A stretch of 57,547 nt of DNA, filler included, from Circinaria calcarea (Eukaryota): NCBI GenBank assembly GCA_051942165.1. It is 4 parts of 4 records of this genome, joined end to end, with 100 filler letters (N's around TTAATTAATTAA, not from the genome) between each part and the next. Parts side by side here need not be neighbours in the genome. Positions count along the whole stretch, not along the records: positions 28,861 to 43,176 come from JAVECS010000444.1; 3 more parts are not named here. One strand, 5' to 3'. Below, piece by piece: positions 1 to 57,547 of the stretch. The notes below the pieces were generated by a model that ran no database searches, was not told the origin of the DNA, and saw only the letters and a list, made by a program, of their open reading frames with translations. Numbering within the stretch: position 1 is the stretch's first letter; each line of letters begins with the position of its first letter. A program made the position numbers and the translations under genes.

Positions 1-3000
1 CCCTCCCACCGCACCGCCGCCAAAAAAGTACCCGTCGAGGAAATCCATTCCGCCCCCCTCGCTCCAATCATGTTCGCTATCGAATCCGAGTGTAAATCCC
101 GGATGCCCGTTATACGTGGCCGTGGTATCCGCCAGTAAAGAATCAATGTCATTGATAAATCCAAAATTATCAAAAGGGACAGCACTATTGCTCAGCAGGC
201 TATCGTTATTCACCGATGAGGGGGCGCCGTAGGATGGTGTCCTGAATGTCGGCGTCAGGGCCGGTCGGCTCGACGTTTGCTGCATGTGGTTCGGAAAGAG
301 ATTCCCCTGTTGCGTCGAGGCTGAAGATTGGGAAGGAAGAGGTGATTGCCATGTACCGATATTGCGGGCGAAACTCCGGTTCTCCGGCTTTTCTTCGGGA
401 AAGAGGTCACGCAGGTTCATGTCGAATTGCGGACGCGGTCTTTGGGGGCGAAAGTAGCCTTGTTCGTTAGGTGTTTGAATGTATACCGGTTGGACGTCAC
501 GGATGGATCCGGTTGTTTGTGTTTGGGTCAGCTTAGGAGGACCGAGGTGGGCTGGACGGGCGCCGAAGCCGGTGGTGGAAAGGCACATCTGGACAGTAGC
601 TTTGCTCATGCGTTCAAAAGCGTCTCGACATGCTTCGGCGGGAGGACATTTGTCGATGAGATCTCCGAGGACAGATGTGGCTGCCAAGACGGTGTAATCT
701 ACCTGCTCAAGGGTCTGTCGATGGTCAGTGAGGGTCCGCAGCAAAAGGACGACCATCATACCAATTGGCTACGAACGGTCGCCGAATGCCAAATGGCGTA
801 AAGGAAGGCGATACCTGCATCCGTTAACCTTGGCACGCCGCACATTCAGGCGATACTTACCCGCCATGAAGAGATGATGGGTTGCGAGAAATGTGTAATT
901 GACCAGGCGCACTCGATGCAATTGGCGATAAAGCTTCAGAACCATCTGTCCGGCTTCGGCAACTTTTAGGAACACATCCTCGTCATCCTCTTGCTCGTCC
1001 GTACTCATCGCCATAGGACTGGCAATCTCGTCGCTTGGACTGACCTCCCCGGCCAACACCGGTGGGACACTCAGGCTTTGCCGGTACAGCATAATCACCG
1101 CCTGCCAGTAATTCAACTCGAGAAATTGAACCGAAAACTGTACCGTGGTATCTTTCTGTGATGGCGCACTCTCCTTCCACTCCCATAATCGGCGATCAAT
1201 ATCCTTGCGCCATGCGCGGAAAGATTCAAATCCATCCAGAAACGGGGACAATAACTTGGTATGCATGTATTCATTAGTACTGTTCCGTCCACTCTCACGC
1301 GCTTGTTGAGCCTGCCGGTACTGTAGCACCTGTAGGATTTCCGACTGAAGAAGGCGGAGACGGAAATAATGGTGTGCCACACGTTTATAACTCGGGTCCC
1401 CATAAGCGTGGGAAGGAGCTGTGAAGCCAGAAGTCGTAATGTGATTGTCATCCAGGATCGATGGGAACTCGGTTGTGATGACCTGGTCTGTGATGCCAAA
1501 TGGCCGCCCCACACATGTACTGACCAGTCGATCGAAAGAGTACACACACCACCAGAGCCTGCGGCGCAGGTCCCTGACCCACTCCCTGCGACCTCGTTCC
1601 TTCGGATCGATTCCGTTCATTTTGGACCAATGAGTGTCTCCTGCCGCCTCCATGGCGACCTCATGACCTCTCGCCGTTCCCGTTCCTTCTCCACCCCATT
1701 CAATTCCTAATCCGTCTTCGTAGTGTAATCCCAAATCGACAGCCAGTCGCATAGCGACGCCAACAATGTACCACAGACCTGGCGCCACCGGGCGTAGCAA
1801 CGCAAAACCGGCCAGCAGCAGGACAGCCTGAAGCTCCTCGAGGCTACCGCCGTACCCTTCCGGTCGATCAGCCGCCGGAGTTGATCCCAGGAAGGACTCT
1901 AGATAGACCATGGCGGATGCGTGATATTCTTCCGGTTGATGTTGTTGTGCTACAACTTTTTGTCTCTTGGCTTTCGGGGAAGCGGGTTCTCTTTTGATTG
2001 GAGAAGTCGATCTTGCGGAAGTGGGTGACGACCCTGTGTCCGGTTCGCCCAGGATGATTCCAGCACCGATAGCAAATACAATGTTCAGCAAATACAACTC
2101 CCGTGGCCCCCGCTTCCTTTCCTCGGAGGCATACGCCCTATCAAATAACGACATGAACTCCCCACGGTGCAGGATGGGTATTTGTGGATTGGCATGCTCA
2201 AAATAAAGCTTGGCCAAGCGTGCGCCCAAGTCCCTGTCCGGAAATGGAGCGGGCTTGATTGTAGATTTGGATTGTAAACCGAAAAAAGAATCTCGCATGG
2301 ATGTGCCAGTCGTAGCCGCGACACCCATAGGTACAGGCTTACTCGGTCGAACACCCGTCCGATCGGATGAGCCACTCGAGATAGAGGATCGAACAGCTGC
2401 AAAGACCACCCTTGCAAAGGATATGCCAGACGTGGATCCCAGATAACGTGCGTCCGAGGCGCCCTGCACTGACACCATGCCGATATTCGAGACGAGCTTA
2501 TTCAGCCGGTTGGCTTCCTCCTGCTTCTCGTCCCACGGATCGCTGCCAAGAGCCGACCCATTTCTGGTCGAGTTGTGTGCGTGCCGGACGGCTCTGGGAT
2601 AGCTGGTCGTTATCCGCTCAGACTCGGGGGAATGACCCAAGGATGAGCTGAGGGACGGCTTCGCCACCACGTCGAAATCCTCTGGCGGCGCATATGCGAT
2701 CCCACGATCATCGAGAATAGACTGAAGGTGCTTGACCCGACTCTCGAGGTAGAAGACGTAGGCCCGCGGTATCTCTCTTTTCGTGATCGGATCGTATCCC
2801 ACACATTTGACATGGGCCTTTTCGCACGAGGCGCATGCGGGCAGATTCTGGTCGCATCGGTTTTTGCGTAGCCTACATCGATTGCATGCGGATACGTTGC
2901 GAAAAGAGGAGGCGGAGGATGCGGAAGAGGAAGGGGACGCCGAGTGAGCCGTCGAAGTCGCTGTTGTCAGCGATGTCTCGCTGGCAGAAGGTGGAGGTGG

Positions 3001-3192
3001 AGGTGGAGGTATAGGGAGCGGGAGTGCGACAGGTTTATTGATGAACCGCAATTCTTCTGTGACTGCGGCCGACTCAGAGCTCGGGCCTGGACTTGGGCTT
3101 GGGTTTGGGTTTGGGTTTGGGCCCGGGGATTGCCGAGGACGCTTATTGCCGGGCATCGAGGGGACGGTGGAGGAAGGGGAGGGGGAAATCAT
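1..3192 (-). CDS. Zn(II)2Cys6 transcription factor, UaY/PPR1-like (purine/pyrimidine utilisation regulator); 3' end runs off the window
   Basis: ACNRCRLRKNRCDQNLPACASCEKAHVKC binuclear cluster; YLGSTSGISFARVVFAAV and Fungal_trans-type RRRLWWCVYSFDRLVSTCVGRP motifs; introns near 815-860 and 702-760 extend the CDS leftwards. Confidence 0.9.
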
Positions 3193-3840
3193 CGAGGACG
3201 GCTACGGTTCGGCGGCAGCGCATATTGGGAAAAAGGTCGTAGCTCTGGAAAGTTGGAGTGAAAAATTGGGATCGGGGGCCCTGCCATCTGAGAGCTCGCA
3301 AGAGAAACGCCAAAGGCACCACACAATAATGTACCGAGTAGTGGCAGGAAGTAGTGTCATTGGCCCAGAAGCCATCGTGCGAGCCTTATCTTATCGCCTT
3401 ACCTCATCTCAATGGCTTCCCACGTGCCGTCCATGTCTCAAGGAATGCTCGACTCGACAACGACAGCATCATCTTCGACTGCTCTTGCCGACCAGATAGG
3501 ACCGAGACTAGAAATCATATTCGTAAAAGGCCTTCTCGATACAGAGCCAATCAAATCATCCCCGCCAAGCAACTCGACCGAATTACAATTGGTATAGTCA
3601 ATGCAAAACTCCACCCGCTCCCGGTCCCATCCAAGTACGCCCGGCAGCTGCAGGCTATCCAAGCTTGCCAGTGTATACCACATGTATTCCTCCGGGCCCA
3701 ACTCCCTTTTCTGCCATGCAGGATCTATGCGCCTGTCTCGTTTCCGCCACGGTCACTTGGAGAAAGCCCATGTCGCTGCAGATATTCGTCAACGTCGTCA
3801 AAACTCGCCCGGTGGTCTCATTTTTTACATGCAAAGGCAT

Positions 3841-5943
3841 TCACCGCAATTCCTCCGACTCGTCGCATATTAGTGTAGCCCCCACTCTAGAGTTACTCCT
3901 CGGGAGGCCGGCAAATGATTCGCTGTTTCTCCTGACCGCGCTGATAGCGACATCAATAACAAGTGTCTCGATGTAGGCTTCGTTGAGTGATGATTCCTCA
4001 TCAACCAAAGCAAAAGAGTCCATCCGCCCTTCAACCTCCTCGAGCCAGAAACTCTCGACAGCACCCAAGATGCATATGATGCCGCTAGCCCACCAAGCCA
4101 AGCCAGCATATCCCATTCCGAGACCCCACGAATTGATTACTCCAGATACGGTGGGACCAAAGGCTCGGCTGAGACTTGCCGACGACGCCGCGATCCCATT
4201 GATAGCTCCTAGGACCAGCAGTGACGGAGCGGAGTTGGTCAGTAGAATCGCGTTCGACGGATAGGCGAGGACTTGAGCTGTAATCCTCCATAAAAAGCAA
4301 AAGGAGAGGCCGACCATCTGGAAACGTTTGGGCAGTAAGACAGTATATGGCACGATGAAGTAGAGCAGCGGCCATGAGATCACGACAAAGCGGAAGGTGT
4401 TCAGGCTACCGAAACGTCTGACAACAAACGGAAAGAGGAAGATCTGTGCCATCATTGAATACACTCCCTGAATGGAGAACATGAGGCCAATCAGCTTAGC
4501 AGGGAGCGCAAAGCCCCCTGTAAATTTAAAAGGCAGTGACGGAGGTTCATGGGAGACCTTTTGACTCAAAAAGAGTGGCATCAGTTGATCAAATGCCATG
4601 GTATGACTGTTTCAGATCAGCTTCAGAGTCTTACCACGCTTGAGCTTCACTGTGCCAGAGTACTTACTAGGCCAAAATACCATAACCAACAATGTTCAGG
4701 ACAACTTGTTTCGTGAATGCCTTCTGCATCCCCATCGGTCTACTGGTTCGTTCTAGTTTATGAAAAGATGAGTCGGGGGATTCTGCTCGAGATGACGGAT
4801 GTCGAGGAGAACCGTCTGTTGTCCGGTATCCCGGAGGTAAATCGTCTTCGAGTAGCGATCGAGACTCGTCCATATTCGCATCGGCGGCTTTGTCGAACTC
4901 TTGAGCGTAGGCTGGGCTCCTTTTAAAGTGGGAGAGAATCCACCTTCCAGCTTCAAGACCGACGTCCCGTCTATCTTTCAACTCTACATGCGTTTCCTCC
5001 AAGAAGAGGATACCAATGACCACGCCGCAAGCAAGGATAACGGCGCAGACCAGATTCGGGAGTAAAAAGGGATACCTGTCGAAAATGGTGTTGGGGGCAA
5101 ATAGGGTTGGGTAGCTGATGCAGGGCTGCGCCAAGGCACCACCTAATGCCGGACCTAAAATAGACCTATGGTACTCAGCGGTCAATTGCGTGTACGGTTT
5201 TACGGGATATGTCTTAATCTTACCCAAGGCACCAGACAAAGGGCATGATGGAATACGCGCGAGCTAGTTTGATTAGCTCCTTTTCCGTTTCGGCTACGAC
5301 AAACGGTCTCACGTTGATGCTCTTTCTCCGTGATCATCTCTGCCACTGTTGTTTGAAGGACGCCGATGTTTCTGCACAGATCAAGGTCAGTCTGCGGCTC
5401 CGCGCAATGAAGGACTGTGTTGCATCATACCCATTCAGCAGTCCTCCTAACGCGCGTCCAAGAAGAGCCACGAATAGGTTTGGCGCAAACCCGAAGATCA
5501 TCATGCTGAGGCCCGTCCCGGCCAATCCTCCAAGAAGCACCGGCTTCCTCCCAATCCTATCGCTGAACCTTCCCCAGACGACTCCCGTCGAAAATTCCGC
5601 AAAGGCAAAGGCTGATGTCACCATGCCAGCATATATCGATATTTTATCGTGGTTGGTGGTGATCTTGAACGACTCGATCATGTAGTAGATGTATGGGAAG
5701 ATCGACATGAAGGCGATGGGCTCGCAGATTCGACATAATGCTACCAAGTTCGCACCCCGCGTCAGTCTTGTTCCAATTGGCTGACTTCTTTACCTTCTCG
5801 CTACATTCGGCAGTTTTGCTCCATACCAAAAATTTCGGATGTAGCAACGTACCTAGAACAAAGAGCTGCTGGACTGGGAAAGGAGCAATACCATTGCGGC
5901 CGGGGGGAGGACGGCCGCGGGGGATCGACAACGAGGCAGCCAT
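3841..5943 (-). CDS. MFS transporter (DHA1-like, multi-exon)
   Basis: FPVQQLFVL, ICEPIAFMSIFPY, WGRFSDRIGRKPVLL (MFS motif A), LGPALGG, SLSRAFGP; several GT..AG introns. Confidence 0.9.
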
Positions 5944-6248
5944 TGTAGCGTGGGGTGCTGACAGACGAAGGAAAGCTTCGAAGCGTGGCAAAGTCCACGG
6001 TCTCGTATGAGGGTCTTGGACAAGAGATTTATGTAGTCTGCTGGATTCGCTGCAGGGTGTGTTCTGACATCCACCTCGCCGGGATGGTGATGCGGATATC
6101 AGGGTCAAGGTTCCGAGCGGTACGAGGCATCTAATGCACGAAATCTGACGTGAAGTAATTGGTGATGATCTTGAAACCGTGCAACACGAGGCGTTAGGCT
6201 AAATGCATCGTCGATGGCTTGAAAGTGCTGTAGGAAAGAGGTGTTAGG

Positions 6249-6276
6249 GAGAGAGAGAGAGTGTGTGTGTGTGTGT
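6249..6276. repeat. Compound microsatellite (GA)6(GT)8
   Basis: gagagagagagagtgtgtgtgtgtgtgt read directly. Confidence 0.95.
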
Positions 6277-9200
6277 GGAAGATAAGGCGGACGGTTTGGG
6301 ATCCACCCACCAAGTGACACGGGGAAGACGGAGAAGAAGAAAACCGCATGTGCCGTGTACGGATAGTGGCAGGAGTTCCTCTGAGAATTCCCAGGCGTAA
6401 CTTTCTGTGGGCGCCGGCACCAAAGCCAGAGCCAAAGCGTCTGATAGCCCATGACTTGTCCCCGCAAGCGAAAATGAATTATGACAGTATCTGACGATGA
6501 TGTGGTCAAGGGGGGGGGGGGAGAGCGCTCTAGTCGGGCATCGAAGCCAGCTAACTAGCCTTCTTCTTCGCATTGATCAGGTAGATTTAGTGTTGGCAGT
6601 GGCATTCATCCCCACGGCAGCAGATGCCCATTGCATCCCTGGGAGACTCGAGAGGGATCAAGGCCAAGTCGATGGAAATCCATGTCTAGGGGCTCCATCA
6701 TGGCTTCCCCCCTCCCCTCATGATCAATTTTAGTAATAATGGGTCCAGCACTTAGGCAAAATACTATCGGAGCGGAGACGGCTTCATGGTGCAGATAGAC
6801 CCCTTGCCTTGGTACTCCCCCCTCATGAGCCATGGGGTCAGGACGAAGGGGAGTGGATAGGAACGGGGGGGTACGAGTGCAACCCTTTGAGGCCAAGAGA
6901 AGGGCAGTAAACGGCGTGAAGTTTGATGAGACGTCCAATGCCATTACTGTAGCCTCTTCCCGAGAAGCCGGCACGTCCCCCTGGTCACCACTGCCATTCG
7001 GTACTACCTGGTAAGAGGCTAAGTAAGAGCGCATTGCCCAGCACTTTAAAATGGATGCTTATGCCGGAACCGACCTAGCGGATCTCACTCAGCAGATGAA
7101 ACAATTCCGCCTCAGAAGATCGTGCCAAGATCATCCATGCGTCACATCGATTCATTCAGCGCAGCCTACAAAGGCAAACTTCGCGAATGGTGTCGGCCTT
7201 CACGACATGTCCTTCCAACGCCCTGCCCGGGGCGCACGGTGGATCCACAAATATCGGTGTGAGGCTCCCTCCAGTTGACGGGGAAGAGGGAGGACAAGGT
7301 TTGATTGGCTCAGGAGACAAAGGGCGGTGTATGGCGGTGAGGGAAATGCTCTGATCTCATCATTCTTCTAGCACCCAATTTACCAAAGTATCGTTGGCGA
7401 TAGACGCTGAGAGTGGAGGCTAACTGACGTCCTCGCCCATCTGCGAGAACTGCCTCGACTCCCTCCTCGACTCCCCGGGAAATTCTCTTTGCCTCGCCAG
7501 GTGGAGATCTAATTTGACACGGCCAGAACTCGTGGAACCCGCAGCGGAGATCGTCTCCCCTGGGGAAGCACGAACGCGTTCCGGCACGAAGACGGTCAGG
7601 AGTCTCTGACGAGCCGTTAGAAGTACCGGTACCACTCGATTCCTTAGTCAGATGAAGGAGGGCTAATGGAAGAAATCTAATTGAGCCGGTGTGTATAGTG
7701 GCTGATGGGACAGGGACAGGCGATCCCTTAGCCTCGTGAGATATGGTTTCCCGCATTTTCTTTGCATTCGTTGGGCGCCACCAATAAGAGGGCCTGACCG
7801 GACGCCGGTCCCTTGTCAGATTCCATGTGCCCCCAAGCCCCCAAAACCAGTACCACGCGGCAGGCTGACAGCGGCAAGGAATCTTCGCATGGTACCTCGC
7901 CCAAGACCTTAATTTGACGGACCGGATTTTATCCTGTCCTGGGGGCCGACTACTGCACGATTTCCCAGGCAAATGCCGATTGAGTGCCTCGTTGCGACGA
8001 GCCTACGACAGCCCCGCGGCGATATGGTAGTCGGACAGGTAATGTGGTACTTGTGACTTATCGAGAGTCATCCCTTACGCTTCGCTCGATACAATAAAAT
8101 TGCTCAACCTGCCCGGGAGGTTTCGGCGGCACGGGAGGCATGGCCGCTGGTCCCAATGCGATTTTGCATAGAATTTTGCCTAGCACAGAGGGGGCTAGGA
8201 TATCATCGGTCTAGACTATTAATCGTCCACTATCCTGCTGGGTAAACATATCTGTCTCTTGCAAGACCGTGATCGGAGTGCGATGCGTACGATACCATGG
8301 AGAAGAACATGATATGTTGGTTGTTTTGTTGTTCCTATCCGGTGATCCGTCTCATGTTACACAGTGCCTGACAGGGCACCAGGATCTCAAGCCACGCAGC
8401 ATAGAACCTGTTAGTCGGGCGTGATCGACAGCATATCGCATGCCACTAAGCGTTTGTGGCAGCATAAACCGTCGAGCCGGGCTCTTACGACATATCCCTC
8501 TGCAGGCTACTCCTAGGTACAGGGACAGCTATGTCAGAACGTTGGGCTTTCCGCCGGAGGTGGTGGAACGATGCAAATGGGAACATCCGGTCGGCGATGC
8601 CAGTAATACGAATTACTCCGTAGGTATCACTTTGTAAGATTCGCTACACAAGGCTCAACTTTTGGAGCAGTGGATACTCACACCGCCAGTTCGGAGGCTG
8701 AATTTGTCCATTTCCATCCTCAATAGGATTCTTCTAGTACTTACCTCGAGCACTTTAGCTTTACTCGGGCAGCTATCGCAGAAATTAGGAATGAATCAAC
8801 GAATAGGTGATTGATCCGCTACAGTCATGCGGTTTTCAGTTGGGCATTTGGGCAGTACATGCAGATGAATTGTCTTACCCCTACTGCCTGAAAATCCCCG
8901 AGATCACGCAGCATCCTGCGGTGTGACGCACACAGATGGTCGACTTTTATTCGGTTTGCAAATTTCTACCTTTACTTATTCAAGAACAATATTGCATTCG
9001 AACTATCAGAACCGACAGTCCTCCGTTGAGCCCCATCGAGAATTTTCGCCATCCTTGTAGCATTGACGAATATGGAAACCTACGGATGTAGGTGTTGAAA
9101 GGCAAGGAGTTGTTCGATTCGACGGGCCCAACATTAGCGAGATCGCCTTGATCGCTATGCAAGGAGCTGTTGTCAAGAGGCATAGTTTGGGACGGAGAGC

Positions 9201-10449
9201 CTCCTCCTGGCGGACCGTTGCACGACAGCATCTACACTTGGGAGGAAGCGCTATCTTGCGGTGAGACCGAATCCTCAACAATTGCCCGATAGGATGATAA
9301 AGTTATCACGATGTTTTGTATTACCGCTACGCCTATTTGATAAGCTAGGCTTTTCAGTAGTACCTACAACCCAACCTCATGATTGTTGAAGCTTTCAACA
9401 CCCAGCGGCCGTCCATTCATTCTACAAACACGTTTGCCATTGGAATTTCTGAACGGCAGCAATCGCAGCTGCTAATGGTGAAGTCATGGGTCCTTGTGGC
9501 GTGGCATTCACGGTTGATGTATCAATCTCCTGCATTCTCCACAATTTCTGCTGTACATGTACCATTTTCCATGATGAATTCCATCTAACTTTACCAAGGG
9601 GTACCATGTTTGCTTCAATCCTTTTATATCATTCGCTTCTCTTTCCGTTCCACTCTCCAATCAATTTTGGCTGCATCACAGTTAAATAACGGGACCCTAC
9701 CTTTCCGTGATACTTCTGTAAGCGCCGCGAATCTTTAGTCCTCTCTTCTGTTATCCATCCTAACACCTTGAACAAAACCGGGTCTATAGAACATCTCCTA
9801 GTTGGACTGTCGAGCATAAGCAAGGTATGGAGTGCCACCTCACACCGCCAGGCTTGTACATGCTGTAAGCTCCGGAACGTATTATGCATCCGGAAGAGAG
9901 GAAGCATTTTCATCACCCGAAACAGGTTTTGTCTTCTGTAGTGTATGGTAGAGTTTTGAGTAGTAACAAAAGGCACCGACTCAAATATCGCCCGGTCGGA
10001 AATATGGCATACAGGCATTACAGACAAAGCTTTGATATTTTGCGACAGCAAAAAGCTTTAAGAATAGTTTCTATACGGGAATCAATTTATCCACCCTATA
10101 CAGATCTTTATACAACCCCCTCACGCCCCTCTACCGCCATCTCTCATCGTCAATATCGTCAACTCTTGACACGCGTCCATCATAGCTCCCTACCTCAGAG
10201 CTCTGTCCCATTTGCGATATCTAACATCTGCTGCTACTAGTTTATATGATGCAATAATAATTGGGAGGTCTAGCTAAATTTTGTTGTGGTCGGAGAATGT
10301 TAGGCAGGCGCAGAATAACTGTACTCCCATCCATATCCTGTTCCGGAGTCTAGCTTTACGTAGCTCCAATGTTATTAACAACGGAGCTATGTTATGCTAG
10401 TGGGACCACTTCTGACCAATACGGAGGCGCAGATTTTGGGCCAGCATGG

Positions 10450-10608
10450 TACTGTGGTCGGAAGGGAAAATAGCGTTTGCTCGGCGCTAAAATTATTAAA
10501 TTTTATGGTTATTTGACAGATCTTACTGGTAGATAGAGAGGTTCTAACTGCATTAAATGCTGATCTATTAATGCCACGCTAACGCTATTTTCCCTTCCGA
10601 CCACAGTA
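10450..10608. mobile_element. MITE, Tc1/mariner-type (26-bp perfect TIRs, TA target-site duplication)
   Basis: TA-ctgtggtcggaagggaaaatagcgtt (10452-10477) ... aacgctattttcccttccgaccacag (10581-10606)-TA; AT-rich non-coding interior. Confidence 0.85.
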
Positions 10609-11476
10609 TGCCTGTCACTTAGGTCTTCCCACATCAGGCTTAAGGTGTCGGTGCCGGCCTTCCGTACACAACACACCTCTTACAGAATTTTGCTAAACCT
10701 CCCAAATAAATTGTCCTCTCTTAGACATGCGGGATGAGCATTGAGTTGCTAGTTCGTTGCCTAAACGATACCGAAGCCTCCAATAGTGCAGCTGGTGCAG
10801 TGTGAGCACTGTCAAGTGTGCACGGAATCGATAGTTCTCTGCACTGCCAGTGCGTACTGATTTACTAGGTGGAGATTAGTGGTTGGGAAAATTTAAAATT
10901 TAATGTTTCTGGACCCTGAAATTAGGCCGGATTAGGTATGTTTCAAATATATATGGAATGGTTCTATGCAAACGGAGCGGCACACTCACCCCCCGCTTCG
11001 CCAAAGCGGGGTAAGAAGAATGAATAGCAGACGGAGGCCCTCAATTCTTTCTGCTTTCTGCATTGCTATTATTCTTCGCATATGCTCGCCGCCGCCAAAC
11101 TGCATTACCCACCCTCCACTCCCTATGTATATAGTCACTTCAATGTGTACGTAACGGCCATTTAGTAAGGAATCCCTTCTGCATACGGGCCGAACCCCTA
11201 TCAGAACCCTCCCGGGGGCCTCCATTTTCTACGAAAATCGGCAGGTGGCGATTCCTTATTAATATGCCTATGCCCAAATATCAATACTTGACCCCCCCCC
11301 CCCTCACTAGTCTACGAACGTAATAGTGAAAGTGCATAGATCGTGTAATTTATCGAAACGCCACACCTAAAAAGGTCGGGATGATTAAATACAATTTTAG
11401 CGCCGTATCAATTTCCCAAGCTTCAATTTTAGTAACATACTAAAGTACGATTCTCCTTCCCGCCACGCACCAACAA

Positions 11477-11880
11477 CTCTCCTCCTTCCGCGCACCGAGT
11501 CCGGAAGCACAGGCTACAGGCGAGATGTTACAGACCATAGTAAAGACGGATTATGGTACCACTACAAAGGTACTGTGAGCTGGAATGGAAGTTTGGAGTT
11601 TTCTACGCTATTTATATGAAGCCTTGGCTGCACTAGAGGCATTAACGATACTTTTGGCCTACCAAACACGGTGAGAAGCTATCGCTTATTGGATACCGAC
11701 CCCTTCAAGCTGAGCTTGTTGTCTTCTAAGGGAGTGGGTTTTTTAGTGCGGCGGATCGATGGAGCATTCATACTAAACGACGGTGGCGATCTAGAAAGTT
11801 TTCTCAATCAGACAAACCTTCCCATCGTCATCCTCATTCTCGTTCCAAAATCGAGCCTCCCACCCAGATCCCTTATTTAA
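11477..11880 (+). pseudogene. Degenerate coding relic of an unknown multicopy family
   Basis: Single reading frame LLLPRTESGSTGYRRDVTDHSKDGLWYHYKG... with one internal TGA; its first ~77 nt are homologous to 56476-56552. Confidence 0.45.
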
Positions 11881-12708
11881 TAGTCCTGGAACCGGAGGTG
11901 CTGTCGTCACGCTTGTAGGATAACCCTTTCAATATATATCAGCCATCCCACTCTTTAGACCTCCTCGCCCGCATCCGCTCCCCACCAACCCTTTCCCCTC
12001 AGAAACATCCCTCCCCACTCTGTCCCACTCACCTTCCTAGACATATCTCGCCAACCCCCCCCCGTACCCTCACTGGCCTCATCTTCCCTTGCTGTTGTCG
12101 AATAGCATGGCAGAGATTTCTGTTTTCCTCCTCGCCTAATCCTGCAATCTCCACTGCGGCTACGCCAATGCAGCCGTATCTCGGAGTAGACGTGTGGGTT
12201 AGAGGGTAAGAGGGAACGGAGGGAGTGGGATGAGGGTGAGTCTACTTGGTGAGATTGGGGTTTATCCCCGGGGGTTCTTTTCAGGTTTTCGGTTGGAGGG
12301 GTTAAGGTAGGGGATGGGGAGAGTATCCCGTATCAGTCTATCTTAAGTGATGGATGTACCAACCCCGAGTTTATGACAATCGGTCCCGTATAGTCACCTT
12401 TATGGCCAGACGCTGGAAGTTCCTTTACAAAGCTCTCCTAGCGCTGCTTTTGAAAAGGCCCGAAAGAGAGTCCCGGTTTACTTTCCTATTTGGCAACTCC
12501 CATGATGATATCATCCCCTGATAGGAACCCCCGATGTTGGATTGCTAATCAGTCCAATGACTCCCCGCTCGTGGCTCATCCACCGGAATGTTTAGGTGGA
12601 CCACACTTGCAGCTCTGTTCCTCGATGCTTATGGGAAGGTACATGGCACTTTCTAGAAGGACTTCTCGCCAGTGAGCAAGCAAGCAAAACGATCAGTGTT
12701 TGGAGGAA

Positions 12709-14334
12709 GATGTATTCAGGCAAACTCCTGCGTTTTCCGAGATACGTGCTCGCCAGCATCCTCTGCTCGTTCGGCGGCTTTCTCTTCGGGTACGGTCTTC
12801 CTTGGCTCCTGGGGAGGACCACTGTCGCTAATATAAAGCCTCTAGGATGGACACGGGCATCATTGGACCCGTTACGGTTATGGAGAGTTTTGTCTCCAAC
12901 TTTGGCCCAAGGTCCCCTACTGTCCACGGACTGATTGTCTCTGCCATCTCCTCATTCTTCGCTGGACGCTTGGCCGATCGACTAGGGCGGCCCAAAGCCA
13001 TTGCAATCGGTGCTTTGATATTTGGTCTCGGAGCAGCTCTGGAGGCAGGAGCGGTCAGCATTGCCATGTTTGTAGTAGGTAGATGCATTGAAGGTATTGG
13101 CGAAGGGTTATATCTAGGCACCCTGGTCGTGTAAGCCAATTCTCGTTTGGAGTAACCCTTATGCGGCGAGAAAGACATGGCTGATGGCGAACAGCTATAC
13201 TTGCGAGATTTCACCACCCAGCCAAAGAGGGCGTCTATCAACAGGCCCTCAACTACTAACTACTCTGGGTCTGGTAGCTGGGTTTTTTACCTGTTATGGA
13301 ACTGGTAAGATGGAGTCATCACTCGCGTGGCGCACCCCATTTGTCATCTTGGCTTGTCTTTCTGGGGTGTTTTCCATGGCATCGATCTTTTGGCTCGTTC
13401 CTTCTCCGCGATGGTTGACCTTTCGTGGTCTTCAATTCGAAGCATCCGCAGCATGGGACGTCCTCGAAGTCGGTTGTGGAGAGCGCCAAAAGGCCGAGAA
13501 TCAACAGAGCGGGGATACCAACGCCGTTGAACTCCAGAGCCCCACTACCTCTACTGACTCTCCCAATCGAGACCCAGTACCCACCCCAAAACCCGCAACC
13601 AAATCTAGCTTCTGTAATGTCTTCTCCCGTGACGTCCGTACACGTACTGGCCTCGTAGTTTTCATGATGGGTATGCAACAATTCAGTGGCATCGATGGTG
13701 TTCTTTATGTAAGTCTCTTCAAGTCAACTCATGTCCATTCTTCACATGCTTTCCAAGCAGAAACCCACTTAACCCCTGCAAGTACGCTCCTCTCCTCTTC
13801 CAAGAAAGCCGGGCTCGCATCCTCGGAAGCCTCTTTCCTCGCTTCTGGCGTCTCTGCCATTGTTATCTTCGGCGTGACCATCCCGGCTCTCTTCTTAGCC
13901 GATAAGTGGGGCCGCCGACACAATACAGTTTACGGCGGCGTCGGGCTTAGCGCCATAATGTTCCTGATGGGTGGGCTTTACGCCGGAAACGCTGTATACA
14001 GCAGCTTTGGAGCCGGTCGCTGGGTGGTCATTATCTCTATCTATATCTTTATAGTCATCTACAGCATCTCCTGGGCAGTCGGGATCAAGATCTACGCGGT
14101 AGAGATCCAACCATAATAGACGAGAGCATCCGCAGCCAGTCTTGCACAAGGTAGTAACTGGGTCGCAAACTTCCTCGTCGCCTTTGCGACTCTCATTCTC
14201 TTGGCCAAGAGCAGCTACGGGGCCTATTTCTTATTTGGAGGATGTACACTCATTACGGCGGTTGTGTGTGCCATGTACATGCCGGAGACGCGGGGGAAAT
14301 CATTGGATGAGATCGAGGGTGCCTTTTCAGGGGA
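12709..14334 (+). pseudogene. Sugar porter (MFS) probable pseudogene; 3' end cut by spacer
   Basis: FGGFLFG/DTGIIG, ADRLGR, CEISPP..RG, QQFSGIDGVLY, DKWGRR, PETRGKSL motifs; in-frame TAA TAG at 14114-14119 and an extra base near 13804-13807. Confidence 0.8.
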
Positions 14335-14434
14335 NNNNNNNNNNNNNNNNNNNNNNNNNNNNNNNNNNNNNNNNNNNNTTAATTAATTAANNNNNNNNNN
14401 NNNNNNNNNNNNNNNNNNNNNNNNNNNNNNNNNN
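14335..14434. other. Artificial contig spacer (44 N + TTAATTAATTAA + 44 N)
   Basis: Same structure occurs three times; the 12-mer gives stops in all six frames. Confidence 0.97.
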
Positions 14435-14750
14435 TGATCCAAAACCATCATCGTTTCGGCAGTCAGCTGCTCCAGTACCGGGTCAGCAAGGTTGGCGACC
14501 AGGATTCTGGACCGGGGCGCTAGGCGGAGCTGCAGCTGGTTATATGGCAGGGAACAGAGGACAGCAGCAAAGAAGGTACCAGGACCGTCCGAGTAGGATT
14601 TGGAATGGTTTTCAGGATGATCATGACCCAGGAGAAGGGAGTTCAGGATGGGGAAGCGGTGGAAGGACAAGGTCGTCGGGTTCGTCAGGCTCATCATTCT
14701 CGTCAACGAGGCATGAAAGTACTGGCTTCGGATCTACAAGCAGACGTTGA
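14435..14750 (+). CDS. SARAF-like (DUF1183) protein, C-terminal fragment
   Basis: GWRPGFWTGALGGAAAGYMAG ... STRHESTGFGSTSRR* resembles the C-terminus of fungal SARAF homologues; 5' part lost in the spacer. Confidence 0.75.
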
Positions 14751-15415
14751 CCTTTCTCACGGCATTGGGCGGAATGGGCATGCTGGACTCAAGTATTTGT
14801 TCAAGGAAGGGCATTAGTTTCGGGCGTCTTGATATCTGTACCCAAACTGCAGGAATTATCAAAATACCATCAATATTCCAGCACTCATGCTTCAATTCCT
14901 CCAAGCATATCAGAAACGCCCTTTGGGTGGCCTCCAAATCCAACCATCGTACTCAGCGACCCTTCCACGAAACTGCCTTGATCCCATCCTTTCTCATTAG
15001 GAGTATCCAATGTGACGTATGAAGATGCTGAGACTAAAGCGAAAAAAAATCGCGACTAAGGAAGATTCGTCGGCCGTGGAACCCTCCTTTTTTTTGGGCT
15101 CATGTCTCAATAAAAGTCTACAACTCACAAGGGAAACCACCCATCCAAAGTTTCAAGGTTCAAGGTTTTTCTACCTGTTTTATCAAAGCCATATCCCCAA
15201 AAAAGGTATACAGCTCATTCAACTGCTACTAGTAGCTTGGTTCACACCATGAGCATATCTACCTCTGGGCTTATTATCTTGAATGTGAGAGGACTAATAA
15301 TATTACATTCGATGCCTATCCCAGTCCACAAGTTTCCGCAAGCTCAACGTGACCAAATATTGCCACTCACATGCTCCAACAGATTACACCCCACCCATAA
15401 TCAATGCCTGTGCAT

Positions 15416-17251
15416 TCATCCAGTCATTGGTCTTTGGTCCTTTCCAGTCATCCTTCCCCAAACGCCTTCGAATAAACCCTTCGTGGCTCCAATGACCCCT
15501 TCCCCCTGTTCCACCACCCTCGCCACCCCACCCTCCACAACCCGCTCAGCCGTCTCATTCGCCTTCTCCTCGTCCGACTTGTCCCCGCCGTAACGTACCC
15601 CATCACTCCCTTCGGCTTCAAACTCGAAATTGCTACTGTAAATCACCGCCGCAAAAGCTTCCAGTTCTCTGACCCCCTCCATTGCTTGGACGTACTCATT
15701 TGGTACTCCATTACCTATCGAGTGCGCTTGCCGAGTCATGACGGCTAAGATGTTTGCAAGTTTAGTTTTAGCTTGCGTTAGGTCGGCGCTTGCATGGTCT
15801 GCATCTAAAGATGGCAATGCAGGATCAAGTATTTCTTGAACTCGAAGTGCGGGATCTATGGACACGGAATCAGAGACGGGAGGAGAGAGCTTAAAGGCTT
15901 GAGAACGAAGTTTTTGATCTGTTAGGTGGGAGAATGCCGTGTCGAGGAGGAGGGTAAGGATATGTGTGAACGTTGGAGAATCGATGAGATCAGAGGTTTC
16001 ATCCAGGAGGCGGCGCAGAGCGGGTGGGGTTGAGGTAGTAGGGGGTGAGGGTGGTGTAGCCTCTGAAGTAGGGGAAGGGGAACTGGATGTAGAAGGTGGA
16101 GTAGCAGACATTCCGGATTCGTGGAGAACGAACTCCTCTTGATCCTGAGGAGGCAGGAGATATGGGAGCCATTTTTGGGTTCTGGAAACGTTAATTAAGG
16201 TACAGAATTTGGGCTTAGTGGATATCTCACTTTCGGTCCTCTGGGGTAGCTCCTTCAACCTTCTTCCTCACGTCGACGACTAAGGACGATAGCCGTTCAA
16301 GCGAAATATCTTCCCGAGGATTCAGAGGACCGAACACTTCTTTGACTGCTGTTTCGACCTTCTCCATAATAGCCTTCCATCCTCGATGTAGAAGCCACCA
16401 ACTGAATGTTAGGAACTTTCGATTCGTCTCAAAATCATTACCATATGATTGTTCATCTCGATCATCGTCGTGGTTCTCTAGACTTATTGTAGGATCGTTC
16501 GGCGCTTGTGTTGCTAGCGATACAACACTGGAAAGGTAGCTTCGCCGGCCTAGGAGGTTGAGCTGTAGGCGGGTAAGGAGGGTAAGTAGAGAAAGCGTAT
16601 AGATTAGGGTAAAACATCTTGTTATCGCTTGGGATAGTTAGTAGGGAACCTTCGCTTAAAAGACGTCCGGACCGCGCTCACAACTTATTTTTAACTCGTT
16701 CCATAACTGTGGCTTGGTTTTCTTTGGTCTTTGTAAGCCAGCCTCGCTGTTGCTTGAACTAGATGCAGCTATCTGACTCATATGTATAAAGCTCTCGGCT
16801 TGGACGCTCGAGAGACTCCTTCCGTCTTCGTCTGTGACACTCGGAGTTCCGGAAGAAAGGTCTGAAGGCGCAGTGTCCAAAGCGCCCGCGCTTCGACCCA
16901 ATCTCTCCGCTTTCTGCTGTTGCAGCTCGTGCGTAATCTTTTCTACAGGTAATGCTTCGAGTACGTTTTCCGCGGCTGTAGGCAGTAGAGCAAGTACTGT
17001 AAAAGTACAATCTTCCTGATTTTGCTGAAATCGACGTCGCAGGCTGGATGTCATTAGCTGAAGAAGTCAAGGGACGTTGGAAGAAAAGCGTACTTCTCGC
17101 GAGCAATGCGATCGATACTCATGCGCTCTCTTGCTTCAGATATCTTATTGATAATATACTGGCCGGCAATATATCCCACCCCCAGCACTCCAAACCCAAT
17201 CGCAAAGTTCGTGCGGTGCCGCCGCAGCCATCTTCGAGTGGTACTTATCAT
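15416..17251 (-). CDS. PEX3: Peroxin 3
   Basis: MISTTRRWLRRHRTNFAIGFG, LRRRFQQNQEDCTFTVLALLPT, FSWWLLHRGW, LRRLLDETSDLIDSP, ELEAFAAVIYSSNF; multi-exon. Confidence 0.93.
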
Positions 17252-17654
17252 GACCCAGGAGCAATGGGATACACCGGCGTGACTATTCAAGCTTACCCTC
17301 ACGTCGGCGGCCAATTCTGATATCAAGATGGTAAATAAAAACGAGTGGCCGAGGCTCCTTCGCTCAATCTCGAATCAACAGCAATGATGCGCATTCCAAT
17401 TGCTTGGCACTGATGTTTCAGGTGATTGGGATCACGCTATGGTACGGAGGTAGCGCCGGGAGTCTCTTATCGGGAGGGGTCCCTTTCCAGCCCCCGTCCT
17501 TTGTGGTGGGGCACCAGATTGGGAGAGATGCGACGACAGTCATGTCACGGACGCTTGTCCGACTCGGTATCTTCAAGTGATACCCACGACAAGTTATTTC
17601 CATGCGATGGCTTCTTACTAGAGGCACAAGAGCAAGAGCACATAGCCAGAAGAC

Positions 17655-18367
17655 ATGGAACAACGGCGCCCTCCCGAGTACATACTCAAAGTATTTGCCG
17701 ACCCGACCAGCATCAAAGACATTGTTCGAGGTTGCTCTCCTGCACTCCATTTGCATGGCTTGCCCGATCTAACCAAATGGGCCAGGTATCCTTCATACCA
17801 TCTTCTTTCATCGCTATTTCCCTACTCTCCGCCCGTCCACTATTGAAGTACTCGATCTCACCCTCCCTTTCGTTCCGGATCCTGAGCTCGAAACTCTCAT
17901 TGAGACGCGCATCTCTCAACTTTACAGACAGTTGTCCGCTACAAATTCTCCTAGCAGCAGTTTACGAGGCCAACTGGGCGTTCAATACTTTGAGAAAAGG
18001 CGGCGGAAGGGCGGGGGCCTCGGATGGTTCTCGAGTGGCGCAAAAGTGGAAGAGGAGGTTTGCTGGGAGGTTTGGAGGCTAGAAGTCACGCTGGCAATGC
18101 CGAAGACTGAAACTGGTGGGTTGATTGTGCCCCGTTGGGAAAGGGATTCAGTTGTTCTGCTAAACGCTGGCATATACAGAACGTATGAAGGTCGCCAAGG
18201 CCATGGAGACTACCCTTCAGACGGCAGTCTTGAAAATTGTTACCATCGTCAATCAACACAAGGACCACATCCCCCCTATTACGACGAGCGAGACTAATCC
18301 TTTCCCTTACCAAATACAGTTGAACCCGAGGATCGAAGGTTGGGCTAAGACCATCGGTATGCACTGA
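17655..18367 (+). CDS. ATG101: Autophagy-related protein 101 (DUF1649)
   Basis: MEQRRPPEYILKVFADP, ILHTIFFHRYFP, EEEVCWEVW, KDHIPPITTSETNPFPYQI; two introns. Confidence 0.88.
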
Positions 18368-18812
18368 GCTTCCATCAATTCTTGCGTCTGGAGTGTGTAT
18401 AATACTGCGATAGAGCTATGTACGGACACAATTTTGTAGAAGGCGTTTACGGCGTTAGTAGAGGGTGTATGGGCTATGATACGTTGGTGTGTAGGTATGA
18501 GAGTTATTAACATGATTTCTTTTCGAGTTCACGATGAGAAAATCAGTGAGACCTATAGGTAGAGTTTCAAAGGAATGTTTCGAGAACCCCGTCATTGAAT
18601 AGGAGACTGAACAAGGAATGATACTGCATAATCATAGGCAGTTTTGCTTCGCTTGCCACTCTAACCGTTCACCGTTCACCGCCAATCGTATACACCCGAA
18701 TTACTGCAATGTTCCATGTAAAGTTTCGTACCTCCAAGGAACATTGACCATCATTCCAGTACAGGTATAATCGTCACTCGTTCCTACTCAACCAGATTCT
18801 TCCCACCTGGAT

Positions 18813-19726
18813 CTACATAGCATGTGGCTTGCTGGTAGCCTGGTCTGCTTGGGAGCGAAGGTTGGCCGCAGTAGATCCACTTTGAGAAAAGTAGCGGGAG
18901 AAGACCGGCTGAATGAATGAGCGGAAAACAATTTGAGCACCACTGGAAGACCTCGATGTCAGCACTTGATGCAGATACTTTAAGTTAGAGTTAATATTTA
19001 CTGAGTCTGGGGAAGGGCCATCCATAAAACAAGAACGAACTTGAATGTATAGTAGAAGGCTGAAACGCCGTCAGTATAAGCAAATCCAGATGAGGTCAGT
19101 AGCCAACATACGGAACCAATACACGGCGTTGACTGCGCTTTCAAAGACAGTGAGGAAAGCATAAACCACCCAGTACTAGTTGACAAGTCCAACCGAGTCA
19201 GTCGCGTGTCACCACATCATGAGCTACTATATGTGGTCAAGTGACTTACAGTCAGCCACTATGGAGTTGTTAGCAGGTGATGCATCCGTAGATTTGATAA
19301 CTCTGGCCATCTCGCAATGCATTGCTAGATCATCATCAGGTATGGAAAGAGCGGACTTACTTGAGTGTCGTCGGTCTTGCTAGTACTGAATAGCGCATCC
19401 AAAGAGTAATACCCAGGGATGATGAAACCAGCGATGTTGACAAGGAATTCGCCGGCGATGTTGAAAAATATCAAAAAGAAGTAGATTCCGACGAGGCCGA
19501 GGAAGGCGTATACTTTAGGCACAGAAGTCTGCTTCTCAAAGTTGTTGAGGGCTGGATACTTTGAGAGCTGTGATGTAAATGGTATCAGCATTAAAATACA
19601 AACCCTTTGCGCAGAGACGGAATCGGAGCTCGGAGAGCAAGCTGGAACTGAATTGGTTTGGGGACAGGAACGAACCTCCTTATCTATCTGGCCGATCTGG
19701 TGTTGAGTGCGGTCTTGGAACGACAT
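18813..19726 (-). CDS. YOP1: ER-shaping protein Yop1 (DP1/REEP, TB2/HVA22 family)
   Basis: MSFQDR..DKE/LSKYPALNNFEKQTSVPKVY, GFIIPGYYS, DDTQ, YWVVY, FYYTFKFVLVLWMALPQT; many short exons. Confidence 0.92.
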
Positions 19727-20385
19727 GGTAGATTAATAGTCGGGATTACGATGTTAGCTCGCGTGTAGTCTTAGTTCTTCTCAAGAGATATCGAGTAGAC
19801 AGAGTGGATGCGTGCAATGAGATATCTCGTGCGTGTGCAGATGAAGAGACGAAGAGTGAACGTCAGAAGCTCTCGGGCCCACTCTCGTGCGATCCAACTC
19901 GAAAGTTACGGAGCTAAGACAAGATGGGCCACCGTAGGATAATCGTCTTTCGCCGTTCGCCGTTTCCCAAGTAACATCTTTCTGTTTACGTCCGTTTCTG
20001 GTCCGAGCAGAAATTCCCATGAACAACCCTTAACTGGTGATTCATTACCGCCAGCTCCTTGTAGGCATACTCGAACTCGCCGAGTATCCTTCCGCCATCC
20101 GGTTCAGAGAAGACTATAGGTCGCTGTCCTTTCTGCCGCCGCAGCACCTCCCACGGATCACGACCTTCGGTTGTGGGAACTCGTCCACCGCTCCCAAAAC
20201 CGCCTACAGCCCTTGACTATTACCTCGAGGATCTCGCTGGTCATTACAGCTTCATCTTGCAGTGCTGAACAGGGCCTATGTCGAGTAGTGAATGGCCTGG
20301 TCCTGTCGACATACGTCCATCGCGCCAACCCGTACTTGTTAGGTAAACAGACACTCGACCTGGCGCATACCCGACAGCAATTCAG

Positions 20386-23129
20386 ATGGCCCCAAAGTCT
20401 CCTAGGTCACGCTCGACCACGTCCGCCTCAGTTACAAGTACCCACCGCCCCAAATCACGACAATCGACTACTAGCATCCAATCTGCCAGTATCCAGCCAG
20501 CGCATCCCTACCAGCACGCCGCCGAACCAATCTTCCAAGTGCAGTCGCAACCGAATTCCTCAGCTTTCCATGGCACCCCAGAGGAAATGATTACTCGTTC
20601 GTCACATCAACTGACCAACCCGAACAATGTCTATGCTATTGATCCGTCCTTACAAAACAACGCACTATATGCCGCACAGTATAGCGTAGAAAACAGCTTC
20701 GGGCATGCAGGAGGGATAGCAAGATCTGCCATCGCCACGAACCATACTTTTGAAGAGAGGGAAAGTCAGGGACCCGAAACGAGGCTCGAGGAACAAGGAA
20801 TTGATGAAAGTGTCGGAGACGGTAGCAGGAGGAAGAAAGGCTCCGCGTCAAGTCAAGCAAACGACATCGAATTAAGGAGACTGTTTAGAGAGAATCAAGG
20901 CCGTGATTTGAATGAACTAGCGGCGCAAGTTTTAGAAAAGAAGTCCGAGAAAACCAAGCAGATCTTTGGGATGCTATGGTAGAACCAGCCAATATACCAC
21001 AGACTTTCTACAAGCTTACATTTCATAGGTTGTCTGCAAACTGCAAACGCTCAAACCACTCTGTACCCCGGAACCGAGTATTTGCTCATTATGCCACTCG
21101 ATGTGGTAACGAAAGGGTCCCTCCACTCAACCCAGCCTCGTTTGGGAAACTAGTTCGCATCATATTTCCAGGCATTGCGACTCGCCGACTGGGTGTACGA
21201 GGAGAATCCAAGTATCACTACGTGGAATTGAGTCTTACTATAGAAGACCAGCAGGAGCCTTTCAATATCCCAAGGTCTCAAAGTGTAGCAGCAGATGAGC
21301 ATGGCGGACAGCATGGACTAGAGAGACCCAGTAGCCGAAAGTAAGCCTATATATCACTCCCAACACGCGAACGCATCCCCTTTAAGCGAATCTACCTTCC
21401 ACAGTGTTGAAGGAGAGCAACGATGAGTTTGTTGTGCATTTACTAACTCATAACTCTCCACAGCCAACGACAACTCATCCCAGCCGACTCTGCTCTGTTT
21501 CCCTCTCCAGAGAGTCCGCCAGATATCCATTCATCCATTCCCACTTCACGACCAGGTATGGCGGCTTCACTGGGGCAAGTCTTCATGAAACCCAACTGCA
21601 ATGACAGCTTCCCAACTCGCGCACGAACGGTTACTCGAATGCTCAAGTTCCCTAGCTCGACGAATCCAACGGCCCGAGACGATGGACCTTTACAATTACC
21701 CAGCATAGAACCTTACCTCCCAGCCGGCGCGGATCCAGATGCCGTGCGCTCACTTACATCTGTCTACCGTACTCACTGTACATGTACTATCGACAATTTT
21801 CGTTTTTGTAAGAGCAATGAGTTCTTCGAGGGCTACAAATCCCTCTGCGGCTTGTTAACTGTACCCGGCCTCAAGCTACTGATGCATCCTAATATAGCTC
21901 CATGGATCACAGCATGCGAATGGCTCAAGTATCAGAAAATGATGCCAGTGCTTGATGGCACGGTGCTTTCCCAGGTACCCACAAAAGTCATGAATCACAT
22001 GGATATGATCCGTGTGCATCTTTGCGACAAAATATCCGAATGTTCTCAAAATCAGCCAGCTCATGTCCGAGATGCAATGCTCGGCCCTGCCACCATATTC
22101 ACCAACCTTCTCCAGCGAATGCTTCGGGTACATAGATCAGCAACCGATGTGGCTGGCACACTCAACGATGATGCCATTCGTGAGCAATTATGGACTGATT
22201 GGGTCTACCATGTCGATCCGTACTGGATAGTCTCGGAATCACTGATTGGTCAAGATCGTGGCCACAATCGGGTCCTACACATTCTGACGCAAGATGTGCG
22301 TGAGATCCTCGGTCCCTTAGACGTGAATACCACAATTGGAGCTGGCACTATATTCGACCATAATCCATTTGCCAGTAACGGCATGTCACATACCGAAGTG
22401 GATGTCACCCACAGCTTTGTGGATCGGCTGGCGCAATTCCTGGGTAATCTTCCCTTCCGCTTTCCTGGCGTCGACGCCCGAGAGTTGGTCGCATACGTCC
22501 ATACGATCGGCAACTGTGTCTCCAAAAATTTAAGTCTGAACGGGGCAGCCAGTCTAGCAAGCTGGTGGAGGATCTGGATTTTCCTTGGCGAGATGGGCAG
22601 TTGGCTTGCCGAGAAAGGCGGTTTTCTCGAATTTGGCCCTGAGACCATGAATGTTTCAAACATCCGTCCACCTAATGTGTACGGCAGAGGGAGTGGAGGA
22701 TACGGCTTCGAGAGTGCTAGCGACGGCTTTGGATCTTCTCGACCGAGGACTGCGGCGTACATTAGTGTGGATCAGCAAACCCGGTTTGGCAGCGAAGATA
22801 CTGGGAATACATACTCAAACCATGGTCACGATGTGGGCCGCGACACGGAGACCAGACACAACACCTCTCACATCGACCTCAACGCGCACCGCTTTCACCA
22901 CCATCAAACCCGTGATGCCGACAATGCTACACAAGCCCTGAAGTCAGAAAACCAACTTCAACACCCTCGACGTGCCAGCGCCATCAACCAAACAGGGCCT
23001 GATACTGGTTTGGACCACGACGACAGCGGTATTGGCATGAGTCTCGATGACGACTTTGGGATGGGAAAATTCAACGGCTTCGTTGATCCCGTTCATGGTT
23101 CTGATCCGGCTGACGTGGTCGTCTGCTAG
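20386..23129 (+). CDS. RFX-family winged-helix transcription factor (CPCR1/RFX1-like)
   Basis: VPRNRVFAHYA...PLNPASFGKLVRIIFPGIATRRLGVRGESKYHY RFX DNA-binding domain; introns near 20979-21028 and 21341-21463. Confidence 0.9.
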
Positions 23130-24281
23130 ATTGAGAAAAGAGAAGTAACAGAGTGGAGGAGAATGATTGATACCCACGCTAATGTCCTCATGCATCATGA
23201 CACGGATACGATACGTACGGAAAGGGTTTAATTAATTGGATAAGGGATGAGGGCGATTTGGATCCGGGCCGGAGAGGGAGGGTGGGGAAGCGAAAGGGAG
23301 TTGGCTACGTACGGTTACATACTTTATATCGCTGCCACTGCTGCGGCTCCCTAGTCTCGCATCTCAGCTTCCTTTTTTTCTTTTCACAAGCAGCTTTAAC
23401 TCGAGCGGAAACATGGAGGTATCTTGTTGCTATGGGTGCGTTAGGCGACGCCTCGATATTCCAGCTAGCTCTTTTGTCTTGGGTAACTCGTAGCTGGCTG
23501 GCTGGCCTTTGGCTATTTTTTCTTTCTTTTTGGAGCTCTTTGACTCTGAGGGGGTCCTTGGATAGGATAGGATAGGATAGGACAAGATATCTTTGAACTC
23601 CCCCTGACTATCCGTCTATTTATCCCATTGTCTTGGGGCGACCCTTGTTACACTACCTAGTAATTGTCTCGAGCCTACTACCATTAAATAACCGTATTTG
23701 GAAAACCTTTCACCGTTTAGGGTTACCCCTACCTTACCTAACCAGGCCCATGCTCTTTGGTTAAGGAAGGGCTCGTGTGCCTCCCTGCCTTGCATATGGA
23801 TGTACGCTTTGGTTATTTCTGAACTGAGGCCCGTGTCGACATTTAGCTTCAGGTTTTTGGATTTCTTCTTCATTACTTACTACGCAGCGGAAATATCAGA
23901 AGGGAAAGGGGATGGATGGATGGGAACTGTTTTTGGCTATTACTGTTTGTTCCAGGTTGGCTCTTTCCAAGGCTGGCTGGATGCCGAATATCTGTCTGTC
24001 TGGCCTTCAGCTTACTTTGTCTGCCCGCTTGGTTATGATACCAAAGGGTAGGTAGTAGAAAATTGTTTTTGGCAATCGCCGGCTACCCTCCATCTCTATC
24101 AAATGTGGTGAATCCGGACTGATAGTAATGAAAAGAGTGTATGTATTGCTTGCGTGAGCCTTTGCTACACCGGCTGTGTCATGCTACTGCCCAAAAAATA
24201 TCTACCGCGAGTTTAACGGCTCGATTTTAAATTAGACACCCAGTAATGACAGTAAAGACTCGCTCTCAGACACTCAATCTC

Positions 24282-26267
24282 TCACATCATCTGGACGGAT
24301 GGGAAAAACCGTGTGCCTGCAAATCCATGAGCAACAATGCTTTGTATATCGATGTTCTGGTCCTTTGCTGGACTCCACAGTTTAAGAAGAATGAACTTCC
24401 CAGACCTAGATCGGAATACACGTTAAACCTCATTCATAATGTAGCACGTAGAGTGTCTTCTGGCAAGATCAAAAACTCACACAGAAGGATCAAACTTAAT
24501 GCTAACCATACTCTTTTCCCTCTCGATGAAGAACCTAGCATGCGGTGCCAGAACCTCCACTTTCTTTCTCATTTCAGTCTCAGCATCATCATCCACACCA
24601 TCTATAGCCCATTCTATCTTGCTTGGCGTAGCTCTACGTCTACGACGTCCGCTCCTGGTGTATGGACCATCATGAGGGACGTTACTGGTCCAACGTTCTT
24701 CCACATCATCCTCGGAAGATGATGGCGAGGATGAAAGCATACGATCTCGCCGGGAACGATCTGCTAACGTTGCAGGGCTAGACTCTTCCTCTTCATCACC
24801 TGACGGTTCGTCACAGGTTATCGAAACGTTGAAGAGAGGAGGAATTGGCGGACTCATAGTTCGAGGTGGAGGAGTGGAGTCGTCGCCCAAGTTAATCAAT
24901 GGGGATAGGTCATCGGCTGAAGTTAGATGGACCGGTTCATGCTCCCTACGCGGAAGAGGACGCGGCCGAGAATTGAGCATGGCCGCTGGGATGGCACGGG
25001 CGGATGGATAATCTGCACGGCGGGAAGGTGGACGGTTATCGTTGTACTCTCCTATGGTAGTTTGAACATTGCCCACTGCTGAAGGTGGTCTGTACGGCGC
25101 TCGTGGACCAGGATTACCGTCACTGACTAGGAGTGGCGGCGGTGGAGGAGGTGGTGGCGGTGGGGGTATAGATTCTCGAAGGTGATACTGTGCTGTCCGA
25201 GGCAAAAGCTCATCTGAAGTCATCGAGATAAAGATCAGACCCTCTTGGATACTATTAGAACCACCGATGCTCATGTCAGTACGGCCTAAGCCTTGACAAG
25301 TTAATGTAGGGTGCATACGGTGAAGTAAAGCCTGTTGCGGGAGCTTTGATGACCAATTTCTTCAGACAAAATGGCGTTTCCCCCTGATGACGCAGAATGA
25401 TGTTGCATCTATTACTCTCGGTGCAGTAGACACTTTTGTCGTTTCTCAAAACATTCTCTGGCCAATAAGAGTACCTTCCATGGCCAGCCGAGTCATTGTA
25501 GTGGCCCCCGTCACAACTAGCAATCTCCATCTTGAGTGGTCCGGGGACCACCTGTCCATGATAACCGTAACTGAAACCAGGTAAAGGCCCGCCAAGGGAG
25601 TCTGAATCAAGCTTCCTTCGTTTTGTCCGTCTCCGATTTACATCTGCCTCACCAAGATAGTCTTCTGAATTGGCGTTACGAGATGTCATAGGTGGTGTGG
25701 GTTCGTCCAGGAGAGAGCTAAGATTTGAACTAGCTTCCGTCAGTCGCTCTACTGCGTCTTGTACCGAAGAAATGCTATGGGAGATAGCATCTCCTTCAAG
25801 CTGCGGTCGAAGTCGCTGTCTCTGTAGATGACGCTGGCTAGGTATTGCACGAAGTCGAGACCGGATTGTGGCGAGTGAATCATCATCACCTGCTGTACGC
25901 GAGCTGCTTGTGGTGGGGGGAGCAGCGGCTCGGAGCTGGTTGATCTCCTCTGCCTGGATTTCTTGTACGCGGGCTCTCCTCTGACGGCCTTCTGTGATAT
26001 CTGCTGCGGTGTTGGAAACTTCCATGTCTTGACGCCCACTTGGGGGGTTTCTGCGGGAAGTTTGCATACGGCGGCGACGAGAGCCTGCATTCGAGGAACT
26101 CAAGGGTGTTGCAGCTGGATGTGGTGGGAGATTACTCGGTGGCGTGTGGTTCGGCACGTGGGAGAAATCATAGTCACTCGGCTATCAAAGTGTCAACACG
26201 CTGGATCAGTATGTGGTTTCTAAGCGACCGAGATAGGAAAGCGGAGCACAGTAAGTTGCCATACCAT
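24282..26267 (-). CDS. Uncharacterised fungal protein with a split galactose-binding/discoidin-like beta-sandwich; start inferred
   Basis: LKMEIASCDGG, ENVLRNDKSVYCT, CNIILRH, LKKLVIKAP / IQEGLIFISM and spliced last exon SGKFILLKLWSP..NIDIQSIVAHGFAG*; ATG at 26267 immediately followed by a GTATGG donor. Confidence 0.7.
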
Positions 26268-26733
26268 GATACTTGAGGGGAGCCTTGGTTCACAAGACCG
26301 AATGGTAGATAATGTAGGTTGTTAATAAGTAGACATCGGACGGGTCATGTATAGGTCGTTGTGCTTTTTGGATCTGGACCTGTGTTTGTGGTGAGCAAAT
26401 GGGGCTGAAAGAGGCTCAAACGTAATTAAGGGTAAGTATGTATCATCTGTACCACAGCAACAGTGACTTCCGCACTGGATTACGTGCCAAGCCTCGGGGT
26501 TTAACCGATCGGATCTACCAAAGTACCCGCCGCTAAAGTTCAAGATGACGCCAATCTTCGGCTAGCCTAAACTCTTTAATCATCCAATTCGTACGGTACC
26601 TGAATTCCGTTTGTAAACAAACCTCATTGACCCTTCACTTGTATAACTTCTATGTCAATTGAACCGTTACCCACTCCAAGCATCAAAGGCACCTTTTCTA
26701 TATTGTATAGGCAGAGGGGTCTGGTAACGCGCA

Positions 26734-28072
26734 ATGGAGTCATCCGATCTGACTGTCAATGGGGCCTTGGCCAATGAAGATCTTTTCAATGGACACGCTG
26801 GAGAAACCATTGCAAACATTGCTCAGGCACAGGCAATCAGCGCAGGTGGGTCCTTAAGTGTACGCGTCGCTATCAGACTATAGCTGATGGATTCTATTCA
26901 GACGAGATAGCCCTTTACGATCGCCAAATACGACTCTGGGGCGTCAAAGCGCAGGAGAAGTAAGTGAGCATTACCTTGGCTGGCAGCAGATGGGTGGAGA
27001 AAATTAACTGTTCTCAGGTTACGAACAGCCAATATCCTACTCATCGGTATCAAAGCGCTCGGAAATGAAATTGCGAAGAACCTAGTTCTCGCTGGCATCG
27101 GTTCTCTGACCATCAGTGACGATCAGCCTGTACATGAAGATGATCTGGGTGCTCAATTCTTTATATCAGAACGTCACATTGGCATGAACGTAAGATCATT
27201 CTCATACCAACGGCTGGATCATTCCACTGACAGGACACCCTCAGCGTGCAGAAGCAGCGCTACCCCAAATCCAGAGGCTCAACCCCCGAGTTGGTCTGCA
27301 AGTTGATACCGACCCTATTCTCTTCAAAGATCCTGCCTACTTTGCTCCCTTCTCTCTCGTTATCGCTACCGACCTTCCCCTCTCGACGATATCTACTGTT
27401 AATGCTTCTTGCCGCCTTGCTAATCGTCCATTTTACGCCGCGGGTACGCATGGCTTTTACGGCTTCATATTCGCTGATCTGATCCTTCACGACTTTGTCA
27501 TTGAGCGCGAAAAATCAAACATTCCCACGGTTCTGAAGCCAGAGACAGCTACTCGCTCGATCATCGCCTCTTCTACGAAAAGGGGCGATAATGGCAAGCT
27601 CGTTGAGATAGTCACCAAGCGAGAAATATACTCTCCCATAATCCTAGCCAACAGTTCTTCGGTACCTGCCTCGCTTCTCTCCTCCCGCCGGCGTAGAATG
27701 CAAATCACACCACTCCTGACCTGCTTCAAAGCGCTCTGGGAGTTCCAGTCAATTTCCAACACCTTACCGTCGCATTCGCATGCAGATTTGGAACTGTTTA
27801 CGACATTGGCTACGGAAAAGCATCGAGACTTGCAACTCCCGCCCGAAACCCTGCGCTCGGAATTCCTCCGAAGCTTCTTACAGAATCTAGGAAGTGAGTT
27901 GGCGCCCGTGACGGCATTCCTTGGGGGCCAGTTGGCGCAGGATGTGATCAATGTGTTGGGCCAGAGGGAGCAGCCAATCCAGAACCTGTTGCTGTTCGAC
28001 GGTGAAGAATGCAAGGGGCCGGTCTACGCCTTGCATCCGATATTCCCACCTCTGGCGGGTGAAATGGTGTAA
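26734..28072 (+). CDS. AOS1: SUMO-activating enzyme subunit 1 (ThiF family, Aos1/Rad31)
   Basis: EIALYDRQIRLWGVKAQEK, ALGNEIAKNLVLAGIGSLT, GFYGFIFADL, ELAPVTAFLGGQLAQDVINVL; three introns. Confidence 0.93.
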
Positions 28073-28760
28073 AGCGTGTGGCAAGAGGCGTGGAATTGTG
28101 CTTATGAGCGTTACGTGGTGCATTTGGAACAGGGGCGTTGGTGGGCCCGCTGTCCAAATAAGCTGCCGGAAGGATCAGGTTCCGATTGGAAATCCAAAAG
28201 GGTACATCAGATCTGTCAGAGATCTAGGGCGAGGTGCAGAACGAGGCAACGTCTCGTTCAATCTATAGCTGCATACCGTTAGGTACCGTATGTAGGTAGG
28301 GTACAGCAAGTAGCCGCGTCATGCAGGACGGCCGTTTACAGGGCCAAGCGGTTTCGGACCTTTTTTGATTTGCAATCCGCAACATCCGTACGTTGTAGAT
28401 ACCCAACACAGTCCGGATAGATGCAGATGTGGCCTAGCCCTGGGCCTGGCCTGGCCATGGAATTATTGCCAGGGCTGCGGTGATTGGCAAGGACATGATT
28501 TTTGGATACCTACCCTCCTTTTTTTTCCGGGGGGAGGGGTGGCAAATAGATTGGGTGTTCATTCTATAAAAAATTGCCAAATCCCCCTAAATGTTTTTCT
28601 TTTTCCAGTCCACCGGGCCCGATCCAAAATAAATACTATGCCCTCAATCGGTATCTGGCGCCCTTTTGGAGCATCCCCCGTATGCACGTAACTAAACGTA
28701 TGCCCATCTATCGTAAAGTATATCGAGCCCAAAACAACCCCATCTCCCGCCCCCCCCCCC

Positions 28761-28860
28761 NNNNNNNNNNNNNNNNNNNNNNNNNNNNNNNNNNNNNNNN
28801 NNNNTTAATTAATTAANNNNNNNNNNNNNNNNNNNNNNNNNNNNNNNNNNNNNNNNNNNN
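28761..28860. other. Artificial contig spacer
   Basis: 44 N + TTAATTAATTAA + 44 N. Confidence 0.97.
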
Positions 28861-28927
28861 ATGCAAATATGGGAGAAAGTGTCACTGTACATAATCCAGT
28901 TAACCACTCTCCCCCCTTTGACTACGA

Positions 28928-30843
28928 TTACCACGTAAACCCTTCCTCCCAAAAATCCACCTTTCCCTCCTCCACCACCTCTCTCGCCGCCTGCCGGACA
29001 TCATCCGCCAACGCCCCGGGCCCACAAACACCCACACACATGGCGCCGATCCGGTTTCGAAACTCCTTCTCCACAATAACCCCAACCTTGACCCGACCGG
29101 CATGCATCTGGACCGTCCCGCTCGGACTGTGGATTTCCCGGGGAGACTTTGGTTTCGTGATGAAGAGTTCGACTTGTAACACGTCCCGTCGTCCGGGCAT
29201 AGATAGGAGGGTATCCATCCACGGGCGCACCCATTCCAGCTGTTCGGTCGTGCGGACGGTCCATACAAGGAGGATTCGGCGGGTGGCGGTGGTGCTGTTT
29301 GCGTAGCCGGAGATAAGGTCGCGGACGTGGCCGAGTTGATGGGTTATACCGACACCGCCGGCGAAGAGGAGAACGGTACCGTAAGAGTGAAGGGACTCGA
29401 GACCGCCGTACGGTCCTTCGAGGAATCCCTTCAGATGTAAGATGCCCGTCGGGGAGGCGCTCGCACGGTTGTAGAGCTTAGCTGTCATACCCGTACGTTT
29501 CGAGATGACGAGTGATACAGACGTGGTCGTGCGGTCTTTGGAGGGAGAGTCGAGATCTAAGCTTGAGCTTGGTAGCTTTTCTAGGCGCTCTAAATTGAGG
29601 TAGGGTGTAGATCTTGATTCGGACCAGGCGACGGAGAAAGGATGGGATTGCCAGAGTGATATACTCGGCAAATAGACATAGACATGGCACCCAGGTTTAT
29701 ATCTCCATGGCCGCCGAAGGTCGAAAGTCACTCGGCAAGCTTCCCCTGGCAAAGCCTCGACGGTCACGGTGGTAATCCCCCGACGTAGGGAGACATTGCG
29801 ATAGACGATATGAAACCAGCGGGCCAAGCGGTCGTAGGACCATAAGACGATTATAGTGATGACATATGGCATCTGAGGGAGAGGGCCGAGTTTGGCATGA
29901 TAATAGACACCAAGGAGAGCAGCAAAAGCAAGGAATTGATGGATGTGAAGGAACGTTTCGTAGAATGCATGGCGAATTGGTGACGGTGACTGAAGTAGTA
30001 TGATTGTCATAGCGATGGTACCGACGAGTCCAGATTGTAAAAAGGGATCTGATCGAAATGCTTCAGAGATCCCAAGGGATCCGGTGGCATTGCGCTTGTT
30101 AACAGCCCAAGCAATAGTATGCGCAATTGACTGTAGGATAACGATCCGACCAATCCATCTGTGGAAGAGATTGAATGTGTCAAAAGAGACATGTAGGAGT
30201 CCGATCAAAGGATTATTCCTGCCCGCCAGAACAAATAAACCGACCATGTTGACCACAGCTAGATGCCCTGTCCGTCCACGGATCTCTGCAACGAGAGCTG
30301 CCCGGTTCATCACACGATAATTCAACAAACAGCAGTAGACGATGTTGCTTATCAGGTAGAGACCCAACAGGAGCGTATGTAGTCTCGAGGGTATTGTCCC
30401 AACATTGATAGCTTTTGACAACTGCATCTCCCTATTGTGACGTTTCTTGTTCAGAGGTGCGTACAGCAGTTTTTTCTTGATACTCGGCCAGAAGGATGTT
30501 TGGTCCTTTGTCCAGTATGTTTGCCGATCCGCTGAAGAGGTACTTAGGGACATGATATGTCGTAAATGTGCATTGCCGCGCTGTGCCGTTCGAACAGATA
30601 TTATGAGGAGAAACAGAAAGGCTATCGTAACCCATAATGAGTGGCTGTAATTATAGTCAGCAGAAATTCCGATTTTGACCAGACGTAACATGCCCAAACC
30701 TACCTTGAAATTTGATCCACGGTTATGTTAACCCCTGCTAGTCCCGTCGTAAAAGGCAATATGTGTTCCACTGGCGACGAGGGATGAGGGTCGTCGGATA
30801 CTATTGTACCGCTCTGTAGCGGAGTAGTAGAGCTGGACACCAT
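28928..30843 (-). CDS. Ferric reductase-like transmembrane oxidoreductase (FRE family)
   Basis: GRNNPLI, FHRWIGR and FLHIHQ heme His motifs, QSHPFS (FAD), EGPYG and FAGGVGIT (NADPH), VCGP, EEGFTW*; short first exon spliced via GTAGGT..TACAG. Confidence 0.92.
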
Positions 30844-32944
30844 GGAGTCGGAGATAGGAGGCCTTGAAGGTTGCAGGGAAATGAATGTAAGAAAAGACGG
30901 TGACCAGCACGCGGTGGAAGTCGCAACAAGCTGTAACTGATGCTTTGGTAGGATCCAGTCGAGTAAAGATCAGCTAGACAGCCGAGGATGTGGTCTTCGA
31001 TGGAAGCGATTGACGCTTGATTATGGAAACGATGCGGCGTACTCAAGCAAACGGTAGTGGCAGTCGGGTATTATCCTGATCCAGGAGTGAACGGGAACAC
31101 GTGTCGGACAATAAGTCACCGGCGAAATAGATGAAGCGCAAAAAAAATGACTCCGAGGTTCAAGTGGCGATGCTGTGATATCCAAGAGTGAGTAAATGCC
31201 TTCATTGTTCTATTTTCCAGACCGGCACAATGAATGACAAAAGCAGCACAACAAAAGGCTCATCCATTGTCCTTTTACTCCCAGTGACAGTCTAGACCCC
31301 ATCGTTCCACACCCGTCACTCCCATGGACATGACCATCTGCAGGAGGGAGGAAAGACTTTGCGAACCTGATCTAAGTATACGCAATGCAAATGCAAATTC
31401 CCTTACACCTCGGTCCCAGTATAGTATGTATTATGGATGCGCCTCTCATTGAGCTGGACTGAGGATGGGCAGCAGAAAGCTGATTTAGAGGAATTTGAGG
31501 TGCATGATGTTCGCAAGACAGGACAGGAGTGAGGCTCACGCGCAAGGAAGCACTATCGCGTGGGTGTATACCAGTGTGGCCTGAGGCGGGGAGAGGATTG
31601 TTGAACGAAGGTGAACGTCGATGTGGATGCGAGGAGGCCTGCACTCGTCGACCTCGACCAAGACCAAAAGGCTCGAGCCTACGGAGTAGTTCAGGGATGA
31701 AAGATTCGGAGGGAGATTGCCAAGACTGCCATTTTCGACGGCGGATCCACAACACTCTCGAAGCTGTGAAACCCTCCGCGCACATCTCCAAGCTCCTAGT
31801 CCGGCCTCTCACGCGATATCAATTCCCCCTGCATTTTCTCCGCAAACCGTCTCTTCTACGGCCGATGATGAGACGCGTGTCAAACATTGTCGGGGACTTG
31901 ACGTTGAATGGCTGTCACCTGTCTCGAGGTTCCATACGCGCTTACATGACGATATCTAACCTGATTGGCTAGTCTCAGGACCCTGGGTAGATCAACTATC
32001 TAATCAGATCTCCTGTTGAGCACTTGTACTAGTGATATTTCGGATCAGCCACCGATACGGTAGGATGATGAAAGAACTCTCTGCCCAGTTCTTAGAACAT
32101 GGTAAAAACTCTGGTACTGAGTCTGCTCGAAGATTCGATCCACGATAAGAAGCTTATCGACTCCCTGTTGTAGCTCAACCTTTTCATGGCTGGTCGGTCC
32201 CTACGGAGTAAATAAAGCCTAGACAAGCCACTACGTAAAGTTCAAACGCTAACTGTAGTGTAAGTCATTTTGCAAGCATAATTGTATAGGTCGAATAAGG
32301 TAAATCTATGGTAGATTTTAAATTTCCTCCATGTGATATCTTCCCTATGGTGCCATGGTACGCATGGATGATCATAGGCCGACGCTTCCGGAAAGAGCAC
32401 CGTAAAACTCGGCTATTCTACCACTTGAAAGAAAAATTTTTCTTAGAGGAGCGGCCAGCAGTCGACATAATGATATAATTCGAATCTGTGACTTTATAAC
32501 ATCTACTAATGGTCAAGATAAGTAGATTTATTCTAGACCACCAACTGTTTGAGGCTAACATGCCAGTAGACAATAGAGCATGATTGCTGCCTTGAGCGAT
32601 GTTCACCGCTTCCGCTCCTTCAGCTTGTCCACCACTTCGATCCTGTCTCCCAGCCATCCCGAACTCTGTACTGCCTATTACCGTTTCTGATGCAGCACCC
32701 GGGTGGCTCCAGCATCTGAGTAGACTTTCTGGGATGACGCCGAAGACTCCTGGCTCGCATTACTCGCAGTTAAGCTGTTCCCCAAGCAAGAAAGGACCAG
32801 CCAGACGAGATCAGTTACGTGAGCAAAGCACGATAGGGATGGATGTGGTAACAAGGTGACAGTAAAGAAGTATGGGCATCGCAACGAAACATAAACAGCG
32901 GTGTGATGCAAAGGAAAACTTCATGGAATAGAAATCGACGAGTC

Positions 32945-33592
32945 CTAACATATACCCTGGCCTTTCTGCCCTCTTTTCTGTTCTTCGCGTTTCTCCTGCT
33001 CCTTCTTCTCCTTCGCTCGTTTCGCCTGCGCTTCCTGACGCTTTCGTTCTTGCTGTTGTTTCTCTTCTTTGCCCAGGTTTGTACGTCAGCTATAAGCATT
33101 TCTCTGTTGATTCTCGCACAGCCTCGTGATTCCATAAAGACAGATTAGGCCATACCGGCTGTTTGGTGTTGGAGCCCAAGAGTATTGACCCCAAAGTTCG
33201 GCGAATCATTCTCTTCGTGAGCTGTGCTCGTTCCGAGAATAACATAGTGGTTTCCCGCATTCACCACGTAGAAGGTCTCGGGAAATGACTTGGCTTCGCC
33301 CTCTTTGTGCCAACGGAGATCTACCTTGCCGATTAGGGTGTAGGACTGGAGCTTGGAGTCCTGGACTGTCGCCTCTTGACATGGCCTGTACGGAACTCGC
33401 AAGCGCTCTAACGTCACTTTGGAGATTATGCAAATCGACAAGGTCTTATCTATCCTTGCGCGTATGGACTCCTCCGTTTCTTCAAAATTGGAGAAAACTG
33501 TGATATCGACGAAGGGTTTCGACTCCTACCAAAACTATTAGCTCGATATCTGACCATTGTTTTGTTGAACATATTGCACTAGGCATTACCAT
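32945..33592 (-). CDS. Small retropepsin-like protein with a degenerate catalytic motif and charged coiled-coil tail
   Basis: Spliced model M|ESKPFVDITVFSNFEETEESIRARIDKTLSICIISKVTLERL...IGKVDLRWH...ETFYVV...YVILG...|EEKQQQERKRQEAQAKRAKEKK...*. Confidence 0.6.
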
Positions 33593-34588
33593 AAATGTCA
33601 AAGCAGGGTTATCGATAGGTTTATCCCGCCGAAGCCAAAATATCCGCAACAAGCGCGGGAAGATATCCAGAGTGAAGTCTGAGGCTTTTAAATTGGTATC
33701 CACTTCGTCTATTCATGGAAAAGAGCAGGCCACAGGTCTCTTTATGAGGTGGAAACACTGCAGCCTCGTCGGCAGGTGTTATCAGCCTCATTGACGAGCC
33801 GCAGCAGATGTGTTGGCGGAGCTCAATTGGTAGGCAATAAACTCCCATTGAAAAACTTAAAGCAGTAATTGAAAAGCTACAGCAGCCCCTCATAACGATA
33901 ATATTGACATGGATCGAAAGTTGAGGCGGGGTATCGCAAGAGAGCGGCATGGATAAGATTATCGTGAAGGAGTTAGTCACGTGCAGTCACGTGAGTGCTT
34001 ATGTAATCTGCACTAGTCTATTTAGTGTATAGACATCTCGCGTAATGGTAAGCAACTTCAGCTTGGAATACTACAATCGCACAGTCATCAAATCCCCCAT
34101 CAATATTCTCGACTGCAATTTCCGAAGTCACTTTGTTCTAATTGCGAGAGAAGCACAGCGCCTTATATGGTTAACCCTAACACACCAGTTATGCCAAAAA
34201 GAAACTCATAAATCATTACATTATCCACACCAAAGCATGGTGAGGCGTTGTGCCAACACTAGGGTCTCCTCCTTCTGCGTGAACTCAAGAACGTACGGAA
34301 ACGATAATTGTGGCACTGTGTACATTTATATGCACCCAGGACAACCGGCACACCATATATCCAGAGCGACAACTTGATCCTCCCCACTTAGCGTTAATCC
34401 AAATTGTGTAGGGTAAGGTAGAAGGCCCCTGTCCTTTGTTATCAAACACTTGGTGGATTGATATTCTCCAAAGGACTCTCCTCTACCTGTTTACCTTCTC
34501 GGGAGGTGAGCAATCTAGTCTATAAAGACACTTTAACTCAGAAGGGTTGAAAAAGTTTGCGCATCTTTTAAGACACCTGATTAGATAT

Positions 34589-35574
34589 TCAGTCTGCCCG
34601 TTTCAAGAACCAGACACTGTCGTCATTTATATAAAATCCAATTTCTTTGATGGTGTTTTCACTGAGCAGAATGTCAAACGCCTTGCTCGAGCTGGTATCC
34701 AGTACAGCGAATGTTGTCGTATATGTTTTTTGACGCTGGGCTATATGCCAATCTAACTTGATACTCCCGAGGGGCTTGATGTTAGGACCGATTGGCGTAA
34801 GTTCGGGACCCTCGTATGGTTCCATTTTGATACCAAGAGTATCCATCACCTGCTGACTGATAATATCAACTCTTAAACCAGTATCAAGCTTGCCAATCCT
34901 CGTCCCAAACTGTCCATCGGGGAGATGTATAAGCATTTTGAATGTGCTTTTGAATTCTGTTGGCTGAGCCAGACGAGCAGCATCTCTGGGAGCTCCAAAT
35001 TCGTCCGCTAGCATTGGTTGAGACTCCTGGATTCCAATAGCATCGACCTCGAGTTGGACAGCATATGCTTTCGCCTGGCTGTCAGTCCGCTCAGGAGAAA
35101 GCGGTTGTGGAATCGACTGATTGGGAGGAATCTCCTTCAGTTTCTCCAAGCGTGCCGTTAAAACTTCCGGGTGAACTTTTTGTCGCTTCTCCAGAGGCTT
35201 TTCGGAACCAGGGGAGCTGAAAGCTCCTCTTGACTGGTTTTTTGTCTCATTCTCCTTCTGGTCTGTTAGTTTTCATAATTGTCGCTGATTACAGATGTCC
35301 AGAACATTACCTTACAACACTTCGCTTTGCGAAGCTTGTCTCCCCATCTTTTTAGAATTGATCTCGGCTGTTTCGTTATTGAAGCTTCGCACTTTCGGTT
35401 TCCTCTAGCATTTTCATCCTCCGAGTCCGTTGGTCCAATGTAAGGGGATCCTGCCACCAAAGTCTCATCGTTCGATGTTGGCGAATTACCATCTTGGAGG
35501 CCACTGACCAATTGAACAGGTTGACTCGGATGTACCTGAGGGCTAGTGGGACCTGAGGAAGGGGATGTCTGCAT
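34589..35574 (-). CDS. Retropepsin-like (clan AA, single-lobe) aspartic protease domain protein with a disordered N-terminus; start uncertain
   Basis: RIGKLDTGLRVDIISQQVMDTLG...PLGSIKLDWH...TTFAVL...FDILLS; upstream Ser/Pro-rich exon joined in frame across an intron at ~35259-35310. Confidence 0.65.
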
Positions 35575-36713
35575 TCGTGTTCCTGAGGTCTGCTCGTTAG
35601 CTCCGTAGCACGAACGCAGAGTCGAGGATACGCCACTTACCTCGACATACAAGGGTCATAACAGGCATAGAGTTCGGTGTCAAAGGATCCCGTACAGTCG
35701 GCGTACAGACCCGCGAAATTGAAGGGCGATGTATCTAGTGGATAGGATTGGTAGCTGGATAACCAACAAAAATCAGACCAAAACAGGGGATATTTACTCT
35801 GCTCGGGGCGCAGGGGATAGTGATCGTTTACCTTGCTGCTAATAATGGAACTAGTTATGGATAGCACTTCTCATGTGCGATGGAAGTAGAGCATCCGCCA
35901 CACGAGCCAAATATGTTGTTTATGTGATAAACCATAGCCCTAGGGCGATTAGTCCGACCTGGTAGAATGCAAGTAACCCGCCAGTAACGGGCCGCTTCTC
36001 GAGTTGGAAGAGATGTTCTTCCACCTTTCTTGCGTGAACGCTATCTGGTAGACTCTCTTTCATTCAATGCGGCATGTTATTTCCAGTCGCGGTCTCGCTT
36101 AATTTGCATCTCGCGATTTAAAAAACCAGGCTAACTTCGGAGCTGCATTTGGGGGTTTTAGATTTTTGGTTAGAGCTTTACTGTGCGGCACAGATAGGCT
36201 AAGCCTGATACTGTAAAGCACGGAGGCCAGGCTGGCAGAAACTGATTGGCCAGAAGAGGTCCGACCAACAATGGAGCTATGTAAGGCTAGGCCGGGTGGC
36301 CCGTTGCGAACGAGGTATCGATTGGTTGGGAATAATATTATTACCGGCCTACCTAACATCCTCCGAGTATAACAGAGGAAAACTGAACCCCCCAATTGTT
36401 AGGAACAGCATTTGTTCAGCCCTAAAACTTTGGAGTTGATAAGTGCGCTACCTCGCACATATCATACGTGCGAGCTTGCATAGCTGGATATGATCCTGAG
36501 CCGCAAGGCTGACATCGGTTTGGCAAGGCGGTGACAAGGCGGCAGCTGTAATGCCTTGATTACTCGCCTTACTATCCTGGAGCTATGGTGGATCAACTTC
36601 ATAGGCCAATTCCCTGACCATAATACCTTCTGGGAGAACAGATTCGGTTCGAAGAAGACCGTCTGCAAACACCTGCGAACGGTTGACTTTACGCTATCCT
36701 TCAAGCCCAACCC

Positions 36714-37739
36714 ATGGGTGACTATACCAGACTTGCCACGTTAATCGGAAGCCATGAAGAACTAGCTTTATTTCGACGGTTTGCATTCTTAAACGCGAAG
36801 AATCTGCTTTACATGCAGTCAGAACTGGTCCACCTCGAAGGCGAGTTAGCAAATATTGCACTCGAGGATGATCGTTCTGGAGACGATGATAAAGCGTTGT
36901 TCCAAGGGTCCCTATTTGACTTGAAGGAATCTGCCGGGACCGAGAAAGGTTTACAATGGACAAAGGTGTTGGAAATTCGTGAGAAATTGAAGGAGTACAG
37001 TAGGTGCAGCTCCTGCGCATTCCGGAAAGAGGGCTAATGCGGCCATAACTTCTTCACAAGACAATGCTCTTCTGCAGTACTCCCAAATCCGGAAGTTCGA
37101 AAAGCCATTGAACAAAGACCTGAAGCTACTACAGGAATGGCTGGACCGTCCCGAGGGTGGCGATTTCTTCTTGCGGGGACGGGAAGCAGAGATTTGGGAG
37201 AATGAAAAGGACCTGATTGCGCTATCCGATCGACAAGCCAAGAAAGATAGCATCACAAGGTTTATAAGCGATACGGTGATTCCTTGGTATCATCATCGCT
37301 GGGGGCATCGGTTCAAGGTATTGCCTATCTCCAGCGAACACGCACGGGAGCTGAGACTTTGCCACGAAAGAATACTGCCACCTCTGGCGAAGACTGGAAC
37401 GGCTTGTGGCATTACGAAGAAGCGAGCTTCGTCGCTGTTGCCAATGCCATTAGTACCATTCTTTCCTCCCTCTTGCCCACTACTTCGATTCTGGTGCTGT
37501 ACTTTGTCAAAAGTTCCACGGCAAGAGTGGCGGTTACAATGCTCTTTACGACTCTCTTCTCATTGACATTGGCCACGGTTGCGAGGGCTAAAAAAACTGA
37601 GGCATTCGCCGCAACAACAGCGTAAGCCCCATGCAACGATTGACAAGAGTCTACGGACCCGCTGATCCAAATTCACCGATCTAGGTTCGCGGCGGTACAA
37701 GTCGCTTTTATAGGAGGAACAGGGATTTGCTCTACTTAG
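36714..37739 (+). CDS. DUF6594-like membrane protein (4 exons)
   Basis: YTRLATLIG..LFRRFAFLNAKNLLYMQSELVHLE, IREKLKEY|NNALL, DLIALS, C-terminal hydrophobic helices ending FAATTA|AFAAVQVAFIG. Confidence 0.85.
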
Positions 37740-39136
37740 GTCTATTAAAACAACCGTAGGAGGTAGTCATGAGACACTATGGCCAGGGATTCAGAATTTC
37801 ACTTATTGATCTTATATTTCACTTCTTTCCCCTTGTTTCTACCGTTGTCAGGAAGTATCTATAGGCCGTTCCCAAAGCCATCCTGGTATAAACTATGTAC
37901 TCTTATCTATCCGAATGTCAAGCCACATTTCCACGCATGATGGCCATGCCAGTATGAATCCACTACCCGCTAATTCCAATGCTTTATCCGCCTACTTTTA
38001 CCGGCATCCCATACTCCTCGAGCCCGCCAACATCTGCCTGAGCTCGAGTGCTGCATGATTGAAGGTATCGAGGAAGAATTCGCAGGTAGATTGGGTAGTT
38101 TGAGGTTTTGGTAATGCCCTAGGCCAAGAAAACCTGCAATGTGGCTTCGAAGACAATTAGCATCATATCTTGATGTGTACACAAGGACAGTCCCCTCAGA
38201 AGCCCGAAAACGTATAATTGCTTGAGGAATAGAAAGGAACAAACGATCAAATAACTATCCTCGGTGTGAGGTACAGAACCTTTCACTTCCTGTCTTGGGG
38301 GGTTTTACTCTCGTCCTGCTTCGGGTTTCGCAAAACACGACTAACTTCAAACACAACAGAGACTTTGCAGTCTGCACTCTGTATGGCCTTGTTTCAGTTT
38401 AGAAATCTTTCTTGTAAGTGTAGCGACGGACGATAAAGACGGAACAAAGAAAAGGAGCTGAATAGAAAAGTGGATGAAAGAGAAAAGCTCAGGGGGAGGT
38501 AGTAAAGGAAAAGAAGACTGCCCCCAATCTGCAGTCCCCCGCATCCTATGTAACCACACGTTGTTGGACCGCAACTGGGATAATACGTCATAGCACACCA
38601 AACGATTTTCATAGATAAACAAACCGGACGGCCGAGGAAGTTTTATAAAGGGCGGAAAGGGGGAGGAGTTAATAATATGGCAAGGGAAAGCTCCATATGT
38701 ACACTTCTATCTTGCCCCAAATCATTATTTATTTTTTAAAAAAAGGAAAGCTCTCGGCACCCAGGGGCTAAGAAGGATTAAGCCCTCCCTCGCTTGGGGG
38801 TTGGCTTATTTTCTTCATTCCATTGGGCTTGAGCGAGCGAGGATGATGCAGAAAACAGAGAAGGGGAGGCAGAGAGAAAACTCTAGCCCGTGATCTGGAG
38901 AGAGAGAAATGCAGAGTCTTTCGGTTTATTTCTCATGAGTTGGCAGGATGGCATACCTAATTGGCGAAGTCTGCTAGAGTATTTGGTTATATACGATGAA
39001 AAGCACAAAGGAGATTGCACAGCCTGCTCGGCGAAGGAAATTTACAAAAGAAATCGGACTAATCTTTGAATTTAACACTATACAAATGCGCCAAGAGTCG
39101 CCAGGACACAAGGACACAAAAGTTTCTCCCTGACCC

Positions 39137-41209
39137 TTAGTTCTCATCGTCGGAGCTGGACGTATAATAATACCTCCTCCTCCTCGTTCTACGCGTCAGT
39201 CTCCCTTTCTTTGCTGGTGCCACTACGATGAATTCTCCATCCGAGTCTTCGTCTTCCTCTTCCTCTTCCGCCCGAGCTCGCTTCCTCGACACCGGCGCTG
39301 CCTCCTTCCGATTCTGATTGACGACTCTCCGAGACTTGTCCCGTTCCACAGCATAGGTTTCCAGATTCCCCAAGTGTTCGGAGATCATGGATCCTTTGAG
39401 TCCTCGTGCTGTGCGCGTTCTCCGGTCCCTTGCACATTCCGTCTGCATCTTGGCCACAGAAAGCGAGTGCGTAAGGGTACCCTCGTGCGGCCGTTTGCGC
39501 ATCTGGTGGCTCGGATAACCAGGTGGAGGGCCAGTCCGCTCACAGTGGGTGATGAACTTCTTTGCGACGCTGCGTTCGAGGTCGGAGCTCATGAGCATTC
39601 GGTTCTTGCCTTCTGGTTCGTCGGGAAGATCCCGATCTTCAACACGGACGTCGAGTTGCGCACAGATGTCAGGGAAATCAAGAAGCTTCTCGAGGCAATA
39701 TAAATGGACGTAGCCGGCGTTGTGCTGTGGATCAGTGTCAGCTTCCTTGTAGGTCTGTTCGTCAAAGGCAACCCGATACTGCCCTTGATTGATGCAATTT
39801 TTGATCGCAAAGCAATCCTCGAAACGACAGCGGGCCGAAGTTTTCGTGGGATATCTGCGGGCAGAGTCAGCCGGGTTCTTCTGAATCCACAAGATGAGAC
39901 CGCGGTGATGAGGGCTGAAGAGGTACTGTTCGATTTCCTCAACGCTATAGAACCTACCAGCTTGCAGTTCACCGTAGGGCGTATATGTGAATGCGCCCCA
40001 GCTTGCTGGTGTTCGAACAAGAGCGTTATAGTAATCTTCTGGCTTGTAGTTAACAATCATCGCAGTCCGGCGGTTGAGACCCTTGACAGCATGTTCTCTG
40101 ACCCACGGCTTTGCTGCATCTCTTTTACCGGCATCTCTTGAGATCGAAGTCGCCGTAGAAGGCCTAGCCTCTGTGGATTTGGTCAGCCGAGTTGTTCTGG
40201 TAGACATCAAGGCTTTGATCGGCTTGGGTTCTCTCATTCGGTCTGAGCCTTCTGTTTCGCTTTCTGAGGTCGAAAGAGCCTTCGTCTCTGGATCGAAGCT
40301 ATCGGCGCGGCTTCGAACCGCTCTAGTCGAAGATGGGGAAGGACGACCCGTTGAGCCATATAACAAGAAGTTGGGATTCGCGGTTGTAATATTGGGTAGG
40401 TGTCGAGAAGGCAGATTCATCTGAAGGGCAGTGGAACGATTTACCATAACCCGCTTCGGCTCCAACTGCAGCATAAAATTAAAATCGTCCTCAGGAAGCC
40501 AAGGGATGTCAGTAGAATACGGAATGACCGGGTCAGCCAATAGACTAGGTGGTTCAGGGTAGACTAGATTCGGTGTATCCTCTAACATAACCTCTCTCAG
40601 GATGTCTGAGAGTGTTGGTGATAGGGGCTTTGGCTCGATCGGAGAAAAGTCGATCGGAGGAAAGTAGACCGGGTTCCTCATGATCTCCGAAAACGTTGGG
40701 GAAGCGTTTCTCTGCTCTGCCATTGGGAGACACATGGAATCCCTCATGATCTCTGAAAGCGTCGGGGATGCGCTTCTCTGCTCTGCTATTAGGAGAAATA
40801 GCGGATCCCTCATGATTTCGGAAAATGTTGGCGATTGGGGATTATTCTCCAGAGTTGGAAGGTCTATAGGATCAGACTCCAGCGTCGAGACATGTTCAAG
40901 GTCTGGCTCGACTGTTTGAGGATTTAAGAGCTCCGGGCTGTCGTAATCATCTCCAAAGAACTCACGCATGAGATCCGGAGTAGGAGAGAGTCCACCAGCA
41001 CCTGCCTGCAGCGGGGACCCCAAAGGAGGGGAGTTCTCAATAGGGGATTCCAGCTCCGTGTCGTAATCATCTCCAAAGAACTCACGCATGAGATCCGAAG
41101 TAGGAGAAAGTCCACCAGCACCTGCCTGCAGCGGGGACCCCAAAAGAGGGGAGCTCTCATTAGTGGAGTCCAGCTCCGTGCTATCGTGCGCGTCATTCCG
41201 GTCAGCCAT
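39137..41209 (-). CDS. Uncharacterised protein: repeat-rich acidic N-terminus plus Cys/His-containing C-terminal domain
   Basis: 690-aa intronless ORF; LWIQKNPADSARRYP..CRFEDC..GQYRVAFDE..DPQHNAGYVHLYCLEK; basic/acidic tail. Confidence 0.75.
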   Translation of the reverse strand: MADRNDAHDSTELDSTNESSPLLGSPLQAGAGGLSPTSDLMREFFGDDYDTELESPIENSPPLGSPLQAGAGGLSPTPDLMREFFGDDYDSPELLNPQTVEPDLEHVSTLESDPIDLPTLENNPQSPTFSEIMRDPLFLLIAEQRSASPTLSEIMRDSMCLPMAEQRNASPTFSEIMRNPVYFPPIDFSPIEPKPLSPTLSDILREVMLEDTPNLVYPEPPSLLADPVIPYSTDIPWLPEDDFNFMLQLEPKRVMVNRSTALQMNLPSRHLPNITTANPNFLLYGSTGRPSPSSTRAVRSRADSFDPETKALSTSESETEGSDRMREPKPIKALMSTRTTRLTKSTEARPSTATSISRDAGKRDAAKPWVREHAVKGLNRRTAMIVNYKPEDYYNALVRTPASWGAFTYTPYGELQAGRFYSVEEIEQYLFSPHHRGLILWIQKNPADSARRYPTKTSARCRFEDCFAIKNCINQGQYRVAFDEQTYKEADTDPQHNAGYVHLYCLEKLLDFPDICAQLDVRVEDRDLPDEPEGKNRMLMSSDLERSVAKKFITHCERTGPPPGYPSHQMRKRPHEGTLTHSLSVAKMQTECARDRRTRTARGLKGSMISEHLGNLETYAVERDKSRRVVNQNRKEAAPVSRKRARAEEEEEDEDSDGEFIVVAPAKKGRLTRRTRRRRYYYTSSSDDEN
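40941..41180. repeat. Tandem duplication, 2 x 120 nt, in frame within the 39137-41209 gene
   Basis: 40941-41060 and 41061-41180 both begin tcgtaatcatctccaaagaactcacgcatgagatcc and end cagctccgtg. Confidence 0.95.
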
Positions 41210-42496
41210 GCTTGATGAATGTAGTAAGTATAGAGGGTTCCTGAGAAGTTATGAGTACTGGTTGAGAAAGTTATAAAACAAGTATATACACTGAAAATTC
41301 GAGGACTTGACTCTGATGGCTTAGCCATGCACTACATTGTATATATTATATTCTTAATGGAACTGGACCGTGTCCTCGTCCTTTGTTATAGATAAAGGAA
41401 TTTCACCTACAAAGAGCATTGTTTTGATTTATGGTATAGTTGAGCCTTGTTCTTTATCGACCATATCTCCATTGACCTCATTCTGGTCAATGTTGAGCCA
41501 TTGTTGGATAACATCAAGTACTCCTAAGCGATCAGTTATCATCTCGTCAATGCTGCTAATACTTGGTATGTGTACCACAAGAGATAGTATTTGTTTAACG
41601 CGGTTTTGGTTACAATATTCGCCAAAAGTCCAAACCATGATTTTTGATCTATAAAAAAAACCAGAATACGGTCTGGAAAATTTTCATTGTAAATTGAAAT
41701 AAATATTAAGTAGCCGATAAGCATGTTGGTTCAAAGGGGCACGCGCAAACGGGCTGAAAACAACAGACTACGGCGACCGGCTAAATTCCAGCAACAAATA
41801 CAGCCCGGTGTACGGTCTGTACGTAGTAGGAAAGGACGACTCCTATACGGAAGAGAAGATCTGGCACGTGCTGAGCGCGGAATTCGCACAGGCAAATTCG
41901 GAAAACAAAGCCGGAATAATGGTCCATTTACCAAGTTCCGGCCACGGGTACGGACAAAGAATTTAAGGAAACAAATTTGAACCTAAGTGTCGCCTGATGG
42001 ATCCGCCAAGAAATCACCTAGGGGGATCTTCTTCCAAACCACTCCCTAAAAGCCATTCTGGAGCTCATCACAGCCACTCACACGAGCGCGATTTCTAGTA
42101 AATAGGTTGACTGCTAGTTTCCGTTGACGATGATGAAGTATTGAGCTAAATAAGGAGGGAGACCACTAAGGAGGTCTCACTTAAATAAATGTGAAGTGTA
42201 GTATTCCAAGCTGAAGTTGCTTACTACTACGCGAAATCTCTGTATACTAGACGGACTAAGTACATATTGTATAAGCATTCACGTGCCAACACGTGACCAA
42301 CTCCTACAGAAAGGTGTTTTCTACTGGTCAACCACGTAGCAGTTTCAAGAGTTTGTTCGAGCAAAAAGCCTTTTGACCATGGTACCACGCTGCATTTTTT
42401 GCAACGCCTACACAATAAGACGCCTTTGGTGCAAGGGTTTAGCGAAGGTCCACCGCTGATCGTCAAATCTTTCTTATCCCACATCTCCCATCATTC

Positions 42497-43176
42497 TTAA
42501 TGCTCCTCCAGCAGCCTTCTCAAACCCTCCTCATTTCCTCCCCTTTCCAGCACTGTCCTTTCCTGTGCGTCCTTGAGCCCCTTATCCGCCCCCCTCTCTA
42601 ACAACTGCTTCACAACGTTCCAATCTTGCCCTCTGTCGGCTAATGTAATGGGCTACCGAGCTCTTCTCTACGCGCCCATGTGCCCTCATCCTCCACCGGC
42701 ATTTCATTCACGTCCGCACCCATCTCTATTAGCCATTCCGTTATCTCCACAGTACTATTCCTAGCCGCCGCATGCAGCGCCAGCGAATTCTTCAATACGG
42801 CCCCATGCTTCATCAGTAGCTCCACCACGTCCTGTTGTCTTGACCCAGCGGCTTGGGCGATGACAGGCTGATAGCCTGTAAATGGCATGCAAGGGTCCGC
42901 GCCGGTTGACATGAGACACTCGACGCTTGAGGGTCGTTTGGAGCGGACCGCGTGTCCGAGGAGGTTTCCGGAGTGCCCGAGTTTATAGTTCGGATCGAGG
43001 CCGTGGTCGAGCAAGACGCGGAGGCTATCAGGAGAAGGCTGAGCGACTGCAATGCGGGCGAGACGATCGGTGGAATCGGAATAGTTGGCCAAAGCGGTGC
43101 TCGTTTGGGGGTCTGTAAGCAGGCGGGTAAGGATGAGTGGATGCTCAATCGCTGCCACGGCCAGATCAGGCAGAAT
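42497..43176 (-). pseudogene. Ankyrin-repeat protein, 5'-truncated by spacer, with a frameshift near 42642
   Basis: LLDHGLDPN, LMSTGADP, ALHAAARN..LIEMGADVN, GSPLH* then continues in a shifted frame ADRGQDWNVVKQLLERGADKGLKD. Confidence 0.75.
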
Positions 43177-43276
43177 NNNNNNNNNNNNNNNNNNNNNNNN
43201 NNNNNNNNNNNNNNNNNNNNTTAATTAATTAANNNNNNNNNNNNNNNNNNNNNNNNNNNNNNNNNNNNNNNNNNNN
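43177..43276. other. Artificial contig spacer
   Basis: 44 N + TTAATTAATTAA + 44 N. Confidence 0.97.
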
Positions 43277-45529
43277 CCTCCACCACTATCTCCTCCACCC
43301 CACCCTCCAGACCCCGACCCACAACCTCCTGCAGCTCCTCCCGCACAGGCACCTAAGCCAGTTCCCGCACAAGCACCTGCAGCTACACCTCCGCCGCAGG
43401 TTCCCTGGCAGCAATTGCCAGCAGCTCCGGAGTTGAAATTTGCGCATGCGGGGTTCGTGACGTACATACCACCGTTGATGCACGGATCCCCCATGTAAGG
43501 CGCGTAGTAGGGCATGTATAACGGGTACCCATACGCATAAGGATGCATGTAGCTATCCCGGTCTGGTGTATCACGGCCCTTCTTCGTTGCGCGCTGGCGA
43601 GCTTTCTGGTAGTTGCGCTCTAACTCCGCGGCTTTCACTTTGGTTGAAACGGAATAAATCGATGTCGGACGAATGGCGTTGTGAGCGGAAATGTGAGGGC
43701 TTTTCTGGGGTCCATCGAAAGACGAGTCGTGCAGCTTGTCGAGTTCCGCCAAGACAGGATCATGTTTGGATTTAAAGAGGCGAGAAATCGTTGAAGTATG
43801 TGACTCCCGGATTGCTTCACAGTACCAGCAAGTACAGGAACTGAGCTTGATTTAGCTTGTGCGGTTAATGCTTGATACCTAGAGAAGTTACCTGTACACT
43901 TGATCAAACATTTTCTGATATGTCTTTGAAGTCCATTCGAAAGCATCCGATAGCTTGTTTTCGTCGATTTTGTCATCATGGTCGACAAAGACCCAGGTTT
44001 TGGAAACTGAGTAAGCGTAGTAGGATGGAGGACTTAATTGATGGGTGTGCCATGCCAGATCGATATCTAACGTCGGCACGGCTACCTTGTTAGGGTAGCG
44101 GGCAATAATAGCGAAATACCTCTCATACTTCTCCACCAAACGAGCCATCGTGCTCGAAGCGGCAGGGGAGTGGAGCCAATCGATTAAGTGCATCTTCTCG
44201 ATAAAGGAACCTTGACGAATAACAGCGCCGACCAGATCGATCGAGCATGCTGAGCTGTTCTCCCAGTAACACGACATCATTCGCCTAATTGCAACTTTAT
44301 CATCCCTCGTCAATGGCGGTCCCTGCAATAGTGCGGACTCGATCAAAGTTCGGATTGCACTGATAGACACAGAGCTGTGCAGCTTCATGTCCGTAACTTC
44401 AATGATAGATCGAACGAGGGAGAACTCGGTTATCAGAACATTAGGGTACGCGGTTATCCTAAGAAATCTCTTCCCCTCCGGCAGCTCCGGCAAACCTATA
44501 ATATTATTCAATATGTGGCTTATCACCGCTTGCGGTAGAGATGTAGTCTTACCATAGATATTAAGCAGCGTTCCAGGCATAGGAACGTTATTCTTTAGCA
44601 GAGCTATTGTATCATGCCTAAACTTCTGAGATCTCAGCATCTCATGGTTGAGAACCAAACCACATGATGAGCAAGGGTGCCGAAAGTCTTTGTCCGCATA
44701 ACCAGAACCCAATTCGCCCGGGTTCTCAGTCCTCCAATATTTTTCAGACGTGCACGATGTCCACTTGACATTTGCTTCTTTCGAACATCTCGGGCATTTC
44801 GGTTGGATAGCTAGCGACTCGTTTGAGTTTTCCCATGAAAGTCCAGTGCTGGTTTCAAAGAGGCGGTGGGCCTCATTGCTACATGTATATGCAAAAGACT
44901 TATTGTTGATTGCGGCATCGACCGCCACCCATGATAAGCCCGTTTGCCAGAAAGCCATTGTACCGTGTCGGATACAGTCTTCCAAGAACTTTTGTGGGTT
45001 AAGCATATACGAATGCCAAACCATCAACACATCTATCACGATCAGCCTTTCTCGGATTTCGCTACATGAACGACTTACCAAGCGGAGGCAAATTTTCCTT
45101 GGTGAACAGAATGGGCTTGGCGTCCTTTGTAATGCTGGCGGCATAACCTCCTCGAAAATCCGTCTGAGTTCGCATCCCCGTGCCTGGAATGCAACACTTC
45201 CACCATTTTTCAAAGCGTAAGCAGGCATTGGTAACGAAGATGGCCCAACGTTTTTCACGAATCTTCGCTAGGACGTTCATACGCCGTTCTTTCGTTGTGC
45301 CCAAAGGCACGAATTCATCTCGGATCCCGTAGAGACCGTCGGTGGTGGCGACGTCCTCGCGTAGCTGGTGGAAAGCCTCCAGAAGCTTTAGGTGTACCAG
45401 GCATTGACTGGGTGTCGGTTTGGTCGACGTTTCGGAGACGTTTAGATTAGAGAACGCAGCAGTTACATCAGGCCGCCCCACATCATCATACGAGGGAGGA
45501 GGGTCTGGAAGCGGTTTTTCACGAGACAT
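43277..45529 (-). CDS. Glycine-rich domain-containing protein (GRDP/DUF1399); 3' end cut by spacer
   Basis: CLVHLKLLEAFHQLR, LPPL|DVLMVWHSYMLNP, DLVGAVIRQGSFIEKM, VPTLDIDLAWHTHQL, Gly/Cys-rich tail CGGGVAAGAC. Confidence 0.9.
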
Positions 45530-46264
45530 TAGGTGCTACTAATCATGAAAGACTCTGTTATAAAGGTCAAGGCCTAAGGTTTGATAGGTAATGATAACGA
45601 TAATTGTTATTTCCGAGGTGTAGAATCTACCTAGAAACCCAAGGAAACTGAGAACGTTGTATACCTACCTTGAGAGCATATACTAGTCTTATGCATTACC
45701 CCCGTGACTCAACAATAGGGTAGTACGCCCTGGACTTCACCTTCCACTCTTGCGACTGCTTCATCTCGTGATCCGTGAAGATAGTTTCTTAGGGTCAGCA
45801 CCAAAAACCCTTAAAGACTAGACCGAATCCCTGGATCGATCTTGCTTTAGCGCTGCTTCTGCGGCTCCGCCTCACATCACCACTCACGTGACACCACCCA
45901 TTAATCCCTCGTCACTTGCCCCTTTGGTAAGAAGAAGGCAGGCGCCCCGTTGCTATTGATACAAGACCCTCAGGCTTCTCATATACATCAGCTCCCTTTG
46001 ATAAAAGCCCGATCGCATATGTAAATCAGAGCTCAGGACTTCTTAGTTCATGGCCCTACTTCGTATCTTCTAATCGTCACTTCGGGCGCGGTGTTTACTC
46101 GGCTTCACTCAATGATTTATGGATATGTATATGTTCACATCGATCTCATAATAGCTAGTAAATCTAGACTGACATATCCGCAAATCCAGAAACCCCCTGG
46201 GTATAATGCCATGAAAATTCTTCCTTGCCCCCTTGCCACCTTTTGCGAATGGAAACTACATACA

Positions 46265-48721
46265 TCAGATCATGCTCGTGGCATCCATTGACTGACCGGA
46301 GAAGCTATAAGGGAAATCCACAAGGCCATCCAGCATCCAGTTTAGTGGATCGAATACCTCATAGTTGGATTCGCCAAAACTATTGTCAGGTCCTGGTGTG
46401 ACTGTTCCTCCTAGCATCATAGGGGGAACAAGTCCTGGATCGATAACCGAGCTGGCAGAGCTCTCGGCAGCAGAATCGGGATTGGTGGGGTTCTTCAGTG
46501 CGGCTGCATTTGGTGAGCGGAAGGAGTAACTGTACATTCGGGGGAGTCCTACATTCCAAATTGCCTCGTCCCTTGGCTTGAAACTCCTCCCTCCACCTCC
46601 AAACAGAGTCAAACACCAAACTCATGGACATTCGACACCTGACCTTAAGCTGCAGAGAGTTATCTGGAGTATGATCTTGAGGCGTTGCTACCCTCGATCC
46701 TGCTCCTCCACCTCGCCACAATTGAGCAAGTACCTCCGCCAACCGCCAGGGAAGATCATTATTGGTGACGCTAATATTTCGAATGGTAAGGATCGTGCGG
46801 GTAAATAATGTTTTACCATAATCCAGATCAATAGACTTGGCGAAGAAGCTGTTAAGAAGTTTCAGTAGCGCAAATCCAGCAGCAATAATCATTTGTAGTA
46901 TGTAATTCGTGGCATATGAAATTGCATGCCCGGTGGCTGTCTCTAAACTCAACGCCGTTTCTAGGAACGCTGTGGTTGCTAGCCACAAGGCTAAAAGGTC
47001 TCGATGATAATCTCGTGTAGTTGGTGAGTCGAAGAAGGCGGAAAGTCGCAGGTGGAGACCGGCTGCTCGGAGGTATAAAGTATTCATAGCTAAATCGTTA
47101 GATTGTTAGTCAGATTATTGAAGCGTATCAAGCGGGGATGTTCAGAAGTGGTAGGAAAATGTTTGCAAGGATTGAAGGATTAGTGCTAGGAGGTGGTGAA
47201 GAGATCTTACGAGACAAGTTAGGTCTGAGATTTTCTTGCAACTCCTCGAATTCCCTTGTGAGGATCCTGATTAAGACTGGCTTCTGGATATTGTCGACCA
47301 AACCAACTGGATCTGATGCGTTACTGTATAAATCCTTTGTTACCCTGCTGCAAAATCTTTCAATGTCTAAGCGAGCTTCTAATTCTGCTGGAAGTCGAAG
47401 ACTTTCATCCCGGGAGCTTGCAGGTGCTAGCGTCCAATCATAAAGGCTGAATGGTGGCTGACCATAGCCAGTGGCGACTCTAAGCGGCTGTTAGTTTCTC
47501 TAATATGCATTAAGGCTGGAGTATATCACCGTTGAGCGACTACGTTGCAGGCAGCCCATGTCTTTACTCTATCCCTCAACTCCTCTGCCCTGAGCTCTAC
47601 CCTAAATTTTGTAAAATCTTGAGCATGCGACGGTCTATGCAAACCAATCTGCATTGCAACTTGCATCATTATCCCACTTAGCATGAAAGTTGGATCCGTG
47701 GAGGTACTACTGATGGGTAGAGGCCAAGTACACAAGATACACAGTGCCTTTACAACGTGATAGGTCTGAGGTACATCTGCCAGCGAGGCCCACAAGAGAC
47801 GTGATAGCGGGCCAGCGAGCGATTGCAAAAGTGTCGGTTCAGGACTGTAACGACGCGCTGCCACAGCAATAACAGTCCAAAAGAGTAGCGGATTCGCCTC
47901 ATAGTAATGGTCAGGGGACCGGTCAGGATCTAAGAGTGGGAAAAATGGATGGTATAAGACGTAGAAGCTGTATCCCATGGTTAGCATTCGCTTACTCTAG
48001 TATAAAATCAGGTATTACTGTTGGTAGAGGTCTTGAATCCGCTCATGAACGAGAAGAACATTTTCAATGCGTCGGGAAGGTCTGACTTGACCATGAGGAC
48101 TTCTCATGAAAGACCTCCCTTCCAAGCCCGATCGTAGATCAAGTAAGGATGCAACAGCTTCTTCCGAACCCATGTAGTGATCCATACTTGGGAGCGCCTG
48201 GGAAGCGATAGGGCTTGTGGGCGATGCCTTGATCTCCGTCGCGAAAGCAAGCTGTTGAGCTGATGGAGATGACGTCTGACTAGCTAACTGTTTACGGAGC
48301 TCTAGAAGCTCACGCTCCATCTCAGCATTCTTGATACGCTTCCCAACTCGCCTGAAGCCGGAATCGATCTTGCATTCGAGACTGCACCGCTGACACCGCG
48401 AACACGCCTGAAACGGGTCCTGGATAACGTCACAGCGTAACTGGACCACGCGTTGTCAGTTACGACGATCTCAGGAAGATTGTTTTGGAAATGTAGTAGT
48501 CCTTGACTGACCTTTTGCTGGCGGCATTCGTTACATGCTCGCTTGACGCCTATCCGGCCTCCTTCCTTATCATCTTCATCAACAAGACTATCAGGCGACT
48601 GCTCAAGTCCAGCTGCATCACCGGTCCTCTTGCGGATCCTCGGCTTTATGGGCTGAGGTGAACCGGCATCGATACCATTGCTATGGTACAGGCGCTCTGC
48701 GGACTCCTGCTTAGCGCTCAT
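46265..48721 (-). CDS. Zn(II)2Cys6 transcription factor (Sef1/PriB-like)
   Basis: VKRACNECRQQK|LRCD..CSRCQRCSLEC; YHPFFPLLDP, AMQIGLHRP, VKTWAACN; SLVFDSVWRWR; acidic tail VFDPLNWMLD. Confidence 0.9.
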
Positions 48722-51700
48722 GGATTCAGAACCCCCTCAACGAGTAAACATGGAAGTGGGATGACTCCGACATCGCACGAGGTATGTAGGGCTGGCGCCT
48801 AGTCGAAGATCTGGAGCTAATCGAATATGGTAGAAGCCTCCCGGAGCGGGAATCCCGTCCACCCGCCCTGGTCCCGCACGTGGTCTCCGCCCCCTTTCAA
48901 GCTCGCCCTGATCATGTGATGGAACGGAAAGATACACCTACCCTTATTCCAGTGGCATATTTACCGAGAGTGCATCAAACATGATAACCACATCTCAAGA
49001 AAGCTCCTCTCATACTAGCAGGCCTCTCTACAAAGGCCCACTGCGCCATCCGGCCAAGAAACCCACACCCCTATCACACGATGAACCCGCACCGATGAAA
49101 GGCGAAATCCCTATCAGAAGGCCTGGCACTACTCAATTAGCCAAGGGTACTGCTAAACCAAGGGAGATTTAGCATGACGGATACCGAGCATGCTAATCGA
49201 GATATTACAGTGGAGGTATTTTCTTCGCAGAGGACAGCGCAGCCGTTCCTCGACCCGGCCCTGTCGAGCAAAATAACCGCACAGCGGCAAAGCAAGGAGT
49301 TTTCGTAACCGCATCATCTATTGGTTATATGGTTTGCACATGAAGAACATTATCAAGTGGGCTTTTCTTATTACGGTACTTCTTTACTTGATTATGGTCA
49401 TTAACCTGTGATCCCTTTGGTGCATTGGGCTTTAGGGGCAATGTTGTTATCAGAACGGGGGGAGGGTTTGCCGTCACTAGAAACCGTAAGATTTACTAAT
49501 TGCACACCTTTGATTGCTTGGTGCTCCGCTGTGATTGTGGATGTAAAATAGAGCAGCGGTCATAGGGGCAAGATTCCCTGAGCTTGCTTTGCCTGTTGGG
49601 TAGGAAAATATGTGCAATAGGAATTCGTTTTATTCCACCTATGGCGTGAATATTACTGCTCTATATAACCTATTCCATTAATCCCCACTCGACCCTCGGT
49701 CTTCCTTGCTCTCTCGTTGTACTCATACGGTTTACTTCCCAGTCGCTTCACCTTTCGCATTTTGGTTCCTTGCGTAACAGCTAACGCTGTTCCACGGTTC
49801 CTCTCGAGGATTTTGTTCCTTCAGTCGCTCCATACTGTATCCTAAAGTCTCCATATTTTTCGGAGTTCGTCCAACCTATGTTTGGGTATTGGCATTAGAC
49901 CTAACGCTACCGTGATGAGGCTATTGAGCATACTTTTGGGGGCTGTTCCCCATTGGTAGGTTCATTTTGTGGCTGGGATGGGAGCTCCATCTTCTTGGTA
50001 TGGTCAGAATCTTTTTGTGGAGTCGTCATTGCTTTTCAGTAGAACGGCAATTGTTAGCCAGAATAGTTCATGATCGAGAAAGAGTGCCCTAATTACCTGG
50101 TGTAAACCTGAGGGTTTGAGATGATGCCGTATAACTGCTTGTTCAATAAAAATGGAGTGGAAGGAGGTTGTCGAGGATGTCGTTGAATGAGTAGGAGAAG
50201 GAGGAGACGCAGTCTTTAAATATTGTCGCTCCATCAATTGGGATAACAGTCGATGGATTACCGGTCTCAGAAGAGATAAGAAGGAAGCCTGATACCGGGG
50301 TGTAATGCACTCCGCCAGAGTCTGATTTCTGACATGATGCAGCGCATTTCCTTCACCGGAGATAACCCCCCTGCCGCTTCTGCACACGGTGCGTGGCATT
50401 TGAGCTGTTGATCCTGAATGTGGTATGCTAGAGCCAGACCGAGTCCGCGCTTCGAATGCCATCCCTTGAAATGGACTGTTGACACTTGGCTTGACTGGCT
50501 AGAAAAGGTATGCTGGGAGTTGATAGGCGGATAGATCCAGTTCGAGGTAAACCCATACCACGCCTACGGCCCTGGTCAGCGTCATTCACTTATACCGATT
50601 TATCCAACATACCGTCTGATTTGTGGGCCTCGTTGTTTACAATCGCGTTGTTATGGCTTGGCGTCCACAATCAGCGCTAGGGTCGATGTTGACCATTGTC
50701 CATGATCCACTCCTCTAAACTTCCATCACGCAGTGACGCCTCGCGGTGAAGACTTCACGAGCTACTGCAATGGTCACTTTGAAATGTATTAGTCCGGGAT
50801 CGAGGGTTGATGTGGTGAAAATGGACAACTTCAAATGGTTACACAAGGCTGGGGTCCCCTTCCTCCCCCGTCTACATGAGATTGTTTCCTGTCCTGTAGG
50901 ATGTCTGCAGATTACTAGCTACAGTAAAGCATCCTTCGTTTCTGCACCATCGGATTCGTCAAAGAAGTTGGGCGGATGCGAAATCCCCTTCTTTCTGAAC
51001 CCTCAGCCTCGAGGCTGTAGATTACCCTTTTTTTGTGACGAAGCATCAATCTAGGACCGCGGACGGAACCGAAAAGAGATTGGAATCTGTAGTTCTCACA
51101 ACATTGGCTGCTGGCCCTTGAGCCTGCAATGCCTTATGTACGTTCGTTGAGCATCAGGAGGCAGCATGCAAGGTCAGCTTGGAAGCACGGTTAAGAGCGC
51201 ACCGAGCACGGAGAAGCACCATTGTCAGCGTCGACGTGCAAGCCCACTCCTGTAGCTGATTGACCGTTACGCATAGAGACCAATGGAAAGCATCCTACCA
51301 ATCCGGAGTTTTGCTTCAACTTTTAAGTCTTCATTCGCTGCTAGTCTGCCCAGCCGAAAATAACCCTGTCTACATTGCAGCGAAGGCCTCCTGCCTCCAG
51401 TAGCCAATAGATGGCACGCTGATCGCTGCACCATCTCGCATCAACATGCAGACAGGTGACATACCATTGAAGGATCATAGCAAGCATTCAGGACCGATGC
51501 AACCATGACGGGCGACAATTGACCTAATCTAGGGCATCTTAGAGCGAACTGGTATTGATCCTGGCAGCTTAGGCTGATAAGTTCAATTGAGAAAAATCCG
51601 CATTTTTCTTACGTCCGGCGTTTTGTTGGGGACAGTAGAGAATCATCATACCCACGCTTCTTAAGAGCGAGCAAAGGTAGAATCAGACGGAATTTCCATT

Positions 51701-54700
51701 GCGTAAGTCGTAGCATTCTTCGATCTTAGCGCACTTACCGCCTGCGAATCTCTCACCCAATTCCAAACTATGCCAGACGGTCTGATTTTATTTTCGGACG
51801 CTTCTATCTCTGCTGTGTCCGGAGACTTAAAACGGGCCCCTGTCAACCGTGGCTGTTCTTCATCTTAAAATCCTTTGGTATGGCTTGCATCCCTTTTAAT
51901 CCGCTTGTGTTAACCGGGAACGCCAGTCCCATTTAGGTGTGTTCCCTCGCAATTTTCCGTCTCCACTCGCAGCTCATTTGCAGGCCTGGCACAAGGCTGC
52001 GTGACGCCCTGATCCTACATTATTCCGGTCTCATTTCTGATCGACAAGGTGCATGAGCCGTTTCATAGTCGCACTGATCCCGTTGGCAGCTGAGCGCACC
52101 CACTACGTCCGCTGCAGGGTTGAGGGAGGCCGTCCGGCTTGATTGGGGCCTCCTTCTAATCTTTGCGCGCTCAGGTACTCGACAACACGTTCGCGCACGG
52201 GCCCCTTTGTATGCATCTTTACATAAGACGCATCCTTCGATAACTAGTTGACTGAATTAAAGGGTTACTGACCGTTGCTGGGAATGAATAGTCTGCTATA
52301 CATCATCTCCTCTCACAGCTACCAATCCAGACAGCGAAGATGTAATCCCATATAGCAATGAGTATGATTGAAGGTGCTGCTAGAGTGGTTTAATGATATT
52401 GGAATGGTACTGGGCCTAATTCCTACCATCTTAAACCAGAGCCAATAATTCGTCGGAGCCCACGCGATTTCCGGGGTCGCAAATTCGAGTCATATAACCT
52501 GCAGGGGTGTGTGCAGGACATCGGCCAGGATATATTAGCAACCTCGACAGGAGTAGAGACCTAGTTTTCCTAAAACCTGCTGTGCCACCCAAGATTTTTC
52601 CAAAATTCAACGCTAAATCCGTCACTGATATGGGGGGTCACTGCAAAGGGATAGCTTCCACAACGCTATCACTACAGCATATCGTCGATTGCTGGCTGCC
52701 TGATATCTCAAACATCAATTCTCCAAGCCCAGGGATGAGTGCCCTAAAGGCACATTAGTGACTGCACAGACTCCACTGCGCTGGAATGATTGGTCCTGTT
52801 GATAGTGAGGTAACCTGTGTATGATCCCTCGCATAAACCTCGATGTAAGCGAGTGACGTACACTGGGAGGTGTAGAGTGAGCCGGGGGGCCATACTTCAA
52901 GTCGCGGAAGGTTGATACCGGTTGACACAGTCCAAGCCGATTGGTAGACCCGTGGGCGTTAAGATTAGGCTGTGTCAGCCAAAGGGCATAACAATAGCGT
53001 TGCTTTCTCCAAATTGCTAGGCATGCCAAACGCGCTCCCTACCCTTCACACATAGACTATTTGCTCGCGTCGAAATATATCTCATGCGAGCTTGAGGCGA
53101 ACCAAAAGATTTTGCGAGCAGAGATGCCATGTAGACCCAATCATTGAAGCAACGTACTCACGTTTAAGGAGCAGGGCTTTCCCACCGGTCTGATTACCCC
53201 AGTCATGACGAAGAAGTCAGCTATACACAATAGTGTGTCTCTTCTAGAATGGCTCAACCTGTATGAGGCTGTAAAGACCATCGGATGGTAGTGCCGAGTT
53301 ACCATGATGATTCTTCGCAGTGACAATAGATGATTGGTTGTTGATCTACAGAGCCCTGAAGGCTCTTCCCGGAGAGTTCCCAATCATTCCCGACAGGATG
53401 ATAAGTTTCTTGACCGATTCGTTCATCACGTGCTTCTAGGACACTTTGTGAAATGCCTGCGGCTGCGCTTGGTCAAGCCAAGCGCTAGTAAACCCTAAGT
53501 GAGCCTTCTTTAGACTCGGCAACCACTTAATGAAGACGTTTAGATCGTTATGAACAACTGATTTCTCATATGATCACATATAAGTCCTTTAGATTAGTTG
53601 TCCTGAGCGTTTCCGCAGTGTCATTTAAATAAAGCCCTAGCCTCGTTTCCTGTTCAAATTATTTGAAACCTTCTGGTAGCAGTCTTTTCTCGAGCATCAT
53701 TCACAACACAAACTCAAACATTTACTTTCCGTCTCGTGGACATGGTGGTCTAAGATTATTGAAGCGAAATTATGGCTGAAAGCTATGAGAGAAAAAACAT
53801 AACATTTAAGGAGGCGATCGGAAGTACTATTCGCAAATTCTCAGCGTGCAAAGAATAATCTAATACGTGCCAGGTATCTCAAGTCAGACTCTGGGAAAGA
53901 TGAGATTGTTTCCAGATACCTTCTCGCATTCTTCGAGGCAGCAAGAAGCCCTTTGAGGGCATGTATAGCCGCCAAGCCATACGCTTTCAACAATCCTGGA
54001 CCATTTAATCAATCGCCTTCAATGGTACAATCGATGGACTTTATATCGCATCTACAATGCTTTTGTTTATTTGTTCCCATATCATGTACTTCCAATTAAT
54101 ACAAACCTCCAGAGGGTTCATATTGATAAGTCGTTGAATTTGAGTTTCATTCCTTGTCATGGGCCTCTCTAGTCCAAAGGCTGCATACCTGCAGGCTGTC
54201 ATGCGAACCGTGGATAGAACCCGGTATGTACTACTTGCGCAATGTTTTAGTCTCTGACGGGAGACTGGCTACAAATCCTAGCATACTTGCTAACGAACGC
54301 CGAAGACCGCTACCACGGTTAGTGTCGGATTCGTTTCTGACCCAAAGACGAGACGAACAATGCTCAAAATCTCAGTTTGCAATCACGCATTAGATGAATA
54401 TGTTCGCTAGGAAATGCCTCCTCCAGGAAGAGTTGAATTGGCTCAGAGCTAAAGTCGTGGTAAACTCGACGGCTACCTGCAAAGAGGAAAATTAATATAC
54501 AGCGGCTGGCACTCCTTGGTCTAGGGGTACTGAGTTCCTCCCAAGGCGCAGTATTTAAAAATGTGAGCACTCCCAGTTCTGTTCTTTTGACTGAGATCGT
54601 GCTCCGAATATTTACAGCGAAGAAGCAGCCTTGATTCCCTCAGACTTTTTCGCTGTGCTGTCTCCGGGGACGCCAGGATCTTTCCAGCAACAACTGGTCT

Positions 54701-55335
54701 TATTGGAGGTGGCTATCTAGCACACACTATCGAGCGTGGCTTGACTTTGCGAAACCCTTTCTAAGCTCACCCCAGTACTAGTGACAAAGCTAGGAGGTTA
54801 CAAGGGGGGATGCAGGTTGTTCATGTCATAACAGGCAGGTCATTATGACAGCTGATTACGCGAGCTTGGGGGTGTAATTAATAATCGAGACTGAAGAATA
54901 AAATAGTGGCTTGGCTGCGAAAAACGTAGCTAGCGCAAATATCCGGTTCCTCTACAGCTTTAGATTGGCTGACCTAGCGAATTTGAATTAAACGCCTGTA
55001 TTTCTGAGATATACGCGTTTATATTATAGTATCACTTACTCGCTGCCACTGAGTTCGCTGCCACTACTATGCTGTTATTGTTATGCCAAAGAGTGTTGGA
55101 AAGCATAGGGCTTACCGAGTCACATATCACTTGCGGGTAATGCGTGGTCTATGCTCAACACTCTCTACACACCTTTCATAAGCACTTTTTCGCTGCGTAG
55201 CTAGCTTAGATAGTTGCACACTCACAGATAGCAATACATACAACCATACGTTTTGCGCGATATCTTCATGCATACTGCTTCTACAGGTCTTGAGTAACAA
55301 CTTATGTATAGTTTATCCTTGCTCTTCAGATCAAG

Positions 55336-55737
55336 ATGTCAAGACTTCAGCGATTTCTTGAGTCGATTTCCAAAGGCACTAGACACCCACTTTTGCAGAC
55401 AGTAATAGCTGCCGGGACAGCAACCGGTTCAGCTGTGTGGGTGAACTCAAATAACAACGCTGTTGGTACCGAGCTTTAATCAGAAATGCAACTCATGCTC
55501 AAATCAGAAATGCAACTCCTTCGTACTGAGATTCGATCAGAAATACAGCTTCTTCGCTTAGAAACACTACAATGCTTTGCTTTATGGTGCCCAAATAAGG
55601 ATTGCCGCGAACTATTTCGACAGAAATCAGAAAGCTTAACGATGCAAATCAATATGCCGAAGGTATTCAAGCCCAAGTCATGTAAACAAATAGGAAGTTC
55701 TAAATTAATTTTAGAAACCATAATTTTGCTCCGATAA
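55336..55737 (+). pseudogene. Small hydrophobic-segment plus coiled-coil protein interrupted by one TAA
   Basis: MSRLQRFLESISKGTRHPLLQTVIAAGTATGSAVWV...EL*SEMQLMLKSEMQLLRTEIRSEIQLLRLE; TAA at 55477-55479. Confidence 0.45.
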
Positions 55738-56475
55738 CCGGTATGGTCATCATGGGGTAAGCAACCCCTTTAATTTTTATACACGCCACCTACCTCATTC
55801 AGCCAAGCGTTCACATTGTGTTAGCCACCCCGTTCCGATATCATCACTTCACCCACTGTGTGCAGGAATGGGTATTGACCTGGCTACAGTTTTGGGATAT
55901 CAACGAACCGCAGCAGAAAGAGTCCATGGCAGCGAACCGGAACTGTCCTTTACCACTAGATCGCATTGGCCAAACGGGTTTAGATAGATAGAGTTTGGGA
56001 TCGTATGGTAGCATTACACAGCTAGCAGAAATGATAATCCAATAACAATAATCGAGGCCATAGCCAGAGCGTGATTCCGATATTGAGGGTTTTGCGCGGA
56101 ATGGCAAGCCGAAAGCTGAGCTACCTACATGGCTAGACCTCTACTCTCTTCTTCTCACCCTGTTACCTCTCAATTTACGGTTCAGATATGGACTTTTCGG
56201 CGCTGGAGACGACTCTGGCACCCAAAGGCTCACAGTCCATAACTTCTGTCCAGGCATTAATTTTAGTGGAAATTAGGTATAGGGGAAAGGTTGGGGAGCT
56301 TTCGGGATTTAATTTTTTGGCCGGTTAATCTCAGCTCTAGACTATGGTATGGTTAATTAGGTTTTTTATGTCATGTCGTATAATTTATTAAACGGCGAAT
56401 TACTGCCATAACCCCCCACCATTTACTGCCATACCCTGCCGCCCTTCCATCTTACTCACAGTATATTTTTAATTG

Positions 56476-56552
56476 TAATCCATCTCTTCTATAGTCTATA
56501 AGATCATGCCCATAGCCTGTGCTTCCGGACTCGGTGCGCAGAGGGAGGAGAG
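56476..56552 (-). repeat. Dispersed repeat, inverted homologue of 11477-11553
   Basis: Shared exact 27-mer tagcctgtgcttccggactcggtgcgc within an ungapped ~77-nt alignment. Confidence 0.85.
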
Positions 56553-57113
56553 CATCCAGCGGAGGATTTTGGCTCGCGGATCTACCACATTCTATGCTGA
56601 TGGAGTCCATCCGTACTATTAAATTAACATTTCCCCGCATCCACGTAGTTGAGAGCCTATTGCTAAGCGCACAGGAAGTCTTCAAGCGTGTATAACATTT
56701 AATTATGATGGTTGGATATCGATATACTTAAGGTCATACTGAATCTGCACGGCAAACTGTATCTCATTTCCTACATATAATGGATCCACTCACGAACGGC
56801 TCGCCGTGGCTGTTGGCGACAGGTCCTCCGCCTCAATCCTCTGGATGAACTGCAATAAAAGAACACTGCCACGTATACTTTCCTGCAATGTATCTGACAG
56901 CCTCATTTATTATCAATAGGAATACCAAAATGACAGACTTGACGTTCCTGGGATTTTAGCCTTCCCCGGGGGTGAGTCAGAGATTTTGATTTTGACTCTC
57001 GACCAGACTATTTGTATTTCCGAGTATCCTGTGCGTTAATGTCATGAGTCCACTGCATTGTTGATTGAGTTACTCTATACCTGTCGTCTATTGCTATAAC
57101 TTGCTTTTGAAAA

Positions 57114-57547
57114 ATGTCTACCAAGTATCCCAAGATATCGGGGAAGGTCCAGGACTTCCTCGCAAACCTGTCCCGTCTTGAGCTCAGCGACCAACCTACT
57201 ACTATCCCGTTGACCGGTACCGTCAAACTTCACGGCGCCCATGCTGATATAGTCGTACACGCGGACAACACTATTCAGCTCCAATCTCGAAATGTTCTGG
57301 ATCTCAAGCTCGAAAACGACAGCTATGGCTACGCAGCCTTCATGCTGCCCCTACGGCCCGAGATCCTTAGCCTCAAAGATCGATACTACAAAAGGTATGA
57401 GGAACTCAACCCTAGAGTTGCCATCAACCCAGAGCACCCTCTGATCATCGCCGGCGAATGGATTGGTGCAGCAATCCAGAAAGGAGTCGCCATAGCTTCC
57501 CTCTCCAAGCGTTTTGTTATAATCTCGGTCTCCATCAACAACACCTG
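57114..57547 (+). CDS. Rnl2-like ATP-dependent RNA ligase, N-terminal part; runs off the window and is absent from the ORF track
   Basis: Open frame MSTKYPKI...GTVKLHGAHADI (motif I KxHG)...QSRN (Ia)...IIAGEWIG (III)..IQKGVAI...FVII. Confidence 0.8.
   Translation, partial: MSTKYPKISGKVQDFLANLSRLELSDQPTTIPLTGTVKLHGAHADIVVHADNTIQLQSRNVLDLKLENDSYGYAAFMLPLRPEILSLKDRYYKRYEELNPRVAINPEHPLIIAGEWIGAAIQKGVAIASLSKRFVIISVSINNT

Follow-up and report, generated by a model that had tools for sequence, protein, structure and literature searches.

Retropepsins are active only as dimers, with each protomer giving one Asp to the active site. Cellular proteases of this fold are few, and Ddi1/DDI2 and ASPRV1 each have a specific regulatory job: animal DDI2, which is retropepsin-like, frees the membrane-bound transcription factor NRF1, and ASPRV1 (SASPase) is a retropepsin-like protease of skin that stands outside retroelements. 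The retroviral-protease-like (RVP) domain of Ddi1/DDI2 is classed as MEROPS A28. DUF6594 is, to our knowledge, a large fungal family without a known role.

A protease gene beside the gene of a membrane protein has a precedent in the fungal gasdermins. Clave et al. (2022, PMC8851545) report that 80% of 1,884 gasdermin genes in fungi have a protease gene within 10 kb, with S8 (63%) and CHAT (19%) proteases as neighbors, and that HET-Q2 cleaves HET-Q1. The original prediction made for the locus described here had invoked this precedent, and correctly so. The locus consists of three adjacent genes, A, B, and C, in the lichen fungus Circinaria calcarea, and was analyzed within a stretch of 57.5 kb in all, hereafter called the window.

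Locus layout and the fold of gene B

In the window, B is followed in tandem by A, both on the minus strand, and B and C lie head to head with 1045 bp from the B ATG (35668) to the C ATG. These coordinates bear out the original placement of all three genes, which had put the divergent spacing at about 1.1 kb. The features are as follows.

32945..33676, minus: gene A, degenerate A-type retropepsin-like paralogue (hhalign, family HMM, orthologue at locus L002 of a second species)
32945-33066, minus: gene A, predicted last exon, with charged Lys/Glu-rich tail and stop
33148-33525 or 33156-33525, minus: gene A, predicted main exon
33590 to at least 33676, minus: gene A, upstream conserved coding stretch
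33442..33450, minus: gene A, D-K-T codons at the catalytic D-T-G position (sequence and alignments)
34589..35668, minus: gene B, candidate retropepsin-like aspartic protease, 322 aa (NCBI model)
35641-35668, 35311-35582, and 34589-35257 (including stop), minus: gene B, predicted exons
34592..34954, minus: gene B, retropepsin-fold domain of about 120 residues (AF2, Foldseek, VIA-align)
34877..34885, minus: gene B, D-T-G codons with putative catalytic Asp 225 (sequence)
35669..36713, no strand: divergent B-C intergenic region, 1045 bp, presumed shared promoter (coordinates)
36714..37739, plus: gene C, predicted DUF6594 membrane protein, 282 aa (Pfam PF20237, gene model)
36714-36999, 37061-37317, 37371-37621, and 37685-37739, plus: gene C, predicted exons

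Gene B is identical (100%) to NCBI model Q9187_002953 (P0001, 322 aa). It matches no Pfam family and no PDB sequence, and neither A nor B matches a clan AA profile of Pfam at E<=1; the N-terminal 200 or so residues of B likewise match no Pfam family and do not align between orthologues. Since a direct profile match is lacking, the B family is tied to clan AA via intermediate relatives and the fold. An AF2 model of the B domain, built on a 143-sequence alignment, reached pLDDT 91.8 and pTM 0.82. Foldseek returned 61 PDB matches for it at E<=1e-3; every match listed is a Ddi1 or a retroviral protease, and yeast Ddi1 (4z2z_B, E 2.6e-5) is the best. A search independent of Foldseek, VIA-align, found 14 chains at Z>=8, including the proteases of EIAV (Z 11.8, rmsd 2.4, 101 aligned), RSV (11.6), FIV (10.7), and HIV (9.5) and Toxoplasma Ddi1 (10.9), and a language-model look-up suggests the same clan for B (score 0.93). 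Members of clan AA have a single-lobe beta-barrel of roughly 100-130 residues and the catalytic motif hydrophobic-D-[T/S]-G-[A/S], which the L-D-T-G of B fits up to the last position. On this model, gene B is a predicted single-lobe aspartic protease of retropepsin fold with an intact D-T-G, in line with the retropepsin-like protease originally proposed.

The B family contains 322 clusters at E<=1e-3, and all nine organisms named in the records examined are lichen fungi (9/9), covering two subclasses of Lecanoromycetes. The active-site columns hold Asp in 141/142, Thr in 130/142, and Gly in 95/142 or Ala in 28/142 members, the last group carrying D-T-A instead of D-T-G. The residue after D-T-G is Leu in B, alone among 142 members, versus Ser or Ala in 137 of 142 relatives. 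At the second signature (hydrophobic-hydrophobic-Gly), the last column is Gly in 99/142 and Ser in 35/142; B has Ser there, and gene A reads I-L-G. Asp_protease_2 or gag-asp_proteas is matched at E<=0.01 by 36 of 146 family representatives, and 4 of the 146 pass the curated cut-off of PF13650 or PF13975. The family appears to be undescribed so far and mostly escapes Pfam; the literature searched contained nothing on "retropepsin-like" together with "Pezizomycotina" and nothing relevant on retropepsin and lichen. Catalysis by any of its members is putative. One member, P0138, has a caspase-type domain joined to the retropepsin-like domain.

A degenerate paralogue coupled to B

The two minus-strand genes are not significantly similar by BLASTP (E 1.5). 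hhalign of A with the 143-sequence alignment of the B family gave a 94% probability (E 1.5e-7, 81 columns), and its register is exactly that of the shared motif layout listed originally. A family HMM run over 1939 six-frame ORFs detected gene A at E 1.1e-7 and matched nothing beyond genes A and B, in the window and at four related loci. Gene A has D-K-T where a catalytic site would read D-[T/S]-G, and the A-type motifs of all four genomes (D-K-T, D-R-A, D-K-G, and D-R-V; 4/4) keep the Asp and replace Thr by Lys or Arg. The L002 orthologue shares 54-55% aa identity with A and conserves all three of its pieces, and the splice donor GTATGG and the in-frame acceptor are common to the window and L002. 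Read in this way, gene A is an old divergent paralogue of B with a predicted charged C-terminal tail, best called a retropepsin-fold pseudoenzyme candidate. The profile alignments, the family HMM, and the D-[K/R]-x motifs make its earlier label of pseudoprotease a reasonable one.

A and B recur together elsewhere. Both are found in L001-L004, which represent one species, and in two more genera the proteins P0147 (Letrouitia) and P0140 (Xanthomendoza) each combine both types, the B-type domain first and the A-type domain second, and match A by BLASTP at E 1e-29 / 9e-21 and 8e-21 / 6e-18, respectively; both are automatic models, which may have merged tandem genes rather than captured fusions. 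In all, four genomes of lichen fungi show genetic coupling of an A-type with a B-type unit, and the protease-pseudoprotease pair is well supported.

Gene C and the conservation of the trio

Gene C, originally described as DUF6594-like with C-terminal hydrophobic helices, proved to be just that. All three exon translations searched (36714-37010, 37063-37320, and 37371-37625) match Pfam DUF6594 (PF20237), at E 3.2e-19, 3.3e-11, and 1.5e-16 and with 70.2, 44.0, and 61.4 bits against a gathering cut-off of 30, over profile positions 1-232 of 238. In the four-exon model the predicted introns are all GT-AG, with lengths of 61, 53, and 63 nt, and the coding sequence gives 282 residues without an internal stop; the orthologue alignment backs intron 1 and the last exon. 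An N-terminal part of about 195 residues is hydrophilic (mean hydropathy -0.68) and precedes hydrophobic stretches at residues 199-227 and 233-252. The gene corresponds to NCBI model Q9187_002954, which carries a precomputed PF20237 label, as do 12/12 retrieved relatives, all of them single-domain proteins, and Atlas clusters score 0.94-0.95 for DUF6594. Neither "DUF6594" nor "PF20237" is mentioned in the literature searched. The family is widespread in Ascomycota, with close relatives of C in the non-lichen genera Trichoglossum and Paraphaeosphaeria; since DUF6594 proteins occur beyond lichen fungi and the named members of the B family are, as far as seen, from lichen fungi only, the class as a whole does not depend on a B-type protease.

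The whole trio is found again in a second, deeply diverged species, at L002. The gene order there is A(-) C(-) B(+), compared with A(-) B(-) C(+) in the window, the B-C pair being inverted as a unit and still divergent, with the two genes some 1.1 kb apart (the ATG of C is at 8340 and the first in-frame ATG of B at 9443). The flanking genes differ, and among L002 ORFs of at least 50 aa, those of the trio genes are the only ones to match the 57.5-kb window. Synonymous divergence between the two species has reached saturation, and pN/pS values of 0.39 for A, 0.45 for B, and 0.13-0.31 for C point to purifying selection. In a third species, a B-family member (P0027) and a C orthologue (P0155) each lie on one ENA contig of 36,915 nt; by this equal size, which is circumstantial, they are probably on the same contig. 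Recurrent linkage in other genomes had been set beforehand as a test of the prediction, and it was found in the second species between different flanks and is probable in the third. The record of C consists of one ancestral arrangement in two species and one case judged from equal contig sizes. The linkage of the A/B pair to the DUF6594 gene is moderately supported.

It is quite possible that A and B form a functional pair and that the DUF6594 gene is a passive neighbor left by surviving ancestral gene order. Chance survival of small gene blocks is not rare in these fungi, the linkage of C is documented in two species plus the circumstantial case, and the distribution of DUF6594 is far wider than that of the protease family. 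Fusions to DUF6594 are absent among the 146 B-family members (0/146), the two-domain A-B models P0140 and P0147 have no DUF6594 match, and the B-C intergenic DNA shows no significant conservation between the two species and no conserved motif. However, the trio stayed intact while both of its flanks changed and synonymous sites became saturated, and the rearrangement carried B and C along together, still head to head. Moreover, the 57.5-kb window contains a single DUF6594 gene, as does each 20-kb locus, a density too low to account for the adjacency by itself. That the three genes were retained together hints at a shared job, without proving one.

Mechanistic readings and known systems

We lean, tentatively, toward a conserved cellular trio that is special to lichen-forming fungi, in which B acts as a homodimer, A modulates it, and C is a candidate partner. 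Because retropepsins work only as dimers, B would most likely act as a homodimer, and A would most likely pair with it to tune or gate B activity, as a protomer that is non-catalytic or inhibitory. B and C may be co-regulated from their common intergenic region. C would then be the best available candidate for a substrate or membrane partner of B, with a possible B cut separating the soluble part from the membrane anchor. As a working system the trio is a proposal, yet to be demonstrated.

A three-part switch peculiar to lichen-forming fungi would go further and is, in our judgment, unlikely. A and B would form an inactive heterodimer, with the Lys/Arg of A occupying the place of the dimer-locking Thr, and a signal would let B form homodimers that cleave the co-expressed C, making this DUF6594 protein an active membrane effector or freeing its soluble part. 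If true, such a switch would give the DUF6594 family its first function and add an aspartic-protease branch to the protease-controlled membrane effectors of fungi.

We rate slightly lower the module for cell death or allorecognition put forward originally, in which C would be the executioner and B its activator, as HET-Q1 and HET-Q2 are. It draws on the C-terminal hydrophobic helices of C, on the caspase-type domain in P0138, on the conservation of the trio, and on the rule that fungal gasdermin genes have protease genes beside them (PMC8851545). However, C has no match to any pore-former in Pfam or to any solved structure by profile search, and no sequence similarity to gasdermin or HeLo, and receptor-type (NLR) architectures are found in 0/12 DUF6594 relatives and 0/146 protease relatives. 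Two haplotypes of the second species, 1.4-2.3% apart overall, show 3, 1, and 0 base differences in the three coding regions; from this tiny sample the coding regions look near-invariant, contrary to what a hypervariable recognition locus would show. The terms "aspartic", "aspartyl", "retropepsin", and "Ddi1" are also absent from PMC12881547, which reviewed regulated cell death in fungi in 2025. This portion of the original prediction is left without direct support.

Equally improbable, in our estimate, is that B frees the soluble, helix-rich N-terminal part of C from its anchor for signaling or regulation, much as DDI2 does with NRF1 in animals. The layout of C, a hydrophilic N-terminal part followed by hydrophobic helices, would suit such a release, as would the divergent transcription of B and C and the presence of Ddi1-type domains among the nearest solved folds to B. 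Against it, Pfam finds only DUF6594 in C, with nothing DNA-binding and no further known domain, the parts of Ddi1 that are ubiquitin-like or bind ubiquitin are missing from B, and the sequence itself reveals no cleavage site.

A last reading makes A and B the decaying relics of retrotransposon protease genes, without present function; it is very improbable and is contradicted already by these data. In its favor, the closest Pfam families belong to retroelement proteases, and clusters rich in such families come up in the language-model look-up. But Pfam found no RT, integrase, or gag in the 20 long window ORFs searched, in another 36 ORFs of at least 75 aa at 30.7-39.7 kb, or in any of 146 relatives (0/146). 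No long direct or inverted repeats surround the trio and no LTR-type direct repeats occur in 29-42 kb, intact orthologues are under purifying selection despite saturated synonymous sites, and the motifs are strongly conserved over 143 members. The A/B locus consists of host genes and is not a retroelement, and the original statement that gag, RT, and integrase are missing holds at the Pfam level.

The proteases of retroviruses and LTR retrotransposons (RVP, RVP_2, gag-asp_proteas, and Asp_protease_2) have the same fold as B and a common D-T-G-[S/A] signature, whereas B lies outside any polyprotein and has predicted introns, a long domain-less N-terminal extension, and orthologues elsewhere. 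Ddi1/DDI2 is like B in being cellular and unconnected to retroelements, and it too has a single-lobe fold with a D-[ST]-G site. In contrast to it, B shows neither a ubiquitin-like nor a UBA domain and matches none of the Ddi1-type Pfam families, identity is 11-20%, and the B family is, as far as seen, restricted to lichen fungi, multi-copy, and paired with a degenerate paralogue.

Gasdermin/HET-Q2 clusters resemble the trio in that a protease gene adjoins the gene of a membrane-active or membrane-bound protein and the arrangement is kept as a unit. Their proteases are S8 subtilisins or CHAT caspase-like enzymes, whereas the trio pairs an aspartic B with a DUF6594 protein. Unlike the membrane proteins of those clusters, C has no detectable relation to gasdermin, and the trio is known from sequence alone. 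The locus offers a first experimental handle on DUF6594.

Stand-alone retropepsin folds like that of B also occur in Rickettsia APRc (5c9b, Z 9.7) and Pseudomonas RloA2 (9g59, Z 8.0). The bacterial and skin retropepsin-like proteases belong to lineages unrelated to B, without detectable sequence similarity, and we know of no conserved degenerate partner for any of them. An active-looking B beside its D-[K/R]-x paralogue makes a concrete, testable case of an enzyme and a candidate pseudoenzyme in an obligate-dimer fold.

Layout and gene models of the trio

In the lichen-forming fungus Circinaria calcarea (Lecanoromycetes, Pertusariales), the sequence read-out places three genes where the original prediction had put them:

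32945 to at least 33676, minus strand: gene A, with D-K-T at 33442-33450, matching the place of the D-T-G of gene B
34589-35668, minus strand: gene B, 322 aa, with D-T-G codons at 34877-34885
36714-37739, plus strand: gene C, DUF6594 protein, with PF20237 on each of its three main exons

Gene A lies about 0.9 kb downstream of gene B on the same strand, and the ATGs of genes B and C stand head to head with 1045 bp between them. Gene B agrees at 100% identity with the NCBI model Q9187_002953 from a C. calcarea metagenome-assembled genome when 34592-35272 (minus strand) is translated. Its N-terminal part of about 200 residues matched no Pfam family and gave no alignment between orthologues, and its C-terminal domain of 121 residues is conserved and contains the D-T-G.

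The three main exons of gene C match PF20237 separately (E 3.2e-19, 3.3e-11, and 1.5e-16) and between them span positions 1-232 of the 238-position profile. Joining four exons across GT-AG introns of 61, 53, and 63 nt yields a modelled protein of 282 residues, with a predicted hydrophilic N-terminal part and hydrophobic stretches at residues 199-227 and 233-252; intron 1 and the last exon are supported by orthologues. The NCBI model of this gene (Q9187_002954, stored as P0152, 267 aa) seems to be mis-spliced, reading through intron 1 where orthologues have a conserved helix. It also ends at a TAA overlapping the last-intron donor and so is without the last exon present in the longer relatives P0160 and P0162.

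Gene B, its family, and the paralogous gene A

By itself, gene B has no Pfam match and no PDB sequence match. Searched against 1.84 billion representatives, a profile built from five close homologues of B gathered 322 clusters at E<=1e-3, 204 at <=1e-10, and 84 at <=1e-30, all sharing the C-terminal domain. Among 146 representatives of this family, 36 match Pfam Asp_protease_2 and/or gag-asp_proteas at E<=0.01, and four pass the curated cut-offs; a PDB sequence search with the family profile gave nothing significant. In the 143-sequence alignment, the motif columns hold Asp in 141/142 members, Thr in 130/142, and Gly (95) or Ala (28) at the third position, followed by Ser (73 of 142) or Ala (64), and a later Trp is invariant. 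Gene B itself carries two residues atypical for the family, a Leu after D-T-G (1/142) and a Ser for the second-signature Gly (35/142).

The AlphaFold2 model of the B domain reached a pLDDT of 91.8 and a pTM of 0.82 with the 143-sequence alignment, which was used instead of the five-homologue alignment (pLDDT 33.1). With this model, Foldseek returned 61 PDB matches at E<=1e-3, those listed being all Ddi1 or retroviral proteases, and the best was yeast Ddi1 (4z2z_B, E 2.6e-5). A structure search independent of Foldseek put EIAV protease on top (Z 11.8, rmsd 2.4, 101 aligned), followed by RSV protease (Z 11.6), Toxoplasma Ddi1 (10.9), FIV (10.7), and M-PMV (10.6). From the family profile matches, the motif columns, the predicted model, and both structure searches, we conclude that gene B encodes a predicted retropepsin-fold protein carrying the catalytic signature; the protease-like layout first proposed for it is thus real, with the fold recognized once relatives are included.

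Source records were looked up for 30 family representatives. The named ones belong to Toensbergia, Squamulea, Loekoesia, Xanthomendoza (two), Letrouitia, Calogaya, Physcia, and Polycauliona, and the remainder are Logan, ENA, or JGI records. Four of these genera, plus Circinaria, were checked as Lecanoromycetes, and we take the other four to belong there as well. A scan of prokaryote genomes gave six stretches, none confirmed, as expected for a fungal family.

Several family members have unusual architectures. P0138 (Loekoesia sp., 644 aa) combines an N-terminal Peptidase_C14 domain (E 2.3e-5, residues 63-175) with a C-terminal retropepsin-like family domain (495-644) and may be either a genuine fusion of two proteases or two gene models merged into one. 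P0022 / P0167 (ENA, 762 aa) has two family domains per chain, with L-D-T-C and L-D-T-T replacing L-D-T-G and a second domain that clears the Pfam cut-offs, and is possibly a "dimer" linked covalently or a tandem pair merged into one model. Two further ENA members, P0018 and P0074, share an identical contig record (4 contigs, the longest 67,635 nt), so that two family genes probably lie on one contig. Weak C2H2 zinc-finger matches, below cut-off, occur in the N-terminal parts of several members.

Direct comparison of gene A with gene B gave no significant match (BLASTP E 1.5). Aligned by hhalign with the family alignment, however, its exon matches over 81 columns (94% probability, E 1.5e-7), in the motif register originally proposed for the two genes, and in a set of 1939 six-frame ORFs the family HMM picks out gene A at E 1.1e-7. 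On these two profile matches, gene A is a predicted divergent paralogue of B that has kept the Asp and lost the Thr-Gly. No homologue of A was found in the 69-221 aa length band, and A-type relatives sit inside longer models. P0147 (Letrouitia subvulpina, 611 aa) and P0140 (Xanthomendoza sp., 809 aa) each have a B-type domain, with L-D-T-A and L-D-T-G, respectively, and then a second, weaker family domain. By BLASTP over 105-124 residues, these second domains match the A exons at E 9e-21 and 1e-29 (P0147) and at E 6e-18 and 8e-21 (P0140), which identifies them by homology as A-type. The motif reads D-K-T, D-R-A, D-K-G, or D-R-V, an Asp followed by a basic residue in all four genomes. P0147 runs on into a Lys/Glu-rich tail resembling the one that we infer for gene A from a splice donor and acceptor common to the second-species locus L002.

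The two long models may be either genuine fusions or tandem genes merged during annotation. In both cases, the order B then A on the same strand is found again in Teloschistales; Circinaria is in a different subclass, and coupling of the two genes is seen in four genomes. Thus, the A-B coupling is old, and no other part of the "module" is as well supported. A complex prediction for A and B run without alignments scored 0.01 against a mark of 0.34, which weighs neither for nor against their pairing.

Conservation of the trio and its genomic setting

A metagenome scan with a single peptide pattern, [FRK]xKTYTTTF, which is carried by 19/143 aligned members and makes for a narrow survey, gave 162 candidate stretches, of which four were confirmed. 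With DNA identities of 98.6-99.99% among them, these four loci represent one species. In the locus L002, the orthologues of the whole trio were placed by homology to the window genes:

4773-5521, minus strand: A orthologue
7429-8340, minus strand: C orthologue
9332/9443 to 10414, plus strand: B orthologue

With A set to minus, the order is A(-) B(-) C(+) in the window versus A(-) C(-) B(+) in L002, so that the divergent B-C pair is inverted as a unit with its spacer of about 1.1 kb kept. The only L002 ORFs of at least 50 aa that match anywhere in the 57.5-kb window are those of the three trio genes. L002 is flanked by genes for CTP synthase, an alpha/beta hydrolase, and a mitochondrial carrier, versus ferric reductase, a 703-residue repeat ORF, and ankyrin and GRDP-like genes in the window. 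The recurrent linkage on which the original prediction depended is thus found in a second species, rearranged and with different flanks. The search for a conserved promoter motif in the B-C spacers of the two species found only an 11-mer (E 0.21).

Synonymous sites are saturated between the two species (pS 0.73-0.77), and with pN/pS values of 0.39 for A, 0.45 for B, and 0.13-0.31 for C, this indicates purifying selection on all three genes over a deep divergence. Upstream of the main exon of A, 33590-33676 (minus strand) encodes a 28-residue peptide about 60% identical to its L002 counterpart despite this saturation. No in-frame ATG for the peptide was found in either species, and a stop lies a few codons upstream; the ATG that the two species have in common abuts the splice donor.

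The window and each of the four loci contain a single DUF6594 gene, so density of such genes does not explain the adjacency to B. A third case is circumstantial: P0027, a B-family member 45% identical to the B domain, and P0155, a C orthologue sharing 51% identity with P0152, are each on exactly one ENA contig, both of 36,915 nt, and probably on the same one. Comparing 12 DUF6594 relatives with the looked-up B-family proteins gave no further equal-size contig pairs beyond the window species' own (14,316 nt). DUF6594 is broad in Ascomycota, and close relatives of C occur in the non-lichen fungi Trichoglossum and Paraphaeosphaeria. Gene C is co-inherited with A and B in two genomes, probably three, and we regard the link of the protease pair to the DUF6594 membrane protein as moderately supported.

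Other features of the window are as follows:

772-3201, 13118-14113, 15419-16267, 21447-23126, 27194-28069, 28931-30727, 42643-43224, and 43891-45267: ordinary fungal genes, by Pfam
39140-41248, minus strand: 703-residue open frame without a Pfam match, with tandem repeats of 66 nt (3 copies) and 120 nt (2 copies)
40676-40873 and 40939-41178: tandem copies of the repeats inside this frame

The ordinary genes encode a transcription factor of the Zn2Cys6 type, a sugar transporter, peroxin-3, a factor of the RFX type, a product with a weak ThiF-family match below cut-off, ferric reductase, an ankyrin-repeat protein, and a GRDP-like protein; 39140-41248 is probably a repeat protein gene. Reverse transcriptase (RT), integrase, and gag had no match in 20 long window ORFs, in 36 further ORFs around the locus, or in the 146 relatives, and no long direct or inverted repeats flank the trio. 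A retroelement remnant is rejected on these absences together with purifying selection on the orthologues, in agreement with the initial reading of the locus, which now extends to the relatives.

Possible working of the trio

In retropepsins, each chain supplies one Asp to the active site, which exists only in the dimeric state, and the chains are held to each other by the Thr of D-T-G. Gene B would accordingly be expected to act as a dimer. Gene A, with Asp and predicted fold kept and Lys or Arg at the Thr position, is a candidate non-catalytic or inhibitory partner of B. Gene C, with its transcription diverging from that of B and its shared inheritance, would be the best candidate for a substrate or membrane partner. 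The result might be that its soluble part is released, that a membrane effector is activated, or another outcome altogether.

The original prediction went further and read the trio as a possible cell-death or allorecognition module with C as a membrane effector under protease control, a reading that we consider improbable. The family member P0138, joining a caspase-type to a retropepsin-like domain, would fit it. However, C matches no pore-former or solved structure by profile (the PDB search with the DUF6594 profile was not significant), receptor-type architecture is seen in 0/12 DUF6594 relatives and 0/146 protease relatives, and no receptor-type (NLR) or HET domains were found in the 20 long window ORFs scanned. 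Moreover, although two second-species haplotypes are 1.4-2.3% apart overall, their A, B, and C coding stretches differ by only 3, 1, and 0 bases. The observation behind the prediction stands, and its interpretation does so in part: the protease/pseudoprotease pair is upheld, the DUF6594 link moderately so, and the role in cell death or allorecognition is not supported.

The precedent invoked, a fungal gasdermin encoded beside its activating protease, is accurate (PMC8851545), but it concerns serine and caspase-like proteases. Judged from sequence and predicted structure, the putative protease of the trio is instead a variant among the cellular retropepsin-like enzymes that is new and restricted in lineage, accompanied by a conserved pseudoenzyme-candidate partner.
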